Positions 1-64,000 of a stretch of 64,000 nt of DNA are shown piece by piece; the stretch's first letter is position 1; the number at the start of each line of letters is the position of its first letter. The translations under genes and the position numbers were made by a program. This stretch comes from Thermodesulfobacteriota bacterium (GTDB lineage: Bacteria > Desulfobacterota > Desulfobacteria > Desulfobacterales > SURF-7): the NCBI GenBank assembly GCA_049320885.1, contig JBMORA010000039.1, forward strand, positions 32,288 to 96,287, read 5' to 3'. The notes below the pieces were generated by a model. It did no database searches. It had not been told where the DNA came from and worked only from the letters and a program-made list of their open reading frames with translations.

Positions 1-43
1 GGCCAACGCCAAGGGAATCAAACTGCTGTTGCCCAACGGATAA
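1..43 (+). CDS. rpmI: 50S ribosomal protein L35, 3' end (partial)
   Basis: Frame 2 reads ANAKGIKLLLPNG*, typical of the L35 C-terminus, directly upstream of rplT. Confidence 0.75.
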   Translation, partial: ANAKGIKLLLPNG

Positions 44-131
44 GCCCTAACCGGAGCCCGAAGGCGGTGTTGGACAGCAACGATCCGTTTTGGCAAGAGG
101 GGTCGTTCCGGTTTATGCAAAGGAGAAAGAA

Positions 132-482
132 ATGAGAATAAAAAGAGGATTTAAGGCAAGAAGAAGGCGGGACAAGGTATTGAAGCTGGCCAAGGGGTTC
201 CGCGGCGGCCGAAGCAAACTGTTTCGAACCGCGGCGGATTCCGTCGACAAGGCCTTGACGTATGCGTATCGGGATCGGCGCGTCCGGAAACGGGATTACC
301 GGAAGCTCTGGATCGCCAGAATCAATGCCGCGACCCGAATGAACGATCTGAGCTACAGCAAGTTCATTCATGGATTGAAGCAAGCCAATGTGGAAATCGA
401 TCGAAAGGTGTTGGCGGATCTGGCTGTGTCCGATCCATCCGGATTTTCCAAAATAGTTGAGTTCGCATCCCGGCAGTCGTAA
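132..482 (+). CDS. rplT: 50S ribosomal protein L20
   Basis: MRIKRG...AYRDRR...[19 protein letters not shown] before ATG at 132. Confidence 0.98.
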
Positions 483-586
483 TGACGGAGCGGCGGCGTT
501 TGTTCAGCAGCGCAGCCGCATGATCCAACGGATCAACAGGCGATACGGGATCGATTCCGGAGCAACCGATACGACGGAAGTATAAC

Positions 587-1609
587 GTGCAAGCGCAAAC
601 ACTGGACAATACGATCGAGCAGATCAGGAACGCGGCTCTGGCGGAACTGAACGCCGCTGCCGATACGGAAGCGGTAAAGGCCGTGGGGGTGCGATACCTG
701 GGCCGTAAGGGTGAGATCACTCAGTTTTTACGGAACATAGCAGCCCTGCCGGAGGCCGAACGACCCGCGGCCGGGAAGGCGGCCAATTCCGTCAAACAGT
801 TGCTGGAAAATCGAATCAATGAAATCCTGGAGCAGTTTGCGGCCAGCCGACGGACCCAGGTGGAAGAAATCGACGTGACCCTGCCCGGCCGGCCGGCGGT
901 GCATGGCTCCCTGCATCCGATTTCCCAGATCAACCAGGAGATCGTCGATATTTTCACCCGGCTGGGATTCGATATCGCCGAGGGCCCGGAAGTCGAAACC
1001 GACTGGTATAATTTCGAGGCGCTCAATTTTCCCAAGAACCATCCGGCCCGGGACATGCAGGACACGTTTTTTGTGTCCACCGATATCGTTTTACGCACGC
1101 ATACATCCCCCCTGCAGGTCCGGATCATGGAGAAACAACCGCCGCCGGTGAGCGTCATCGCTCCCGGGAAGGTCTATCGGTGCGATTCGGATTTGACGCA
1201 TACCCCCATGTTTCATCAGGTGGAAGGCCTGATGGTGGATGAAGGCATCAGTTTCGGGGACTTGAAAGGAATATTGACCGCTTTCGTCCATCAGATGTTT
1301 GATTCCCGGACAGCGCTGCGGTTCCGCCCGAGCTTTTTCCCGTTTACCGAACCAAGCGCGGAGGTGGACATTCTCTGTGTCATGTGCCGCGGAAAAGGAT
1401 GCCGGGTTTGTTCCCAATCCGGCTGGCTGGAAGTATTGGGTTCCGGAATGGTCCATCCGGCCGTATTTGAAAATGTGCGGTATGATACCGGCAAGTACAC
1501 GGGATTCGCGTTCGGTATGGGGGTCGAACGGATTGCCATGCTGAAATATGGAATTGATGATCTGCGCCGATTTTTTGAAAACGATATCCGATTTCTGAGG
1601 CAGTTTTAG
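587..1609 (+). CDS. pheS: Phenylalanine-tRNA ligase alpha subunit
   Basis: HPARDMQDTF, LRTHTS, FHQVEG, FPFTEPS motifs. Confidence 0.98.
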   Translation: MQAQTLDNTIEQIRNAALAELNAAADTEAVKAVGVRYLGRKGEITQFLRNIAALPEAERPAAGKAANSVKQLLENRINEILEQFAASRRTQVEEIDVTLPGRPAVHGSLHPISQINQEIVDIFTRLGFDIAEGPEVETDWYNFEALNFPKNHPARDMQDTFFVSTDIVLRTHTSPLQVRIMEKQPPPVSVIAPGKVYRCDSDLTHTPMFHQVEGLMVDEGISFGDLKGILTAFVHQMFDSRTALRFRPSFFPFTEPSAEVDILCVMCRGKGCRVCSQSGWLEVLGSGMVHPAVFENVRYDTGKYTGFAFGMGVERIAMLKYGIDDLRRFFENDIRFLRQF

Positions 1610-1610
1610 C

Positions 1611-4025
1611 ATGAAGATCAGTTTGAAATGGCTGCAGGAATATGTTTCTGTTGACATGCCGCCGGCGGATTTGGCGGATGCGTTGACCATGATGGGGCTT
1701 GAGGTGGAAAGCGTTGCCGACCGCTATGGTTACCTGGATACGGTGGTTGTCGGCCGCATTACGGAAATCACACCCCATCCGGAAAGCGCCGGACTGAAAA
1801 TCTGCCGCGTGGATACCGGGGCCCAATCCCGAACGGTTGTTTGCGGCGCCCCCAATGCCACCATCGGCCTGATGGCGCCCATGGCCTTGCCGGGCACGGT
1901 GATGCCGGACGGGACCCGCCTTGAAACCCGGATGGTCCGGAATCAGGTTTCGGAAGGTATGCTGTGCAGTGCGGGAGAATTGGGGCTGGGAGCCGATCGT
2001 TCCGGTCTGATGGCGCTGCCCGGATCGACGCCGGCGGGGACGCCCCTGGCAGCCGCCCTGGGATTGGCGGATGCGATTCTGGAGGTGGAACTGACCCCGA
2101 ATCGCGCGGATTGCCTCAGTGTCATGGGCATCGCCCGGGAAGTGGCGGCCATATGCAAGCAACCGCTTCGGTACCCCAAAACGGAAATCCCCTCGAAAAG
2201 AAATGAAATTTCGGACCACGCGGCGGTGACGATCCAGGCCCCCCGGCTATGCCCGCGGTATGCCGCCCGGCTGCTGTTCGACGTAACCGTCGGACCATCT
2301 CCCCTATGGCTCCAGGACCGCCTGATGTCCGTCGGATTGCGGCCGATCAACAATATCGTCGATGTGACCAATTTTGTGATGCTGGAAACAGGTCAGCCCC
2401 TGCATGCCTTTGATTTCGACCGCCTGGATGAAAACCGGATTATTGTCCGGGAGGCGGTCAGCGGGGAGACCTTCGTCACCCTGGACCAGAAGGAGCGGTC
2501 CCTTTCTCCCGGGATGCTGCTGATCTGCGATGGCCGAAAACCCGTTGCCTTGGCGGGTGTCATGGGCGGAATGAATTCCGAAATTCAGCCGGATACCAGG
2601 CGGGTCTTGATCGAAAGCGCCTGTTTTGATCCCGGCTCCATCCGCACGACGGCCAAAAGACTGGGGTTGAATACGGATGCATCCCATCGGTTCGAAAGGG
2701 GTGTTGATCCGGCGGGAACCGTTTCGGCATTGAACCGGGCGGCGCTGATGATGGCCGAGCTGGCCGGCGGCCGGATCGCGGAAGGAGTTATCGATGCCCA
2801 TCCCGGCCAGCGGGAACCATTGGTGATTCATCTGGATGTCCGCCGGACGAACCGGCTTTTGGGGCTGAATCTCCGTCCGCAGGAAATGGCCGACCTGCTA
2901 CGTTCCATCGAATTCAAAATCACGGGTGAGGATGCGGACACCCTGACGGTGATGCCGCCCTCTTTCCGGGTGGATGTTTTCCGGCCTGAGGATTTGGCGG
3001 AGGAAATCGCCCGGCTTTCGGGGTACAACAACATCCCCACGACTTTTCCGCCCATGCTGACCGGCAAACGCAAGACCGACGCCATGATTGCCGTGCGGGA
3101 CAGAATCCGGCGGGTGATGCTCGGGTTCGGTTTTTATGAGGCGATCAATTACAGTTTTGTCAGCCCCAGGGCCTGTGACAATCTGAGACTGGTGGCGGAT
3201 GATCCGCGGCGGTCCGTCGTTTCAATATTGAATCCGCTGACGGAAGAGCAGTCGGTTTTGAGGACTTCGCTGTTGCCGGGGCTGCTGGAAACCATGCAAC
3301 GGAACAATGCCCGGCAAGTCGGCAGTGCCAAACTGTTTGAAACCGGAAAGATTTTCATCCATACCGCTCCGAATCAGCAACCCGTGGAAACGGAAATGCT
3401 GGCGGGTCTTTGGACCGGGCTGCGCAGTCGGTTTTCCTGGCATGACAAGGAACAGCCCTGTGATTTCTATGATATCAAGGGGGTTTTGGAAGGGCTTGGC
3501 GACTCCCTGGGAATTCCCGGTCTGGTGTTTGCGACCATACCCGCTGACGCTTGCCGGTATACCAGGCCCGGGGTCGGAGCGGCCGTTTCAGTGGCCGGGG
3601 AAGCCATCGGTATCATCGGGGAAACCCACCCGGACGTGCTGGCCAATTTCGGCCTGAAGCAGACCGCCTTCTTTTTCGAAATCAGCCTGCCGGTGCTGGC
3701 ACGGCATATACCGACGGCCAAAAACAGCCGGCAGTTACCGAAATATCCATCCGTATCCCGGGACCTGACGCTGATCATCGACAAGCGGATCGCGGCTGTC
3801 GATATTCTGTCGAAAATCGAAAGCGCCGAACAACAGCTGGTGGAGGATATCATCCTCTTTGACGTATATGAAGGCCGTCCGATTCCCGACGACAAAAAAA
3901 GCATTTCCATCCGGTTGGTATATCGTTCGGCGGAAATGACCCTGGAAGACGATCTGGTGAATCGGGTTCATGGCGACATCACCCGGAATCTATTGGCGGC
4001 TTTTCACGCCGCCTTGCCGGCCTGA
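1611..4025 (+). CDS. pheT: Phenylalanine-tRNA ligase beta subunit
   Basis: VCGAPN, TPNRADCLS, RFERGVD, C-terminal FDX-ACB domain; follows pheS. Confidence 0.98.
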   Translation: MKISLKWLQEYVSVDMPPADLADALTMMGLEVESVADRYGYLDTVVVGRITEITPHPESAGLKICRVDTGAQSRTVVCGAPNATIGLMAPMALPGTVMPDGTRLETRMVRNQVSEGMLCSAGELGLGADRSGLMALPGSTPAGTPLAAALGLADAILEVELTPNRADCLSVMGIAREVAAICKQPLRYPKTEIPSKRNEISDHAAVTIQAPRLCPRYAARLLFDVTVGPSPLWLQDRLMSVGLRPINNIVDVTNFVMLETGQPLHAFDFDRLDENRIIVREAVSGETFVTLDQKERSLSPGMLLICDGRKPVALAGVMGGMNSEIQPDTRRVLIESACFDPGSIRTTAKRLGLNTDASHRFERGVDPAGTVSALNRAALMMAELAGGRIAEGVIDAHPGQREPLVIHLDVRRTNRLLGLNLRPQEMADLLRSIEFKITGEDADTLTVMPPSFRVDVFRPEDLAEEIARLSGYNNIPTTFPPMLTGKRKTDAMIAVRDRIRRVMLGFGFYEAINYSFVSPRACDNLRLVADDPRRSVVSILNPLTEEQSVLRTSLLPGLLETMQRNNARQVGSAKLFETGKIFIHTAPNQQPVETEMLAGLWTGLRSRFSWHDKEQPCDFYDIKGVLEGLGDSLGIPGLVFATIPADACRYTRPGVGAAVSVAGEAIGIIGETHPDVLANFGLKQTAFFFEISLPVLARHIPTAKNSRQLPKYPSVSRDLTLIIDKRIAAVDILSKIESAEQQLVEDIILFDVYEGRPIPDDKKSISIRLVYRSAEMTLEDDLVNRVHGDITRNLLAAFHAALPA

Positions 4026-4052
4026 CGGCAAAACAGCGGCTAACGGTGGAGT

Positions 4053-4415
4053 TTGGACTTGTCGACGGAAGATCTGAAAACGGGAAAGGATATACCGGAT
4101 AAGCGGTATTTCCGGATCGGCGAGGTCAGTGCGTTGACCGGACTGGAATCATACGTGCTCCGCTTTTGGGAGACGGAGTTCAAAGGGATCAGCCCCAAGC
4201 GGACGGAATCGGGCCAGCGCCTCTACCGGCGGTCGGATGTGGAACTGATCCATAAGATCAAACACCTGCTCCACGAAAAAAAATTTACCATCCAGGGGGC
4301 GAAACAATATTTGAACGCCAGCCCGAAAAAGGACCGCAACTCCGTTTTGACCATCGATGAAATCCGTTCGGAACTGTTGGTGATCCGGGAAATCCTGTCC
4401 CTGGATGCCGGATAA
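4053..4415 (+). CDS. MerR-family transcriptional regulator
   Basis: IPDKRYFRIGEVS...VLRFWETEF HTH; conserved position after pheT; TTG start uncertain. Confidence 0.9.
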   Translation: MDLSTEDLKTGKDIPDKRYFRIGEVSALTGLESYVLRFWETEFKGISPKRTESGQRLYRRSDVELIHKIKHLLHEKKFTIQGAKQYLNASPKKDRNSVLTIDEIRSELLVIREILSLDAG

Positions 4416-4504
4416 GCGGACGGGATAATTTTTCCAGCCCCCGCAATAAAGTTCCTTATTGACAAATCCCCTATTTTATCATAAATAATGCACCGCTTTG
4501 ATAT

Positions 4505-4580
4505 GCGGGCATAGCTCAGTTGGTAGAGTACAAGCTTCCCAAGCTTGGTGTCGCGAGTTCGAATCTCGTTGCCCGCTCCA
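4505..4580 (+). tRNA. tRNA-Gly (anticodon CCC)
   Basis: 76-nt cloverleaf: GCGGGCA/TGCCCGC acceptor stem, anticodon arm CAAGC-TTCCCAA-GCTTG, GTTCGAATC T-loop, encoded CCA. Confidence 0.97.
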
Positions 4581-4719
4581 GAAAAGCCTGCCTTTTCCAG
4601 ATGTCTTTTGAAAAAGGGTAGTACTTTATTTTTGCTGTAATCAATGGATTTTTTCTATGGTTCATGCATAAGTAGATAAAGTTTTCTATTAGGCACCAGA
4701 AAGTCTACCTGATCGTCGG

Positions 4720-4747
4720 AAACGGGCAATTGCCCGTTTTTGTTTTT
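4720..4747 (+). promoter_or_regulatory. rimP-operon leader hairpin/attenuator
   Basis: Perfect palindrome AAACGGGCAATTGCCCGTTT followed by a T-rich tract just upstream of rimP; GGGC/GCCC-core hairpins are typical at this position. Confidence 0.6.
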
Positions 4748-4762
4748 AAGAAAGGCAAGCGG

Positions 4763-5317
4763 ATGGCACTGAAGAGACAGAACAGGAAAAAGACGCCGAA
4801 AGAAGAGCAACCGCCGGCCGCGGATTCTGTCAAGCCCATTCTTCCGGCCAAGGCGGTGGTGGACCGGGCTACGGAAATTGCCGCGCCATTGTGCGCGTCC
4901 CAGGGGATTGAATTGGTGCATGTGGAATATCGCCATGAGTCTCAAGGGCAGATGTTGCGCGTCTATATTGATAAGCCCGGCGGCGTCAAACTGGACGATT
5001 GCGTCCGGGTGAGCCGGGAGCTGGGGGATTCCCTGGATGTTCACCTGGAAACCGGCATCCCGTACCATCTGGAGGTTTCATCCCCGGGAACGGATCGCCC
5101 GCTGGTGAAGGAAAGTGATTATGAACGATTCAAAGGCGAGGTCGCTATGATCAGAACCACAAAACCGCTCGAGGGGCGGAAAAATTTCAAAGGCGTCCTG
5201 TTGGGGATTACGGAAGGAGAGGTGCAAGTGGACCTGGGGAATCAGATCGTTTCCATTCCTCATCGGGATATAACCAGAGGAAGGCTCGTTACTTATTACG
5301 GAGACAAACGATGCTAA
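4763..5317 (+). CDS. rimP: Ribosome maturation factor RimP
   Basis: LRVYIDKPGGV, DDC, YHLEVSSPG.DRPL. Confidence 0.96.
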   Translation: MALKRQNRKKTPKEEQPPAADSVKPILPAKAVVDRATEIAAPLCASQGIELVHVEYRHESQGQMLRVYIDKPGGVKLDDCVRVSRELGDSLDVHLETGIPYHLEVSSPGTDRPLVKESDYERFKGEVAMIRTTKPLEGRKNFKGVLLGITEGEVQVDLGNQIVSIPHRDITRGRLVTYYGDKRC

Positions 5318-6726
5318 TGTCAGATATCAAACGCGTTATAGACCAGGTTAGCCGGGACAAAGGCATCCAGCCCGCTGTTTTAATGAAGACCCTCGAGGAG
5401 GCCCTGAAATCGGCGGCCAGAAAGAAATTCGGCAATAAGGTCGAGATTGAGGCCAATTACAATGAAGAAACCGGCGACATTGAAATTTTCCAATTCAAGG
5501 AAGTCGTAGAAAACATAACGGATCCGGATCTTCAAATTACCTTGAAGGAAGGCAGGAAGCTGGATCCGGAATGCCAGATCGGAGACAGCCTCGGGACGAA
5601 AATGGATGCGAAGACCTTCGGCCGCATAGCCGCCCAATCCGCCAAGCAGGTGATCATCCAGAAGATGAAAGATGCGGAGCGGGAGGCTGTGTACTCCGGC
5701 TTCATAAACCGTAAGGGAGAAATCATCAACGGTATCGTCCAGCGCTTCGACCGGATGGATATCATCGTCAATGTGGGAACCACCGAGGCCGTTCTGCCCC
5801 AGCGGGAGCAGATTCCAAGAGAGACCTACCGCCGTGGCGACCGCATTCGGGCCAACATCATGAAGGTGCTGGGAGAATCCAGAGGGCCCCAAATTGTTCT
5901 TTCCAGAACGCATCCGGACTTTCTCATCAACCTGTTTAAAACCGAGGTTCCGGAAATCAGCGAAAGCATAGTACAAATCGTCGCCGCCGCCCGGGAGCCC
6001 GGAAGCCGCGCCAAAATCGCCGTCAGTTCCATCGATTCGGATATCGATCCCGTGGGCGCCTGTGTCGGTATGAAGGGCAGCCGTGTTCAAAATGTCGTGC
6101 AGGAACTGAAAGGTGAAAAAATCGACATCATTCCCTGGCATGTGGATCCGGCCAAATTCGTATGCAACGCGCTGTCTCCGGCGGAGATCTCGCGGGTGAT
6201 CATCGATGAGGAAGACAAAGCCATGGAGGTCATCGTGCCCGACGAATTTCTTTCCGTGGCCATCGGGAAACGCGGCCAGAACGTGCGTTTGGCTTCCAAG
6301 CTGACCGGCTGGCATCTGGATGTGCAGAGCGAGTCGGCTTACAGCCAGGCCATGAAGCAGGGTTATGACTCCCTGCTGGAAGTGCCGGGAGTGAATATCG
6401 GTCTAGCGGATGTATTGTACGAGAAGGGATACTATTCCGCCGAGGAACTCAGCCGCGCCGGTCAGAAGGATTTGGTTCAGATTCGGGACATCGATGAAGA
6501 AAAAGCGGCGCTGCTGATTAAAAATGCAAAGCTGATCGTATCCGCCAAGCAGGCGAAAGCCCATGCGGAAAGCGAATCGGTTCCTGCCGCGGAAATATCC
6601 ACGGACGCGAGTGCAGATAAGGGCGTGGATGACGTTCCTGTAAAAGAGAGCTCAGCGCCGGACGCCGCCGCGGCGGGAACAGGCGCGACCGACTCCGTGG
6701 AGGCTATGGATTCAGAGGCGAAGTAA
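5311..6726 (+). CDS. nusA: Transcription termination factor NusA
   Basis: [37 protein letters not shown]. Confidence 0.98.
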
Positions 6727-6849
6727 CGTTGCCGGTCTTTCGATCGCCCCATCAACGGGAATGGACACCCGGATGGCGCGAAAAGGACAGGATATCAGAG
6801 GGCACCAGCCGAGGGCGGCCCGTCGTGATCGTGTGCTAAAGGGGGATGA

Positions 6850-9582
6850 ATGGCAAAAATCAGAGTGTATGAACTTGCCAGAGATCTGAATATGACGAAC
6901 AAAATGCTGCTGGACAAAATTCAGGCCATGAATCTGGATGTGAAAAGTCATATGAGTTCTTTGGAAGATGAAATGGTGAGTCATATCAAGGCCCACGTTC
7001 TTGGAAAGAAAAAGAGCGAACTGGAGGAAAAGCGAGTTCAGCCGACGATCATCAGAAGGCGGAAAATCGCCGTTCCGGAACCCCCCCCACTTCCCACGCC
7101 GGAGCCTGTGGAATCCACGGAGGTTGAAGAAAAAGCGGCAGAACCGCAGGTTGATAGCGAAGAGATTCCCATCGCAAGGCCTCCCGAGATGGAGGAGCCC
7201 CCCGCCCCCGAGCCGGTTATGGCGCCTGAAATCGGGGAACCTGTGGAGCAGCCGGTGGACATCAGAACGGCAAAGCCGGATCAGGTGCCGGTCGAAGTTA
7301 CGCCGGAGGAAGCCGTTGAACCGGAGAGCGACCTGACTCCCGTGGAAGAAGCCATCCCCCTGCCCGTGGTTGAGGAAGGCAAGGAAGAGCGCCCGGAAAA
7401 ACCGCCAAAAAAAGGCAAGAAACAATCCGCCGCCAAGATTATCAGTCTGCCGGACAGAATTCCGGCCCCGTTGTCCGAACCGAATCTTGTCGCGACGGTT
7501 GATCTGCTGCAACCGGCGGCGATACCTGCGTCCGTGGAGCAGGAGGCAAAGGCCGCCGGCGTGGATGAAGCCGAGGACCTTGACGACAAGCGCGGCAAAA
7601 AGAAGAAAAAGCCGGCGGAGCTGGAGAAGGAGAAAGAAAAGGAAAAGGAAAAGGAGAAAGAAAAGGACAAACGGTTTTTCAAAAAGAAGATCTCCTTTAA
7701 GAAAAAATCCATCATCGAAGGCAAGGAACTGTATGACGACGAACTGGTGCGCGGCCGCAAAGGGAAAAAGGCGGCCAAAACCAAGGCTCCCGTCGGCCAG
7801 AAAACCCAAATTACGGTGCCCAAGGCCATTAAACGCCGCATCAAAATCGATGACGCCATCGTCTTGTCCGATCTGTCCAAGCGCATGGGCATAAAGGCCA
7901 GTGAAATGATACAGAAATTGATGGGGTTGGGCGTGATGGCCACCGTCAATCAGACCATAGACTACGACACGGCCGCGCTTGTTGCCGCTGAATTCGGGTA
8001 CGAAACGGAACGGGCCGGTTTTGAGGAAGCGGAGATACTAGGCGTGCAGGAAGACAAACCGGAAGAACTGATCAAAAGGCCCCCCGTGGTGACGATCATG
8101 GGGCATGTCGACCACGGCAAGACCTCTTTGCTGGATGTCATCCGCAAATCCAGTATCACGGCCGATGAGGCGGGGGGCATCACCCAGCATATCGGCGCCT
8201 ATAATGTCCAGACCGACAGGGGGTTGATTTCCTTTTTGGATACACCCGGACATGAGGCGTTTACGGCCATGCGCTCCCGCGGAGCCCAGGTGACCGACAT
8301 CGTTATTCTCGTTGTCGCCGCCGATGACGGCGTCATGCCGCAAACCGTGGAAGCCATCAACCATGCCAAGGCCGCCAATGTTCCGATCATCGTGGCGGTG
8401 AATAAAATCGACAAGCCGGATGCGGAACCGGAACGTGTCAAACGGGAGCTTTCCGAGCACAATGTGCTGTCCGAGGAATGGGGCGGTGAAACGATTTTCG
8501 TGAATGTGTCGGCCAAGCAGAACATCGGAATCGATGATCTCCTCGACATGGTTCTGCTTCAGGCGGAAATGATGGAACTCAAGGCCAATCCCTACAAGCT
8601 CGCCAGAGGGCATGTCATCGAGGCGAAACTGGATTCCGGCCGGGGACCGGTCGCCACGATTTTGGTCAAGGAAGGAACCTTGCGTGCGGGTGATTCCGTG
8701 GTTTGCGGTATTCACTACGGCAAGGTCAGGGCCATGCTGAACGATAAGGGGCAGCCCATGGACAGTGCCGGGCCTTCGATCCCCGTGGAAGTGCTGGGAT
8801 TGAACGGCGTACCGAGCGCCGGCGATGAAATGGTCACCCTCGAGGACGAAAAGAACGCCAAGCAGGTCAGCATGCATCGGCAGCAGAAACAACGGGCCAA
8901 GGATCTCGCCAAATCGAGCCGTCTGAGCCTTGAGGGACTGTTCGAAAAGCTGGAGGAGGGCGAAGTCAAGGAACTGAACCTGATCCTGAAGGCGGATGTC
9001 CAGGGCAGTATCGAGGCCCTGAAGGATTCGTTGATCAAGTTGAGCAGCAATGAAGTGAAAATCAACGTGGTGCATGCCGCCACCGGAACCGTGACCGAAT
9101 CGGATGTTTCCCTGGCGACGGTTTTGAACGCGATCATCGTGGGATTCAACGTGCGCCCCCCCGCCAAGGTTCAAGAAATGGCCGCCGAGGAGCACGTGGA
9201 TATGCGCTTCTACAATATCATCTACAATGCCATCAAGGACATCAAGGATGCCATGGTCGGCATGATGGATTCAAAGTTTGTGGAGCGTGTTCTCGGCCGC
9301 GCCGAGATTCGGGAAGTTTTCATGATCCCGAAAATCGGAGCCATCGCCGGTTCCTATGTCACGGAGGGGAAAATCGAGCGGAACCAGCGCGTGCGGCTGC
9401 TTCGCGAGGGGGTGGTCGTTTATGACGGCAAGATTTCCTCACTCCGCAGGTTCAAGGACGACGCCAAGGAAGTCATGGCGGGCTACGAATGCGGCATCGG
9501 CATTGAAAATTTCAACGACCTGAAGCTGGGCGATGAAATTGAATGCTATTACCTTGAAGAAATCAAGCCGACCATGGAGTAG
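6850..9582 (+). CDS. infB: Translation initiation factor IF-2
   Basis: RVYELA N-terminus; [20 protein letters not shown] GTPase motifs. Confidence 0.99.
7624..7665 (+). repeat. In-frame GARAAR hexamer repeat encoding (EK)7 in the IF-2 linker
   Basis: gagaag gagaaa gaaaag gaaaag gaaaag gagaaa gaaaag. Confidence 0.85.
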
Positions 9583-9590
9583 GGATCGGT

Positions 9591-9878
9591 ATGGTTGTCG
9601 GAGTCGGTATCATCAGATTCAGGTTGCATGATTGCCACAGCTTGAAGGGCAAGCGCAAGATCGTCAAGGCGATCATCGCGCGGCTGCGCAACAACTTCAA
9701 CGCCTCGGTGGCGGAAACCGATTGGAACGATGTCCATCAGAAGGCGGAAATCGGTTTCTCCCTGGCCGGCAACGACCGGATTCTGATCAATTCGAAGATC
9801 GATAAAATGTTCAATATGGCCGAGGAGATGGGACTGGCTGAAATAATTGACACGGAGATGGAGCTCATCAATTTATGA
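9591..9878 (+). CDS. DUF503 (YlxP-like) protein
   Basis: SLKGKRKIVK...FNASVAE; conserved position between infB and rbfA. Confidence 0.9.
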   Translation: MVVGVGIIRFRLHDCHSLKGKRKIVKAIIARLRNNFNASVAETDWNDVHQKAEIGFSLAGNDRILINSKIDKMFNMAEEMGLAEIIDTEMELINL

Positions 9879-10264
9879 AGCCCTTTTCGAGAGCCGACCG
9901 CGTCAGCGGCCAGATACGGAAAAAGCTTTCCGAGTTATTGTATAAGGAAATCAAAGATCCCCGCTTGGAGGGGGTGGTGATCAGCGGTGTGAAAATGTCC
10001 CGGGATTTGAAATTGGCGACGATTTATTTCACGAAGCCCCATCCCGTCTCCGCGGACGATGTCCGATACAGGGAAGAGGCCGCGGAAGGCTTTCAAAGCG
10101 CCCTGAATTTCATCAAGCGAACCCTTGCACAAAGTCTGGGGTTGCGCTATATGCCGGACTTCAAATTTCACTATGATGAATCGTTTGAATACGGGGCGCG
10201 GATCGAATCCCTGTTGAAGACCTTGCAACAAGAAAAAAATGGACCAGATAATTCAACATCTTGA
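9875..10264 (+). CDS. rbfA: 30S ribosome-binding factor A
   Basis: RADRVS...IKDPRL...MSRDL...LRYMP.F.F.YD.S. Confidence 0.96.
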   Translation: MKPFSRADRVSGQIRKKLSELLYKEIKDPRLEGVVISGVKMSRDLKLATIYFTKPHPVSADDVRYREEAAEGFQSALNFIKRTLAQSLGLRYMPDFKFHYDESFEYGARIESLLKTLQQEKNGPDNSTS

Positions 10265-11213
10265 TCAGTCCCGGCGCGTGCTGGTGACATCTCATATACA
10301 ACCCGACGGCGATGCCCTGGGTTCTCAGCTGGCCATGGGGCTGGCGCTGACCGCCCGGAACAAGACGGTTACCTTTTTCAATGAAACCGAAACGCCGAGA
10401 ATGTATTGTTTTCTGCCGGCGGTGGATCGGGTCGTGCACCATCTGGACAGTGTCGACGAATTTGACACGGCGGTGGTTTTGGACTGCGGCGACCTGCGGC
10501 GGGTAGGAGAAAATGCCGCGTTTGTCGAACGGGTTCCAACTATTATCAATATCGACCACCATTTGACCAATACCCGTTTCGGCCGTTTCCAGCTGGTGGA
10601 TCCGTCCGCCTGCGCCACAGCGGAGATCGTTTACCGGCTTATCAAGGCCATGGACATTCCGTTGACCAAGGCCATGGCGTTCGGCATCTATACCGGCATC
10701 ATGACGGACACGGGGTCTTTCCGTTTTTCCAACACCAACCAGGAGGCCTTCGGCATATGCGAGGAGATGGTGGGCCTGGGGGTCGATCCCAATCTGGTGG
10801 CCAATCACGTGTACATCACGTATTCCCTGAGCCGCATCAAGCTGCTGAATCTGGTGCTGGAATCCATCGAGGTTTCGGAAAACGGAAAGCTCTCCATGAT
10901 GTCACTGACCCAGGAAATGCTGGAAAAAACCGGTACGAAGCCCGAAGATATCGGACGTCTGATCAATTACGCCCGGCACATCGAGGACGTCAAAGTCGCC
11001 GCGCTGATTTTTGAAAGCAAGAACGGGAGCGGCAATACCGCCAAGGGTCTTGGCCATTTTCATGTCAGCCTGCGATCGAACGGGAGCGTGGATGTGGCGG
11101 AAATCGCCTCCCGATACGGCGGGGGCGGGCATGTAACGGCCGCCGGTTTCAATATAACGGCGAGTCTGGATGATGTAAAGGCGAGAATTTTGAGTCTGGC
11201 GGACCAGCTGTGA
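10239..11213 (+). CDS. DHH/DHHA1 phosphoesterase (NrnA-like)
   Basis: H..PDGDALGS, NIDHH, TDTGSF, GGGH..AAG. Confidence 0.94.
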   Translation: MDQIIQHLDQSRRVLVTSHIQPDGDALGSQLAMGLALTARNKTVTFFNETETPRMYCFLPAVDRVVHHLDSVDEFDTAVVLDCGDLRRVGENAAFVERVPTIINIDHHLTNTRFGRFQLVDPSACATAEIVYRLIKAMDIPLTKAMAFGIYTGIMTDTGSFRFSNTNQEAFGICEEMVGLGVDPNLVANHVYITYSLSRIKLLNLVLESIEVSENGKLSMMSLTQEMLEKTGTKPEDIGRLINYARHIEDVKVAALIFESKNGSGNTAKGLGHFHVSLRSNGSVDVAEIASRYGGGGHVTAAGFNITASLDDVKARILSLADQL

Positions 11214-11228
11214 TCCGGAAGCGATGCC

Positions 11229-12170
11229 ATGGCGTATGACGTGAACGGGGCGGTCATCGTCGACAAACCTCCGGGTGTGACTTCCGCCGGTTTGATCGCC
11301 CGGATCAAAAAAATGACCATGGCAACCAAGGTGGGCCACACGGGGACCCTGGATCCCTTTGCCACCGGTGTCATGATCTGCTGCTTCAACCAGGCGACGC
11401 GGCTGTCCAGATTTTTTCTGAGTGGAGGTAAAAAATACCTCGCAACGATGATTCTGGGGGTCACCACCGACACCCAGGATGCCACCGGCCAGGTGCTGAC
11501 CCGCAGCGATCCGGGGCGGGTCACGGAGGCGGATATCCTTGGGGCGTTTTCACGCTTCACGGGTGAAATCAGCCAGCAGCCGCCGGTTTATTCGGCTTTA
11601 AAGCACGGCGGGGTGCCCCTGTACAAGCTTGCCCGAAAGGGCATGGCCGTGGAAAAACCGCCGCGGAAAGTGACCATCCGGTCCATTCGACCGGTGGCAA
11701 TGGAATTACCGGAGATCCATTTTGAAGTGGCCTGCTCCGGAGGCACATATATACGCACGCTTTGCGCGGATATCGGTGAAGCCCTGGGTTGCGGCGGACA
11801 CCTCAAGAGCCTGCGGCGGACGGAAAGCGGTGGTTTTTCCATTGATGGGGCTGTGGACATGGCGGAACTGGAAACACTTGCTTTATCCGGAAAATTATCC
11901 GATAAGCTGGTGAGAATGTCGGCCATGCTTTCCGGCATGGAAGCCTGTGTGGCCGACAGCCGGCTTGCGGAGAAAATCCGTCATGGAATACCCATCGGCC
12001 GTCGGGATCTGGCCGGTGGAACCGTTATTCCGGCGGCAAACGCGGAATATGCGGGTTACATCAAGCTGGTGGATGGGGCCGACGACCTGCTGGCGGTGGT
12101 GGAAATCCATCCGGATGAGGAGCCGCTTCGGTATTGTTGTGTGGTAAATGAAAAAGGTTTGATAACATAA
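11229..12170 (+). CDS. truB: tRNA pseudouridine(55) synthase
   Basis: KVGHTGTLDPFATG, PPVYSALK, GTYIRTL. Confidence 0.97.
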   Translation: MAYDVNGAVIVDKPPGVTSAGLIARIKKMTMATKVGHTGTLDPFATGVMICCFNQATRLSRFFLSGGKKYLATMILGVTTDTQDATGQVLTRSDPGRVTEADILGAFSRFTGEISQQPPVYSALKHGGVPLYKLARKGMAVEKPPRKVTIRSIRPVAMELPEIHFEVACSGGTYIRTLCADIGEALGCGGHLKSLRRTESGGFSIDGAVDMAELETLALSGKLSDKLVRMSAMLSGMEACVADSRLAEKIRHGIPIGRRDLAGGTVIPAANAEYAGYIKLVDGADDLLAVVEIHPDEEPLRYCCVVNEKGLIT

Positions 12171-12195
12171 GTAATGATCAGAGGAGGCATGCAAA

Positions 12196-12465
12196 GTGAC
12201 GTTCACGAATGAAAACAAGAAGGAACTGATTGATCGTTTTAAACTGCACGACGTGGACACCGGTTCGCCGGAAGTGCAGATTGCGCTTTTATCGCATCGG
12301 ATCACGTATTTGACGGAGCACGTCAAGGTTCATCCCAAAGACCACCACTCCCGTAGGGGACTGCTGATCCTGGTCGGTCGCCGTCGACGGCTGCTGAATT
12401 ATGTGAAAAGCAAGGATTTAAATCGTTATCAGACACTTATTGAAAGCCTGGATTTGAGAAGATAG
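12196..12465 (+). CDS. rpsO: 30S ribosomal protein S15
   Basis: [23 protein letters not shown]. Confidence 0.98.
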
Positions 12466-12743
12466 CGAAAATTTTCGAAACGTTTTCTCTTTGTGTCCCG
12501 GTTTGTTCAGACTTGTGGCCGGCCTGGTGGCCGGTTTAGGTGTTTGCGTTGGAATGCAGGGAAAACCAATAACAATTGCTGTCGAGGCGGCGAAAGGGAA
12601 CAGGTCCCTTTCCGGGTTCCGGAAGAAAGAAACCGATTGCCGGCGGTTTGGACCGGCGTCGTTTTCCGGCCCCGCCATGCGCGACGGTGATACAGCGGGC
12701 GAAACGCATGGAAACCAACGCAGGCGGTTGAGCCGTTAGGAGA

Positions 12744-14852
12744 GTGAATATGGAATGTTCGTTTAAAGCAGAAGTCGGGGGAAAAACGTTGAGCATCCAG
12801 GCCGGGAAGGTGGCCAAGCAGGCCTCCGGATCCGTATGGGTAAGCTACGGCGAGACCATTGTTCTGGTTACGGTTGTGTCGGCGGAGGATGAAAAGGCGG
12901 ATACGGATTTCCTGCCGCTGTCGGTGGAATATCAGGAAAAGATTTATGCCGCTGGCCGGATCCCCGGAAATTATTTCCGAAGGGAGATCGGCCGGCCAAG
13001 CGAAAAAGAGATTCTGACCTGCCGACTGATTGATCGCCCTATCCGGCCGTTGTTTCCTAAAGGTTACCGCTGTGAAACCCAGGTGATCGCCACCGTGTTC
13101 TCCATGGACAAGGAGAATGATCCGGATGTGCTGGCGATGGTGGGGACTTCCGCCGCGCTTGAGATATCGGATATCCCGTTTGCCGGACCGATAGCCGCTG
13201 TCCGGGTGGGACGAATGGACGGCCGTTTGATTGTGAATCCCACCATCAGCCAGTGGGAAGACTGCGATATCAATATTGTGGTGGCTGGTTCCAGGACCGG
13301 CGTGGTGATGGTGGAAGGCGGCGGCAACGTCGTGCGGGAAGCCGATATGCTGGAGGCCATCTTTTTCGGCCATCAGGCCATGCAACCCCTCATCGACATT
13401 CAGCAGCAATTGCGGGAAGCCGTTGGGGTGAACAAGCGTGTTCTGGCGGAACCGAAAAAAAATACGATCCTGGCGGAGCGGATCGAGGCCGCCGCCCGGG
13501 AGAAGATCCGGGGCGTCCTGGCCATTCCGGAGAAAGCGAAACGCAACGACGCCATGCGCGCGCTGAAAATCGAAGTGCTGGAGAATCTCGGCGAGGAAGA
13601 TTTGCCCGTCAAGGCGGAAGCCAAGGAGCTTTTTTACGACCTCCAGAAGCGGATCAGCCGTGACATGGTATTGAAAGAGGGGCGGCGGATCGATAACCGC
13701 GGGTTTGACGAAGTCCGGCCGATTTCATGTGAAGTGGGAATTTTGCCAAGGCCCCATGGAAGCGCGCTGTTCACCAGGGGAGAAACCCAGGTGCTGGGAG
13801 TGCTGACCCTCGGGTCCGGCCAGGATGAACAGCGGGTGGAAACCCTCAGCGGCGATGAATCGAAACCCTTCATGCTGCATTACAATTTTCCGCCGTTTTC
13901 CGTGGGCGAGGTCCGGCGCATCGGCGGACCCGGCCGCCGGGATATCGGGCATGGAGCACTGGCGACCCGGGCGGTGGAAAAAATCCTGCCCGCCAAGGAT
14001 GACTTCGATTATACCATCCGGCTGGTGTCGGAAGTATTGGAATCCAACGGATCCTCCTCCATGGGGACGGTCTGCGCCGGCAGTCTGGCCTTGATGGACG
14101 GCGGGGTGCCGATCAAGGCTCCGGTTGCCGGCATCGCCATGGGTCTCATCAAGGAAGGCGACAACGTGGTCGTTCTATCGGATATTCTGGGCGACGAGGA
14201 TCATTTCGGCGACATGGATTTCAAGGTCGCCGGCACCCAGGACGGCGTCACCGCCTTGCAGATGGATATTAAAATTACGGAATTGTCCAAGGAGATCCTG
14301 GAAAAAGCCCTGGATCAGGCGCGTCGGGGACGGCTGCATATCCTGGACAAGATGGGGCAGGCGTTGAACGAGTCCCGCAAGGATCTGTCTCCCTATGCGC
14401 CGAAAAATGTTACGATCAATATCAATCCGGATAAAATACGAGATATCATCGGCCCGGGCGGCAAGATGATCCGCGCCATTCAGAGTGAAACCAACACCCG
14501 CATCGATATCGATGATTCCGGCGCCGTCAAGGTGAGCGCGACCTCCCAGGAGGACAGTGATGCGGCCATCCGGAGGATCAAGGAAATCGCCATGGAACCG
14601 GAGGTCGGCGCGATATATGAAGGCCTGGTGGTGAAAATCACCGATTTCGGGGCATTTGTTCAGCTCGCTCCGGGTACCGACGGGCTGGTGCATATCTCCC
14701 AGCTGTCCTCCAACCATGTAAAACGGGTTTCGGATGTGGTGAAAGAGGGTGAAAAATTGAAGGTCAAGGTGTTGGAGGTGTCGCCGGAGGGCAAGATCCG
14801 GCTGAGTCACAAGGCGGTCCTGGAAAACAAAGATGAATCCACGCGTAAATAA
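12744..14852 (+). CDS. pnp: Polyribonucleotide nucleotidyltransferase
   Basis: [34 protein letters not shown] and S1 domains. Confidence 0.99.
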
Positions 14853-16113
14853 GACGGTTATCGACAATGGTGTGCGGATCCTGACCAAGACGTTCCCCCA
14901 TGTCCATTCCGTATCCATGGGGGTGTGGGTGAACGTCGGTGCCCGGGACGAAAGCGCCGAGGAGAGCGGCTTATCCCATTTGATCGAACATATGATCTTC
15001 AAGGGAACCGCAAAACGAACCGCCTACCAGATCGCCAAGGAGTTTGACGCCATCGGCGGGCAAACCAATGCCTTCACTTCCATGGAGCTGACCTGCTATC
15101 ACGCCCGGGTGATGGATTCACACCTGGCGACCATGGTGGACATCCTGTCCGATATTTTTCTGCATTCCGAGTTTGATCAAAAGGAAGTCGAGCGGGAACG
15201 GGCGGTCATTCTTCAGGAAATCGGGATGGTGGAAGACACGCCCGAGGAACATGTGCACACGCTTCTGGGCAACTCCTTTTGGGGCGACAACCCCCTGGGG
15301 CGCTCCATCCTGGGGACACGGGAGAATGTCAGGGGGTTTTCCGCCGAAACCATCCGGGATTTTTTCAACCGCAACTATCAACCGGACCGGATTGTCATTT
15401 CCGCCGCCGGCAATTTGACCCACGATCATTTCGTGGACCTGGTGGGCGGGACGTTTGAATCCGTCCGCCCCGGGAATGGATTCCCCGAAAGGCTTGCCCC
15501 CCAACCGAAAGCCGCCACGGCCGTTCACCGGCGCGAGCTGGAACAGGTGCATCTCTGTCTGGGCACTCCCGGATTGAGCACCACCGATTCCCGGCGGTAC
15601 GCCCTTTCCCTGCTGAACACGATTCTAGGCGGGAACATGAGCTCGCGGTTGTTTCAGGAGATCCGCGAGCAACGGGGATTGGCCTACGCCGTCTATTCCT
15701 ATATCTGTTCCCACGCGGATACCGGCATGTTCGGGGTGTATGCCGGAGTGGCGCCCGAGAATACCTTCGCCGCCGTCGAACTGATCCTGGAAGCCCTCCG
15801 GAGGATGCGCCGGGAACCGGTGGGAGAAGCGGAGCTTCAGGACGCAAAGGAATATACCAAGGGCGGGGTGCTGCTTTCCGCCGAAAGCATGGACAACCAG
15901 ATGGTGCGGATCGCCCAGAATGAAATTAATTTCGGCCGGGACATTCCCCTGCCGGAGCTGATCGACAAAATTTCATCCGTGACGGTGGAGGAGGTCCATC
16001 AGGCCGCGCAGCAATTGCTGGAGAGCGGGAAGATCGCCTTGACCATGCTGGGTCCTGTCCCGGATGAGGCTTCCCATACTGACGCTGTTCTCGAATTGAT
16101 GAGCCGTTCCTGA
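14833..16113 (+). CDS. M16 family zinc peptidase
   Basis: HLIEH inverted zinc motif, [20 protein letters not shown]; usual pnp neighbour. Confidence 0.95.
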
Positions 16114-16574
16114 TGGAACCCCCAAAACTGGCGATTCATATCCGCCGGGTGCGACCCGGCCAGGATGACGATATTCCCCTGCCGCGCTATATGACACCGG
16201 CGTCCGCCGGCATGGATCTTTCCGCGGCCCTGGAGGAGCCGCATTCCTTGAACCCGGGGGATATTTTCCTGGTTCCCACCGGATTCGCCATCGCCCTGCC
16301 TCCTGGTTATGAGGCCCAAATCCGACCCCGCAGCGGGCTGGCGGCAAAATACGGGATTGGAATGGTCAATTCACCCGGTACCATCGACGCGGACTATCGC
16401 GGTGAAATCAAAGTGCCCCTGATCAACTGGGGGCGGGCTGCCCATGTGATCCGCCGCGGCGACCGGATTGCCCAGATGGTGATTCAGCAGGTGGCCCGGG
16501 CCGAGCTTGTACCGGTGACGACGCTGGATGAAACCGCCCGGAACAGCGGTGGATTCGGTCATACAGGCCGATAA
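16113..16574 (+). CDS. dut: dUTP diphosphatase
   Basis: [33 protein letters not shown]. Confidence 0.97.
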
Positions 16575-16578
16575 AGAC

Positions 16579-17400
16579 ATGACGGAAGACGTTTCCCGAG
16601 ACCCGCAACCGGCATCCGCGTCCGACGGCCTTTCCATTTGCATTCTAGCCAGCGGCAGCAAGGGGAATTCCATCCATGTCACGGACGGCCGGACGGCCAT
16701 TTTGATCGACGCCGGGCTCACCGGGGTTCAGATCGAAGGGCGGCTGCGATCCAGAGGCGTTGCTCCCCATGAGCTGTCCGCCATTCTGGTGTCCCATGAA
16801 CACGGCGACCATGTCAAAGGTGTCGGGGTGCTGTCGAGGCGGTATGACCTGCCGGTATACGCCAATCAGGGCACCCTTTCCCGGGCGTCCGGCCAGATCG
16901 GCCATGTCCATTCAACCCGGCCGTTTGCCTGCGGCCGGGAGTTCACCATCGGCACGCTGACGATTCATCCCTTTTCCATTTCCCATGACGCTCAGGATCC
17001 CTGCGGTTTTACCGTGACCGGTAACGGATGCAAAATCGGCATCGCCACGGATTTGGGGGTCGTCACGGCCCTGGTCCGGGAACATTTGCGGGAATGCCGA
17101 CTGCTGGTTCTGGAAGCCAATCATGATTCGGACATGCTGCAGAACGGGCCCTACCCCTGGCATCTCAAACAACGGATCAAAAGCCGGATGGGGCATCTGT
17201 CCAATGAAGATGCCATGCAGCTCCTGGCGGAATTGCAGCATGAGCGTCTGGAGCAGGTGGTTCTGGCCCATCTGAGCGATGAAAACAACACCCCGGAAAA
17301 AGCCCGGGCAAGGGTCGGTGAAGCCATCCGGCATGCGGGAATTCAATTGAGCGTGGCCGGCCAGGATCAGTGCGGCCGGATCATTCGGCTGACCCCGTAA
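16579..17400 (+). CDS. MBL-fold metallo-hydrolase (YycJ/WalJ-like)
   Basis: LASGSKGN, SHEHGDH, LEANHD, GHLSN, LAHLS. Confidence 0.93.
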   Translation: MTEDVSRDPQPASASDGLSICILASGSKGNSIHVTDGRTAILIDAGLTGVQIEGRLRSRGVAPHELSAILVSHEHGDHVKGVGVLSRRYDLPVYANQGTLSRASGQIGHVHSTRPFACGREFTIGTLTIHPFSISHDAQDPCGFTVTGNGCKIGIATDLGVVTALVREHLRECRLLVLEANHDSDMLQNGPYPWHLKQRIKSRMGHLSNEDAMQLLAELQHERLEQVVLAHLSDENNTPEKARARVGEAIRHAGIQLSVAGQDQCGRIIRLTP

Positions 17401-17446
17401 TCCCTTGGGGTATCCGCATTCCAGCTATCCCAATCGTGCTTTGCTG

Positions 17447-17803
17447 TTATTCCTGAAGATGGATGAGGGTTTCCAGCTGTTTGATCTGCTGCGCGGAGAG
17501 AATCCCGAACTTGACCCCGCGGCGCCTCAGCGGAATCTGTTGGATCGGATTGTCGTAGATGATCTCAAAATCGGAAACGGTTTTAACCTGGATATTTTCC
17601 ATCTGAAGGGTCCGTCCTTCCTGCCGGACGCTCAATTTCAGGAAATCATCCAGCGGGTGGGACTGGCCGATATAATGAAACGCGATCCCGCCGTGACCGA
17701 TATCCACCACCTGGCCGATGGAACCGGAGCCGTTGCCGTGAACCACCAGGGAATCGTCCTTGACCTTAAGCCGCTTCGACTTTCTTCTTTCCGTTATGTC
17801 CAC
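17447..17803 (-). CDS. PilZ domain protein
   Basis: RxxxR (ERRKSKR) and DxxxxG (DIGHGG) motifs; GGAGG RBS before GTG. Confidence 0.8.
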   Translation of the reverse strand: MDITERRKSKRLKVKDDSLVVHGNGSGSIGQVVDIGHGGIAFHYIGQSHPLDDFLKLSVRQEGRTLQMENIQVKTVSDFEIIYDNPIQQIPLRRRGVKFGILSAQQIKQLETLIHLQE

Positions 17804-18133
17804 TTCGCCCCTCCCGGTTTAGACCATACGGCACTCCTGACTTGCCGAAGGGGCATGGCCGCTGGAAAACGCCGGAAAGAGCAACCGGATATGCCGGAGG
17901 TCTGTTTCCTTGCGGCGATCCCATCGAATCAATACCCCCGGCGCCCCCCTTCATTTCTCCAGGCATTCCCGCAGCATGGAGAAAAAAGGGCGAAGCCGAT
18001 AATTTGATCGGCGTTCAAATACCTTGTTTTTTCCATAACAAAATTTGGGGGGCTTGACAACTGGTTTTAGTGGTTAACAGCGTTCGGCCACGGTAATTTC
18101 AAGCGGGTCAACCGGCCGACCCGTTTGTACCCC

Positions 18134-19249
18134 CTATGCGCCAACCGCCACCAGTTCATAGGACCGGGTGCCGATTCCCAGGCTTTCGGCATAATCCAGC
18201 TGGTGGGGCCATTCCACGTATGGATAGATGCCCTTGAATTTGTCTTCACCCGCGGCGGTGTTGGTTTTCAACGCGGCGCCCGGCAGGGCTGTTTCCCGGT
18301 TGACCAGGTCCACCGACGCCTGATCGATGGCCACCGGATCCTTGGATGCCAGAATACCGATGTCCCGGACGATGGGGGTATCGTTGTGGCTGTAACAATC
18401 ACAGGCCGGTGAGATATTGGTCAGGAAATTGATGAACAAGGCCCGACCGCGTTTGCCTTTCAATACGCCCATGGTATATTCCGCCATGTTTTCGAGGAAA
18501 ACGGGCACGGACTGGTTCCACTGGATCTGAATCGCCTCGTTGGGGCAGATGAGGATGCATTCACCGCAGCCGATGCATTTTCCCGCATCGATCACCGCTT
18601 TTTTTTCGATCAGCGCCAGGGCCTTCTGGGAGCAATGGGGAATGCAGTCTCCGCAGCCCACGCATTTTTTGGCCTTGACCGCCGGGCTCACGGTGGAATG
18701 CTGGGCCAGCTTGCCTTTGCGGGAGGCGCAGCCCATTCCCAGGTTTTTGATGGTGCCGCCGAATCCGGACAATTCATGGCCTTTGAAATGCGCCACGGAA
18801 ATCAGGGCGTCCGCCTGAACGATTTCCGTGCCGATATAGACTTCCTTGAAATTCTTCTGATTGATCCGGATGACGGTTTCGGTTTTTCCCCGCAGGCCGT
18901 CGGCAATGATGAGCGGGGCCTGCACCACGGAATAGGCGAACCCGTTGGCCGTGGCCGTGCGCAGATGATTCACGGCGTCACTGCGGGTTCCGGCGTAAAC
19001 GGTGTTGCAGTCGGTGAGAAAGGGATCGCCGCCCGCCTTCCGGATTTCCTCGACAATTTTGCGCAGGTATACCGGCCGGATAAAGGCCGTGTTGCCGAGT
19101 TCGCCGAAATGGAGCTTCACCGCCACCAGATCCCGTTTATGGAAAGTATCCTTCAGGCCGGCGGTTTCCAGGAGTTTACCGATTTTGGTGAGGAGGTTTT
19201 CCTTGGGTGTGGCTTTCAGATCAATGAAATAGACGCTGCTGGCTGGCAT
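18134..19249 (-). CDS. DUF362 domain / 2x[4Fe-4S] ferredoxin protein
   Basis: KLHFGE, HFKGH...FGG.IKNLGMG, two CxxCxxCxxxC motifs, DPVAID. Confidence 0.92.
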   Translation of the reverse strand: MPASSVYFIDLKATPKENLLTKIGKLLETAGLKDTFHKRDLVAVKLHFGELGNTAFIRPVYLRKIVEEIRKAGGDPFLTDCNTVYAGTRSDAVNHLRTATANGFAYSVVQAPLIIADGLRGKTETVIRINQKNFKEVYIGTEIVQADALISVAHFKGHELSGFGGTIKNLGMGCASRKGKLAQHSTVSPAVKAKKCVGCGDCIPHCSQKALALIEKKAVIDAGKCIGCGECILICPNEAIQIQWNQSVPVFLENMAEYTMGVLKGKRGRALFINFLTNISPACDCYSHNDTPIVRDIGILASKDPVAIDQASVDLVNRETALPGAALKTNTAAGEDKFKGIYPYVEWPHQLDYAESLGIGTRSYELVAVGA

Positions 19250-19417
19250 GGCGGCCTCCCTGTTGGTTGGGTCGGTTGTAGTGGTGTTGTGTGTTCCTAT
19301 CATTTTCGGGGAAAAAATGAAATGCCAATGTTGCACCAAGGGCCTTGACAGGGGAAGGTCCGGCGGCATACAGCAGAATCCGGCCTATAAACGCGAAACG
19401 GGGAGGAAAAGGATGTC

Positions 19418-21496
19418 GTGGATGACCGGGCAAGGACAATGATTGCATACCGGGACCGGCTGTCGCCATGGGACGGCCTTTTTTTAACTGTCCCCCTGGC
19501 GGTTTATGGGTTCACCTGCGCGCCGGGGATCGGGTTCGGGGATACGGCCATTCTGGTGGACAACATCCAGCGCCTGCTGCTCAATTCCCAGGTCAACACC
19601 CATCCCCTGACCACCTTGCTGGGCCATCTGTTCTCGAAGCTGCCCCTGGAGAACCTGGCCTACAAAGCCAATCTGCTGTCCGTATGGTGCGGCTCCCTTG
19701 CAGTTTTGTTTCTGTATATGGCCGTATTGGCGGCCCTGGGGAATCGATTCGTCGCCCTTGTCGCGGGAAGCTGCTTTTTGTTCAGCCACAGCATGTGGTG
19801 GCACAGCACCATCATTGAAAATTACGCCGTGGGCAGCGCCTTGGTCGGCGGCACCCTGACGGCGTTCGTGGGATTCTGGCGGACCGGGAAGCCAGCCTGG
19901 CTGGCCGCGATTTTTTTCCTGGCCGGGCTGGGGTTGTTCAATCATGTGCAGCTGGGGTTTCTGTCGGCCGGCGCAGCCCTGACGTTATTGCTGGTTCTCC
20001 GGAACGCGCCGCGGAAAGGCCGGCTTTTCGCGGGTTGCAGCCTGGCATCCCTTTCGGGATTATTCCCCTGGCTGATTCTGGTGGGGCTGGACTGGCGGCG
20101 TTCGGGAAATCTGGCCCTGACCCTCCGGAACGCCTTTTTCGGGCCTTTCGGCGATGTCTTTTTTTCCGCCGGCTGGTGGAGCGGCCTGCGGGAAACCGCG
20201 ATGGTATATTTATTCCAGTTTCCCAATTTTTTCTTGCCGTTTCCGCTCCTGGGGATACCCGTTGCGGCCCGGGTCATGAAAAAAAGTCCGGCCTTCTGGG
20301 GAATTCTGCTGTTTTTCGGTCTGAATACGGTGACCTTTGCGTTTTATGAAACCTGGGACCGGTTCGCCTTTCTGCTCCCTTCCTTCATGATCCTGTGCTT
20401 TTTCGGCGCCTTTGCCGTGAACGCCTTCCTTGGGTATCTGAAAACCCATGCCGGGCCGGCCATCCGGTACGGCCTCACCGGCGCCTGCCTGGTGACCCTG
20501 GTCTGGACACCCCGGTTTTATGACCATGTCTGGCGGAAAGGCCGGGAGACCGGAAGCTACTGGAACCGCAACTATCACAACCAGTATTCCAGAAACCTCT
20601 ATGACCAGGCCCGCTTCATCATCATTCCCGACAAGCGCGATTACCGGGAGCTGGACATTTTCGCCGGGCTGCTCTTCGACAAACTGCCGCCGAACGCCGT
20701 CTATGTGGACGATGATTCCAGAACCTACTACACCATCGCCGATTATTTTCAGAAATATTACCGGAAACGGCCGGATGTGAAGGTGTTGCTGATCAATTCC
20801 TGGGGAATCGCGGGCTGGGGATATTCCTCCGGGCATCTGGCGGATTTCATGCGCGCCGCCTATCTGGCGGATCAGCCGTTTTTCATGGCGTCCCTGATGC
20901 GGCCCTATGGCGATGTCCTGGGCAATCTGCCGCCGGACTCCGGCATCCGCTTCGAGCGCTTCCCCTTATCGGACAGCCGCTGGATCTATCGCATGAAAAC
21001 CAGGAGCGAGCATGCCGCGGGAGGGGCCGCCGACCCCACCCGCATCCGGGGAGAGAAAGGATATGTGGATTTTCATCTGGTGCGTGTCGTGCACCAGCAG
21101 CAGGCCCGGGTGATCCAGCAGATCATGGCCGCCTTTCCAGGCGACTGGCGGGAAGACGACCAATTGTTTGTGGATTTCACCGCCCCGGAAGGCGACATCC
21201 AGCTGGCGATTCCCTCGGACCGGGCAGGCTGGGCCAGGCTGCGCCTGTTCTATACCCGGGCCGGTGATTTCGGGGCCGTGACCATGGCACTCAACGGCCG
21301 CCGGCTGACGACCCTGGACCTGCATGGACCAAGGGTTATGAGAGCGTCGATGGACGTGCCGGAAACGGTCCGGCTGGCCAAAGGAACCAATATCCTCCGC
21401 TTTTCATATGCCCCCGGAAAATCGGTTTCCAAGGGAAACAAGGCCGGACTCGACGGGTTGGAATATGGGCTGCTGAAGACCGAAAATCAGGAATGA
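19418..21496 (+). CDS. DUF2723/TMEM260-like multi-pass membrane glycosyltransferase (GT-C fold) with C-terminal beta-sandwich domain
   Basis: N-terminal Y..T.AP....GD...HPL..LLG...N.LS...W..S..ENY pattern plus ~10 hydrophobic segments; start uncertain (19418/19439). Confidence 0.7.
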   Translation: MDDRARTMIAYRDRLSPWDGLFLTVPLAVYGFTCAPGIGFGDTAILVDNIQRLLLNSQVNTHPLTTLLGHLFSKLPLENLAYKANLLSVWCGSLAVLFLYMAVLAALGNRFVALVAGSCFLFSHSMWWHSTIIENYAVGSALVGGTLTAFVGFWRTGKPAWLAAIFFLAGLGLFNHVQLGFLSAGAALTLLLVLRNAPRKGRLFAGCSLASLSGLFPWLILVGLDWRRSGNLALTLRNAFFGPFGDVFFSAGWWSGLRETAMVYLFQFPNFFLPFPLLGIPVAARVMKKSPAFWGILLFFGLNTVTFAFYETWDRFAFLLPSFMILCFFGAFAVNAFLGYLKTHAGPAIRYGLTGACLVTLVWTPRFYDHVWRKGRETGSYWNRNYHNQYSRNLYDQARFIIIPDKRDYRELDIFAGLLFDKLPPNAVYVDDDSRTYYTIADYFQKYYRKRPDVKVLLINSWGIAGWGYSSGHLADFMRAAYLADQPFFMASLMRPYGDVLGNLPPDSGIRFERFPLSDSRWIYRMKTRSEHAAGGAADPTRIRGEKGYVDFHLVRVVHQQQARVIQQIMAAFPGDWREDDQLFVDFTAPEGDIQLAIPSDRAGWARLRLFYTRAGDFGAVTMALNGRRLTTLDLHGPRVMRASMDVPETVRLAKGTNILRFSYAPGKSVSKGNKAGLDGLEYGLLKTENQE

Positions 21497-21730
21497 GTAT
21501 GCGTATCTTCGGGAATAAACGCCTGTGGGAAGCGGCGGCTGAGCGGAAGCCGCGCAGGGCCGGCCGGCTGTATCGCGGGTGCTGCAATTAGGCGTGAATC
21601 ATTATCAATTATAAGAAATTATTTAAAATTATTATGAAATTACCTATAATTGATTTAAAACATCGCGCCGCAATTCACCGGCGTTTTCACACCTTAAGCT
21701 TTATCATTTCGCGTCCAACCTGTTTTTTTC

Positions 21731-21757
21731 TTGACATAAAAAGCCTATCAGTATAAT
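21731..21757 (+). promoter_or_regulatory. sigma70-like promoter with short spacer
   Basis: Perfect TTGACA (21731-36) and TATAAT (21752-57) hexamers, 15-nt spacer, AT-rich upstream DNA. Confidence 0.5.
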
Positions 21758-21933
21758 TGTGACAAAGTAATATCACGTCTTCTCAATATGGAGCCTCCGA
21801 ATCATTTAACGGAACAAGATGACCGAACGCAGCAGAAGAAGGCTATGCTTGCCTCACAGCAGATGGTGCTGCCGGGAGATCTGTTTCCGTTGATGGCGCG
21901 GGGGCTTTGCTGCCTAATAAGGAGCCGCTTACC

Positions 21934-23442
21934 ATGAAGCTGAAATCTTCGATTCTGTTCACTCTCATTTGCAGTTGTTTGATTCTTTTCGGATGCACCA
22001 GCTCGGACGATTCCGGCAGCATCAATGAAATTGCTACCGGGACTGGTACTGGAACAGGCACCGGAACAGGCACCGGAACAGGCACCGGAACGGGCACCGG
22101 AACGGGCACCGGAACGGGCACTGCCGGTGAAGGCGTGGCGATTCAGTATGTATCCGCCACTTCCACAGTGATTGCACTGCGTGGAACAGGTGGTGAAAAT
22201 AGGCCCGAATTCACCAAATTAACCTTTCGGGTGATTGATGAAAACGAAAACCCGGTCTCAAATGTTGGTGTTACCTTCATGCTAACAGCCACAACAGGTG
22301 GTCTGGCCCTTGATTATAGTACGGGCATTACCAATGGTGAGGGCTTGGTCGTTGTGGGGATCACCTCGGGAGAAGTGGCAACATCTTTCAGTGTACGCGC
22401 AAATATAACAGGGACGACCTATTCGACCACCTCACCCAACTTGGTTGTCAGCACAGGCTTACCGGACCAGGATAGTTTCTCGCTTTCATTTAGTGAGCAC
22501 AATCCGGAAGCTCTATCGGAAAATGGTGTGGAGGTCACTGTAACAATCCACGCAGCGGACCATTTCAACAATCCTATACCGGACGGGACCCGAATATATT
22601 TCACTTGCGATGGAGGCAGCATCGGTAATTACCCGAGCACAGAAGGATCATGCACCATTGTTGGAGGAACATGCTCAGTGATATGGAGAAGTCAAGATCC
22701 AAGACCACCTTCGTTTGGTACTGGGATGTATTCACACCCAGACATTTATGGCCATATATCACCATTATATGATGAATTCTGGCCATATAATTCACAAGAC
22801 CGCAATGGTATTGTAACAATACTAGCAGTGGCTGTAGGCGAAGAGAGCTTTACGGACGTTGATGGCGATGGAAGGTACTCATCCCTAGAAGATAAAGCCG
22901 CTTGGGATTCAATGGTTGCTGATGATTTTATAGAGGATCTCGGCGAGGCGCATCTAGATGTAGATCAGGATTTCTTATTTGATGATGGAACAACAAGCAT
23001 TGGTGTTTTCGAAGAATATCGGGATTTTAATAATAACCGGCAACGAGATGGTAACAATGGACTATATAATGGGACTTTGTGTACAGAAGCAATGGAGGAT
23101 CAAGGTAATTGCTCTCGGGAAATGTTAGAAGTTCGAAAAAGTGGCTTGTTGTCGATGTCTGGATCTGACGTCTATTTTGAGTTATATATCGATCATGCTG
23201 TCGTGATGGATGTAAATGGCAATGCTCCCCCATGCGGTACAAAACTTTCACTTACAGGTAAGGGGAAAAATGTGCTAACGCCTAACTCTACAGATGTTCC
23301 TTGCAATATAACAGAACCATGGATTTGGGGATTTAGTAATGTTATCCCTCCTGATACAGAAGGTGGATCATATAATTATGAGATTAAAGCAGAGACGGCT
23401 GGGGCCGTAACATATTCGTATTACCCGCAGAGCTGGCATTAG
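21934..23442 (+). CDS. Lipoprotein with bacterial Ig-like (Big_1/invasin-type) domains and a Thr-Gly linker
   Basis: Lipobox LILFGC; FRVIDENENPV...V.F and ADHFNNPIPDGT.I.F Big_1-type motifs; DxDxDG Ca-binding-like loops; RBS AAGGAG. Confidence 0.8.
   Translation: MKLKSSILFTLICSCLILFGCTSSDDSGSINEIATGTGTGTGTGTGTGTGTGTGTGTGTGTGTAGEGVAIQYVSATSTVIALRGTGGENRPEFTKLTFRVIDENENPVSNVGVTFMLTATTGGLALDYSTGITNGEGLVVVGITSGEVATSFSVRANITGTTYSTTSPNLVVSTGLPDQDSFSLSFSEHNPEALSENGVEVTVTIHAADHFNNPIPDGTRIYFTCDGGSIGNYPSTEGSCTIVGGTCSVIWRSQDPRPPSFGTGMYSHPDIYGHISPLYDEFWPYNSQDRNGIVTILAVAVGEESFTDVDGDGRYSSLEDKAAWDSMVADDFIEDLGEAHLDVDQDFLFDDGTTSIGVFEEYRDFNNNRQRDGNNGLYNGTLCTEAMEDQGNCSREMLEVRKSGLLSMSGSDVYFELYIDHAVVMDVNGNAPPCGTKLSLTGKGKNVLTPNSTDVPCNITEPWIWGFSNVIPPDTEGGSYNYEIKAETAGAVTYSYYPQSWH
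22036..22122 (+). repeat. Tandem repeat encoding (TG)14T
   Basis: 12-bp units GGAACAGGCACC x3 then GGAACGGGCAC(C/T) x3 (22051-22122), preceded by degenerate hexamers. Confidence 0.95.
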
Positions 23443-23532
23443 TTGTTTCATATTTTGATTCATATATAAAATGCAGAAAATCTCTGAATGGCGGAATAGC
23501 TTGCTGAATATAGAAAATATGGAGGGAGTGTT

Positions 23533-24270
23533 ATGGGATGCAGGAAGCTGGGAATTGTGACGGCGATAATACTTTTTATTTTTGGAGGAGCCGCCTGGTC
23601 GGATGAATACACCGGCCATCTGGATAAAAAGGGAAGCCTGGCGTTCAAGTATGGAACCCAGATTTTTCCCGACAGCGATTTGACGGATTATTGGGACCTC
23701 TCTCCGGATGTAGCCCCTTACCCTGTGGAAATTTCCTATGAGCACAAGCTGGGAAGATCCCTGGGGATTGAGCTTTCTGGGTGTTACAGCCAGATGGAAG
23801 ATGAAAAAGAACTGCCGAACCGCCAGTATGATGAAATGGAGGTGAAGAATATCTCCTTTTCACCGAGCATCAAATACCATCTGCCGGTAAACAACTCGAC
23901 GGTGCTTTTTTTCGGCATCGGCCCGGATATTGTCCAGAGCCGTGGCACGCTGACGTATACCATATCAAACCGCACCTACGAAGACGATGTGTCCGAGATC
24001 GCCTATGGCGGACATGGACTGATCGGTTTTGAATATTTTATCCTCAAGAATCCTGCTAAAGATAATTTTTTCGACTGGCCCCTCAGTATTGGCCTGGAAT
24101 ACAAATATACTTTTGCGGAAATCAGCGACTATGATGAGGAACTGATCCAGAAGATCAAAACTGGAGAAAGTCGAACCAACCCCAACACAGTCTGGAACAG
24201 TGTCACCCCCAACAAATTGCAGGTCGGCGGTCACACGGCGGCCATTACGCTTAAATGGCATTTCTTCTGA
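23533..24270 (+). CDS. Outer-membrane beta-barrel protein
   Basis: Signal peptide (AAWS), amphipathic beta strands, C-terminal LKWHFF. Confidence 0.75.
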   Translation: MGCRKLGIVTAIILFIFGGAAWSDEYTGHLDKKGSLAFKYGTQIFPDSDLTDYWDLSPDVAPYPVEISYEHKLGRSLGIELSGCYSQMEDEKELPNRQYDEMEVKNISFSPSIKYHLPVNNSTVLFFGIGPDIVQSRGTLTYTISNRTYEDDVSEIAYGGHGLIGFEYFILKNPAKDNFFDWPLSIGLEYKYTFAEISDYDEELIQKIKTGESRTNPNTVWNSVTPNKLQVGGHTAAITLKWHFF

Positions 24271-24308
24271 TACGTCAATCGAATTTTACGCTTTTCCCCC
24301 TTCCCTCC

Positions 24309-24342
24309 GTTACCGGTTTTGGCGACTGCTGAAACCGGTAAC
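24309..24342 (+). terminator. Hairpin downstream of the OMP gene
   Basis: GTTACCGGTTT-N12-AAACCGGTAAC perfect 11-bp stem; weak U tract. Confidence 0.5.
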
Positions 24343-24392
24343 TGTTTCCGGGCAACGCCATTCCCCCATTCGCATAGCAATCCATAAAAACA

Positions 24393-24423
24393 CAACCGGC
24401 AGGGCGGAATGCCCTGCCGGTTG
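24393..24423 (-). terminator. Intrinsic terminator of PEP-CTERM copy 1
   Basis: CAACCGGCAGGGC-GGAAT-GCCCTGCCGGTTG 13-bp stem, T-rich on the minus strand. Confidence 0.8.
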
Positions 24424-24453
24424 GGGCGTAAAAGCTGAAGGAGTGAGGAGGGT

Positions 24454-24948
24454 TCAGCTTTTGAGGGTCTTGCGTCGGATGCCGACGAAACAGATCAGGG
24501 CCGAACCCAGCAGCCAGGCGCTTTCCGGAATCGGCACAGCCGAGGTGATGGGGCCGTATACGGAATTGATGATCTGGCCGTTGGTGCCGAAGGTCAGGGT
24601 GCCGCTGTGTCCGCTCTGGACCACCCCGTCCAGCATTTCAGCCCATTCCATGACAAAGGAATCCCGGTCGGAAAATTGGATCCGGAAACGGCCGCTGTTG
24701 GGATTCAAGTCATTGCCCGTGAAGATCAGGCGGTTGGACTCAAACGTATCCACGCCCCATGAGGGCGCCAGGCGGTTTTCATCCACGTCCCGGAAGGTGA
24801 CGTCGCCGCTGGTGATGAACAAATACACGGAATCCGTTCTGAATTCATTCCGGAATTCCATCCAGTAAGGCGCCGCGGAAGCCGAGGCGGCGAACACGGT
24901 GAGCAGCACCGTGGTGATGATGGCGATTTTTGTGATTTCCCGTTTCAT
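24454..24948 (-). CDS. VPLPA-CTERM/PEP-CTERM sorting domain protein, copy 1
   Basis: Signal peptide (ASA), C-terminal AVPIPESAWLLGSALICFVGIRRK; RBS GAGGAGG. Confidence 0.9.
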   Translation of the reverse strand: MKREITKIAIITTVLLTVFAASASAAPYWMEFRNEFRTDSVYLFITSGDVTFRDVDENRLAPSWGVDTFESNRLIFTGNDLNPNSGRFRIQFSDRDSFVMEWAEMLDGVVQSGHSGTLTFGTNGQIINSVYGPITSAVPIPESAWLLGSALICFVGIRRKTLKS

Positions 24949-25007
24949 GATTCCCTCCTCAAAAGCCGTTCATATCCGCTGGGGATTGTTGTTTCACCCT
25001 GATATTT

Positions 25008-25023
25008 AGCAACAAGCATGCCA
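25008..25023 (-). promoter_or_regulatory. sigma54 (-24/-12) promoter, copy 1
   Basis: Minus strand TGGCATGCTTGTTGCT, GG-N10-GC spacing; identical in both copies. Confidence 0.8.
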
Positions 25024-25118
25024 TAGCGGTTATTGCGCGATTCTGATACATATACAATTGGTTGGTTTATAAAGACGCTGGAATCATACCCATTGTTGCC
25101 GTGATTTGGCTGGTTTTC

Positions 25119-25135
25119 ATGACAAAAATTGTCAT
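25119..25135. promoter_or_regulatory. Palindromic upstream activator-like site, copy 1
   Basis: ATGACA-AAAAT-TGTCAT about 100 bp upstream of the -24 box; identical in both copies. Confidence 0.65.
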
Positions 25136-25261
25136 ACAATGTTGGGAACGGGATTCATTGAAACATGAATGAATGGTAAAAAGAATCAATTGGGGCGAAA
25201 ATGAGAACATGAACAGGGGGCGTCGTGATGGCATGCAAAAAAAACCAAGCCCTGCAAAAAG

Positions 25262-25292
25262 CAGCCGGCAGGGCGACATGCCCTGCCGGCTG
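25262..25292 (-). terminator. Intrinsic terminator of PEP-CTERM copy 2
   Basis: CAGCCGGCAGGGC-GACAT-GCCCTGCCGGCTG with a compensatory A-T to G-C pair relative to copy 1. Confidence 0.8.
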
Positions 25293-25321
25293 GGTGTAAA
25301 AGCTGAAGGAGAGAGGAGGGT

Positions 25322-25816
25322 TCAGCTTTTGAGGGTCTTGCGTCGAATGCCGACGAAGCAGATCAGGGCGGAACCGAGCAGCCAGGCGCTTTCCGGAATC
25401 GGCACGGCGGAGGTGATGGGGCCGTACACGGCATTGATGATCTGGCCGTTGGTGCCGAAGGTCAGGGTACCGCTGTGTCCGCTCTGGACCACGCCGTCCA
25501 GCACTTCGGCCCATTCCATGACAAAGGAATCCCGGTCGGAAAATTGGATGCGAAACTGTCCGGCGTTGGGACCCAAGTCATTGCCCGTGAAGATCAGGCG
25601 GTTGGACTCAAATGTATCCACGCCCCATGAGGGCGCCAGGCGGCTTTCATCCACGTCCCGGAAGGTGACGTCGCCGCTGGTGATGAACAAATACACGGAA
25701 TCCGTATTGAATTCGTTCCAGAAATTCATCCAGTAAGGCGCCGCGGAAGCCGAGGCGGCGAACACGGTGAGCAGCACCGTGGTGATGATGGCGATTTTGT
25801 TGATTTCCCGTTTCAT
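25322..25816 (-). CDS. VPLPA-CTERM/PEP-CTERM sorting domain protein, copy 2
   Basis: 154/164 aa identical to copy 1 by manual alignment. Confidence 0.9.
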   Translation of the reverse strand: MKREINKIAIITTVLLTVFAASASAAPYWMNFWNEFNTDSVYLFITSGDVTFRDVDESRLAPSWGVDTFESNRLIFTGNDLGPNAGQFRIQFSDRDSFVMEWAEVLDGVVQSGHSGTLTFGTNGQIINAVYGPITSAVPIPESAWLLGSALICFVGIRRKTLKS

Positions 25817-25875
25817 GATTCCCTCCTCAAAAACCGTTCATGTCCGCTGGGGATCGTTGTTTCGTCATGATATAT

Positions 25876-25891
25876 AGCAACAAGCATGCCA
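25876..25891 (-). promoter_or_regulatory. sigma54 (-24/-12) promoter, copy 2
   Basis: TGGCATGCTTGTTGCT, 868 bp from copy 1. Confidence 0.8.
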
Positions 25892-25987
25892 TTGCTTCAT
25901 TAGTTTGATTTTATAATATATACAAAATGTTGTTTTTGATAGGGGGCTCGGCGAAACCGAATTGCTGCCGTGATTTGTCCGGTTTTT

Positions 25988-26004
25988 ATGACAAAAATTG
26001 TCAT
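25988..26004. promoter_or_regulatory. Palindromic upstream activator-like site, copy 2
   Basis: ATGACAAAAATTGTCAT. Confidence 0.65.
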
Positions 26005-26110
26005 CCGGCCTTGCCGTTTAAAGCCATGGAAACCAGTTGAGCCCCTGCGGTTTGTCTGTTATGGTGCCCGGTATGAAGGCATGGTATTTCCATGGCATAT
26101 GAGGTGGTGC

Positions 26111-27274
26111 TTGAGGATTCCCGATACGCGGGTTGAAATCGATCTGAGCAGAATCGCGCACAATACGAAAATGTTGCGCAAGATCACCTTGCCCCGGGCC
26201 CGTCTGATGGCGGTTGTCAAGGCCGATGCCTACGGGCATGGCGCGGCGGCGGTGGCCGGGTGCGCCATTCAATATGGCGCCGACACCCTGGGAGTCGCCC
26301 GGATCCGGGAAGCCGCGGCGCTGCGGGAAGCGGGCCTGACGGCGCCGATTCTGGTGTTCGGCCACACCCCGCCTGAAATAACGGAACAACTGATTCATCA
26401 TGAATTGATCCAGACGGTTTTCGCTACTCGCGACGCATATGCCTATGACCGGGCCGCGGGGCTGCTGGGCAAAAAACTGCCCGTTCATCTCAAGATCGAT
26501 ACGGGCATGGGCCGCCTGGGATTTTGCGGAATAGCTTCCCGGCGGGACATGGAAGGGAGGCGCACCATCCAGGACCTCCTCGGCGCGATCGAAACCATCG
26601 CCCGTCTCCCCCATCTTGTCCTGGATGGAATGTACACCCATTTCGCCGCCGCAGATGAAGCGGACAAGACCTCGGCCCTGGGCCAGCTGGAATATTTCAC
26701 AACCTTGATCCGGGCATTGGAAGGCCGGGCCATCGAAATCCCGGTCAAGCACGCCGCCAACAGCGCCGCCATCCTCGATCTGCCGCAAAGTCATCTGGAC
26801 ATGGTACGGGCGGGGATTGCATTATACGGCCTGTATCCGTCCGACCAGGTGAACCGGCAGACCGTTTCCTTGCTTCCGGCCATGGCCTTCAAATCCAGGA
26901 TTATCCAGGTGAAGAAGGTCCCAGCGGGATTCCGGGTCAGCTATGGGGGGGATTATAGTGCTCCCGCAGCCACTTCCATCGCCACGGTGCCGGTGGGATA
27001 TGCGGACGGTCTGAACCGCCGGCTTTCCTCCCGTGGCGTCATGCTGGTGCACGGCCGGCGGGCGCCCATTGCCGGACGGGTATGCATGGATCTCACCATG
27101 CTGGATGTGGGCCAAATCCCGGATGTGGCTCCGGGAGACGAGGTGGTAATTTTCGGCCGCCAGGGAGAGGCGTTCATCTCCGCGGATGAAGTGGCGGCAT
27201 CCCTGAATACGATCAACTATGAAATTGTTTCCACCATTGCCCAACGGGTGCCTAGGGTTTATCAGGACCCGTGA
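26111..27274 (+). CDS. alr: Alanine racemase
   Basis: AVVKADAYGHG (PLP Lys), HLKIDTGMGRLG, GYADG, GRVCMD; TTG start after GAGGTGG (approximate). Confidence 0.96.
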   Translation: MRIPDTRVEIDLSRIAHNTKMLRKITLPRARLMAVVKADAYGHGAAAVAGCAIQYGADTLGVARIREAAALREAGLTAPILVFGHTPPEITEQLIHHELIQTVFATRDAYAYDRAAGLLGKKLPVHLKIDTGMGRLGFCGIASRRDMEGRRTIQDLLGAIETIARLPHLVLDGMYTHFAAADEADKTSALGQLEYFTTLIRALEGRAIEIPVKHAANSAAILDLPQSHLDMVRAGIALYGLYPSDQVNRQTVSLLPAMAFKSRIIQVKKVPAGFRVSYGGDYSAPAATSIATVPVGYADGLNRRLSSRGVMLVHGRRAPIAGRVCMDLTMLDVGQIPDVAPGDEVVIFGRQGEAFISADEVAASLNTINYEIVSTIAQRVPRVYQDP

Positions 27275-27304
27275 ACAAGCACCATCGGTATGTTTTGGAT
27301 TCTT

Positions 27305-28015
27305 CTATTCCATTGTGCGGGCAATATAGGCTTTTATTTTTTTGAAATACGGCCCCGCGGAATGGACCAGATCCCCCAGCTCCGGCAACAGTCTTCCCGA
27401 ATAATCATAACAGGTTGGAAAGAGGCAATAGGTGGGAACGGCGGCCACGATGGCGATCCCCTCCCAACTGGAAAAACCGTATTCCATATACAGGTGATAG
27501 GCAACCACGGCGGTCAAAACCGGGCCCCAGAGCAGGGCTTTCCCCATGACCCCCCGGGATAGATAGAAGTGCCGGTTGATATGAAAGAAGCTGCCCAGCG
27601 CGCCGAGCCCCAGGCAGATGACAAAGGCCGCCAGGGTCGCATCGCCTGCAAGGTACCAGGATTCGTAATCGAGAATTTCATTTATTATTTCTGCGCGTTG
27701 TGGAAAAAATTCCAGGTATTGCCGCCCCATTAGCGTTTGAATATACAGCTTCCAGAGGATATAGGCGGCATATAACAGCAGGGTGCTCACGAGCCAGACC
27801 GCAGTGACCAGTATCGCCGCTTCCACCGCAATGCTGGTGAATCTGCGCAGATAGAGAATAACGACATGCCGGATGGAAAAAAAACGGCGGGAGGCCAGAA
27901 AACGATCCACCCGGATTTCGACATTCAGCAGCCGGATAACGTCTTTGAAAAAAATAGCGATACCGGAGGAGGATTCCGCTCGCACGGTTTTATAACTAGA
28001 GTCAAGAGCCATCAT
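27305..28015 (-). CDS. Hypothetical multi-pass membrane protein
   Basis: About 4 hydrophobic segments; start overlaps the HD gene end; RBS GGAGAGG. Confidence 0.7.
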   Translation of the reverse strand: MMALDSSYKTVRAESSSGIAIFFKDVIRLLNVEIRVDRFLASRRFFSIRHVVILYLRRFTSIAVEAAILVTAVWLVSTLLLYAAYILWKLYIQTLMGRQYLEFFPQRAEIINEILDYESWYLAGDATLAAFVICLGLGALGSFFHINRHFYLSRGVMGKALLWGPVLTAVVAYHLYMEYGFSSWEGIAIVAAVPTYCLFPTCYDYSGRLLPELGDLVHSAGPYFKKIKAYIARTME

Positions 28016-28796
28016 GTCCCCTCTCCGGGCCGGCGTCCAGGTACTCCGCGAATTCCGTCCGAATGACCTCATACAATTCCGCCCCGATGGTCAAACCGGT
28101 GTCGATGAACAGGGGGCCGTATTTTTTCCCGGTTTTCGTGCGGAAAGTGTCTTTGATTTTAGCCAGTCCCTTGATGCCCTTGGGATACAGGCGGAAAAAG
28201 GTGGAAACCGGGGTGCGGGAGATCATCAGCATGTCCCAGACCGTATGGGTGAAATTATCCGGACCCCAGCGGAATTTGTCGGCGTCGTACAGACAGTCGG
28301 ATACCAGCGCTCCCCGGAGGGTTTTGATTTCCACCGGGCTCTTAAAAGCTTCATGATTGCTGATGGCGTTGGAAATGTCGTCGATTTCGTTTTTGTCAAA
28401 ACAGGCGAAGGCCCGCAATGTTTCCCGGGCGAAGAGGGCGCCTTTTTCCGCATGGGATTGCTGATCCCGCTTGATATCATGGAACAAGCCGGAACACTGG
28501 GCCAGTAAAACCCGGCGGTCGATATCCTTTCGGGAATATCCGGCCTCTTCCCCTTCGATGATGATCAGGGAACCGGCGTCGAGGGTCACCTTGACGGCAT
28601 GATCCAGCCCATGGCCGAGGTTCTCGCCGATGGTTTCCGCTATGAAATCCTTTATTGCATTAATGACGGGATTGGTTTGGAAAAACCGGCGGGATTGTTC
28701 CACGGCCAGCGGAAAATCGGTGTAAAACGGTTGCACCGGGAAGCGGGCCACGATCTCCCTGGCGCGGTTGCGAATCAGTCGGTATACGTCGTCCAT
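28002..28796 (-). CDS. HD-domain phosphohydrolase
   Basis: HGLDH, LFHD, HAEKGA, NH, YDADK motifs. Confidence 0.85.
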   Translation of the reverse strand: MDDVYRLIRNRAREIVARFPVQPFYTDFPLAVEQSRRFFQTNPVINAIKDFIAETIGENLGHGLDHAVKVTLDAGSLIIIEGEEAGYSRKDIDRRVLLAQCSGLFHDIKRDQQSHAEKGALFARETLRAFACFDKNEIDDISNAISNHEAFKSPVEIKTLRGALVSDCLYDADKFRWGPDNFTHTVWDMLMISRTPVSTFFRLYPKGIKGLAKIKDTFRTKTGKKYGPLFIDTGLTIGAELYEVIRTEFAEYLDAGPERGHDGS

Positions 28797-28894
28797 GCAA
28801 TAAAAATATCATGGGGTCAGCGGCGAGACAAGTATTATTCAGGCTGGGACCGGACCGGCGATGGCTGGCCATAACAGCAGAAGGAATCCACCTT

Positions 28895-30187
28895 TCAACG
28901 CAAGCGCGCCTGGATCAATTTCAAATTGGCCTCCAATAGCTGCACGGTCTTGTTCATGAGGAATTCCCGTAAAAATTTCACTTGAACAGCCTCCCCGGCC
29001 TGGTTCAGGACATTGGCGTTCAGGGCCATGACGACGCAGTCGGTTTCGGCTTTCAATTTGGCCTTGCGCGGCATTCCGTGGATGACGGCGGATTCGCCGA
29101 AGCACTCCCCTGCTTTCAGCTGCCGCTGTTCTCCACCCAGGTGGATACTCGCCTTTCCCAGCACCAGGATATAAATGTTGCGATCGCAATCGGTCTCTTC
29201 CACGATCCAGGTTTGTTCCGGATAAAATCCCCAGGAGGAGATGCGCAGCACCTCCTTGAGATCGGCGGCCTGAAAATGCCGGAACAACGCCAGGCGTTTC
29301 AGGTAGGACATCTTTTTTTGATCCTGTTGGTCCAGAACGATGGAATCCCGGCCTTTGATAAAGGGCAGCAGGGCCTCGGCAAAGGCTTTGGCTGTGGGAA
29401 AGCGTTCGTCCGGTTTTTTTTGAAGAGCTTTGCGGATCACTCCGGCAAGGTCCGGGGGGATATCCGGCGCAACGGCATCCAGGGGCGGCGGCTCCTGATG
29501 CATGATTTGATACAGAATTTGCAGGGCCCCTTCGCCTTCGAAAGGCCGCCTGCCGCTGAGAAGTTGATAGGCCACCACCCCCAGGGAGAAGATATCCGAG
29601 CGGCAGGACAATTCCTCCCCCGGGATGGTTTGCTCCGGGGACATGTAATACAGGGAACCGGAGACGGCGTCATTTTCCGGCGGCCCCTCCTTCAGCAGTC
29701 TGGAAATACCGAAATCCATCAGCTTGACATCGCCCGTGCGGGTGATCATGATGTTCGACGGCTTGATGTCAAGGTGGACATAGCCTTTGGAATGGATGTA
29801 TTCCAGGGCATAGCAGGCGCCGTATAAGGCCTCGAGCACTTGAAGGCGGGGGAGTTGGTCCCCCGGCCGCACATGCATGTGCAGGCCTTCGCCTTCAATG
29901 CATTCCATGGCCATGTAAAACAGATTGTGTTCAAAACCCGCATCATAGGTGATGGCGATGTTCGGATGAATGAACTGGGCCGCCAGCCGTGCCTCCTTAA
30001 GGCATTTGCCGCGCTGATCTTCATCCTTGCCCTGAATGCCCATGGCTGCGGGGTTGATCACTTTCAAGGCCACCTGGCGTTCCAGCATCGGATCGAATGC
30101 CTTGTAGACCTTTCCGAAGCCGCCTTTTCCCAGGGGCGCCGTCACCTGATAACGGCCGATGGTTCTGCCCGATTGTTCATTGGTCAT
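28895..30187 (-). CDS. Hanks-type Ser/Thr kinase with C-terminal cNMP-binding domain
   Basis: LGKGGFGKVY, VALK, HLDIKPSN, DFG, YMSPE; cNMP FGE...PRKA motif. Confidence 0.9.
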   Translation of the reverse strand: MTNEQSGRTIGRYQVTAPLGKGGFGKVYKAFDPMLERQVALKVINPAAMGIQGKDEDQRGKCLKEARLAAQFIHPNIAITYDAGFEHNLFYMAMECIEGEGLHMHVRPGDQLPRLQVLEALYGACYALEYIHSKGYVHLDIKPSNIMITRTGDVKLMDFGISRLLKEGPPENDAVSGSLYYMSPEQTIPGEELSCRSDIFSLGVVAYQLLSGRRPFEGEGALQILYQIMHQEPPPLDAVAPDIPPDLAGVIRKALQKKPDERFPTAKAFAEALLPFIKGRDSIVLDQQDQKKMSYLKRLALFRHFQAADLKEVLRISSWGFYPEQTWIVEETDCDRNIYILVLGKASIHLGGEQRQLKAGECFGESAVIHGMPRKAKLKAETDCVVMALNANVLNQAGEAVQVKFLREFLMNKTVQLLEANLKLIQARLR

Positions 30188-30195
30188 CGTCAGCC

Positions 30196-31608
30196 CTAAA
30201 AATGATATCCAACGGTCAGGCCGAAACCCCAGATGCAGCCGCCGGCGCTCAGTTCCACCGGCGAGCCGCCATAGGATTCGTTGAGGGTTTCGCTTTCGCC
30301 GCCGAGTACTCGATCCATTTCGGTGACCGTATATTGGACGGCGCCGTCCACGGTCCAGTTCTTCAGGTGCAGCCCGGCGCCCACGGAATAGGTTTTTTTG
30401 TCCGCGTCGGCCCACAGGGTATCGAAGGTGTTGTCAGGCACCGGGGAGGGGTCATAGAAATATCCGCAACGCAGGCTGAGCAGGTCGTGGGCCCGCCATT
30501 CCAGCCCCATGCGCAGCTGGGTGGTGTCGCGCCAGAAACGCGCATTTTCGGCGCTGGATTGTCCCAGGAACAGGGCGTCGAAATAGGTGGTTTCATGTTC
30601 CACGGCGCTCCAGTTGGTCCAGACCACGTCCACTTCGTAAGACACTTTTTCCGTCAGCATGTATCGGACACCGAGCTGAAGTTGATCCGGAGCATCAATG
30701 TCATTAACCGTTCCCGTGGCGCTGCTCTGAATTCCCAGCGGAGCCAGCGCCGAAAGGGCCTGCATCTGGGCGCCGCTTCCCTTGTATTCCACATCTCCCT
30801 CCAGGCTGGTGCTGGCCTTGCTGCGGTAGGTCAGACCGAAGGTCAGGGCTTCCACTGGCCGGTACATCACCCCCAGATTGACGGAATAATTGAAATCATC
30901 CTTCAGGTCGGCCTCGATGTCGCCGTTTGCCAGCGATTGGGCTGCGCCCATGGCCGCCGCGATTTGCGCTGGCGGAAGCCCCATCATGGTCATTTGCTGG
31001 CCGATTCCGTAGGCCAGCATATTGGCGTTGGCCTGGGAAAGCTTGTATTTGGCGCCTGATGAGGTTTGACCCAGGGCCACGCCGAGGCCCACCGAGAGCT
31101 TGTCGCTTACCTGATAGGCCACGGTGGGCGTGGCCACGGTCCGGGCATACCAGGATTCATAGGAATTGTAGGCGCCGGGATTGCGGCCGGGATCCTTGGA
31201 CCATTCCAGTTTGAGGCCGTAAGGCGAATACAAAGCCGCCCCGATGACGAATTTACCGGCCACCGGCACGGCAAAACCAGCATGGGGGTCAAATAGCATG
31301 GGGCCATCATCGGCGATATTGGCCGGTCCCTGCTGTCCGGTTCCGAGACCCGGATTGGCCTCCACGGTATAGTTCCGCGCGGTCAATACGGGATCAATGG
31401 CGGTAATGCCCGCGGCAACAGAAGCTCCCTTCAGCTGCATCAGACCGGCGGGGTTGTAATGGATGGCGAACACATTGTCGGCGTGGGCGGCGAAAGCCCC
31501 TCCCAGGGCCGTCGCCTTGGCACCGATGCCGTAAGTGTCCACGTTACCGGCGTAAGCATTACCGATCAGCAGGAACGATACCGACAGAAAAACGAGCGCC
31601 TGTTTCAT
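30196..31608 (-). CDS. FadL/OmpP1/TodX family outer-membrane hydrophobic-substrate channel
   Basis: A.ALGGA..A..D...I.YNPAG hatch motif, PYGL, C-terminal YHF, signal peptide. Confidence 0.9.
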   Translation of the reverse strand: MKQALVFLSVSFLLIGNAYAGNVDTYGIGAKATALGGAFAAHADNVFAIHYNPAGLMQLKGASVAAGITAIDPVLTARNYTVEANPGLGTGQQGPANIADDGPMLFDPHAGFAVPVAGKFVIGAALYSPYGLKLEWSKDPGRNPGAYNSYESWYARTVATPTVAYQVSDKLSVGLGVALGQTSSGAKYKLSQANANMLAYGIGQQMTMMGLPPAQIAAAMGAAQSLANGDIEADLKDDFNYSVNLGVMYRPVEALTFGLTYRSKASTSLEGDVEYKGSGAQMQALSALAPLGIQSSATGTVNDIDAPDQLQLGVRYMLTEKVSYEVDVVWTNWSAVEHETTYFDALFLGQSSAENARFWRDTTQLRMGLEWRAHDLLSLRCGYFYDPSPVPDNTFDTLWADADKKTYSVGAGLHLKNWTVDGAVQYTVTEMDRVLGGESETLNESYGGSPVELSAGGCIWGFGLTVGYHF

Positions 31609-31822
31609 GATGATCCTCCTTTTTGGGAAAAGCATAACGATGGGAACGAACGAATGACAACTGATGGTGTTGGGGATTACAATACCGGCAAAAAAAGGAA
31701 ATCTCCGGTCATAAGGAAAGTATGATGGACCGGATCATTTTATATACTTTATAGCCTAAACGACCGGGAAAATCAATCGCGAATTCCGACGCCGAAGGAA
31801 AGACAAGCCGACCGTGGATTCA

Positions 31823-33013
31823 TCAAGCCTTGATGAGTTCGATGAGGGTGATCTCCGAAGGGGAGCCCAGCCGGACAGGGGGGCCCCAATAACCGGTTCC
31901 GCCGCTGATATAGATGCGGGTGCCGGCATGCCGGTGCAGGCCGGTGACATAAGGCTGGGTGAGAAACACGATATAATTCCACGGGAAAAACTGGCCGCCG
32001 TGGGTGTGACCGGATATCTGCAGATCGAATCCGGCCTTGGCGGCGTCGAAAATGCTGCGGGGTTGATGGGCCAGCAGAACAGAGAGGTCCGCCTTCGGAG
32101 CGCCCGCCATGGCCTGGAATGGATTGGATTCATGGCTGGGTGCAAACCGTCCGCCCCGATAGTCCGTCACGCCGGCGATCAGCAGGCGGCCCTGGCCGTG
32201 TTGCACCAGTCGGTGCTCGTTCAGCAGCACCGTGAACCCGAGGCTGCGGACTTTTTCAACCCAGGCGTCGGCGCCGGAATAATATTCATGGTTGCCGGTA
32301 ACGAAAAATTTTCCATGAGCGGCTTGTAATCCGGACAGGGGGGCCACATCTGCGGACAACCGCGGAACCGAGCCGTCCACGAGATCGCCGGTGATGGCGA
32401 CGATATCGGCCGACAGCGTGTTGGCGGCCGCCACAATTCCTTCCACAAACGGCCGTTTGATGGTGGAACCCACGTGGATATCCGTTAGCTGGACAATGCG
32501 GAACCCATCCAGATCGGATGGAAGATGGTCGAAGGGAATCCGGATGGTCTTGATCTCGGGAATTTGACGGGCCTCGGCGACCCCATACCCGGTCATGGCG
32601 CCGGCTCCGGTCAGAATCACCGTGTTCAAGCCGTTGAGCAGAAAGCGCCGGCGTTCGGTATCCGGCGGCTGCGGGGAGGAGGATTCCCGATTCAGGAACC
32701 GTTTGACGGAACGCGGCAGACCGGAAACGAGCAGGAGCAGGTCCCGCATCAGCAGAAAGGTGAGTACGAAACTGATGAAAGCAAGACCGATATATCCATA
32801 AAGGGACACCAGATCCACCAGGAAATTTTCAATACCCGAACTTCGCAGGATGATGGTCAGGGGTGTGGCCATCACGATGGAGCCGATGAGCCCGACCACA
32901 GCCAGGGCTTTTCCCCGGCCGAATCTGGCCGGCCCCAGCAGGCGCCAGGACATGTAGGCAGCGGACACACCGACCACCAGTATAAAGGATATGACGAAAA
33001 GAGAAATCCGCAT
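31823..33013 (-). CDS. Membrane-anchored metallophosphoesterase (YkuE-like)
   Basis: DIH, TGDLVD, GNHE, LAHQP, SGHTHGGQ; N-terminal TM helices. Confidence 0.93.
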   Translation of the reverse strand: MRISLFVISFILVVGVSAAYMSWRLLGPARFGRGKALAVVGLIGSIVMATPLTIILRSSGIENFLVDLVSLYGYIGLAFISFVLTFLLMRDLLLLVSGLPRSVKRFLNRESSSPQPPDTERRRFLLNGLNTVILTGAGAMTGYGVAEARQIPEIKTIRIPFDHLPSDLDGFRIVQLTDIHVGSTIKRPFVEGIVAAANTLSADIVAITGDLVDGSVPRLSADVAPLSGLQAAHGKFFVTGNHEYYSGADAWVEKVRSLGFTVLLNEHRLVQHGQGRLLIAGVTDYRGGRFAPSHESNPFQAMAGAPKADLSVLLAHQPRSIFDAAKAGFDLQISGHTHGGQFFPWNYIVFLTQPYVTGLHRHAGTRIYISGGTGYWGPPVRLGSPSEITLIELIKA

Positions 33014-33044
33014 GGCCCTGTCTTTCCATCCGCCGTGACGGTTT

Positions 33045-33428
33045 TTATTCGTCGACCTCGCCCGCGCCCACCAGGGGGAGTTCCTTATCGACTTTAAAAA
33101 TCATTAAAAAGCGTTTGTGGTTATCGTCATCCGCATAGGTGCGCCGGCTGAGGGAGAGAATCCGATCATTGTCTCTTTCTTCCCGAACCTTGCATAAAAA
33201 CAGGCGTTTCCCTTTAAAACCAGGCCCTTCTTCAATAAAGAGATAAACGGCGAAGGGGTTGGTCTGCAGGTTGGAATGGGTCAGCCGGTCACGCATGATG
33301 AAGGCCAAGGTGCCGTCTTCGAGGATATGCGGTCGCGAATAAATGGCGGCATCCACCCTTCCATGATTGTCGGCGGTGGAAAGAACACCGGTTCCCTTGG
33401 TCTTTTCAAAGTATTCTTTGTAATTCAT
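33045..33428 (-). CDS. Pyridoxamine 5'-phosphate oxidase-like split-barrel protein
   Basis: GVLSTAD..G.V..A, NL..NP.A, G.RL. Confidence 0.75.
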   Translation of the reverse strand: MNYKEYFEKTKGTGVLSTADNHGRVDAAIYSRPHILEDGTLAFIMRDRLTHSNLQTNPFAVYLFIEEGPGFKGKRLFLCKVREERDNDRILSLSRRTYADDDNHKRFLMIFKVDKELPLVGAGEVDE

Positions 33429-33579
33429 GGCTGCCTCCTTCTCAAAATGCGGCGAATTTCATTCCTCCGGCATTGGTTTTCCATTCAGGATATGCGCCGC
33501 TCACAGGTGTATGGGATAACATAATACCGCTATTCCTGATTGCAATACCGCTGTTTGACAGCGGAAAACGATATGCGGG

Positions 33580-34845
33580 CTATCGTCCGGTCTTCCGGCC
33601 GAAGGCGAAGGACGACAGGGATCGGTTGCGCGGTTGAAAGGTGTTGTCGGCCATTTCCCTGCGGACTACTTTTTGAAGGAGCCGAAACATTTTAAATTCC
33701 TGGGATTCATCCTGGTAAAACGTATCCCAGGCGTACTGAAGGAGCTCTTCCAGCCGGGAAGGGGTCATGTGCTTTGGCTGATAAACGACTTTGTCGGCGG
33801 AGTAAGCGTCCCAATCAAAGGAAAAAATCCGGTTCTGGCTGTTCAATTCATCAAAGGCCTTGGTGTGGGGAAAGGGCGTCAGCACGGTAAATTCGGCCAG
33901 ATCCAGTTCGATTTCGAGCAGAAAATCGATCAGGCGTTTGATATAGTCCTCGGTGTGGTGGTCAAGACCGAGGAGAACGGTGGCCTCCACGCCGATGCCG
34001 GCGTCATGATACCGCCGGATGCGATTTTTGATATAATCCGATGTATCGAAAACCGCCTGGTAGACATACCAGGCGCCGGCCTGGGCAGCCAGGTCCAGAA
34101 CCTCCGGATGATCCTCGATGGGATGGCAGCACCATTTTTTTTTCAGCGGGATCATTTCCCGGAAGAGATCTTTTTCCCATTGCCGGTCCTGGGACAGGGA
34201 GTTGTCCACCAGAAAAAGGCGGTTGTTTTGAATACCGGCCATTTCCGCGATCACCCGGTCGATGGGCCGGGGCCTGAATTGTTGCCCTCCGAGATAGGCC
34301 ACGGCGCAGGGATAGCAATGAAAACGACAGCCGCGGGAAGCATGGATCAGATCCACCATCTGCACACCGCGGTAATTATACAATTCATGCCGCAGGATAT
34401 CCCTGCGGGCCGGACCGACGAGATCGATGGGCGGGGGAGACGCCAGGTAATCATACACCTTCCGGAGATTTCCCGCCTGGAAATCGGCAAAAACCTGTTC
34501 CATATGGCCTTCGGCTTCACCCAGAAAGACGGCGTCCGCGTGCCGCATGGTTTCCTCGGCGTGCAGGGTGGCCGCTATTCCGCCGCAGATCACCGGCACA
34601 CCCTTGCGGCGATAGGTTCCGGCGATTTCCCAGCCGCGCTTCACCTGAATGGTGAGCATCATGGAGATGCCCACAAAATCAACCGGGTCATCGAAATCGA
34701 TGTCTTCCAGATTTTCGTCGACAAAAACAACATCCACATGGGGCGGCAGGGCGGCGGCGAACACCACGGGACCGTGGGGGGGCAAATGAAATTCCGTCTG
34801 CCGGTTCAAACGGCGCCATTTGGGGTAGATCAATTTGAATTTCAT
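33580..34845 (-). CDS. B12-binding radical SAM protein
   Basis: DEN...D.VGIS...GG..AT cobalamin domain; SRGCRFHCYPC; TPFPHT. Confidence 0.9.
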   Translation of the reverse strand: MKFKLIYPKWRRLNRQTEFHLPPHGPVVFAAALPPHVDVVFVDENLEDIDFDDPVDFVGISMMLTIQVKRGWEIAGTYRRKGVPVICGGIAATLHAEETMRHADAVFLGEAEGHMEQVFADFQAGNLRKVYDYLASPPPIDLVGPARRDILRHELYNYRGVQMVDLIHASRGCRFHCYPCAVAYLGGQQFRPRPIDRVIAEMAGIQNNRLFLVDNSLSQDRQWEKDLFREMIPLKKKWCCHPIEDHPEVLDLAAQAGAWYVYQAVFDTSDYIKNRIRRYHDAGIGVEATVLLGLDHHTEDYIKRLIDFLLEIELDLAEFTVLTPFPHTKAFDELNSQNRIFSFDWDAYSADKVVYQPKHMTPSRLEELLQYAWDTFYQDESQEFKMFRLLQKVVRREMADNTFQPRNRSLSSFAFGRKTGR

Positions 34846-34876
34846 GGAATCCGTTACCTGTCCATATATTTTGGTC

Positions 34877-35554
34877 TCATTCCAGCGGCAGGGCTTCCAC
34901 CAGGTGCATGGTCAGTTCATATCCGAAGAGGCCGTGGGCCTTCAACTTCAATGTTCCCGGCCACGGCGCCGATTTTTGAAACGAATCGGTCAGATCCGTG
35001 GCCGTCACCGAGCGCAGGATGGTTCCCTTGTCGTCATAGCGTTTCATGACCCAATCCCCGTTTTCCCGCATGGTAAGGTCGAGAAAGCCGCCGGCGGCCA
35101 GGTGATGACGGCAGGTTTCCTCGCCGTCCGGCAATCGCCCGTATTCCCTTTTGGTGGTTTCGGGGGGGAAAAAAATAAGCCGGATATCGTCCATCATTCC
35201 TTTTGCCAGCGCGGGAGAGTCGAAGGGTGCAACGGCGCGGTTGACCGCCAGGTCGCCGTTTTCAACAGCCGCCTCGAAGAGGACAAAGCCTTCCAGGGTC
35301 ATCAGGGCGCATCGGATGCCGGGCGGTTCGTCCTCAAGGATCATCAGGCCCTGGAGAAAAGCCTTGCGGCCGTCGGGGGCATCGGCTTCGATGGCGTGAA
35401 GCAGCTGCCATTTTCCGGTGGGGAACAGGTTCCGGCATTTCGCTGCCAGGGCTGTTTCCGCTGCGGAATTCTCCATGGGCGCGATTCGGGCAAGCGGTGA
35501 GGCGCAGGCGCAACACACCAGAATCAGGAGGAGGATGACCGGCTTGAGGTTCAT
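34877..35554 (-). CDS. Lipoprotein (DUF3261-like, typical of aryl polyene/ladderane-type clusters)
   Basis: Lipobox-like VCCAC; G.VLF...DIRLIF...YEL pattern; position next to LolA-like gene. Confidence 0.6.
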   Translation of the reverse strand: MNLKPVILLLILVCCACASPLARIAPMENSAAETALAAKCRNLFPTGKWQLLHAIEADAPDGRKAFLQGLMILEDEPPGIRCALMTLEGFVLFEAAVENGDLAVNRAVAPFDSPALAKGMMDDIRLIFFPPETTKREYGRLPDGEETCRHHLAAGGFLDLTMRENGDWVMKRYDDKGTILRSVTATDLTDSFQKSAPWPGTLKLKAHGLFGYELTMHLVEALPLE

Positions 35555-36174
35555 TGAATATCCCGGAAAACCTTCGCGGGGATTTTATCATTGGCTACCA
35601 CGTTTTGAAAAACGAGCTTGGTATACGAGTCGCTGCTTTCGTAAATGAGCACGGCGTCAATGATACCGATTTTGTCGGAGAGGATCAGTTCGATTTTTTC
35701 AATGAACGCGGCGAAGGCTTTTTCTTTCGGAATCAGGGTGATTTTGCGGTTGGGCTCCAGAACGGGGTCGAACGCCGGGTTGTCGCGGAACCGGCCGTTC
35801 AGCCAGCCGCTGATTTCCTGCAGAACGATCTGCATGGATTGCAGCTGGATTCCGGTGTCTTCCACCAGCTTGTCTTTCCGTTGAACGTAGTGTTTGAGAC
35901 GATCGTTGTCCACCATCAAAATGCTGCGGATGGGTGCTTCGTATTCCCAGCGCAGGGAGCCGGGGGCCTGATAGTAAAAGCGGCCCCTGGAAATCAACGG
36001 CCGGGCGAGAATCGCCATATGCTTTTCCTGAATGAATTCCGCCTGGATCGATGTCAGACGGCCGGCGGATTGCTGAATCGCGTCCCATGTCTCGGCCCAG
36101 CCGGGACAAAACAGGGCTGTCAGCAGTGCAAGGAAAAGCGCTGTCCGTTTGCGCGGGATCGGCTTTGCTTCCAT
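35551..36174 (-). CDS. LolA-like lipid/lipoprotein carrier
   Basis: A.F.QEK...SRG.F....PG.LRWEY..P; ATGA overlap with fabG. Confidence 0.88.
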   Translation of the reverse strand: MEAKPIPRKRTALFLALLTALFCPGWAETWDAIQQSAGRLTSIQAEFIQEKHMAILARPLISRGRFYYQAPGSLRWEYEAPIRSILMVDNDRLKHYVQRKDKLVEDTGIQLQSMQIVLQEISGWLNGRFRDNPAFDPVLEPNRKITLIPKEKAFAAFIEKIELILSDKIGIIDAVLIYESSDSYTKLVFQNVVANDKIPAKVFRDIQ

Positions 36175-36926
36175 CAAAACATGCCCCCATTCACGGAGAT
36201 CACCTGTCCGGTAATGTAGGATGCGTCTTCGGAGCATAAAAACCGCACTGTTCTGGCCACTTCCTCCGGTTTGCCGATCCGGGCCATGGGGATCAGGTTT
36301 TTTATATTGTCGAGGGGGATGTTCCGGGTCATATCGGTTTCGATAAGACCCGGCGCGACGACATTGATCCGGATTCCGAGCCGCGCCACCTCCGCGGCCA
36401 CCGATCGGCTGGCGCCGATCAGGCCGGCTTTGGCGGCGGAATAATTGGCCTGGCCGCGATTGGGTATGAGGGCGGAAACCGAGGCGATGGAGACGACGGC
36501 GCCCCGTTTTTGACGGATCATTTTTTCCAGCACGGGTTTGGTCATGTTGTAAAAACCGTTCAGACTGGTCTGGATCACCGCATCCCATTTCGGCCTGGGC
36601 ATCATGACAAACAGGCCGTCGGCGGTGATGCCGGCGTTATTCACCAGAATATCGACGGATTTCTTCCGGCCGGCAACATCGGCGACCGCCTGCCTGGCGG
36701 CCTCCATATCGCCGACATCAAACGCCATGGTTTCGCCGTCTCCGCCCGCTTCCCTCACCAGCTCCAGGGTTTTTTCCGCCCCCGGCGCATCGGATTTATA
36801 ATTGATGACGATGTAATATCCGCTGCGGGCCAGTTCGATGCTGACGGCCCGCCCGATTCCCCTGCTGCCGCCGGTGACGATGGCGACCGGTCCGGCCGGC
36901 TCCGATTTGTCCTGATTCCGTTCCAA
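36174..36926 (-). CDS. fabG: 3-oxoacyl-ACP reductase
   Basis: TGGSRGIG, NNAG, YSAAK, APG.I.T. Confidence 0.92.
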   Translation of the reverse strand: MERNQDKSEPAGPVAIVTGGSRGIGRAVSIELARSGYYIVINYKSDAPGAEKTLELVREAGGDGETMAFDVGDMEAARQAVADVAGRKKSVDILVNNAGITADGLFVMMPRPKWDAVIQTSLNGFYNMTKPVLEKMIRQKRGAVVSIASVSALIPNRGQANYSAAKAGLIGASRSVAAEVARLGIRINVVAPGLIETDMTRNIPLDNIKNLIPMARIGKPEEVARTVRFLCSEDASYITGQVISVNGGMF

Positions 36927-36947
36927 AGCTGTCTTCCTCTCCCGTTC

Positions 36948-37382
36948 CTAATCCGGTTGAAACAACTGCAACGTGGCCTCCGCGGCTCCGGCGCCGTCGA
37001 TGTCCGCTTGGCAGCGGACCTCCCTGAAATTTTCGAACTCGAAGTTATTTTCGGCCATTGCGATGATTTCCGCACCCAGTGGAATCCGTTGCATAAAGAA
37101 GCGCGCCTGTTTGATTCCCACCAGCCAGCCCGTCTTTTTCGAATCCAGGCCGTTTTTGCGAACACGGGCCCAGCCGTTGGCGATTCCCGCGGTTTGCGCC
37201 ATGATTTCAATCAGAATCAGGGAGTCCACGCTGATCCCTTCCACCAGCGGCCAGTCGGCGGATACGACGGACCGTGTCCTGGAGCGGATGTCGTCCAGCT
37301 CCAGAATGTCCTGGATCAGTCGCATCCGGCCGCGATGGGGCAACAGATCGTCAATGCCGATATGCCTCCAATCCATGGTCAT
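36948..37382 (-). CDS. Hotdog-fold 3-hydroxyacyl-ACP dehydratase (ApeP-like)
   Basis: LLPH...M.LI, IEIMAQ, G.LVG. Confidence 0.8.
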   Translation of the reverse strand: MTMDWRHIGIDDLLPHRGRMRLIQDILELDDIRSRTRSVVSADWPLVEGISVDSLILIEIMAQTAGIANGWARVRKNGLDSKKTGWLVGIKQARFFMQRIPLGAEIIAMAENNFEFENFREVRCQADIDGAGAAEATLQLFQPD

Positions 37383-37406
37383 TCATCACCCGCCTTTAAA
37401 AAAACA

Positions 37407-37435
37407 TTGAAAATAAGCCGGCGAATCTTTAGTAT
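37407..37435 (+). promoter_or_regulatory. sigma70-like promoter for the right arm of the lipid cluster
   Basis: TTGAAA-N17-TAGTAT. Confidence 0.5.
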
Positions 37436-37502
37436 CTATCGGCCACGTACCGGCGGCAAAGTACCGGCGGCTGACGGCCGGCCTCCCGTAACAATCGAAG
37501 GG

Positions 37503-37531
37503 ATGCTACAACAATTTAACCCTGCTGTAAA
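37503..37531 (-). promoter_or_regulatory. sigma70-like promoter for the left arm of the lipid cluster
   Basis: Minus strand TTTACA-N17-TAGCAT. Confidence 0.45.
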
Positions 37532-37566
37532 GCAACAAGCCCAAACGGCAAGGAACGGACGGTTGC

Positions 37567-37833
37567 ATGGAAGCGTTGCTGGAAGAACTGAAACACAAAA
37601 TTATCGACGTGCTGAATCTCACCGACATCACACCGGCGGATTTCAAAACCGATGAACAGCTCGTGGGCGGAGCCCTCGGTATCGATTCGATCGACGTGCT
37701 GGAAATGGTGATGATGATCGAAAAGGAATACGGTGTCATTATCGACAACAAGGAACTTGGGGAAAAGGTTTTCGCCACTTTGGGCGCCCTGGCGGCCTAT
37801 ATCCATGAACATTCCCCCCGGTTGCTCAATTGA
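37567..37833 (+). CDS. Acyl carrier protein 1
   Basis: LGIDSIDVLE phosphopantetheine motif; acidic, 88 aa. Confidence 0.93.
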   Translation: MEALLEELKHKIIDVLNLTDITPADFKTDEQLVGGALGIDSIDVLEMVMMIEKEYGVIIDNKELGEKVFATLGALAAYIHEHSPRLLN

Positions 37834-39998
37834 AACAAGGCCGGGCTTATATTCACGGCATGGGAGTGGTGAGCCCCCTCGGCTGCGGGGTCGAGGCCAC
37901 CCGAAAGGCGCTTCTGGACGGAAGCCGGTTTCTTAACCCCCTGGAATTGTTTCCGGTGCCCAAGGGAGAGCCGTTGCCGGTGGGCCAGGTCGCCATCCTG
38001 GAGCAGGATGAGAGGCTGCCGCGGACCCACCGTCTGGCAAGAATCGCGGCGGCCCAGGCCATGGCCGGCAAATCCGAATCGCCGGACGCCATCGTCATGG
38101 GGGTGACCACCGGCGGCATGGCGATGACGGAAATCCACCTGAAAAAACCGCATCCCCATCCGGGTCTTTTCACCCACCATGCCGTCTGTTCGGTTGCGGA
38201 AGATATTGCCGCGCTATACCACTGCCGGGGGCCGGTGATAACGGTTTCAACCGCCTGCTCATCGGGCGGCGCGGCCGTCAAGATCGCCCTGGAATTGATC
38301 CGCAACCGCAAGGCCACACGGGTACTGGCCGGCGGTGCTGATTCGCTGTGCCGTTTGACGTATTATGGATTTCTGTCCCTCCAATTGATCGATCCCCTGG
38401 GCGCCAGACCCTTGGATAAAAACCGCCGGGGGATGTCCGTGGCCGAGGCCGCCGCCATGTTGCTCCTGGTGGCCGATGAACCGGAGCGGGCGCTGGGTGA
38501 AATTCTGGGGGGCGGGCTTTCCTGCGATGCCTACCACCCCGCCGCCCCCCATCCCGAGGGTGAAGGCGCGTTGGCAGCCATGCGGGCGGCACTGGCGGAC
38601 GCCGGAATCGATTCCGGAGATATCGATTATATCAACCTGCACGGCACCGGGACCGTGGACAACGACCGCTCGGAGGCCAAGGCGATCCGGGCGCTTTTCA
38701 GCCCGCGAATTCCGTCGCTGTCATCCATCAAGGGGGCCTCCGGGCATTCCCTGGCGGCGGCCGGCGCCGTCGAAACGGTGGTTTCCGCAATGGCCATCGG
38801 ACAAGGTTTCATCCCCGCCAACACCGGCTGCGAACTTCCGGATCCTCTCCTGTCGATAGTTCCTCTGCGCGAGCCTCTGCCGGCGAAAGTGGAAACGGTA
38901 CTGTCCAATTCGTTCGGTTTCGGCGGTAATAATGCGGCGGTGGTCATCGGCGGGCCGGGGAGATCCTCCCGTTCCGAAACCTCCATCCGGAAACAGGTTT
39001 TGTCGGTCATCGGCAGCGCCTGCATCACCGGTCGGGGGGGGACGGAAATGACCATGGACGCGCTTCGCCGGGGTGAGGCGTGCGTCGGAACAGCAACCAC
39101 GGAGACCGTCGCGATTTCCCGGCCGCCTTCGGATATCCGGCGCCTGAAACGTCTTCCCCGTCTTTCGCTTGCTCTGGCCGATGCGGCGTTGCGGGATTGC
39201 GAACCTTTTCGAAATCCGGCGGCGGTGTTTTTCGGCACCGGCTGGGGCGCTCTGTCCGAAACCCATGATTTCCTGACACGGCTGCATGACACCGGGGAGC
39301 AATTTCCAAGTCCCACGGATTTTGTGGGCTCCGTTCATAATGCGCCGGCAGGAAGGGTAGCCATGTGGTGCCAGGCCCGGGGGCCCTGTGTAACGGCCAC
39401 CGGCGGGGATTATTCATTTGAGCAGGCCGTGTTCACCGCCGGACTGTGCGCACCCGGAGATGATGACTGCTTTCTGGTGATCGGCGCGGATGAAAACCAT
39501 AAGGTGCTGTCACCGTTGTTTGACCGGTCCCTGCTTTCCGGCGGGCTTCCTTCTGACGGCGGCGGCGCCTTTCTGCTGAGCAGGTCCCTGACGGCAGGAG
39601 CCTTGCAGATGGAACTGCGGTTTTATGAGAGCGCCGGCAACCATCCGGAGGTGATGGCGAAACTGCTGTCCGCATTGGGTGGAAAGAAGGCAATGGGGGA
39701 ACGGTATGGATTCATCATGGCGGGGATTCCCGGAGCGGAGAGAAAAACCGGTGAGCAGCAGCTGGAAAGCATGCTTTCCGGGGCGGATTTCCCAAATCCC
39801 GTGGTGGACTACCGCAAATGGATTGGCGAATTCGCATCGGCGTCCGCCGTGGCAGCCGTTGTGGCCATGAAATGCCTTCAGCAGGGGGTTCTGCCGGGGG
39901 CCCTCCGGAAAGGAGCGGACCTGGGCCTCGGTTCGCGGGGCGCCCTTATTGTCGGGCTGGGCCGGTTTGTCACGGCCCTGGAGATAATGCCCGGATGA
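37830..39998 (+). CDS. Beta-ketoacyl-ACP synthase fused to a chain-length-factor-like domain
   Basis: TACSS, HGTGT, KG..GH triad in the N-half; C-half RRL.R...SPT.F..SVHNA with no catalytic triad seen. Confidence 0.88.
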   Translation: MKQGRAYIHGMGVVSPLGCGVEATRKALLDGSRFLNPLELFPVPKGEPLPVGQVAILEQDERLPRTHRLARIAAAQAMAGKSESPDAIVMGVTTGGMAMTEIHLKKPHPHPGLFTHHAVCSVAEDIAALYHCRGPVITVSTACSSGGAAVKIALELIRNRKATRVLAGGADSLCRLTYYGFLSLQLIDPLGARPLDKNRRGMSVAEAAAMLLLVADEPERALGEILGGGLSCDAYHPAAPHPEGEGALAAMRAALADAGIDSGDIDYINLHGTGTVDNDRSEAKAIRALFSPRIPSLSSIKGASGHSLAAAGAVETVVSAMAIGQGFIPANTGCELPDPLLSIVPLREPLPAKVETVLSNSFGFGGNNAAVVIGGPGRSSRSETSIRKQVLSVIGSACITGRGGTEMTMDALRRGEACVGTATTETVAISRPPSDIRRLKRLPRLSLALADAALRDCEPFRNPAAVFFGTGWGALSETHDFLTRLHDTGEQFPSPTDFVGSVHNAPAGRVAMWCQARGPCVTATGGDYSFEQAVFTAGLCAPGDDDCFLVIGADENHKVLSPLFDRSLLSGGLPSDGGGAFLLSRSLTAGALQMELRFYESAGNHPEVMAKLLSALGGKKAMGERYGFIMAGIPGAERKTGEQQLESMLSGADFPNPVVDYRKWIGEFASASAVAAVVAMKCLQQGVLPGALRKGADLGLGSRGALIVGLGRFVTALEIMPG

Positions 39999-41344
39999 AT
40001 GTGCTGCTGCTTTCCGCCAATACGCTCACCGAACCCTATCCGGTTTATCCCCTCGGGCTGGATTATGTCGCCGCTGCGCTGAGGCCGGGTCACCGGGTAA
40101 GGATTGCGGATATGAATATCCTCGGCGATGGAGAATCCCTGATTCGGGAGGTCCTCCGGGAGCCGCCGGAAGTGATCGGGATTTCCCTGCGGAACGCGGA
40201 CAATACCGACGCCGCCGATCCGAAAAGTTTTCTGCGGGAATACCGGGAGGTCATTGCCCTCATCCGCCGTCATTCCAGTGCCCTGATTGTTCTCGGCGGG
40301 AGCGGCTTCACGATTTTCCCGGAACAATTCATGGAAGAGCTGGACGCTGATTACGGAATCGTCGGTGAAGGCGAAAGAATGGCGCTTCTACTGGATGCCA
40401 TCGAACACGGCGGCGATGCGGCAACCATTCCGGGCGTCGTCGGCCGACGCACCCGGGCATGGAAGGCCGGTCCCTGGGAACGGCCGTTCGTCAGGGACTT
40501 CAACAGCCGGAGCGAGCATCTCGGGTTTTACCTGAAAAAGGGCGGGATGTTGAATATTCAGACCCAAAGAGGATGTCACTTCAAATGCATTTACTGCACA
40601 TACCCGCATGTGGAAGGACGTTCCCTGAGGCTGTTGCCCCCCGCCGAGGTGGCCCGCACGGCCCTCGATTTGCAAAGAGCCGGCGCAAGATATCTGTTTA
40701 TCACCGATTCGGCCTTCAATGCCGATATTGATCACAGCATGGCCGTGGCCCGGGCTTTCAAGGAAGCCGGCTTGAAAATTCCCTGGGGCGCCTTTTTCGC
40801 TCCCGTCGGATTGCCGGCGGATTATTTCCGGTGCATGGCTGAAGCCGGTTTGACCCATGTGGAATTCGGCACCGAGTCGCTGGCGGATCCGGTTCTCGCC
40901 GCATACCGCAAACCGTTTCGGAAAGCGGATATATTCGAGGCCCATCGGGCGGCGGTGGCGGCCGGTCTGTTCGTGGCCCATTACTTCCTTCTGGGGGGGC
41001 CGGGTGAGAGCTCCGGCACCATCGCCGAGACCCTTGCGGATGTTGACAAGCTGAAACGAACTGTTTTATTTTTTTTCTGTGGCATGCGGATTTATCCCAA
41101 CACGGCATTGTACGATCTGGCCGGCCGGGAGGGATTGATCGGGAGTCATGGCGACATTTTACATCCTGTATTTTATCGCAACAAGGCCCTGGAAGCTATC
41201 GACATCATCGGCATGGTCCAACTTGCCGCCCGGCAAAGACCCAACTGGGTGGTCGGATCGGGGGGCGGAGATACGGCCCGGGTTATCGCCAGGTTGTATG
41301 AACGCGGCTATACGGGGCCTCTTTGGGAGCATTTGATTCGATAG
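39995..41344 (+). CDS. Lipid-biosynthesis B12-binding radical SAM protein
   Basis: PYPVYPLGL...GISLRN.D, GGSGF; RGCHFKCIYC; MRIYP.T. Confidence 0.9.
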   Translation: MNVLLLSANTLTEPYPVYPLGLDYVAAALRPGHRVRIADMNILGDGESLIREVLREPPEVIGISLRNADNTDAADPKSFLREYREVIALIRRHSSALIVLGGSGFTIFPEQFMEELDADYGIVGEGERMALLLDAIEHGGDAATIPGVVGRRTRAWKAGPWERPFVRDFNSRSEHLGFYLKKGGMLNIQTQRGCHFKCIYCTYPHVEGRSLRLLPPAEVARTALDLQRAGARYLFITDSAFNADIDHSMAVARAFKEAGLKIPWGAFFAPVGLPADYFRCMAEAGLTHVEFGTESLADPVLAAYRKPFRKADIFEAHRAAVAAGLFVAHYFLLGGPGESSGTIAETLADVDKLKRTVLFFFCGMRIYPNTALYDLAGREGLIGSHGDILHPVFYRNKALEAIDIIGMVQLAARQRPNWVVGSGGGDTARVIARLYERGYTGPLWEHLIR

Positions 41345-41353
41345 CGAGCGAAC

Positions 41354-41731
41354 ATGTGGCATACCGTCAAGCATATCCCCCGTCTGGAAACGGCCGAAAA
41401 AGAGGCGGAAGCGCAAATCGGGCCGGATTCTCCCTGGTTCGAGGGTCATTTTCCGGATGATCCCGTCGTCCCCGGCGTGGCCCAACTGGGAATGGTGCTG
41501 GAAGCCCTCCGGCAGCTCCGGCAACAATCCCTCACCATTACGGAGATCAGGCGGATTCGATTCCGCCGCATTATTCGGCCGAATGAACCGATCCGCATTT
41601 TTACCACGGAGACAAGCGGACGGGTTGACACGGTGGGCTTTCGCATTATGGTTGATGAAGAGATGGTCTGTAACGGCATGATGGTGGTGAAGGCGGCGAA
41701 CTTGACCTTAGGTGAAAATAAACGTATATAA
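41354..41731 (+). CDS. FabA/FabZ-like hotdog dehydratase (ApeI-like)
   Basis: WFEGHFP..PVVPGVAQL. Confidence 0.85.
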   Translation: MWHTVKHIPRLETAEKEAEAQIGPDSPWFEGHFPDDPVVPGVAQLGMVLEALRQLRQQSLTITEIRRIRFRRIIRPNEPIRIFTTETSGRVDTVGFRIMVDEEMVCNGMMVVKAANLTLGENKRI

Positions 41732-41778
41732 ATAAATTTTAATAATCGTATGACGGAATAAGAAGGAGAATCGAACGG

Positions 41779-42045
41779 ATGTCGACGGTTAGCGATATTG
41801 AAAAAATCATGTTGCGGGTTGCGGAAATAATGATCGACGAGCTCAAACTGGAAGATGTCACCCCCCGGACCTTCAATCCGGACATCGACCTGGTGGATGA
41901 AGTGGGCATCGACAGCATGGACCTTGCGACCGTGGCCCTGGTTCTTCGAGATGAATACGGCATCCGGATCGACGAGGATGATTACCCCAAGCTGACCACC
42001 ATTCGATTGATTTCCGCGTATATCAAGAACAAACTATCGGCCTGA
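41779..42045 (+). CDS. Acyl carrier protein 2
   Basis: VGIDSMDL motif; RBS AAGGAG. Confidence 0.9.
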   Translation: MSTVSDIEKIMLRVAEIMIDELKLEDVTPRTFNPDIDLVDEVGIDSMDLATVALVLRDEYGIRIDEDDYPKLTTIRLISAYIKNKLSA

Positions 42046-42060
42046 TCAGGGCCGGAACGA

Positions 42061-43209
42061 ATGATGAACCGCAATCAATTTCGGATTCGGGTCCTCGATC
42101 AAAAAACGGAGAAGACCACATTGCGCGCCCTCAACATTGAACCCATCGAAGCGAGCCGTCGTCCGCACAAAACGGAATGGAGGTTTTCCGATCTGATTGC
42201 GGATCCGCTCGTGCGGGAACGCTGGGAAAGAGTCCGCGGTTATTTTTTTCTGCGGGAATCCACCTATGACATGACCAACCGCTGCAACATCCGCTGCGAA
42301 GGCTGCTACTACTACGAAGGGGACAAGCAGTTCGCCGCCGAAAACAGGGACGGGAACGCCTGGCGCGAACTGATGAAATCGGAAAAGGAGCGGGGGATCA
42401 CGTTCGTGGTGCTGGCCGGGGCGGAACCGTCGCTTGTGCCGGAGCTTTGTGAGATTTGTTATCGGGAAATTCCGTTGGGCGCCATCGCCACCAATGGCTT
42501 GAAACGCATTCCGGAGACAGTTGATTATAAAATCCATATCTCGGTCTGGGGAAACGATGAAACCAGCCTGAGAGTCCGAAAGGCCAAGGACATGCTGCTC
42601 CGGCAGATCGACAATTATCGCCATGATCCGCGCGCTGTCTTCATCTATACCTTTACGCGGGAAAATATCCGGCAGACGGAGGAAGTGTTCGAAATTTTGG
42701 CCCGGAACGGCTGTAAGGCCAGTTTCAACATGTTTTCCGCCCCGGTGGGATACAGGGGCGATCTCCGCCATACCGCCGAATCGCTTCAGGCTACGCGCGA
42801 CATGATGATCCGCCTGCTGAACCGATATCCGGACAATGTGTTGTTTTCCCGCTATAACGCCGTCGCCCACACCCATCCGCGCAGCCTGCATGATCTGTTC
42901 GGCTGTCTGTATCCGCGCATGAACCCTTCGGCCGGCATGGGGCTTGGTCGTTCTTTCCGTCAATACCGCACGGACCTTACCTGGGACAAGCAGGCGGCCT
43001 GCTGCGTGCCGGACACCGATTGCTCCGACTGCCGTCATTATGCCGCGGGGAGCGCGGTGGTGACCGCCAAATTATACCGCCATGCAATTGATCCGGAAAC
43101 CTTCCGTTCCTGGCTGGATTATGCGGATACCTACCTCGGCGTATGGGTGAGGGGCTATAAAAAAGGGCGCAATTTGTGCCATCAGGTGATTTCACCGCCT
43201 GAAAAATGA
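42061..43209 (+). CDS. Radical SAM protein A
   Basis: YDMTNRCNIRCEGC; GAEP; C-terminal CC...CxxC. Confidence 0.88.
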   Translation: MMNRNQFRIRVLDQKTEKTTLRALNIEPIEASRRPHKTEWRFSDLIADPLVRERWERVRGYFFLRESTYDMTNRCNIRCEGCYYYEGDKQFAAENRDGNAWRELMKSEKERGITFVVLAGAEPSLVPELCEICYREIPLGAIATNGLKRIPETVDYKIHISVWGNDETSLRVRKAKDMLLRQIDNYRHDPRAVFIYTFTRENIRQTEEVFEILARNGCKASFNMFSAPVGYRGDLRHTAESLQATRDMMIRLLNRYPDNVLFSRYNAVAHTHPRSLHDLFGCLYPRMNPSAGMGLGRSFRQYRTDLTWDKQAACCVPDTDCSDCRHYAAGSAVVTAKLYRHAIDPETFRSWLDYADTYLGVWVRGYKKGRNLCHQVISPPEK

Positions 43210-43226
43210 GGGCAAGGAGCCGGTTG

Positions 43227-44225
43227 ATGAAGACGGTCAGTACGCTGTTGGACAAGGAATGGCATGCACGCTACAGCCGTATTTCGAAACTGAATATCCG
43301 CAGTTCGATATATGACGTGACCAATCGCTGCAATCTGCGTTGCAAGGGATGCTTCTTCTTTTCTTCGGGCGAGCACAAGGCGGCCGTCGAGGAGAACGAT
43401 CTCGCAAAATGGGAGGCCTTCATTGAAAAGGAAAAAAGCCGGGGGGTGAACCTGGCCATCCTGATCGGCGGGGAGCCGACGCTATGCCTGGATCGAGTGG
43501 AGGCTTTTTACAAGCGGATGCCCACATTCTGCGCAACAAACGGTCTGATCAAGGTTCCCCGGGATCGGTTTCCGGACATGATGGTGGGAATTTCCGTCTG
43601 GGGAGATGAAAACGACGAGAAGCTCCTTCGGGGGAAGGACACTTTTTCCATATCCCGCGAGAACTATGCGGGTGATCCCCATACGTATTATCTGTATACC
43701 ATCACGCCGAAACAGATCGGAAAAACCGAACGGGTGATCCGCAAAATCCGGGACGTGGGCCTGAAAGTGCACATGCAGCTGTTGTCCAATGACGAGGGGG
43801 TGAATGGTTTCTCCTGGTCTCCACAGGAACTTGCGGCCATCCGTACGGAAATGGACGCCATGCTAGAGGCTTACCCCGGCACGGTGATTTCGTCCAAATA
43901 TTATCATGAAATCATCACCAGCGGAAAAATGATGGACCGGCGGTTCGGCTGGATGGAATGTCCATCCGTCACCGATGCGCTGGACAATCGGGAACCGCGT
44001 CCCCGGCGCCTGACGAATTTCATCCGCTGGGCCTCGGATTTGAAAACCATGCACCGCTGCTGCACGTCGGAGACCCGGGACTGCGCGACCTGCAAGGATG
44101 GCGCGGCTCATATGAGCTGGGTAATGGTGAACAAACGGGCCCACATGCGTTCCACCAGGGATTTGCAAAACTGGATAGAAGTATATGAAATGTTTGCGAA
44201 ATTATATCAATTCATACCCTGGTAA
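43227..44225 (+). CDS. Radical SAM protein B (paralogue of A)
   Basis: YDVTNRCNLRCKGC; GGEP; C-terminal CC...CxxC; alternative start 43206. Confidence 0.88.
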   Translation: MKTVSTLLDKEWHARYSRISKLNIRSSIYDVTNRCNLRCKGCFFFSSGEHKAAVEENDLAKWEAFIEKEKSRGVNLAILIGGEPTLCLDRVEAFYKRMPTFCATNGLIKVPRDRFPDMMVGISVWGDENDEKLLRGKDTFSISRENYAGDPHTYYLYTITPKQIGKTERVIRKIRDVGLKVHMQLLSNDEGVNGFSWSPQELAAIRTEMDAMLEAYPGTVISSKYYHEIITSGKMMDRRFGWMECPSVTDALDNREPRPRRLTNFIRWASDLKTMHRCCTSETRDCATCKDGAAHMSWVMVNKRAHMRSTRDLQNWIEVYEMFAKLYQFIPW

Positions 44226-44230
44226 GGGGC

Positions 44231-45481
44231 ATGGGATCAACAACAGCGGTCATCGTCGGGTTTGATGCGGTCTCCCCGCTGGGGCTTGCCTGGGAAGAAC
44301 AGTGGGCGCGGGCTGTCCGGGGTGAAAGCGGCATCGGTGTGCTGACGCGTTTTCCCCTGACGGAAGATTTCCCGGTTCGAATCGCCGGCCAGGCGCCGGA
44401 TATCGACCGGTTGGACTATCCGTTTCTGCGACCCCGGGAACAGGCCTGCTGGCGTTCTCCGGTTTTCAAGTATGCGCTTCTGACGGTTCAGCGGGCGCTT
44501 GAAAAGAGCGGACTTGAAATTACGGCGGACATCGCCAGGCGGGTGGCGGTTACCTACAGCTCCGCCATCGGCGGCATCGATGCCGTTCTGCATGCCGACC
44601 GGCTGATGATTTCAGACGGGAAATGGCCTCATCCGTATACCAATCCCAACGCCTGCATCAACATGGTCGGAGGCAAGATTTCCATGCATACCGGCGCCAC
44701 CGGGCCCATTACCGCCACCATCACGGCTTGCGCCACCGGTGTGACCTCCATGATCATCGGCGCCATGCTCCTGAAGGAAGGGCGGGCGGATGTGGCCATT
44801 TGCGGCGCCGTGGATTTTGCCCTGGTGGAACCCATCGTGGCTGGTTTCGCCACCATGAACGGGGCCTATGCTCCGAAAGAAGGCCAGGCGGATGAAACTC
44901 CCGCGCAAGCCAGCAGGCCGTTTTCCGTCAACCGCAGGGGCTTTGTCATTGCCGAAGGAGCTGGCGCGGTCATTCTCGCCACCAGAGAATTCGCCCGGGC
45001 CAATGGCCTGAAGCATTCCGTTGAGATCGCCGGCTGGGGGATGACCTCGGATGCCCATCATTTTGTGGCGCCGCATCTGGAAACCGTGCGCGACTGCATG
45101 GACATCTGTCTCACCCATGCGGGAATTCAACCCCGGGATGTTCAGGCGGTCAATGCGCATGCGACTTCCACGCGGATCGGCGACAAAGTCGAATATGAGG
45201 CCCTGCGGAATGTTTTTTCCGGCAGGATTCCGCCGGTGACGGCGAACAAATCCCTTTTCGGGCACGCTATGGGGGCTTCCAGCGCCATCGAATCCGTATT
45301 TGCCATTCAGGGGATGATGGCGGACAAACTGCCTCCGACCATCAATTACCGCCCGGACCCGGAAATGGAGCTGGATTGCGTTCCGGATGAACACCGGTCG
45401 CTGGTTCAGGAACACGTACTGAAAAATGCGTTCGGTTTTGGCGGTTGTAACTCATGTGTGGTTTTTAGAAGGACGGAATAA
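44231..45481 (+). CDS. FabF-type beta-ketoacyl-ACP synthase
   Basis: TACATG, NAHATST, KS.FGH, NAFGFGG. Confidence 0.92.
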   Translation: MGSTTAVIVGFDAVSPLGLAWEEQWARAVRGESGIGVLTRFPLTEDFPVRIAGQAPDIDRLDYPFLRPREQACWRSPVFKYALLTVQRALEKSGLEITADIARRVAVTYSSAIGGIDAVLHADRLMISDGKWPHPYTNPNACINMVGGKISMHTGATGPITATITACATGVTSMIIGAMLLKEGRADVAICGAVDFALVEPIVAGFATMNGAYAPKEGQADETPAQASRPFSVNRRGFVIAEGAGAVILATREFARANGLKHSVEIAGWGMTSDAHHFVAPHLETVRDCMDICLTHAGIQPRDVQAVNAHATSTRIGDKVEYEALRNVFSGRIPPVTANKSLFGHAMGASSAIESVFAIQGMMADKLPPTINYRPDPEMELDCVPDEHRSLVQEHVLKNAFGFGGCNSCVVFRRTE

Positions 45482-45493
45482 AGGCTGATTGTT

Positions 45494-46759
45494 ATGAGAC
45501 CGCCGCTGAACAGACGCGTTTTTGTTGTTGGATATGGTGCGGCGACGCCGCTCGGCAGCACGTTTGCAAGGACCTGGGACCGGGCGGTGAAAGGGGAGGC
45601 CGGGTTCCGCAAAGTGACCCGCTGTGAAGTGAAAACCCGCAGCAACGTGGTGGGAGAAATCCCGGATTGGAATCCGCTCTCCATGGACTTCATTGACCGC
45701 AAGGAAGCCCACAACTGGGATGCGGATTTTGTCCTCCTGACCATGGCGGTTTGCCGGGAGGCCCTGATGCATTCCGGGCTTGAGATGAACATGGAAACCG
45801 CGCCGCGCACGGCCTGCCTGATCGGTTCGGCCCTGAACGGAACCGATGCGTTCCGCATCGCCATGGAAAACTACGCCGCCAAAGGACCTTATAAAGTCAG
45901 TCCCTATCTGCTGCCGAATCTTTGCGCCAATCTGCCTGCCGGTAAAGCCGGCATGCTGCTGGGATTCACCGGGCCGATTTTTTCACCCCAGGGCGCCTGC
46001 GCTTCGGGTAATCACGCCATCGGAATCGGGGCCAGAATGATCCGGGACGGCGATTGCGATTTCGTCCTGGCGGGAGGGGTCGACACCTGTCTTGTGCCGG
46101 AAATCATCCAGGGATTCGCCAATATGTCCGCAACCATCAAGATAAACCCGGATGACCGGGCCTTTCTCGACCCAACCCAGGCTTCCCGGCCATTCAGTAT
46201 CGACCGGAAGGGAATTGTCCTTTCCGAAGGCGGCGGAGTGGTGGTGCTGGCGGCCCATGACACCTTGAAAACCTGGGGTCTGATACCCAGAGCCGAGGTC
46301 CTGGGGGTGGGGTGGACATCGGATGCCTATCATTTCACGAGACCCAATGCGGCGACCATCGTCCGGGCGATCCGGAGCGCCATCGAGGACGCCGGATTGC
46401 AGCCCGGGGATATCCAGTATGTGAACGCCCACGGCACGTCCACCATGAAAGGGGACGCCACGGAAGTGGAGTGTCTGCGAACCGTTTTCGACGGACTGCT
46501 GGAAAAGATACCCGTATCGTCCAATAAAAGCCAGATCGGTCATACCCTCGGGGCCTCAGCGGCCATCGAGGCGGCCCTGAGCATTGAGGCCATGCAGCAG
46601 GGGGTGATTCTACCGACGGTCAATCATATACCGGATCCGGTCCTTTTCGATGTCGATGTGGTTCCCAACACCACCCGGCGTCAGCGCTACGAGATGTTTC
46701 TTTCCAATGCCTTTGGATTTGGTGGAACCAATTGCTGTATTGTTTTTCGGGGGGTTTGA
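45494..46759 (+). CDS. FabF-type beta-ketoacyl-ACP synthase
   Basis: GACASG, NAHGTST, KSQIGH, NAFGFGG. Confidence 0.92.
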   Translation: MRPPLNRRVFVVGYGAATPLGSTFARTWDRAVKGEAGFRKVTRCEVKTRSNVVGEIPDWNPLSMDFIDRKEAHNWDADFVLLTMAVCREALMHSGLEMNMETAPRTACLIGSALNGTDAFRIAMENYAAKGPYKVSPYLLPNLCANLPAGKAGMLLGFTGPIFSPQGACASGNHAIGIGARMIRDGDCDFVLAGGVDTCLVPEIIQGFANMSATIKINPDDRAFLDPTQASRPFSIDRKGIVLSEGGGVVVLAAHDTLKTWGLIPRAEVLGVGWTSDAYHFTRPNAATIVRAIRSAIEDAGLQPGDIQYVNAHGTSTMKGDATEVECLRTVFDGLLEKIPVSSNKSQIGHTLGASAAIEAALSIEAMQQGVILPTVNHIPDPVLFDVDVVPNTTRRQRYEMFLSNAFGFGGTNCCIVFRGV

Positions 46760-46760
46760 G

Positions 46761-47240
46761 GTGCGGCCGAAACCGTTTGTCGCGGAATGGATCGATGGAG
46801 ATGGGCGCTATGTGCGGAATAAAACCGACGGAAGTGTCTGGCATCGCTGCATGCACCGGACCCTCTACGCGGACACGGATCGTTCCCAGGTGGTTTATCA
46901 CGCCAACTATTTGCGATATTTTGAATTCGGTCGGGCATCACTGATGCGTGACGCCGCCTATCCATACAGGGAAATCGAGGAAAACGGCTATGTCTATCCC
47001 ATCATCGAGATCGGGATCACGTATCACAGCCCCCTGTATTATGACGACGCCATGTGGATTCACACCCGTCCGGCTGCGATGGAAAGGGTCCGGCTGCAAT
47101 TCGATTATGTCATTGTTCATGAGAAAACAGGCGCGATTGTCTGCAAAGGGTTCACCCGGCATTGTGCCACGAACCGGGCCGGGGTTCCCGTGGGGGTGGA
47201 TGACAAAACAGTTCATTTATGGGAAGTATTTCCAAAATAA
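46761..47240 (+). CDS. YbgC/4HBT-type acyl-CoA/ACP thioesterase
   Basis: YADTD...VVYHANYL.YFE.GR; GTG start approximate. Confidence 0.88.
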   Translation: MRPKPFVAEWIDGDGRYVRNKTDGSVWHRCMHRTLYADTDRSQVVYHANYLRYFEFGRASLMRDAAYPYREIEENGYVYPIIEIGITYHSPLYYDDAMWIHTRPAAMERVRLQFDYVIVHEKTGAIVCKGFTRHCATNRAGVPVGVDDKTVHLWEVFPK

Positions 47241-48118
47241 TAACGGAACTCCGTCTGCCGATAACGGTATCCGTTCCCGCTTACCTGATGGACCATCGCT
47301 TTGACGGTGTGACGGTTATGCCGGCGGTGGAAGCCATGCAGATATTGGCCGCTTCCGTGCGGACGGTTTTTCCCGATATCCGGGTGCGAACGATACGGAA
47401 TGCCATTTTTGAAAAATTTTTATATATTGAACCCGGCTCCAGGATGTTTTCGGCGTTCTGTGACCTGACGCGGTATGAGAACGGGGAGGTGGCCGCCCGG
47501 CTCCAGACGAAATTCCGGAGCGGCCGATCGGCCATCACCCGGCTGAAGGAACATGCGTCGCTTTGTTTTTCAGCGCAACGGGCGCAAGGGGGTGCCGGCG
47601 TTTCCCCGATGCAGCCGGATCCCGGGGAACTGACGATTGCCCCGGAAAGAATTTACCGGGAGCTGGTTCCTTTCGGTCTGTCGTATCATAACATAGCGGA
47701 ACCGATAACGCTTTTTCGCTCCGGCGTGCGCGCCGTGGTCCGTGCGGCCGAGCTTGCCGGAAACGGCGTTTTGCCGGAGTTGCTGGGGTCACCCTTCCCG
47801 CTGGATGCGGCTTTTCACGCCGCCTGCGTCTGGGGGCAGCGTTTCGGCGGGATGGTCGCCTTTCCGGTGGGCTTTGAGTGCCGGGAGATCGTCCTGCCGA
47901 CCCGACCGGGCGGTTTGTATCATGCGGTCGTAACGCCGCTGCCGCCACAGGGGGCGGGGATACTGACATTTGACCTCCGGATAGAGACCCTGTCCGGAGA
48001 ATGCTGCGAGGCGGTATGGGGGGTCCGTATGCGGGATGTCAGCTCCGGACAAATCAAACCGCCGGCCTGGATCACCATCAGCCATGAGGGTAATCATGAA
48101 AGTGTTTTTTCACAGTGA
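47219..48118 (+). CDS. Stand-alone polyketide-synthase-type (double-hotdog) dehydratase
   Basis: L.DH...G...MP (HxxxGxxxxP), IY...V.FG..Y, LDAAFH. Confidence 0.8.
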   Translation: MGSISKIITELRLPITVSVPAYLMDHRFDGVTVMPAVEAMQILAASVRTVFPDIRVRTIRNAIFEKFLYIEPGSRMFSAFCDLTRYENGEVAARLQTKFRSGRSAITRLKEHASLCFSAQRAQGGAGVSPMQPDPGELTIAPERIYRELVPFGLSYHNIAEPITLFRSGVRAVVRAAELAGNGVLPELLGSPFPLDAAFHAACVWGQRFGGMVAFPVGFECREIVLPTRPGGLYHAVVTPLPPQGAGILTFDLRIETLSGECCEAVWGVRMRDVSSGQIKPPAWITISHEGNHESVFSQ

Positions 48119-48857
48119 TTTTTATTCGGAATATACATCGGATCCGGCGGCGGAAGCCGGTAGGATGGAGGCGATCCTCCGGATTATCGAGACGGAAGTA
48201 ACCATGATGGATATCGAGCTCGCCGGAGAGGAAGACATCGCCGCCGTGCATAGTCCTGATCATATCCGCCGGATCAAGGAAAGCGGTTTGTACGGAATTG
48301 CGGCCCTTGCAGCGGGCGGCGCCATCCAGGCAGCCCTGACCGGACTTTCCGAACCGGCATTCGGCCTGATTCGTCCTCCCGGGCATCATGCCTCGGCCGG
48401 TTCGGCGTGGGGGTTCTGTTTTTTCAACAATATGGCCATCGCCATTGACAAATTGAAGCGGGAAGGCCGGATCGAAACCGCCTATGTGCTGGACATCGAC
48501 ATGCACCATGGAGACGGAACGGAAAACATTCTGGGGCAGTCATCCTGGGTGACGATCCACAATGTCGCCACCCGCAATCGACAGGCATACATCGCCGAGG
48601 TTCAGCGGGCCATGGACTCCTGCGGAGCGGACATCATCGGCATTTCCGCGGGGTTTGACAACCATCAGAAGGATTGGGGCGGGGTATTGACAACGGAGGA
48701 CTACACCACCATCGGACGGTTGGTAAGGAAAGCCGCGGACCGGAAAGGAGGGGGTTGTTTCGGCATCCTGGAAGGCGGGTACAACCATGATGTGTTGGGT
48801 CAAAATGTATTGGCCTTGATTCAGGGGCTTTCCAACCAGACGGAATCAGTGATATAA
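48096..48857 (+). CDS. Histone deacetylase-family (Zn-dependent amidohydrolase) protein
   Basis: RPPGHHA, GFCFFNN, DIDMHHGDGT, SAGFD, LEGGY. Confidence 0.92.
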   Translation: MKVFFHSDFYSEYTSDPAAEAGRMEAILRIIETEVTMMDIELAGEEDIAAVHSPDHIRRIKESGLYGIAALAAGGAIQAALTGLSEPAFGLIRPPGHHASAGSAWGFCFFNNMAIAIDKLKREGRIETAYVLDIDMHHGDGTENILGQSSWVTIHNVATRNRQAYIAEVQRAMDSCGADIIGISAGFDNHQKDWGGVLTTEDYTTIGRLVRKAADRKGGGCFGILEGGYNHDVLGQNVLALIQGLSNQTESVI

Positions 48858-48949
48858 TATCTTTCATCCCTGAATGTCCCGGCGCGGGAAACCGGTTGCG
48901 GGGCTTGGCGCTCACGAAGATCTCCATCATCCACGAGAAAGGAGCCACC

Positions 48950-49354
48950 ATGACGGACAATTCGGAAAAACGCATATTCAGGCGGCTGATGTTTCCCCCC
49001 GATGAAATTATCGGCGCCACCCTCAGCCTCTCTTCTTATTCGGAAGAAATCATCAAGGCAACCATACTGAACATCAGCGAAGGGGGGTTGGGCCTGAAAT
49101 TCAACCTGCGCGAGACCGGTATTATTCACGAGGGGGATCATCTGAAGCTGGAGACGCTGATCGGAATGGACCCCTTGAAAATTCTGGAAGGTGTCGAAGC
49201 CGAAATCCGATGGGTGCTGCATCACAAGTCCATTCGGGGGGTGCGGGCCGGTTGCCGGTTTATCAACCTTGCGGAAACGAAGCTGGCGGCCATCCGGGAA
49301 TACATCAGCAACCTGATGGATGAAAAGATCCGCAAACAGGACGAGGAATTTTAA
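48950..49354 (+). CDS. PilZ domain protein
   Basis: EKRIFRR and NISEGG motifs; RBS AAGGAG. Confidence 0.85.
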   Translation: MTDNSEKRIFRRLMFPPDEIIGATLSLSSYSEEIIKATILNISEGGLGLKFNLRETGIIHEGDHLKLETLIGMDPLKILEGVEAEIRWVLHHKSIRGVRAGCRFINLAETKLAAIREYISNLMDEKIRKQDEEF

Positions 49355-49471
49355 TGCCGGGAGAATAGGTTGAAATGATCGGGCCGAAATGATACAGAAG
49401 GGCGAAACCCTCGGCCGATACCTTTTGTGACAGACCGGCCGGATGAACACCATCAAGCTCTGGAAAAAAAC

Positions 49472-49798
49472 ATGACGTTACAAGAAATTCTCGACCGCTG
49501 CGGCAAGCTGAAAATCCATGAAATCAGAAGCGAAAATGAAGAGTACTATGAAATTGTGATCTACAATGCTGAAATGGAAGAATGGCACCGCTTGTTCACC
49601 GGTTTGCTGGGACCAGCCAGAAAACCGGAAGGAGTGGAGCCCACCGATGCGGACTTGGATTTGACCAGGTCGTCCGGTGGAATCCGGGCGAACCAGACCT
49701 TGTTTGAAAGCGTGTTCAGCAACGGAACGATCATCGCCAAGTTCTGGCCCTGGGAAGACAATATACACACCACCTTGAAAATGGCATTATTGGCCTGA
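49472..49798 (+). CDS. Hypothetical protein
   Basis: Protein-like ORF (LGP..KP, GGIR.NQTL, WPW) filling the intergenic gap. Confidence 0.65.
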   Translation: MTLQEILDRCGKLKIHEIRSENEEYYEIVIYNAEMEEWHRLFTGLLGPARKPEGVEPTDADLDLTRSSGGIRANQTLFESVFSNGTIIAKFWPWEDNIHTTLKMALLA

Positions 49799-49890
49799 TG
49801 TCCGCCAGTGTAATGGTTCCCCTTGCGGACAGGTTTGGACAATAAGCAACGAGCCGTTTTTCCCCTTTTTCCCTTTTATTTCCATAAGTA

Positions 49891-50589
49891 TCAGCGCACG
49901 ATACATTCGCGCACATGGCCTTGAGCCAATTTTTTCAACAGTGCCAAAAAACCGTCAACATCATTATCCTGGTAGGATTGAAAAAAATCAGGCCGCAGCA
50001 TATCGTCGGGCCTGAACCGCTGAAGGCAGTATCGACGCGCTCCTTCAATATGTTCCAATATGCGAGCCAGAATCTCTGCATCAACGAACGGTCGGACACA
50101 GGTCGTTCTGAATTCATAGTCCGGGGCGGAGGTCATGATCAGGCGGATGCTTTCCAGAATGTCGCCGGGCTGATATCGATCAACCAGATGGGGCGCGTAG
50201 GTACCGGGGTCGGTTTTGATGTCCATGGCGATATAATCCACCAACCCGTTGCGCAGCAGGTTGCGGATCATTTCCGGTTGACTGCCGTTGGTGTCCAACT
50301 TTACCAGATAGCCGGATTGTTTGAGTTTCTCACAAAACCGATCCAGGCCGGATTGCAGCGTGGGTTCCCCTCCGCTGATGACAATTCCGTCCAGAAAACG
50401 GCGGCGGATACCCATGAACTCGTCCAGCCATTCCTGATTCAGAAAAGACGGGGCGGGCTGATCGCCCCTGGCCAGACCGGGATTATGGCAATACGGACAC
50501 TGGAAATTGCATCCGTTCAGGAAGACGACACAACTGATCTTTCCCGGATAATCAATCAGGGAATGCTTCAGGAACCCGCCGAATCGCAT
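49891..50589 (-). CDS. nrdG: Anaerobic ribonucleotide reductase activating enzyme
   Basis: SLIDYPG, GCNFQCPYCHN, SGGEP, KLDTNG; follows nrdD. Confidence 0.93.
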   Translation of the reverse strand: MRFGGFLKHSLIDYPGKISCVVFLNGCNFQCPYCHNPGLARGDQPAPSFLNQEWLDEFMGIRRRFLDGIVISGGEPTLQSGLDRFCEKLKQSGYLVKLDTNGSQPEMIRNLLRNGLVDYIAMDIKTDPGTYAPHLVDRYQPGDILESIRLIMTSAPDYEFRTTCVRPFVDAEILARILEHIEGARRYCLQRFRPDDMLRPDFFQSYQDNDVDGFLALLKKLAQGHVRECIVR

Positions 50590-50603
50590 GGCGCACCGAT
50601 CAA

Positions 50604-52799
50604 TCAGGGCATGCCGCTTACTTTTGTTTCCGTCACGTCCGGGGGGGCATCCGAAGTTTCCAGCCGTCTGCCGGTGGGCAGCCGCGTCTGGCTGTGGGCG
50701 CTGTCCAGCCGGAAGGTCTTGCGGAGTCGGTATTCCGCCTGCTTCCCGTCATTCCATTGCTGAACCGGCCGCAGGTACCCCACCACCCGGGAATAGATCT
50801 CGGTCTGCTGGTGACAGGTCGAACAAACGGCCTGTTCGCCTTTCAGGTAGCCATGGGATGGGCAGATGCTGAAAGTGGGTGTCAGGGTGAAATACGGTAA
50901 TCGGAAATTGCTGGCCACCTTGCGGATGAGGGTTTTGACGGTTTCCACATCATTCACCTGTTCGCCCAGAAACAGATGCAGAACGGTTCCGCCGGTATAT
51001 TTGGTCTGCAACTCGTCCTGGAGCATGAGCGTTTCGAAAATGTCATCCGTGTAGGTAACCGGCAACTGAGTGGAGTTGGTATAAAAAGGCGGTGCGCCTT
51101 CCCGGTATCCGGATTCGTTGAAGCAGCGGATATCGGGATGGCGTTCCTTGTCCAGCATGGCCAGCCGGTAAGAAGTGCCTTCCGCCGGCGTGGCTTCGAG
51201 ATTGTAGATATCGCCGGTTTCATTCTGAATCCCGGAGATTTGATCCCGCAAAAAGTCCATCACCCGGAGGGCGAAAGCCTTGCCGGGTTCTGTTGCGATG
51301 GTTTTTCCCATAAAATTGAGGCAGGCTTCATTCATTCCGACGATGCCGATGGTGGAAAAATGGTTCTTCCAGTATTTACCCGATCCGTTCTTGATTTCGC
51401 GCAGGTAGTATTTTGAGTACGGGTACAGGTTTTTGTCCGTAAAGTTCTCCAGTATTTTTCTTTTTATGGAAAGGCTTTCCTTTGCGATCTGAACCAGCTT
51501 GCTCAAACGGGCAAAAAAATCCGCTTCGCTGGTGGCAAGAAAGCCGATACGCGGCAGATTGACGGTGACGACGCCGATGGAGCCGGTGAGGGGATTCGCG
51601 CCGAACAGGCCGCCGCCTCTTTTCATCAATTCACGGTTGTCCAGTCGCAGGCGGCAGCACATGGAGCGGGCGTCTTCCGGCGACATGTCCGAATTGATGA
51701 AATTGGAAAAATAGGGAATCCCGTATTTACCCGTCATCTTCCAGATCATTTCCAAATTCGGGTTGTCCCAGTCAAAGTCCGAGGTGATGTTATAGGTGGG
51801 AATCGGAAAGGTGAAAACCCGTCCCTTGGCGTCGCCGGCCATCATCACTTCGGCAAAGGCTTTGTTGATCATATCCATTTCGGGTTGAAAATCAGCGTAG
51901 GTTTCCTCTCTTTCCCTGCCGCCGACGATCACCGGAACATTCTTCAGAATGGAAGGCACGCACAAATCCATGGTGATGTTGGTAAACGGCGTCTGAAACC
52001 CGACCCGGGTAGGGATGTTGATGTTGAAGACAAATTCCTGAACAGCCTGCTTGACCTTTTCGTAGCTCAAGCGGTCATAGCGGATGAAGGGCGCCAGCAG
52101 TGTGTCGAAATTGGAGATCGCCTGGGCTCCGGCGGCTTCACCTTGCAGGGTATAGAAGAAATTGACGATCTGACCCAGGGCGGAACGCAGGTGCTTCGGA
52201 GGGGCGCTTTCCACTTTGCCGACGACGCCTTTGAATCCCTGCACCAGGAGATCCCGCAAATCCCATCCCACACAATAAACCGACAACAGGCTGAGGTCAT
52301 GGATATGGAGGTCGCCGTTTTTATGCGCCTGCCGGATTTCCGGCGGATAGATCCGGTTCAACCAATATTCGGAGGTCACATCGGAGGAGATATAATTGTT
52401 AAGACCTTGCAAGGAATAACTCATGTTGCTGTTTTCCTTGATTTTCCAGTCCATCTTTTGAATATAGTTGTCCACGAGGTTGACACTTGCCCGGGTGGTC
52501 AGACTGCGAATTTGGTTGTGCTGCTCGCGGTAGAGAATATAGGCCTTGGCGGTTTTATAATACGGAGAATCCAGCAGCACCCGCTCAACGATATCCTGGA
52601 TTTCCTCGACTTCCGGCAGAGGGGGGAGTCGCATTTCGTGGGCCAGGGTCAACACTTTCAAGGTGAGCTTGCGAGCCTCCCGTTCACCGAATTCTCCCGT
52701 CGCCTCACCTGCCTTGGTGATCGCGATCGTGATTTTGGATGAATCGAACTCAACAACGCGGCCGTCACGCTTTTTAATGGTCTCGAACATTCGCACCAC
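50604..52799 (-). CDS. nrdD: Class III (anaerobic) ribonucleotide reductase with ATP cone
   Basis: IKKRDG ATP cone, HIHD, SMCCRL, YSRVVGY glycyl loop; start 52790 or 52799. Confidence 0.97.
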   Translation of the reverse strand: MVRMFETIKKRDGRVVEFDSSKITIAITKAGEATGEFGEREARKLTLKVLTLAHEMRLPPLPEVEEIQDIVERVLLDSPYYKTAKAYILYREQHNQIRSLTTRASVNLVDNYIQKMDWKIKENSNMSYSLQGLNNYISSDVTSEYWLNRIYPPEIRQAHKNGDLHIHDLSLLSVYCVGWDLRDLLVQGFKGVVGKVESAPPKHLRSALGQIVNFFYTLQGEAAGAQAISNFDTLLAPFIRYDRLSYEKVKQAVQEFVFNINIPTRVGFQTPFTNITMDLCVPSILKNVPVIVGGREREETYADFQPEMDMINKAFAEVMMAGDAKGRVFTFPIPTYNITSDFDWDNPNLEMIWKMTGKYGIPYFSNFINSDMSPEDARSMCCRLRLDNRELMKRGGGLFGANPLTGSIGVVTVNLPRIGFLATSEADFFARLSKLVQIAKESLSIKRKILENFTDKNLYPYSKYYLREIKNGSGKYWKNHFSTIGIVGMNEACLNFMGKTIATEPGKAFALRVMDFLRDQISGIQNETGDIYNLEATPAEGTSYRLAMLDKERHPDIRCFNESGYREGAPPFYTNSTQLPVTYTDDIFETLMLQDELQTKYTGGTVLHLFLGEQVNDVETVKTLIRKVASNFRLPYFTLTPTFSICPSHGYLKGEQAVCSTCHQQTEIYSRVVGYLRPVQQWNDGKQAEYRLRKTFRLDSAHSQTRLPTGRRLETSDAPPDVTETKVSGMP

Positions 52800-53055
52800 C
52801 CTTTACAGATATTGGACTGTGTTTGCAGTAAAATCCGATCGAACCGAACAACATGAAGTTGCGATGAAATAATACAGGTTAACGGAAGTATTTCCTTGCC
52901 AACCAGTACAAGCAGAACAAGGTGTTTTTTCGAGTGAACACCGTTAGATTCAAAAAGACGCCCCAACCGACGGGCGCCATGAAGCCTTGCAAAACAACCT
53001 CCCGCTGTTGAAACTTTTCACCCGGATCCTGCTTGTTTGAATGGAACGGTAGATA

Positions 53056-53102
53056 TCACAACATATTGTTGTATGTCAACGGCAAAATGCAATATATAGT
53101 GT
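53056..53102. promoter_or_regulatory. Tandem NrdR boxes overlapping the nrdD promoter
   Basis: TCACAACATATTGTTG (53056-71) and ATGCAATATATAGTGT (53087-102) match acaCwAtATaTwGtgt, 31 bp apart; minus-strand TTGACA (53074-79) lies between them. Confidence 0.85.
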
Positions 53103-53267
53103 AATGAAAAATTAAATCAATTGTTTGGGACGGTTTTCGGGTAATCGCGCCACTCCGGGTGAACCCGTTTTGGGGCCATTCATTTCAGCCTTTTTCCTTT
53201 GGCTTGATTTTCTTCAGGGGAAATGAAATAAGAAGAGGCGGCATGGAATATCGGATGAGGGACAACA

Positions 53268-53543
53268 ATGGGTAATCCCGAACAGACGGTGGTGCATCGA
53301 AAAATTTTCGCCCCCTGGTATGATACCGAGGCAGCCTGCTTCATCACCATCGTCCTGGTGGCGCCGGTGCTGCTGTTTTCCATTGCCGGCATTATCACCG
53401 CCTATGAAGATACGGCCTTTCATCCATATGGTTGGGTGCCGATCATCCTTTGCATCATGTGCCTGTGGGTTCTGCTCTCCATTTCCATCCGCCTGGCGAA
53501 ACGGTATATCGCCCGGATGGACAGCGGATATCTGAAGGGCTGA
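53268..53543 (+). CDS. Small hypothetical two-TM membrane protein
   Basis: RBS GAGGG, PWYD followed by two hydrophobic helices. Confidence 0.7.
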   Translation: MGNPEQTVVHRKIFAPWYDTEAACFITIVLVAPVLLFSIAGIITAYEDTAFHPYGWVPIILCIMCLWVLLSISIRLAKRYIARMDSGYLKG

Positions 53544-53560
53544 ACCAAGCCGCCCCGTTT

Positions 53561-54040
53561 TCACTCCCTGGATTGATCCATAAATGTTTTCAGCGACATG
53601 GTCTTGTAACTGTTCGAGGAGACATATTTCAAAAAGGAGAGCAGATCTTTTGCCGGAATGAATCCCGGGCGGTTCCCGATTTTTTCACCACTCTGAGAGA
53701 GAAACCAGGTGGTGGGAAGTCCGGATACGCGGTATTCCCGCGCCCGTTCCTTATCTTGTTCCGAATTGATTTTAATGGCGATGAAATGTTCATTCAGGTA
53801 CTGAATCACCGCCGGATCGGTAAAAGTCTCTTTCTGCATGATTTTGCAGTACCGGCACCAATCGGCGTAAAAATGAAGAAAAATTTTTTTGTCCTCCCGC
53901 TCGCCGGCCGCCAAGCCGCTTTCAAATGGCTGCCAACGAATGGACTGATCCGCGGCGAAGCAATTGCCGCCGCTCCAGGTCAGCACCAGACCGAACAGGG
54001 ATGCGAGCATCCAACCGGAAATGAGGTTTCTCTGGTTCAT
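53561..54040 (-). CDS. Exported thioredoxin-fold protein (SoxW/DUF255-like)
   Basis: Signal peptide, FYADWCRYC, PTT. Confidence 0.88.
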   Translation of the reverse strand: MNQRNLISGWMLASLFGLVLTWSGGNCFAADQSIRWQPFESGLAAGEREDKKIFLHFYADWCRYCKIMQKETFTDPAVIQYLNEHFIAIKINSEQDKERAREYRVSGLPTTWFLSQSGEKIGNRPGFIPAKDLLSFLKYVSSNSYKTMSLKTFMDQSRE

Positions 54041-54050
54041 TTTTTCCTTT

Positions 54051-54755
54051 CTATATACCCGGGGTAAACTGATAGAACCGATCGGTCAGCAGCAGCAGGC
54101 CGATGACGATCAAAAATATTCCCGCCGCTGCATGGATATATTTGGTGAACCGAACGGTCTTTCGGATGAAAGCCAATAAAAATGTGATAAAAAAGGAGAT
54201 CAAAAGGAATGGCAGCGCCAATCCCCCGGAGTAGACCGCCAGCAGGCCCACCCCTTGCCAGATGGTTTCCTGGCTGGAGGCCAGGATCAGAATGGAACCG
54301 AGCAAAGGGCCGATGCACGGGCTCCAGCCGGCGCCGAAGGCCATGCCGACGATAAAGATACCGAACAGACGAAGCGGTTTTTTCCGGATTTGGATCCGCT
54401 TTTCGAAATCGAGTCCCTTGAAGCGGATAATGCCCGCCAGATGGATTCCAAACAGAATGATCATCACGGCGCCGATTTTAATGAGTATTTCCTTATATTC
54501 GGCAATCAGGTTGCCCACCAGGGAGGCCGAGGCGCCCAGTAAAATAAAAACCGTCGAAAAGCCGCAAACATATGAAAGGGTGGACAGCACCACCTTGATC
54601 CGCAGTTCGGATCCCGGCGCGGTCGTCATCTCCTCCAGTGAAAAACCGGTGATAAAGGTGAAATAGGCCGGTATCAACGGAAGGACGCAAGGGGAAAAAA
54701 AGGACGTCAGGCCGGCGATAAAGGCCAGATGAAAGGGTACGGCTTCCACAAACAT
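54051..54755 (-). CDS. ccdA: CcdA/DsbD transmembrane electron transporter
   Basis: SFFSPCVLPLIP and WSPCIGP motifs. Confidence 0.92.
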   Translation of the reverse strand: MFVEAVPFHLAFIAGLTSFFSPCVLPLIPAYFTFITGFSLEEMTTAPGSELRIKVVLSTLSYVCGFSTVFILLGASASLVGNLIAEYKEILIKIGAVMIILFGIHLAGIIRFKGLDFEKRIQIRKKPLRLFGIFIVGMAFGAGWSPCIGPLLGSILILASSQETIWQGVGLLAVYSGGLALPFLLISFFITFLLAFIRKTVRFTKYIHAAAGIFLIVIGLLLLTDRFYQFTPGI

Positions 54756-54777
54756 ACTCAAATCCTGGTAAGCATGG

Positions 54778-55623
54778 TTATCGGCTCAGTTCTTTGGAAC
54801 GTTCCGCGGCGGCGAATACGGCCTGGACAATGATTTGTTTGACATCGTTGTTCCGCAGGACGTTCAAGGCCGCTTCCGTCGTTCCGCCGGGAGAAGTCAC
54901 TTTCCGGCGTAATTCCGCCGGGGGCTCCCCCTTTTCCTGCAACAACCGCAGAGCTCCTTCGAATGTCCGTTCCGTCAGCTTCACCGCGGTTTCCGGATCA
55001 AAGCCCAAGGCGATGCCGGCTTCGATCAGTGCTTCCACAAAATAAAAAACATACGCCGGGCCTGAACCGGAGAGGGCGGTCACGGCGTCCATGGCCTCTT
55101 CCTGCACCTCAACAACCGCCCCCATGGAAGACAGCAGGGATCGGGCCAAGGCGAGGTCGACGTGATCGGCATAACGGTTGCCGCTCATGGCGCTCATTCC
55201 TGCCAGCACCAGGGCCGGGGTGTTCGGCATCACGCGGATGATGGGCAGATTCCGACGCGCGGATTCATGGAGAGCGGCGTACAGTATTTCTTCCAGCTTT
55301 CGGATTCGGATGCCGGCGGCGATGGAAATGACGACCTTGCGTTGTTCCAGAGCGGCCAGGTCGATCGACTTCGCGACGGAGGACACGATGTCCGGCAATT
55401 GTTGCGGTTTGACTGCCAGGATGACGATGTCGCTGTCCTGAAACACACTTCGATTGTCGCAAACCGGGATGACGCCGTAGGTCTGATGGAGCATGTCGAC
55501 GCGGGCGCTGGAAATATCGTGGATGCGAATCCGTTCCGGCGGACTGATGCCGGATCGGACCAGGGCGCCCACAAAAGCCTCGCCCATATTGCCGGCCCCG
55601 ATTATACCTATTATTTTATCCAA
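54778..55623 (-). CDS. proC: Pyrroline-5-carboxylate reductase
   Basis: IGAGNMG, AVKPQ, RVMPNTP, SGSGPAY, VTSPGGTT. Confidence 0.97.
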   Translation of the reverse strand: MDKIIGIIGAGNMGEAFVGALVRSGISPPERIRIHDISSARVDMLHQTYGVIPVCDNRSVFQDSDIVILAVKPQQLPDIVSSVAKSIDLAALEQRKVVISIAAGIRIRKLEEILYAALHESARRNLPIIRVMPNTPALVLAGMSAMSGNRYADHVDLALARSLLSSMGAVVEVQEEAMDAVTALSGSGPAYVFYFVEALIEAGIALGFDPETAVKLTERTFEGALRLLQEKGEPPAELRRKVTSPGGTTEAALNVLRNNDVKQIIVQAVFAAAERSKELSR

Positions 55624-55677
55624 TTTTTTCTACACCTTGGCTTATGCTGACCCGCCCAATCGAAAATGACTTCATAT

Positions 55678-55764
55678 AGAATAGCGATTCGCTTATTGAA
55701 ATGTCAATGCTTTTAATGGCGCTGGATAATATTGCTTGACTTATATCGGATATAACACTAATTT
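55678..55764. promoter_or_regulatory. Divergent sigma70-like promoters for proC and divIVA
   Basis: Minus TTGACA-N18-TATTCT (55707-55678); plus TTGACT-N17-TAATTT (55736-55764). Confidence 0.45.
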
Positions 55765-55817
55765 TACATGCAATTACCTAATTTCAAACGCACGGATACA
55801 AACCAGGCGGGTGGATC

Positions 55818-56321
55818 ATGAAAAAGATCACGGCGGATGAGATCCAGCATCAGCAGTTCAAGGTCAGGTTTCGGGGTTTTGATGTCCGCGAAGTGGACGC
55901 GTATCTCGAAAAACTGGCGGCGGCTTTTGAAATGTTAACGAATGAAAATGCAAAACAACGCGAAAAAATAGACCGGCTGAGTCTGGAAAGCCAGGGTTAT
56001 AAAAAGCGCGAGGAAATTTTCAAGCGCGCCATATTGAATTCTCAGAAGGTTATGGAACAGATGAAGGTCAACGCCCAGAAATCGGCGGAACTGATTGTCG
56101 CCGAGGCCGAGGTGAATGCCGAAAAAATTCTCAATCAGGCCCATAACCGGTTGGCCCAGCTGCACAAGGACATTGCCGAGATGAAGAAACAACGGATACA
56201 GATTGAAGTACAGATCCGGGCTGTTATCGAGTCGCATGCGAAACTGCTCGACATGGAAAAAGAAGACGCTCAGAAGAGCGACGAGGCCGACGATAAAGTC
56301 AAATTGTTCAATCGGCACTAG
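55818..56321 (+). CDS. DivIVA domain protein
   Basis: IT..EI...F...FRGFD..EVD.YL followed by coiled coil. Confidence 0.92.
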   Translation: MKKITADEIQHQQFKVRFRGFDVREVDAYLEKLAAAFEMLTNENAKQREKIDRLSLESQGYKKREEIFKRAILNSQKVMEQMKVNAQKSAELIVAEAEVNAEKILNQAHNRLAQLHKDIAEMKKQRIQIEVQIRAVIESHAKLLDMEKEDAQKSDEADDKVKLFNRH

Positions 56322-56402
56322 CCCGCGCGCACCGGCCGGTCTTCCCTTTTACACCGCTGACAGCGAATAAGCCGATTCATCGGCGACAACAAGGAACAAC
56401 CT

Positions 56403-57485
56403 ATGGCGAAAATTGATGCTTTTTTTAAATTGATGCATGAACAAGGAGCCTCCGATCTTCACCTGGTGGCCGGGCAGCAGCCGGTTCTCCGGATCCGGGG
56501 TGAAATCGAACGGGTTAAATACAATGTGTTGACGAATGATGATCTCCGGAGCATGCTGTATGAAATCACGCCGGAAGACAAGGTGAAGCTGTTTGAAGAG
56601 ACCGGCGACGTGGATTTCGGTTACGAGATTCTCGGTCTGGCGCGATACCGGGCCAATTTTTTCATGCACCGCAACGGTGTCGGGGCGGTTTTTAGAGAGA
56701 TTCCCAGCGTGATCGCCACCGTGGAACAGCTTGGGCTTCCTCCGGTGGTGTCCAAGCTGGCCACGCTTCCCCGCGGGCTGGTGGTGATCACCGGCCCCAC
56801 CGGCAGCGGCAAATCCACCACGCTGGCCGCCATTATCGACGTCGCCAACCGGGCAAGAAAAGATCATATCATCACCATCGAGGATCCCATCGAATTTGTT
56901 CATCAGAGTCAAAGCTGCATCGTCAATCACCGGGAAGTCGGCATGCATACCAAAACGTTCTCCGCCGCTCTTCGGGGAGCGCTCCGCGAGGATCCGGACA
57001 TCATTCTGGTGGGTGAAATGCGGGATCTGGAAACCATATCCCTTGCCATCGAGGCGGCTTCCACCGGTCATCTGGTGTTCGCCACCCTCCATACCACCAG
57101 CGCGGCCAAAACCGTCGATCGCATCATCGAGGTATTCCCGGGTCCGCAGCAGGCGCAGATTCGTTCCACGCTGGCGGACGGAATCCGGGCGGTGATCGCC
57201 CAGGTCCTGTTCAAGCGCGTGGATAAAAAAGGGCGCTGTGTGGCGCCGGAGATCCTGATCGCCACACCCGCCGTGCGCAATCTCATCCGGGAAGGCAAGA
57301 CCCATCAATTGCCTTCCATGATGCAGACCGGCCGGAAATACGGCATGCAGTTGTTGGACGACGCCATCATGAATTTATACCAGAAAGGATGGATCGGAGC
57401 GGATGAAGCCTATGCCAAGGCCAATGACAAGGAAGCGTTCAAACCGTTCTTGAAAAACGCTCCGACCGATTTTACCGAGGTGTAA
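56403..57485 (+). CDS. pilT: Type IV pilus retraction ATPase PilT
   Basis: ASDLHL, GPTGSGKST, EDPIE, GEMRD, TGH, AVRNLIRE. Confidence 0.95.
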   Translation: MAKIDAFFKLMHEQGASDLHLVAGQQPVLRIRGEIERVKYNVLTNDDLRSMLYEITPEDKVKLFEETGDVDFGYEILGLARYRANFFMHRNGVGAVFREIPSVIATVEQLGLPPVVSKLATLPRGLVVITGPTGSGKSTTLAAIIDVANRARKDHIITIEDPIEFVHQSQSCIVNHREVGMHTKTFSAALRGALREDPDIILVGEMRDLETISLAIEAASTGHLVFATLHTTSAAKTVDRIIEVFPGPQQAQIRSTLADGIRAVIAQVLFKRVDKKGRCVAPEILIATPAVRNLIREGKTHQLPSMMQTGRKYGMQLLDDAIMNLYQKGWIGADEAYAKANDKEAFKPFLKNAPTDFTEV

Positions 57486-57520
57486 TGAACGGCTCCATCA
57501 TTCTGCCCGGAGAGTAAACC

Positions 57521-58687
57521 ATGAAAAAACATGAAGTGGACCACATCCTCGCCAGGATGCTGGATGCGTACGAAAATGTGTCCGATCTGAACCTGACCGT
57601 CGGCCGGCCGCTTCAGGTCGAGAGTTCGGGAGAATTGCTCCCGGTTGAAATGCGGCCGTTTTTTAACGAGTTGACTCCGTTCCAAACCGAAGTCATTGCA
57701 TTCAATCTCATCAATCACGACCGCCGGCTGACGGAAAAGCTGGTCAGCGAAGGTTCCTGTGACCTGTCATACAGTCTTCCCGGGAAGGCGCGTTTCCGGG
57801 TGAACATTTTTTCCCAGGGAGGCAATTACTCCATCATTCTCCGGCGTCTGGAATCAACCGTGCCGACGATTTCCAATCTGATGTTGCCGAAAGTCTTTTA
57901 TCGGATCGCCGAGGAAAAAAACGGCATCGTGCTGGTCACCGGAGCCACCGGTACCGGTAAATCCACCTCTCTGGCGGCAATTCTCGAGCATATCAATGAA
58001 ACCAGATCGGTCCATGTGGTGACACTGGAGGACCCCATCGAATATCAGCATCCCCATAAGAAAGCCACGTACAATCAGCGGGAACTGGGCAGGGATTTCG
58101 ATACCTTCGCCAACGGCCTGCGGGCCGCGCTCCGGCAGGCGCCGAAGGTTATTCTGGTGGGTGAAATGCGGGACCGCGAAACCGTGGAGATCGGTCTGCG
58201 GGCCGCCGAGACCGGGCATCTTGTCTTGACCACCCTTCATACCGTGGACGCCGGAAAGACCATCAACCGTATCCTCGGTATGTTCAGTTCCGAAGAGGAG
58301 AGTCAGATCCGCATCCGGGTAGCTGAAACCCTGAAATGGATTGTGTGCCAGCGGCTGGTGCCCAAAATCATCGGTGGTCGTGTGGCGGCGTTTGAAATCC
58401 TCGGCACCAACCTGCGCGTGAAAGACTCCGTTCTGCATGGGGAATCCGAAGGCAAGACTTTCTATGACATCATGGAAAAAAACCGTGCGTTCGGAATGTC
58501 CACGTTTGATGACAGCATCATCGCGCTATATCAACAGGGGTATATTTCCGAGGAAACCGCCATCGCTTACTCGTCCAGGCGTGGAATCGTCAAACGCGGT
58601 ATCGATATGGTGAAGAGTTCGCGGGGGGAGGCGACGACCGACATCGACAATCTGGAAATCGACCGCGGGTACGGGAAATTCCGATAA
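57521..58687 (+). CDS. PilT/PilU family retraction ATPase
   Basis: GATGTGKST, EDPIE, LRQAP, GEMRD, ETGH; lacks AIRNLIRE. Confidence 0.9.
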   Translation: MKKHEVDHILARMLDAYENVSDLNLTVGRPLQVESSGELLPVEMRPFFNELTPFQTEVIAFNLINHDRRLTEKLVSEGSCDLSYSLPGKARFRVNIFSQGGNYSIILRRLESTVPTISNLMLPKVFYRIAEEKNGIVLVTGATGTGKSTSLAAILEHINETRSVHVVTLEDPIEYQHPHKKATYNQRELGRDFDTFANGLRAALRQAPKVILVGEMRDRETVEIGLRAAETGHLVLTTLHTVDAGKTINRILGMFSSEEESQIRIRVAETLKWIVCQRLVPKIIGGRVAAFEILGTNLRVKDSVLHGESEGKTFYDIMEKNRAFGMSTFDDSIIALYQQGYISEETAIAYSSRRGIVKRGIDMVKSSRGEATTDIDNLEIDRGYGKFR

Positions 58688-58705
58688 AGGAGGCCAGGTA
58701 GCGAT

Positions 58706-59401
58706 ATGGAAATCACCTGCAGCAGCTGTCAGCGCAAATTCAAGATCGCGGACGACAAGATTCCACCGGGACGAACGGTGAATATCAGCTGTCCGAAATG
58801 CAAAAACAAGATCACCGTGGAAGGCCCTCCGGCCGTTGAGGCGGAAGAGGCGGAACAAGAGCAACCGGTGGATGCGGCGCCTGCCGGCAGGGAGGATGGC
58901 TTCGATTTCGATTATGATTATTCCGATAAATACGAGGCCACCGAGGGCGCCTTTGATTTTGCGGAGGAGGAGGGGAAAACAGCGCTGATCTGCGAAACGG
59001 ATCCGGCAATCATCCAGCCGATTGAAAGAGTCCTGGAATTCATGGAGTATCATATCAGCAAGACGGACAGCGCCCGCGAAGCGATCAAGAAAATGCGGTA
59101 TCAGAATTATCACCTCCTCATCGTGAATGAAGCCTTTGATTCACGGAATCCGGATGCCAACGGCATATTGATTTACTTGTCCCGCCTGCACATGTCCCTG
59201 CGCCGTCAAATCTTCGTTGCCATGCTGACCCGCCGGTTTCGAACCATGGATTATATGGTGGCGCTGAACAAAAGCGTCAATCTGGTCATCAATACCGAGA
59301 ATATTTCTCAATTCGAAAACATCTTGAAACGAAGTCTATCGGATTACGATATATTCTACCGCATTTTCCATGAAACCCGCAAAACGCTGGGAATCGCCTG
59401 A
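58706..59401 (+). CDS. Zinc-ribbon (MJ0042-type) protein with degenerate receiver-like domain
   Basis: CSSC...F.I...K.P....CPKC; acidic linker; REC-like C-terminal half. Confidence 0.8.
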   Translation: MEITCSSCQRKFKIADDKIPPGRTVNISCPKCKNKITVEGPPAVEAEEAEQEQPVDAAPAGREDGFDFDYDYSDKYEATEGAFDFAEEEGKTALICETDPAIIQPIERVLEFMEYHISKTDSAREAIKKMRYQNYHLLIVNEAFDSRNPDANGILIYLSRLHMSLRRQIFVAMLTRRFRTMDYMVALNKSVNLVINTENISQFENILKRSLSDYDIFYRIFHETRKTLGIA

Positions 59402-59420
59402 CGGGAGGAAAGCGCTGCGC

Positions 59421-59582
59421 ATGACGGAAGTGAGGAATCCATACACCTGCAAGGACTATCGGTCGGAAATGCTTCTGCTGGGTTTGAACCGGCGTCTGGC
59501 GGAGGGAAATCTTTCCGAGCACGAAAAGGAAGCCATCCGGAACGATATTCTCCGGCTGGAAAAAGAGATGGGCCTGCGATGA
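59421..59582 (+). CDS. Small hypothetical protein (53 aa)
   Basis: RBS GGAGG; MTEVRNPYTCKDYRSEM..., helical; ATGA overlap with next gene. Confidence 0.65.
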   Translation: MTEVRNPYTCKDYRSEMLLLGLNRRLAEGNLSEHEKEAIRNDILRLEKEMGLR

Positions 59583-60523
59583 CGGCCGCCCCGGTCATTT
59601 CGCGGTTAGCACCGAAAATCATCGAACTGGAAGATCGACTTTTTCAAATCACCCTTCAACCTTCCCTGCCTGGATTTGATGATTTCATCTGCGCCTATCT
59701 GCACGCGGGTTCCCCTGGGTTTTTGGTCGATGTGGGGCCGGCCTCGACGGCAAACCAATTGTCCGCGGCCATGGAACAGCTGGGCGTGAACCGCCTTGAT
59801 TTTATTCTTCTAACCCACATCCACCTGGATCATGCCGGAGCCGTGGGGGAGGCGGCGGATCGCTTTCCGACGGCCGCCGTGGTGTGCCATCCCTCCGCCT
59901 TTTCCCATCTCGAGGATCCGACCCGCTTATGGCAGGGGACCGTCAAGACCCTCGGCGATATTGGAAGGGCATACGGCCCCATTCAACCGCTGCAAAAAAA
60001 CCGTTTGATGAATGCCCTGGAGCTGGATGCGGGCGGGTTGCGTTCGGTTCCGACGCCGGGCCATGCGCCGCACCATGTGAGTTATCTGTTCCAGAAGACC
60101 CTTTTTGCCGGAGAAGCCGGCGGGGTCAGCCTGCCGCTGCCCTCCTCTCCGGTGTATCTTCGCCCCGCCACTCCTCCCCGGTTTCATCTGAAAACCTCCC
60201 TTGCCAGCATCGACGCCCTGATGGAAGAACGAGCTTCCCGGATTTGTTACGGGCATCTCGGCGCCCGGGAGGATGTCCACGGAATGCTTGCGAACCATCG
60301 CAGCCAGTTGCTGTTGTGGTCCCGGATCGTGGAGGAGGAGAGCAGGAAAGCGGACAGAAATATATTGCCCGGCCTCCTGATGAAGCGCCTTCTGCAAGAC
60401 GATTTCCGCCTGGCGTCATTTTCCGATCTGCCCCGGGATGTCCGCGACCGGGAAACCTTTTTTTTGACGAACAGCATTTCAGGCTTTGTGCAAGCCCTGG
60501 ATGCGCTCGCTGATAATCCGTAG
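59579..60523 (+). CDS. MBL-fold metallo-hydrolase
   Basis: THIHLDHAG, TPGHAPHH, GEAGG, GH. Confidence 0.9.
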   Translation: MTAAPVISRLAPKIIELEDRLFQITLQPSLPGFDDFICAYLHAGSPGFLVDVGPASTANQLSAAMEQLGVNRLDFILLTHIHLDHAGAVGEAADRFPTAAVVCHPSAFSHLEDPTRLWQGTVKTLGDIGRAYGPIQPLQKNRLMNALELDAGGLRSVPTPGHAPHHVSYLFQKTLFAGEAGGVSLPLPSSPVYLRPATPPRFHLKTSLASIDALMEERASRICYGHLGAREDVHGMLANHRSQLLLWSRIVEEESRKADRNILPGLLMKRLLQDDFRLASFSDLPRDVRDRETFFLTNSISGFVQALDALADNP

Positions 60524-61261
60524 CCCCTCCAATGTCAGATCCGGATCGACGATTTCGATGGTTTCGGACACCTTGTGGATGAGGCCGGCAAGGCCGCCCG
60601 TGGCAATCACTTTCGGTACGCCGCCCATTTCCTTGGCGATTCGTTTCACCATGCCGTCCACCAGGCCCGCATACCCATAAATAATGCCGGATTTGATGCT
60701 GCCGGCCGTATCCCGGCCGATGACGGCCGCGGGGGGGGTCAACAAGTCCACCCGCGGCAATTTGGAGGCGTTCATGAACAGGGCTTCGGAAGAGATCATG
60801 ATTCCAGGGGTAATGGCGCCGCCGATGTATTCTCCTTTTTCCGAAATGACATCGAAGGTGGTGGCGGTGCCGAAATCGATAATGATCAGGCTGGTGCGAT
60901 ATTGCTCGTAAGCGGCCACGGCATTGACGATCCTGTCCGCCCCGACTTCGGCCGGGTTGGTATAAAGGATCGGCATTCCCGCCGTGGATGCGGCGTCGAC
61001 CCAGTGCGGCTGGCGGCTCAGGTATTTGCGGCAAAAGGCGTCGTAATGCCTGACCACCGGAGGCACCACGCACGAAATGACGGTCCTGTCGAGGTCCTGG
61101 AACCGGATGCCGCTGGCGCTGAACAGGCTGTTCAGCAGGACACACAGTTCATCCTCGGTGGTATTCCGTTCCGTGCGGATGCGCCAATTCCGGATCAATT
61201 TCCGTCCTTCATAAATACCGATCACCGTGTTTGTATTCCCGATATCAATAACCAGCAGCAT
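60479..61261 (-). CDS. coaX: Type III pantothenate kinase
   Basis: IDIGNTN, GADR, DFGTATT, GG.I.PG, ATGG. Confidence 0.96.
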   Translation of the reverse strand: MLLVIDIGNTNTVIGIYEGRKLIRNWRIRTERNTTEDELCVLLNSLFSASGIRFQDLDRTVISCVVPPVVRHYDAFCRKYLSRQPHWVDAASTAGMPILYTNPAEVGADRIVNAVAAYEQYRTSLIIIDFGTATTFDVISEKGEYIGGAITPGIMISSEALFMNASKLPRVDLLTPPAAVIGRDTAGSIKSGIIYGYAGLVDGMVKRIAKEMGGVPKVIATGGLAGLIHKVSETIEIVDPDLTLEGLRIISERIQGLHKA

Positions 61262-61294
61262 GTTTCCATCCCTTGGTCTTCATACGCCCCCCCG

Positions 61295-62176
61295 TCAGGC
61301 AGCGGTTTTAATCGCGTCGATGATTTTCAATGTTGTCCGGGCCATGGAAACGTCGTGGCAGCGGACAATATGCGCCCCGTTCAATACCGCGGCAGCGATG
61401 GTCGCCTGGGTCCCGTTTTCCACGATGGACTGATCCGGCGCCGGCGCCTGGCCCTCGGCGTCCTGCAACAGATGCCGGATAAAGGCTTTGCGGGAAGTCC
61501 CCACCATGATCGGTGCACGAAGGGTTTCCAGAAGGCGCAGATTCTTCAGGATGCAGAGATTCTGCGCGAAGGTTTTCCCGAAGCCGATGCCCGGATCGAT
61601 AATGATTTTCGATCCGGGGATTCCGCGTTCTTCCGCGTGTTGGATGGCCCGCTGGAAAAAATTCGTCAGGTCTCCCATGAGATCATGATAAACGGGAGCC
61701 ATCTGCATATCCTTCGGGGTTCCTTTCATATGCATCAGAATCAGCGGCACGCCCTGTCCGGCCACAACGTCCGCCATCTCCGGATCCGACCGGAGCGCGC
61801 TGATATCGTTTACGATGGAGGCGCCGGCGCGAATCGCCTCAAGAGCGACCCGGGCCTTTGTCGTATCAATGGAAATGGGAATGGAAATCCGTCCGGCGAT
61901 GGCTTGGATCACCGGCACCACCCGCCGGAGTTCCTCCTCCTGCGGGATGGAATCCGAATAGGGTCGAGTGGATTCCCCGCCCACGTCAAGGATATCGGCG
62001 CCGGCTTCGGCCATGGCTTTGGCGTGCTCAACGGCGGATTCAAGGGAAAAAAACCGGCCGCCGTCGGAAAAGGAATCCGGGGTGATGTTCAGAATTCCCA
62101 TCACCAGCGTTTTTTCCCCGAAGGTCAGACGATGCCCGCCGCATTCGATTTCAAACATTCTGGTCCGGGGCGTCAT
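61295..62176 (-). CDS. folP: Dihydropteroate synthase
   Basis: [37 protein letters not shown]; start approximate. Confidence 0.96.
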
Positions 62177-64000
62177 TCCGTTTTTCCGTGTTTTCAGATT
62201 CCGTGGCGGCCTGGTCCGTGGGATTTTCCGTTTCCGCCGCGGCCGGGGATGACAGCTGGATTCCGGGACGCATGGCGCGGATGAGATCATCCAGTTCCGC
62301 GCCCATCACCGTTTCCTTCTCCAGCAGCAAGTCGGCTAGTTTGTGAAGGATGTCCTGGTTTTCCTTCAGGACTTTTTTGGCCCGGTCATAGTTGGTGTGG
62401 ATCAGCCGGCTGATTTCCTGGTCGATGGTTTTGGCGGTGTCCTCGGAGTAATCGCTTTTCTGGGCAAAATCCCGGCCGAGGAAAATCTGTTCATCATTCT
62501 GCGCATAGGAGAGCGGGCCGAGCAGTTCGCTCATGCCCCAGCTGCGGACCATTTTCTGAGCCAGCTCGGTGGCCTGTTTGATATCGTTGGAGGCGCCGGT
62601 GCTGATTCTGCCGAACACCAGTTCTTCCGCCACGCGCCCGCCAAACGACACACTCAGTTCGCTTTCCAGTTGGTCTTTATAGCGGAAATCCCTTTCTTCC
62701 GGCAGAAACCAGGTGACACCGGCGGCTCGACCGCGCGGAATGATGGTGATTTTGTTGACCGAGTCGGTACCCGGAAGAAAGCGGGCCACCAGCGCATGTC
62801 CGGCCTCGTGATAGGCGGTGGTTCTGCGGTCTTCCTCCTTGATCACCTTGGATTTGCGTTCCAGACCCATGTAAACCTTGTCCTTGGCCTCCTCGAAATC
62901 GAGCATATGCAATTTTTCCTGGTTTTTCTTGGCGGCCAGCAGAGCGGCCTCGTTGACCATGTTTTCGAGATCGGCGCCGGAGAAGCCGGGAGTTCCCTTG
63001 GCCAGAACGGATACATTCACATCGGCGGCGATGGGCGTTCGTTTCATGTGAACCTTGAGGATCTCCTCCCGGCCCTTGATGTCGGGGAGGGGAACGACCA
63101 CCTGACGATCGAACCTTCCGGGCCGCATCAACGCCGGATCAAGAACGTCCGGACGGTTTGTGGCGGAGATGAGAATGACACCTTCGTTGGACTCGAATCC
63201 GTCCATTTCCACCAGCAGCTGGTTGAGGGTCTGCTCGCGTTCGTCATGGCCGCCACCCAGGCCGGCGCCGCGATGACGTCCCACCGCGTCGATTTCATCA
63301 ATGAAAATGATACAGGGGGCGTTTTTTTTCCCCTGGACGAACAGATCCCGCACCCGGGAGGCCCCGACGCCGACAAACATCTCCACGAAATCCGATCCGC
63401 TGATGCTGAAAAAGGGTACGCCCGCTTCACCGGCAATGGCCCTGGCCAGCAGGGTTTTGCCGGTTCCCGGCGAGCCCATCAGCAGCACGCCTTTGGGGAT
63501 GCGTCCCCCCAGGCGGGTGAATTTTTTCGGGTCCTTCAGGAATTCGATGATTTCCGCCAGCTCTTCCTTGGCTTCCTCCACCCCGGCCACATCCTTGAAG
63601 GTCACCTTTTCCGCCTGATCGGAAAGCAACCGCGCCCGGCTTTTGCCGAAGGAAAGGGCCTTGCCGCCACCACCCTGCATCTGGCGCATGAAAAAGATCC
63701 AGACACCGATCAACACGATCATGGGGAACCAGGATACCAGAATGGACATGAACCAGGGGGTCTCGGCCGGCGGCTTGGCATTGATGGAAACCCCTTTGGA
63801 TCTCAATATTTTTATCATTTCGGAATCTTCGGGCGCATATACTTTGAAACGGGCGCCGCTGATATCGGTTACGAAGAGCTCCCGGTCCTGCATGACCACG
63901 TTCGCGACCCGATCGCCTTCCACCATGGAAAGGAATTCCGTGTAGCTGATATTTTCATCCGATCGCTGCTGCTGATTGAAAATATTGAAAAGCATGATCA
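62151..64000 (-). CDS. ftsH: ATP-dependent zinc metalloprotease FtsH (5' end outside window)
   Basis: [24 protein letters not shown]. Confidence 0.98.

Follow-up and report, generated by a model that had tools for sequence, protein, structure and literature searches.

Two kinds of described gene cluster stand closest to the locus reported here. Aryl-polyene (ape) clusters, as in Escherichia coli CFT073, Xenorhabdus doucetiae and Acinetobacter baumannii (product APEL), encode no enoyl reductase and make a three-acyl glycerol-phosphate-GalNAc lipid with two ACPs (10.1101/2020.12.19.423268). The anammox extended FAS II clusters (kuste3352-3335 type, and Cluster I, kuste3603-3608) mix FAS II genes with B12 radical SAM genes, and Cluster I encodes a heterodimer of a ketosynthase (KS) with an inactive FabF paralogue. 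Related deltaproteobacterial clusters, of Desulfotalea, Geobacter and Pelobacter and syntenic with the anammox ones, were already noted in 2009 (Rattray et al., PMC2649909).

In the window (the whole 64,000-nucleotide stretch of a Thermodesulfobacteriota contig that was analysed), the ORF list and domain searches delimit a block of 16 genes at 33580..48118, five of them to the left on the minus strand and 11 to the right on the plus strand. The block is conserved in many sulfate-reducer-type bacteria. Judged by homology, it probably makes the acyl chains of a glycolipid of the cell envelope that is akin to the aryl-polyene pigment lipids. A preliminary description of this DNA gave the gene order, strands and domain types correctly, but its total of 15 genes does not agree with its own list, which sums to 16; its view of a lipid pathway that combines type II FAS/PKS with radical SAM enzymes and has relatives in both aryl-polyene and anammox clusters is borne out, and the block proves strongly conserved. 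The genes are as tightly packed as described: neighbours are separated by -22 to +47 nt, and the sole larger gap is the divergent intergenic region of 184 nt (37383..37566), which presumably holds the promoters (sigma-70-like matches in it are weak, 9/12). All 16 genes occur together in 11 loci among the best 80 of 96 loci with the radical SAM gene rSA (36 of the loci are long enough), so the block is not a chance association. It consists of two modules: an ape-like KS-CLF arm, and a tighter ACP2-rSA-rSB-FabF-FabF-thioesterase-dehydratase cassette.

The ape-like module (fused KS-CLF, ACP1, ApeI- and ApeP-like dehydratases, FabG, LolA, DUF3261 lipoprotein and two B12 radical SAMs) provides eight counterparts of ape proteins, ApeE, O, C, I, P, Q, L and N (gene set from the table in PMC8253772). 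On the minus strand are an ApeP-like hotdog dehydratase subunit (36948..37382; Pfam ApeP-like 31.9 bits, cut-off 27), an ApeQ/FlxB-like ketoreductase FabG (36174..36926; best NCBIfam match flexirubin FlxB, 301.6 with a cut-off of 340, and PRK05653, 294.6 with a cut-off of 273), an ApeL-like LolA carrier (35551..36174; Pfam LolA; best NCBIfam match flexirubin LolA2, 97.5 bits, cut-off 125), whose likely start at 36174, read from the sequence, overlaps the FabG stop, an ApeN-like lipoprotein (34877..35554; DUF3261 E 5e-4, just under the cut-off; Cys17 conserved; ApeN is DUF3261, 10.1101/2020.12.19.423268) and the 421-aa B12-binding radical SAM B12a (33580..34845; Pfam B12-binding and Radical_SAM; C173/177/180). 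The plus strand encodes ApeE-like ACP1 (37567..37833; PP-binding; PRK09184 69.6, cut-off 70; DSID motif), a single-chain KS-CLF fusion that resembles ApeO plus ApeC and also the anammox FabF2/FabFmut pair (37830..39998), a second B12-binding radical SAM (39995..41344) and an ApeI/FabZ-like dehydratase (41354..41731; Pfam FabA and ApeI-like above cut-off; catalytic His32 conserved). The ape assignments are by nearest relative, because KS-CLF, ACP1, the FlxB-like FabG and the LolA2-like protein all score under their best-family cut-offs (for KS-CLF, PRK09185, 295.7, cut-off 407); the two dehydratases in Pfam, and FabG with PRK05653, are above theirs. The KS half of the fusion has its best PDB matches in 9s5h_B and 7f28_B and the CLF half in 9s5h_C and 7f28_A; the model (pLDDT 92) is closest in fold to the PfaC KS-CLF (TM 0.83), and no catalytic Cys motif was found in the CLF half. 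As in ape clusters, enoyl reductase is absent: Pfam and NCBIfam searches found none among the 16 genes, as the preliminary description had stated. The block differs from ape clusters in that KS and CLF are fused in one chain, and in having several radical SAMs and the additional cassette.

The four radical SAMs all contain CxxxCxxC, as had been claimed. HMM assignment, proposed earlier as a check, places one of them in a named family: the enzyme at 39995..41344 reaches TIGR04072 (lipid biosynthesis, rSAM_ladder_B12; 382.1 bits, cut-off 360, model positions 1-443), as a marginal member (top members score 540-670), whereas the other three are far below that cut-off. No product of the pathway was found in print. 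No curated NCBIfam family was reached by B12a, which is 57-63% identical to the gene adjoining TIGR04072 in clusters without rSA/rSB that hold top-scoring members of that family. The proposed link to anammox bacteria holds for KS-CLF and the B12 enzymes (31-36% identity): the KS half is 32% identical to its anammox counterpart and the CLF half 28% over 107 aa (here fused), B12a is 31% identical to the B12 enzyme of Cluster I-type loci, and the TIGR04072 protein is 36% identical to the gene at the kuste3342 position. A SPASM enzyme encoded on another contig (C38) is 43-46% identical to the kuste3343-position gene of anammox-type loci. The link does not hold for rSA/rSB: in all five anammox-type genomes, defined by two hydrazine-synthase-alpha matches, the profile matched only the N-terminal motif (E 1e-10 to 1e-14, positions 27-147), and the cassette was not found in three genomes with top-scoring TIGR04072 clusters (G184, G027 and G194). 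Gene order differs too, and the anammox phytoene dehydrogenase has no counterpart among the 16 genes (the best match in the genome to the cluster-type query is 24%).

The cassette (all on the plus strand) starts with ACP2 (41779..42045; PP-binding; median identity 75%), evidently the dedicated carrier of the twin radical SAMs rSA (42061..43209) and rSB (43206..44225; likely start 43227). These are paralogues, 30% identical to each other. Five C-terminal cysteines of rSA (C282, C314, C315, C321 and C324) are invariant in 80/80 sequences, and the same five are invariant in 75/75 for rSB, the most conserved gene of the block (median identity 81%). rSA reached no NCBIfam cut-off, the pair fits no curated family, and no publication on the cassette with its twin enzymes, nor on any product, came up in our literature search. 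Next are two diverged FabF-type ketosynthases, FabF1 (44231..45481) and FabF2 (45494..46759), a sister pair 40% identical (TIGR03150 339 and 373 bits, cut-off 494). All three KS domains of the block keep the Cys-His-His triad, as reported before: C143/H271/H306 in KS-CLF, C167/H310/H345 in FabF1 and C169/H313/H350 in FabF2 are invariant in 25/25, 51/51 and 47/47 near-full-length homologues, respectively. The module ends with a YbgC/FadM-family hotdog thioesterase (46761..47240, with a likely GTG start at 46761 read from the sequence; TIGR00051 80.5 bits, cut-off 68.7) and a stand-alone PKS-type double-hotdog dehydratase (47219..48118), in which PKS_DH_N and PS-DH match weakly, both under cut-off, His26 and Asp196 are conserved, and for which a PDB sequence search gave no match.

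The closest folds to the predicted rSB model are the twitch/SPASM enzymes SkfB (6efn), BlsE (7vob) and anSME (4k36), with Z of 12-14 at 13-15% identity. These enzymes, and SuiB (5v1q; Z also within 12-14), share with rSA/rSB a partial TIM barrel, CxxxCxxC and a cysteine-rich C-terminal extension; GDGT-MAS/Tes (7tom) shows the same likeness (Z 10.6). On the predicted model, such matches (13-18% identity) fix the branch of the superfamily, not the reaction, and the C-terminal cysteine part is the least confident (pLDDT 67-77). Pfam SPASM (PF13186) has no match in rSA/rSB at E 0.01, while the C38 enzyme does match. Unlike the twitch/SPASM enzymes, rSA and rSB have a motif of their own (C...CC-x5/6-C-x2-C) and a predicted acyl-ACP substrate, not a peptide or nucleoside; each is predicted to carry a SAM-binding cluster and an auxiliary Fe-S cluster. 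Distant relatives of the pair carry a fused thioesterase (P0132) or are encoded next to ACP, NRPS or hotdog genes, suggesting that the substrates are bound as thioesters.

The idea of the block as a candidate pathway needs widening: it belongs to a lipid pathway, but is only part of about 30 genes, the rest being on contigs C9 and C38. C9:147781-157265 encodes an ApeR-like KS (best PDB matches 4ewg and 7f27; PRK09116 396, cut-off 470), an ACP, PlsC, an LpxL-like protein, a GT2 and a thioesterase; C38:20223-24992 encodes an MMPL-methyltransferase, a GT25 and a deacetylase. Elsewhere (genomes G199, G148, G012, G078, G157, G051; loci L067-L077), these genes lie next to those of the window. With thioesterase, acyltransferases, glycosyltransferase and RND/MMPL exporter they extend the likeness to ape and flexirubin clusters; of the transporter and carriers, LolA and DUF3261 (under cut-off) are in the window and the co-occurring MMPL is outside the block, on C38. 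Several ACPs are likewise shared: three here, two of them in the window and one on C9, and two in the ape system. Differences from ape are the splitting of the genes over three contigs, the exporter fused to a methyltransferase, and a fused fatty-acid kinase (Fak; G000:C9:155128-156843). The Fak fusion shares with FakA/FakB of Staphylococcus and Streptococcus the DAK2 domain with its conserved N-terminal motif, the FakA middle and the DegV domain; it differs in that these domains form a single polypeptide, that its host is a Gram-negative anaerobe, and that it goes with a specialised biosynthetic cassette and not with host fatty-acid scavenging. Also unlike ape and flexirubin clusters, no aromatic starter ligase is tied to the cluster: no ApeH-like ligase was found in the block, or tied to the cluster in the genome, and two AMP-ligases near the MMPL locus on C38 have no established link to the pathway.

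rSA and rSB are both found in 14 of 201 genomes of the phylum, and Fak in exactly these 14, MMPL in 12 and the C9 B12 enzyme in nine of them (neither of the last two elsewhere); among 151 genomes of the order, 42 have rSB and Fak, two rSB alone, one Fak alone and 106 neither. Shared ancestry and, in many genomes, physical linkage inflate all these counts, which also depend on the E-value thresholds used. The co-occurrence of rSB and Fak holds even when they are 230 kb apart (G613).

We lean slightly towards a pathway in which two acyl-chain modules supply an anaerobic counterpart of the aryl-polyene glycophospholipid that bears one more acyl chain, modified by radical chemistry. By homology to ApeE/O/C/Q/I/P, ACP1, KS-CLF, FabG and the ApeI/ApeP-like dehydratases would make a conjugated polyene acyl chain, which the B12 radical SAMs may methylate or cyclise. 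The earlier argument from the missing enoyl reductase to a polyene suits this arm, but carries less weight for the ACP2/FabF arm, where the KSs are FabF-like and where the FabL-like, FabK-like and PfaD reductases found elsewhere in the genome might act in trans. ACP2, FabF1 and FabF2 would extend the second chain, aided by a dehydratase and by the FabG that both modules use. By analogy with twitch/SPASM enzymes, rSA/rSB may abstract hydrogen from the chain while it is held on the ACP and carry through a two-electron oxidation, giving C-C ring closure or desaturation without oxygen, perhaps in two successive rounds, since KSs and radical SAMs are both tandem sister pairs (the pairing is observed, the chemistry conjectural). 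The thioesterase would free the acid, and Fak may re-activate it as acyl-phosphate; alternatively, this step may run in reverse and load a fatty-acid starter. By homology to ApeD/J/M/L/N, PlsC-like and LpxL-like acyltransferases and the glycosyltransferases of C9 and C38 would join the chain to a lipid anchor and assemble the glycolipid, and the MMPL, LolA-like and DUF3261 proteins would carry it outward to the outer membrane. The ACP2 chain need not join the same lipid, because no KS-CLF could be found in five of the 14 genomes with the pair and some loci (L038, L057, L062 and L072) have the cassette without ape-like neighbours. That no aromatic starter route is tied to the cluster in this genome also speaks against the reading.

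It is possible, though unlikely in our estimate, that the cassette and Fak, acting on their own, make an unusual fatty acid of the bulk membrane, by O2-independent desaturation, cyclisation or tail-to-tail coupling, which enters ordinary phospholipids via acyl-phosphate, the ape-like genes being mere frequent neighbours. The cassette varies far less between loci than the ape-like arm does (rSB in 74/76 and ACP2 adjoining rSA in 73/74 loci, versus KS-CLF in 29/61 and LolA in 22/51; counts over loci with room, best 80 of 96), Fak is its best co-occurring partner, a PlsY-type gene adjoins it in 7/80 of these loci, FabF1 and FabF2 are closest to canonical FabF, and rSB is very highly conserved. 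Against this reading, no MMPL orthologue was found outside the genomes that have the pair (12 of these 14 have it), the ApeI-like dehydratase gene is near ACP2 in 61/71 loci with room (directly 5' in most; same set), the distribution is patchy (44/151 genomes of the order), and a canonical FabF/ACP locus exists elsewhere in the genome. The cassette might instead make a radical-cyclised small ring acid that replaces the 4-hydroxybenzoate head group and is extended to a polyene by KS-CLF. The lack of a cluster-tied ApeH-like ligase and of an ammonia-lyase orthologue (none found in the genome with the query used; best HAL match 35%) would fit, as would the release and re-load route that thioesterase and kinase supply, but the genomes in which KS-CLF was not found and the coexistence of ammonia lyase with the cassette in G199, G051, G078, L026, L035 and L046 render it improbable. 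Two-protein lipoyl synthases are a precedent for a paired sulfur-insertion system, and paired radical SAMs that adjoin an ACP, each with extra conserved cysteines, could insert sulfur or mature a cofactor on acyl-ACP2, or, with the thioesterase that follows, the product could be a released small molecule; this seems decidedly improbable, as lipoyl- and biotin-synthase families are not among the NCBIfam matches, their folds rank below twitch/SPASM enzymes, and the cassette co-occurs with lipid assembly and export genes. Least credible, and very improbable, are ladderane-type cyclobutane lipids as in anammox bacteria: TIGR04072 membership, B12a and 9s5h (the Cluster I heterodimer, best PDB match of both KS-CLF halves) speak for them, but identities to anammox proteins are just 28-36%, phytoene dehydrogenase and, in the anammox-type genomes, rSA/rSB were not found, TIGR04072 matches 45/201 phylum genomes, and Desulfotalea, bearing a related cluster, yielded no ladderanes (PMC2649909).

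A bolder reading, which we consider less likely than not, is that rSA/rSB are a new radical SAM class that forges carbon rings or cross-links in an ACP-tethered fatty chain, giving a ring-bearing fatty acid in an outer-membrane glycolipid. If so, about three in ten Desulfobacterales genomes would be able to install such a fatty acid, the product would belong to a lipid class of anoxic habitats that has so far escaped recognition, and, as hosts can be cultured, ladderane-like chemistry would gain a tractable model.

The block comprises 16 genes between 33580 and 48118, five on the minus strand and 11 on the plus strand, a 184-nt gap separating the two divergent arms, with the gene list, strands and domain types as in the preliminary description. 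All three ketosynthases (KSs) retain the Cys-His-His triad reported there (invariant in 25/25, 51/51 and 47/47 near-full-length homologues), the CxxxCxxC motif is found in all four radical SAM enzymes of the block, and no block gene encodes an enoyl reductase. Starts were refined on the sequence for LolA (36174), the TIGR04072 B12 radical SAM gene (39995), the thioesterase (46761) and, probably, rSB (43227). The GC content of the block resembles that of the remaining window (0.55–0.63 in 2-kb steps). When GTDB contigs were scanned with rSA, one of two paralogous radical SAM enzymes (rSA and rSB), 96 relatives were recovered; only the best 80 of the 96 loci were kept, so this set is biased toward close kin. 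Among these 80 loci, a FadL/OmpP1-family outer-membrane transporter gene (30196-31635, minus, 2 kb from the block) is beside the block in none, a histone-deacetylase-family gene (48036-48857, plus, overlapping the end of the PKS-type dehydratase gene) is linked in two (L006 and L025, the two closest relatives), and a metallophosphoesterase gene and the gene at 33045-33428 adjoin the block only in L006; all four were rejected as block members. An ordinary anaerobic ribonucleotide reductase-like large gene (judged by translation only) lies with its radical SAM activase at 49891-52799 on the minus strand.

The pathway reaches past the window: on contigs C9 and C38 the source genome (G000) carries orthologues of genes repeatedly found next to the block elsewhere. 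The C9 region (147781-157265) encodes a B12 radical SAM enzyme, a PlsC acyltransferase, an ApeR-like KS, an ACP, an LpxL-like acyltransferase, a GT2, a small lipoprotein, a DAK2-DegV fusion and a thioesterase, and the C38 region (15320-28650) a B12 radical SAM enzyme, a GT25, an MMPL-methyltransferase, a deacetylase and a SPASM radical SAM enzyme. Window genes are interleaved with C9- and C38-type genes in a single cluster in G199, G148, G012, G078, G157 and G051. C38:28720-35818 (L088) holds two AMP-ligases, an unassigned 455-aa protein, an FAD oxidoreductase and a second TIGR04072 enzyme near the cut-off (358 bits); a third TIGR04072 match is at C1:63819-65051.

One arm of the block (ACP1, KS-CLF, the TIGR04072 enzyme, FabG, the small dehydratases, LolA, a lipoprotein and the radical SAM enzyme B12a) appears aryl-polyene-like by sequence. 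Its small dehydratases exceed the Pfam ApeI-like and ApeP-like cut-offs; ACP1 and the KS are best matched by the ape-type families PRK09184 and PRK09185, and FabG and LolA by models of the flexirubin system, all four under cut-off. The KS-CLF is predicted to fold as a single confident didomain (pLDDT 92) with PfaC KS-CLF as best match (TM 0.83). In the PDB its halves best match the two chains of 9s5h, then 7f28 and, lower, 6qsp; chain C of 9s5h corresponds almost exactly to an inactive FabF paralogue from an anammox-type genome (905 bits). We take 7f28 and 6qsp to be ApeO-ApeC structures, and 7f27 is presumably ApeR. Most entries of the ape gene table (excerpt of PMC8253772) have counterparts among the window, C9 and C38 genes taken together. 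The ape product, a glycerol-phosphate-GalNAc lipid, bears three acyl chains; two ACPs serve its synthesis, and its export by ApeM, L and N has been proposed (10.1101/2020.12.19.423268). We consider it somewhat likely that the product here is an anaerobe counterpart of this aryl-polyene glycophospholipid that carries an extra acyl chain modified by rSA/rSB. The extra chain would be built on ACP2, oxidised or ring-closed there by rSA/rSB, released, re-activated by the DAK2-DegV kinase and finally acylated onto the anchor.

Gene sets differ in constancy across the related loci, and the block is therefore two modules. Counting each gene only among those of the best 80 of 96 loci with room for it, the constant module, ACP2-rSA-rSB-FabF1-FabF2-TE-DH (the cassette), has ACP2 near rSA in 73/74, rSB in 74/76, FabF1 in 56/66, FabF2 in 51/58, the thioesterase in 47/54 and the PKS-type dehydratase in 44/53; the ApeI-like dehydratase is near ACP2 in 61/71. 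The ape-like arm is less constant (TIGR04072 36/67, KS-CLF 29/61, ACP1 36/56, FabG 27/53, LolA 22/51, lipoprotein 19/47, B12a 19/44). The cassette might make an independent unusual membrane fatty acid, which we regard as possible but rather unlikely. All 16 genes are together in 11 of the 36 sufficiently long loci. Median identity to the window is 81% for rSB, 75% for FabF2, 75% for ACP2, 70% for rSA and 53% for KS-CLF. Most of the 80 loci belong to Desulfobacterales, Syntrophales and Desulfocapsaceae, and a few are in records titled Myxococcales, Leptospirales and Planctomycetota; cultured carriers are Desulfosarcina widdelii, Desulforhopalus sp. IMCC35007, Desulfococcaceae HSG9 and NaphS2.

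Presence of the single-chain FakA+FakB (DAK2-DegV) fusion (C9:155128-156843, equal to L083:17126-18844, minus strand) tracks the rSA/rSB pair almost perfectly. The rSB profile matched 15 of 201 phylum genomes, 14 with both paralogues and one (G034) with a single distant copy, and the fusion was found in exactly those 14 (E 1e-80). In the same 201 genomes the MMPL exporter occurs in 12/14 pair-bearing genomes and the C9 B12 enzyme in 9/14, neither outside them, and the CLF half in 9/14 plus one weak outsider (G135); TIGR04072 is more widespread (45/201). In an order sample of 151 genomes, rSB was found in 44 and the kinase in 43, with 42 common to both; these co-occurrence counts are inflated by kinship and linkage, and we claim no significance. 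The three discordant genomes are drafts, in which the missing partner was still negative at relaxed thresholds. The link persists where the genes are 230 kb apart (G613) or on separate contigs (G000, G591 and G630). In G620 (C6:217534-218553) the rSB copy is broken by five stops and the kinase is partial, at a contig start, possibly through pathway decay or assembly error. PlsY uses acyl-phosphate. FakA/FakB convert fatty acids to acyl-phosphate (excerpt of PMC10848957). A role of the cassette as a starter factory seems to us improbable.

Neither rSA nor rSB, which share 30% identity, reaches a curated NCBIfam cut-off. Five C-terminal cysteines are invariant in each. The predicted rSB model (pLDDT 84) has twitch/SPASM enzymes as its closest fold matches (SkfB, Z 13.6; BlsE, 13.5; anSME, 12.4), with GDGT-MAS at Z 10.6. 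Scanning 1.84 billion representatives gave 508 proteins at E 0.001, of which 34 also passed 1e-30, with no characterised member among the relatives; an alignment of 57 of the 150 matches listed (those 300-430 aa long or fused to a thioesterase) retains three C-terminal cysteines in >90% of rows, and a family tree of 59 radical SAMs was built by a quick method. PDB sequence searches gave nothing beyond weak motif matches for rSA, no prominent special carrier for ACP2 and no match for the PKS-type dehydratase, and the ESM Atlas returned only unnamed radical SAM clusters. In four plasmid records, distant members are found with a ferritin-like PaaA/C protein and a MaoC/PaaI hotdog protein (Alteromonas, Burkholderia, Tistrella), or with an ACP, a TauD dioxygenase and an NRPS (Methylomagnum, L091:10335-19127), and one further member (P0132) is fused to a thioesterase domain; these contexts suggest substrates bound as thioesters. 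Sulfur insertion, or a released metabolite, we think quite improbable.

The PaaA/C, rSB-family and hotdog genes form a mobile three-gene unit (L089:19180-21535, L090:14246-16643, L092:11896-14595) carried by plasmids in Alteromonas, Enterobacter, Burkholderia and Tistrella; close relatives occur in Streptomyces and Sorangium. A bleomycin-family link, prompted by the Alteromonas plasmid match, was rejected, as the homologue belongs to this unit and NRPS-PKS genes are absent within 20 kb. Sponge SwfC was set aside because it is a B12-type enzyme outside this family; P0271, the only longer homologue, was dropped as an apparent frameshifted read-through from rSB into FabF1, and P0170 (radical SAM plus AMP-binding), which may be a similar artefact, was given no weight.

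FabF1 and FabF2, too, form a sister pair (40% identity, SH-aLRT 99) in a quick KS tree, which we used only for this relation because its row amx236_cl1_KS is an inactive CLF partner. The earlier argument from a missing enoyl reductase to a polyene suits the ape-like arm but is weak for ACP2, because FabF1 is closest to Bacillus FabF and the genome has candidate reductases: a FabL-like SDR (C49), PfaD (C43) and five FabK-like genes that score below cut-off, with no FabI found in G000. The FabL-like gene is in a separate five-gene FAS-like operon with FabH-like, FabG, FabZ-like and diverged KS genes (C49:38492-42967; L082:6493-10968), and PfaD in a Pfa-type iterative PUFA synthase locus with PfaA (two overlapping ORFs) and PfaBC (C43:3645-19291; L085).

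Ladderanes are very unlikely as the product. Five genomes each have two hydrazine-synthase-alpha matches, and in all of them the rSB profile gave motif-level matches only. Three of the five have a cluster whose gene order fits the kuste3352-3335 list in the excerpt of PMC4790861, the kuste3342-position gene being 35-36% identical to the window's TIGR04072 gene and the kuste3343-position gene 43-46% identical to the C38 SPASM enzyme; Cluster I-type loci (anammox ladderane candidates) distantly share a KS (32%) and B12a (31%) with the block. Rattray et al. (excerpt of PMC2649909) described syntenic clusters from Desulfotalea, Geobacter and Pelobacter and did not find ladderanes in Desulfotalea, and an anammox heterodimer preprint (10.64898/2026.05.19.726425) states that direct evidence tying Cluster I to ladderanes is not yet available. 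Clusters with top-scoring TIGR04072 members (G184, G096 and G027) have B12a homologues at 57-63% and no rSA/rSB at these loci (G096 has the pair elsewhere), so the window-type cluster is this known lineage with a further cassette.

The cluster kind has been known in outline since 2009, and the excerpt of PMC9902471 flags it as unexplained, stating the function of 'ladderane-like' clusters in non-anammox bacteria as unknown. Searches of the mainly open-access literature turned up neither an account of the twin-enzyme cassette or its fused-kinase link nor a product; on the last point the preliminary description agrees. In one order, 44 of the 151 genomes sampled carry a very conserved, unnamed radical SAM pair with its own ACP, KSs, thioesterase and kinase. 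Knowledge of the full gene set at three loci makes the product findable by comparing carrier with non-carrier strains; it could yield a lipid biomarker and new C-H chemistry that proceeds without oxygen, and would help explain the 'ladderane-like' clusters of non-anammox bacteria.
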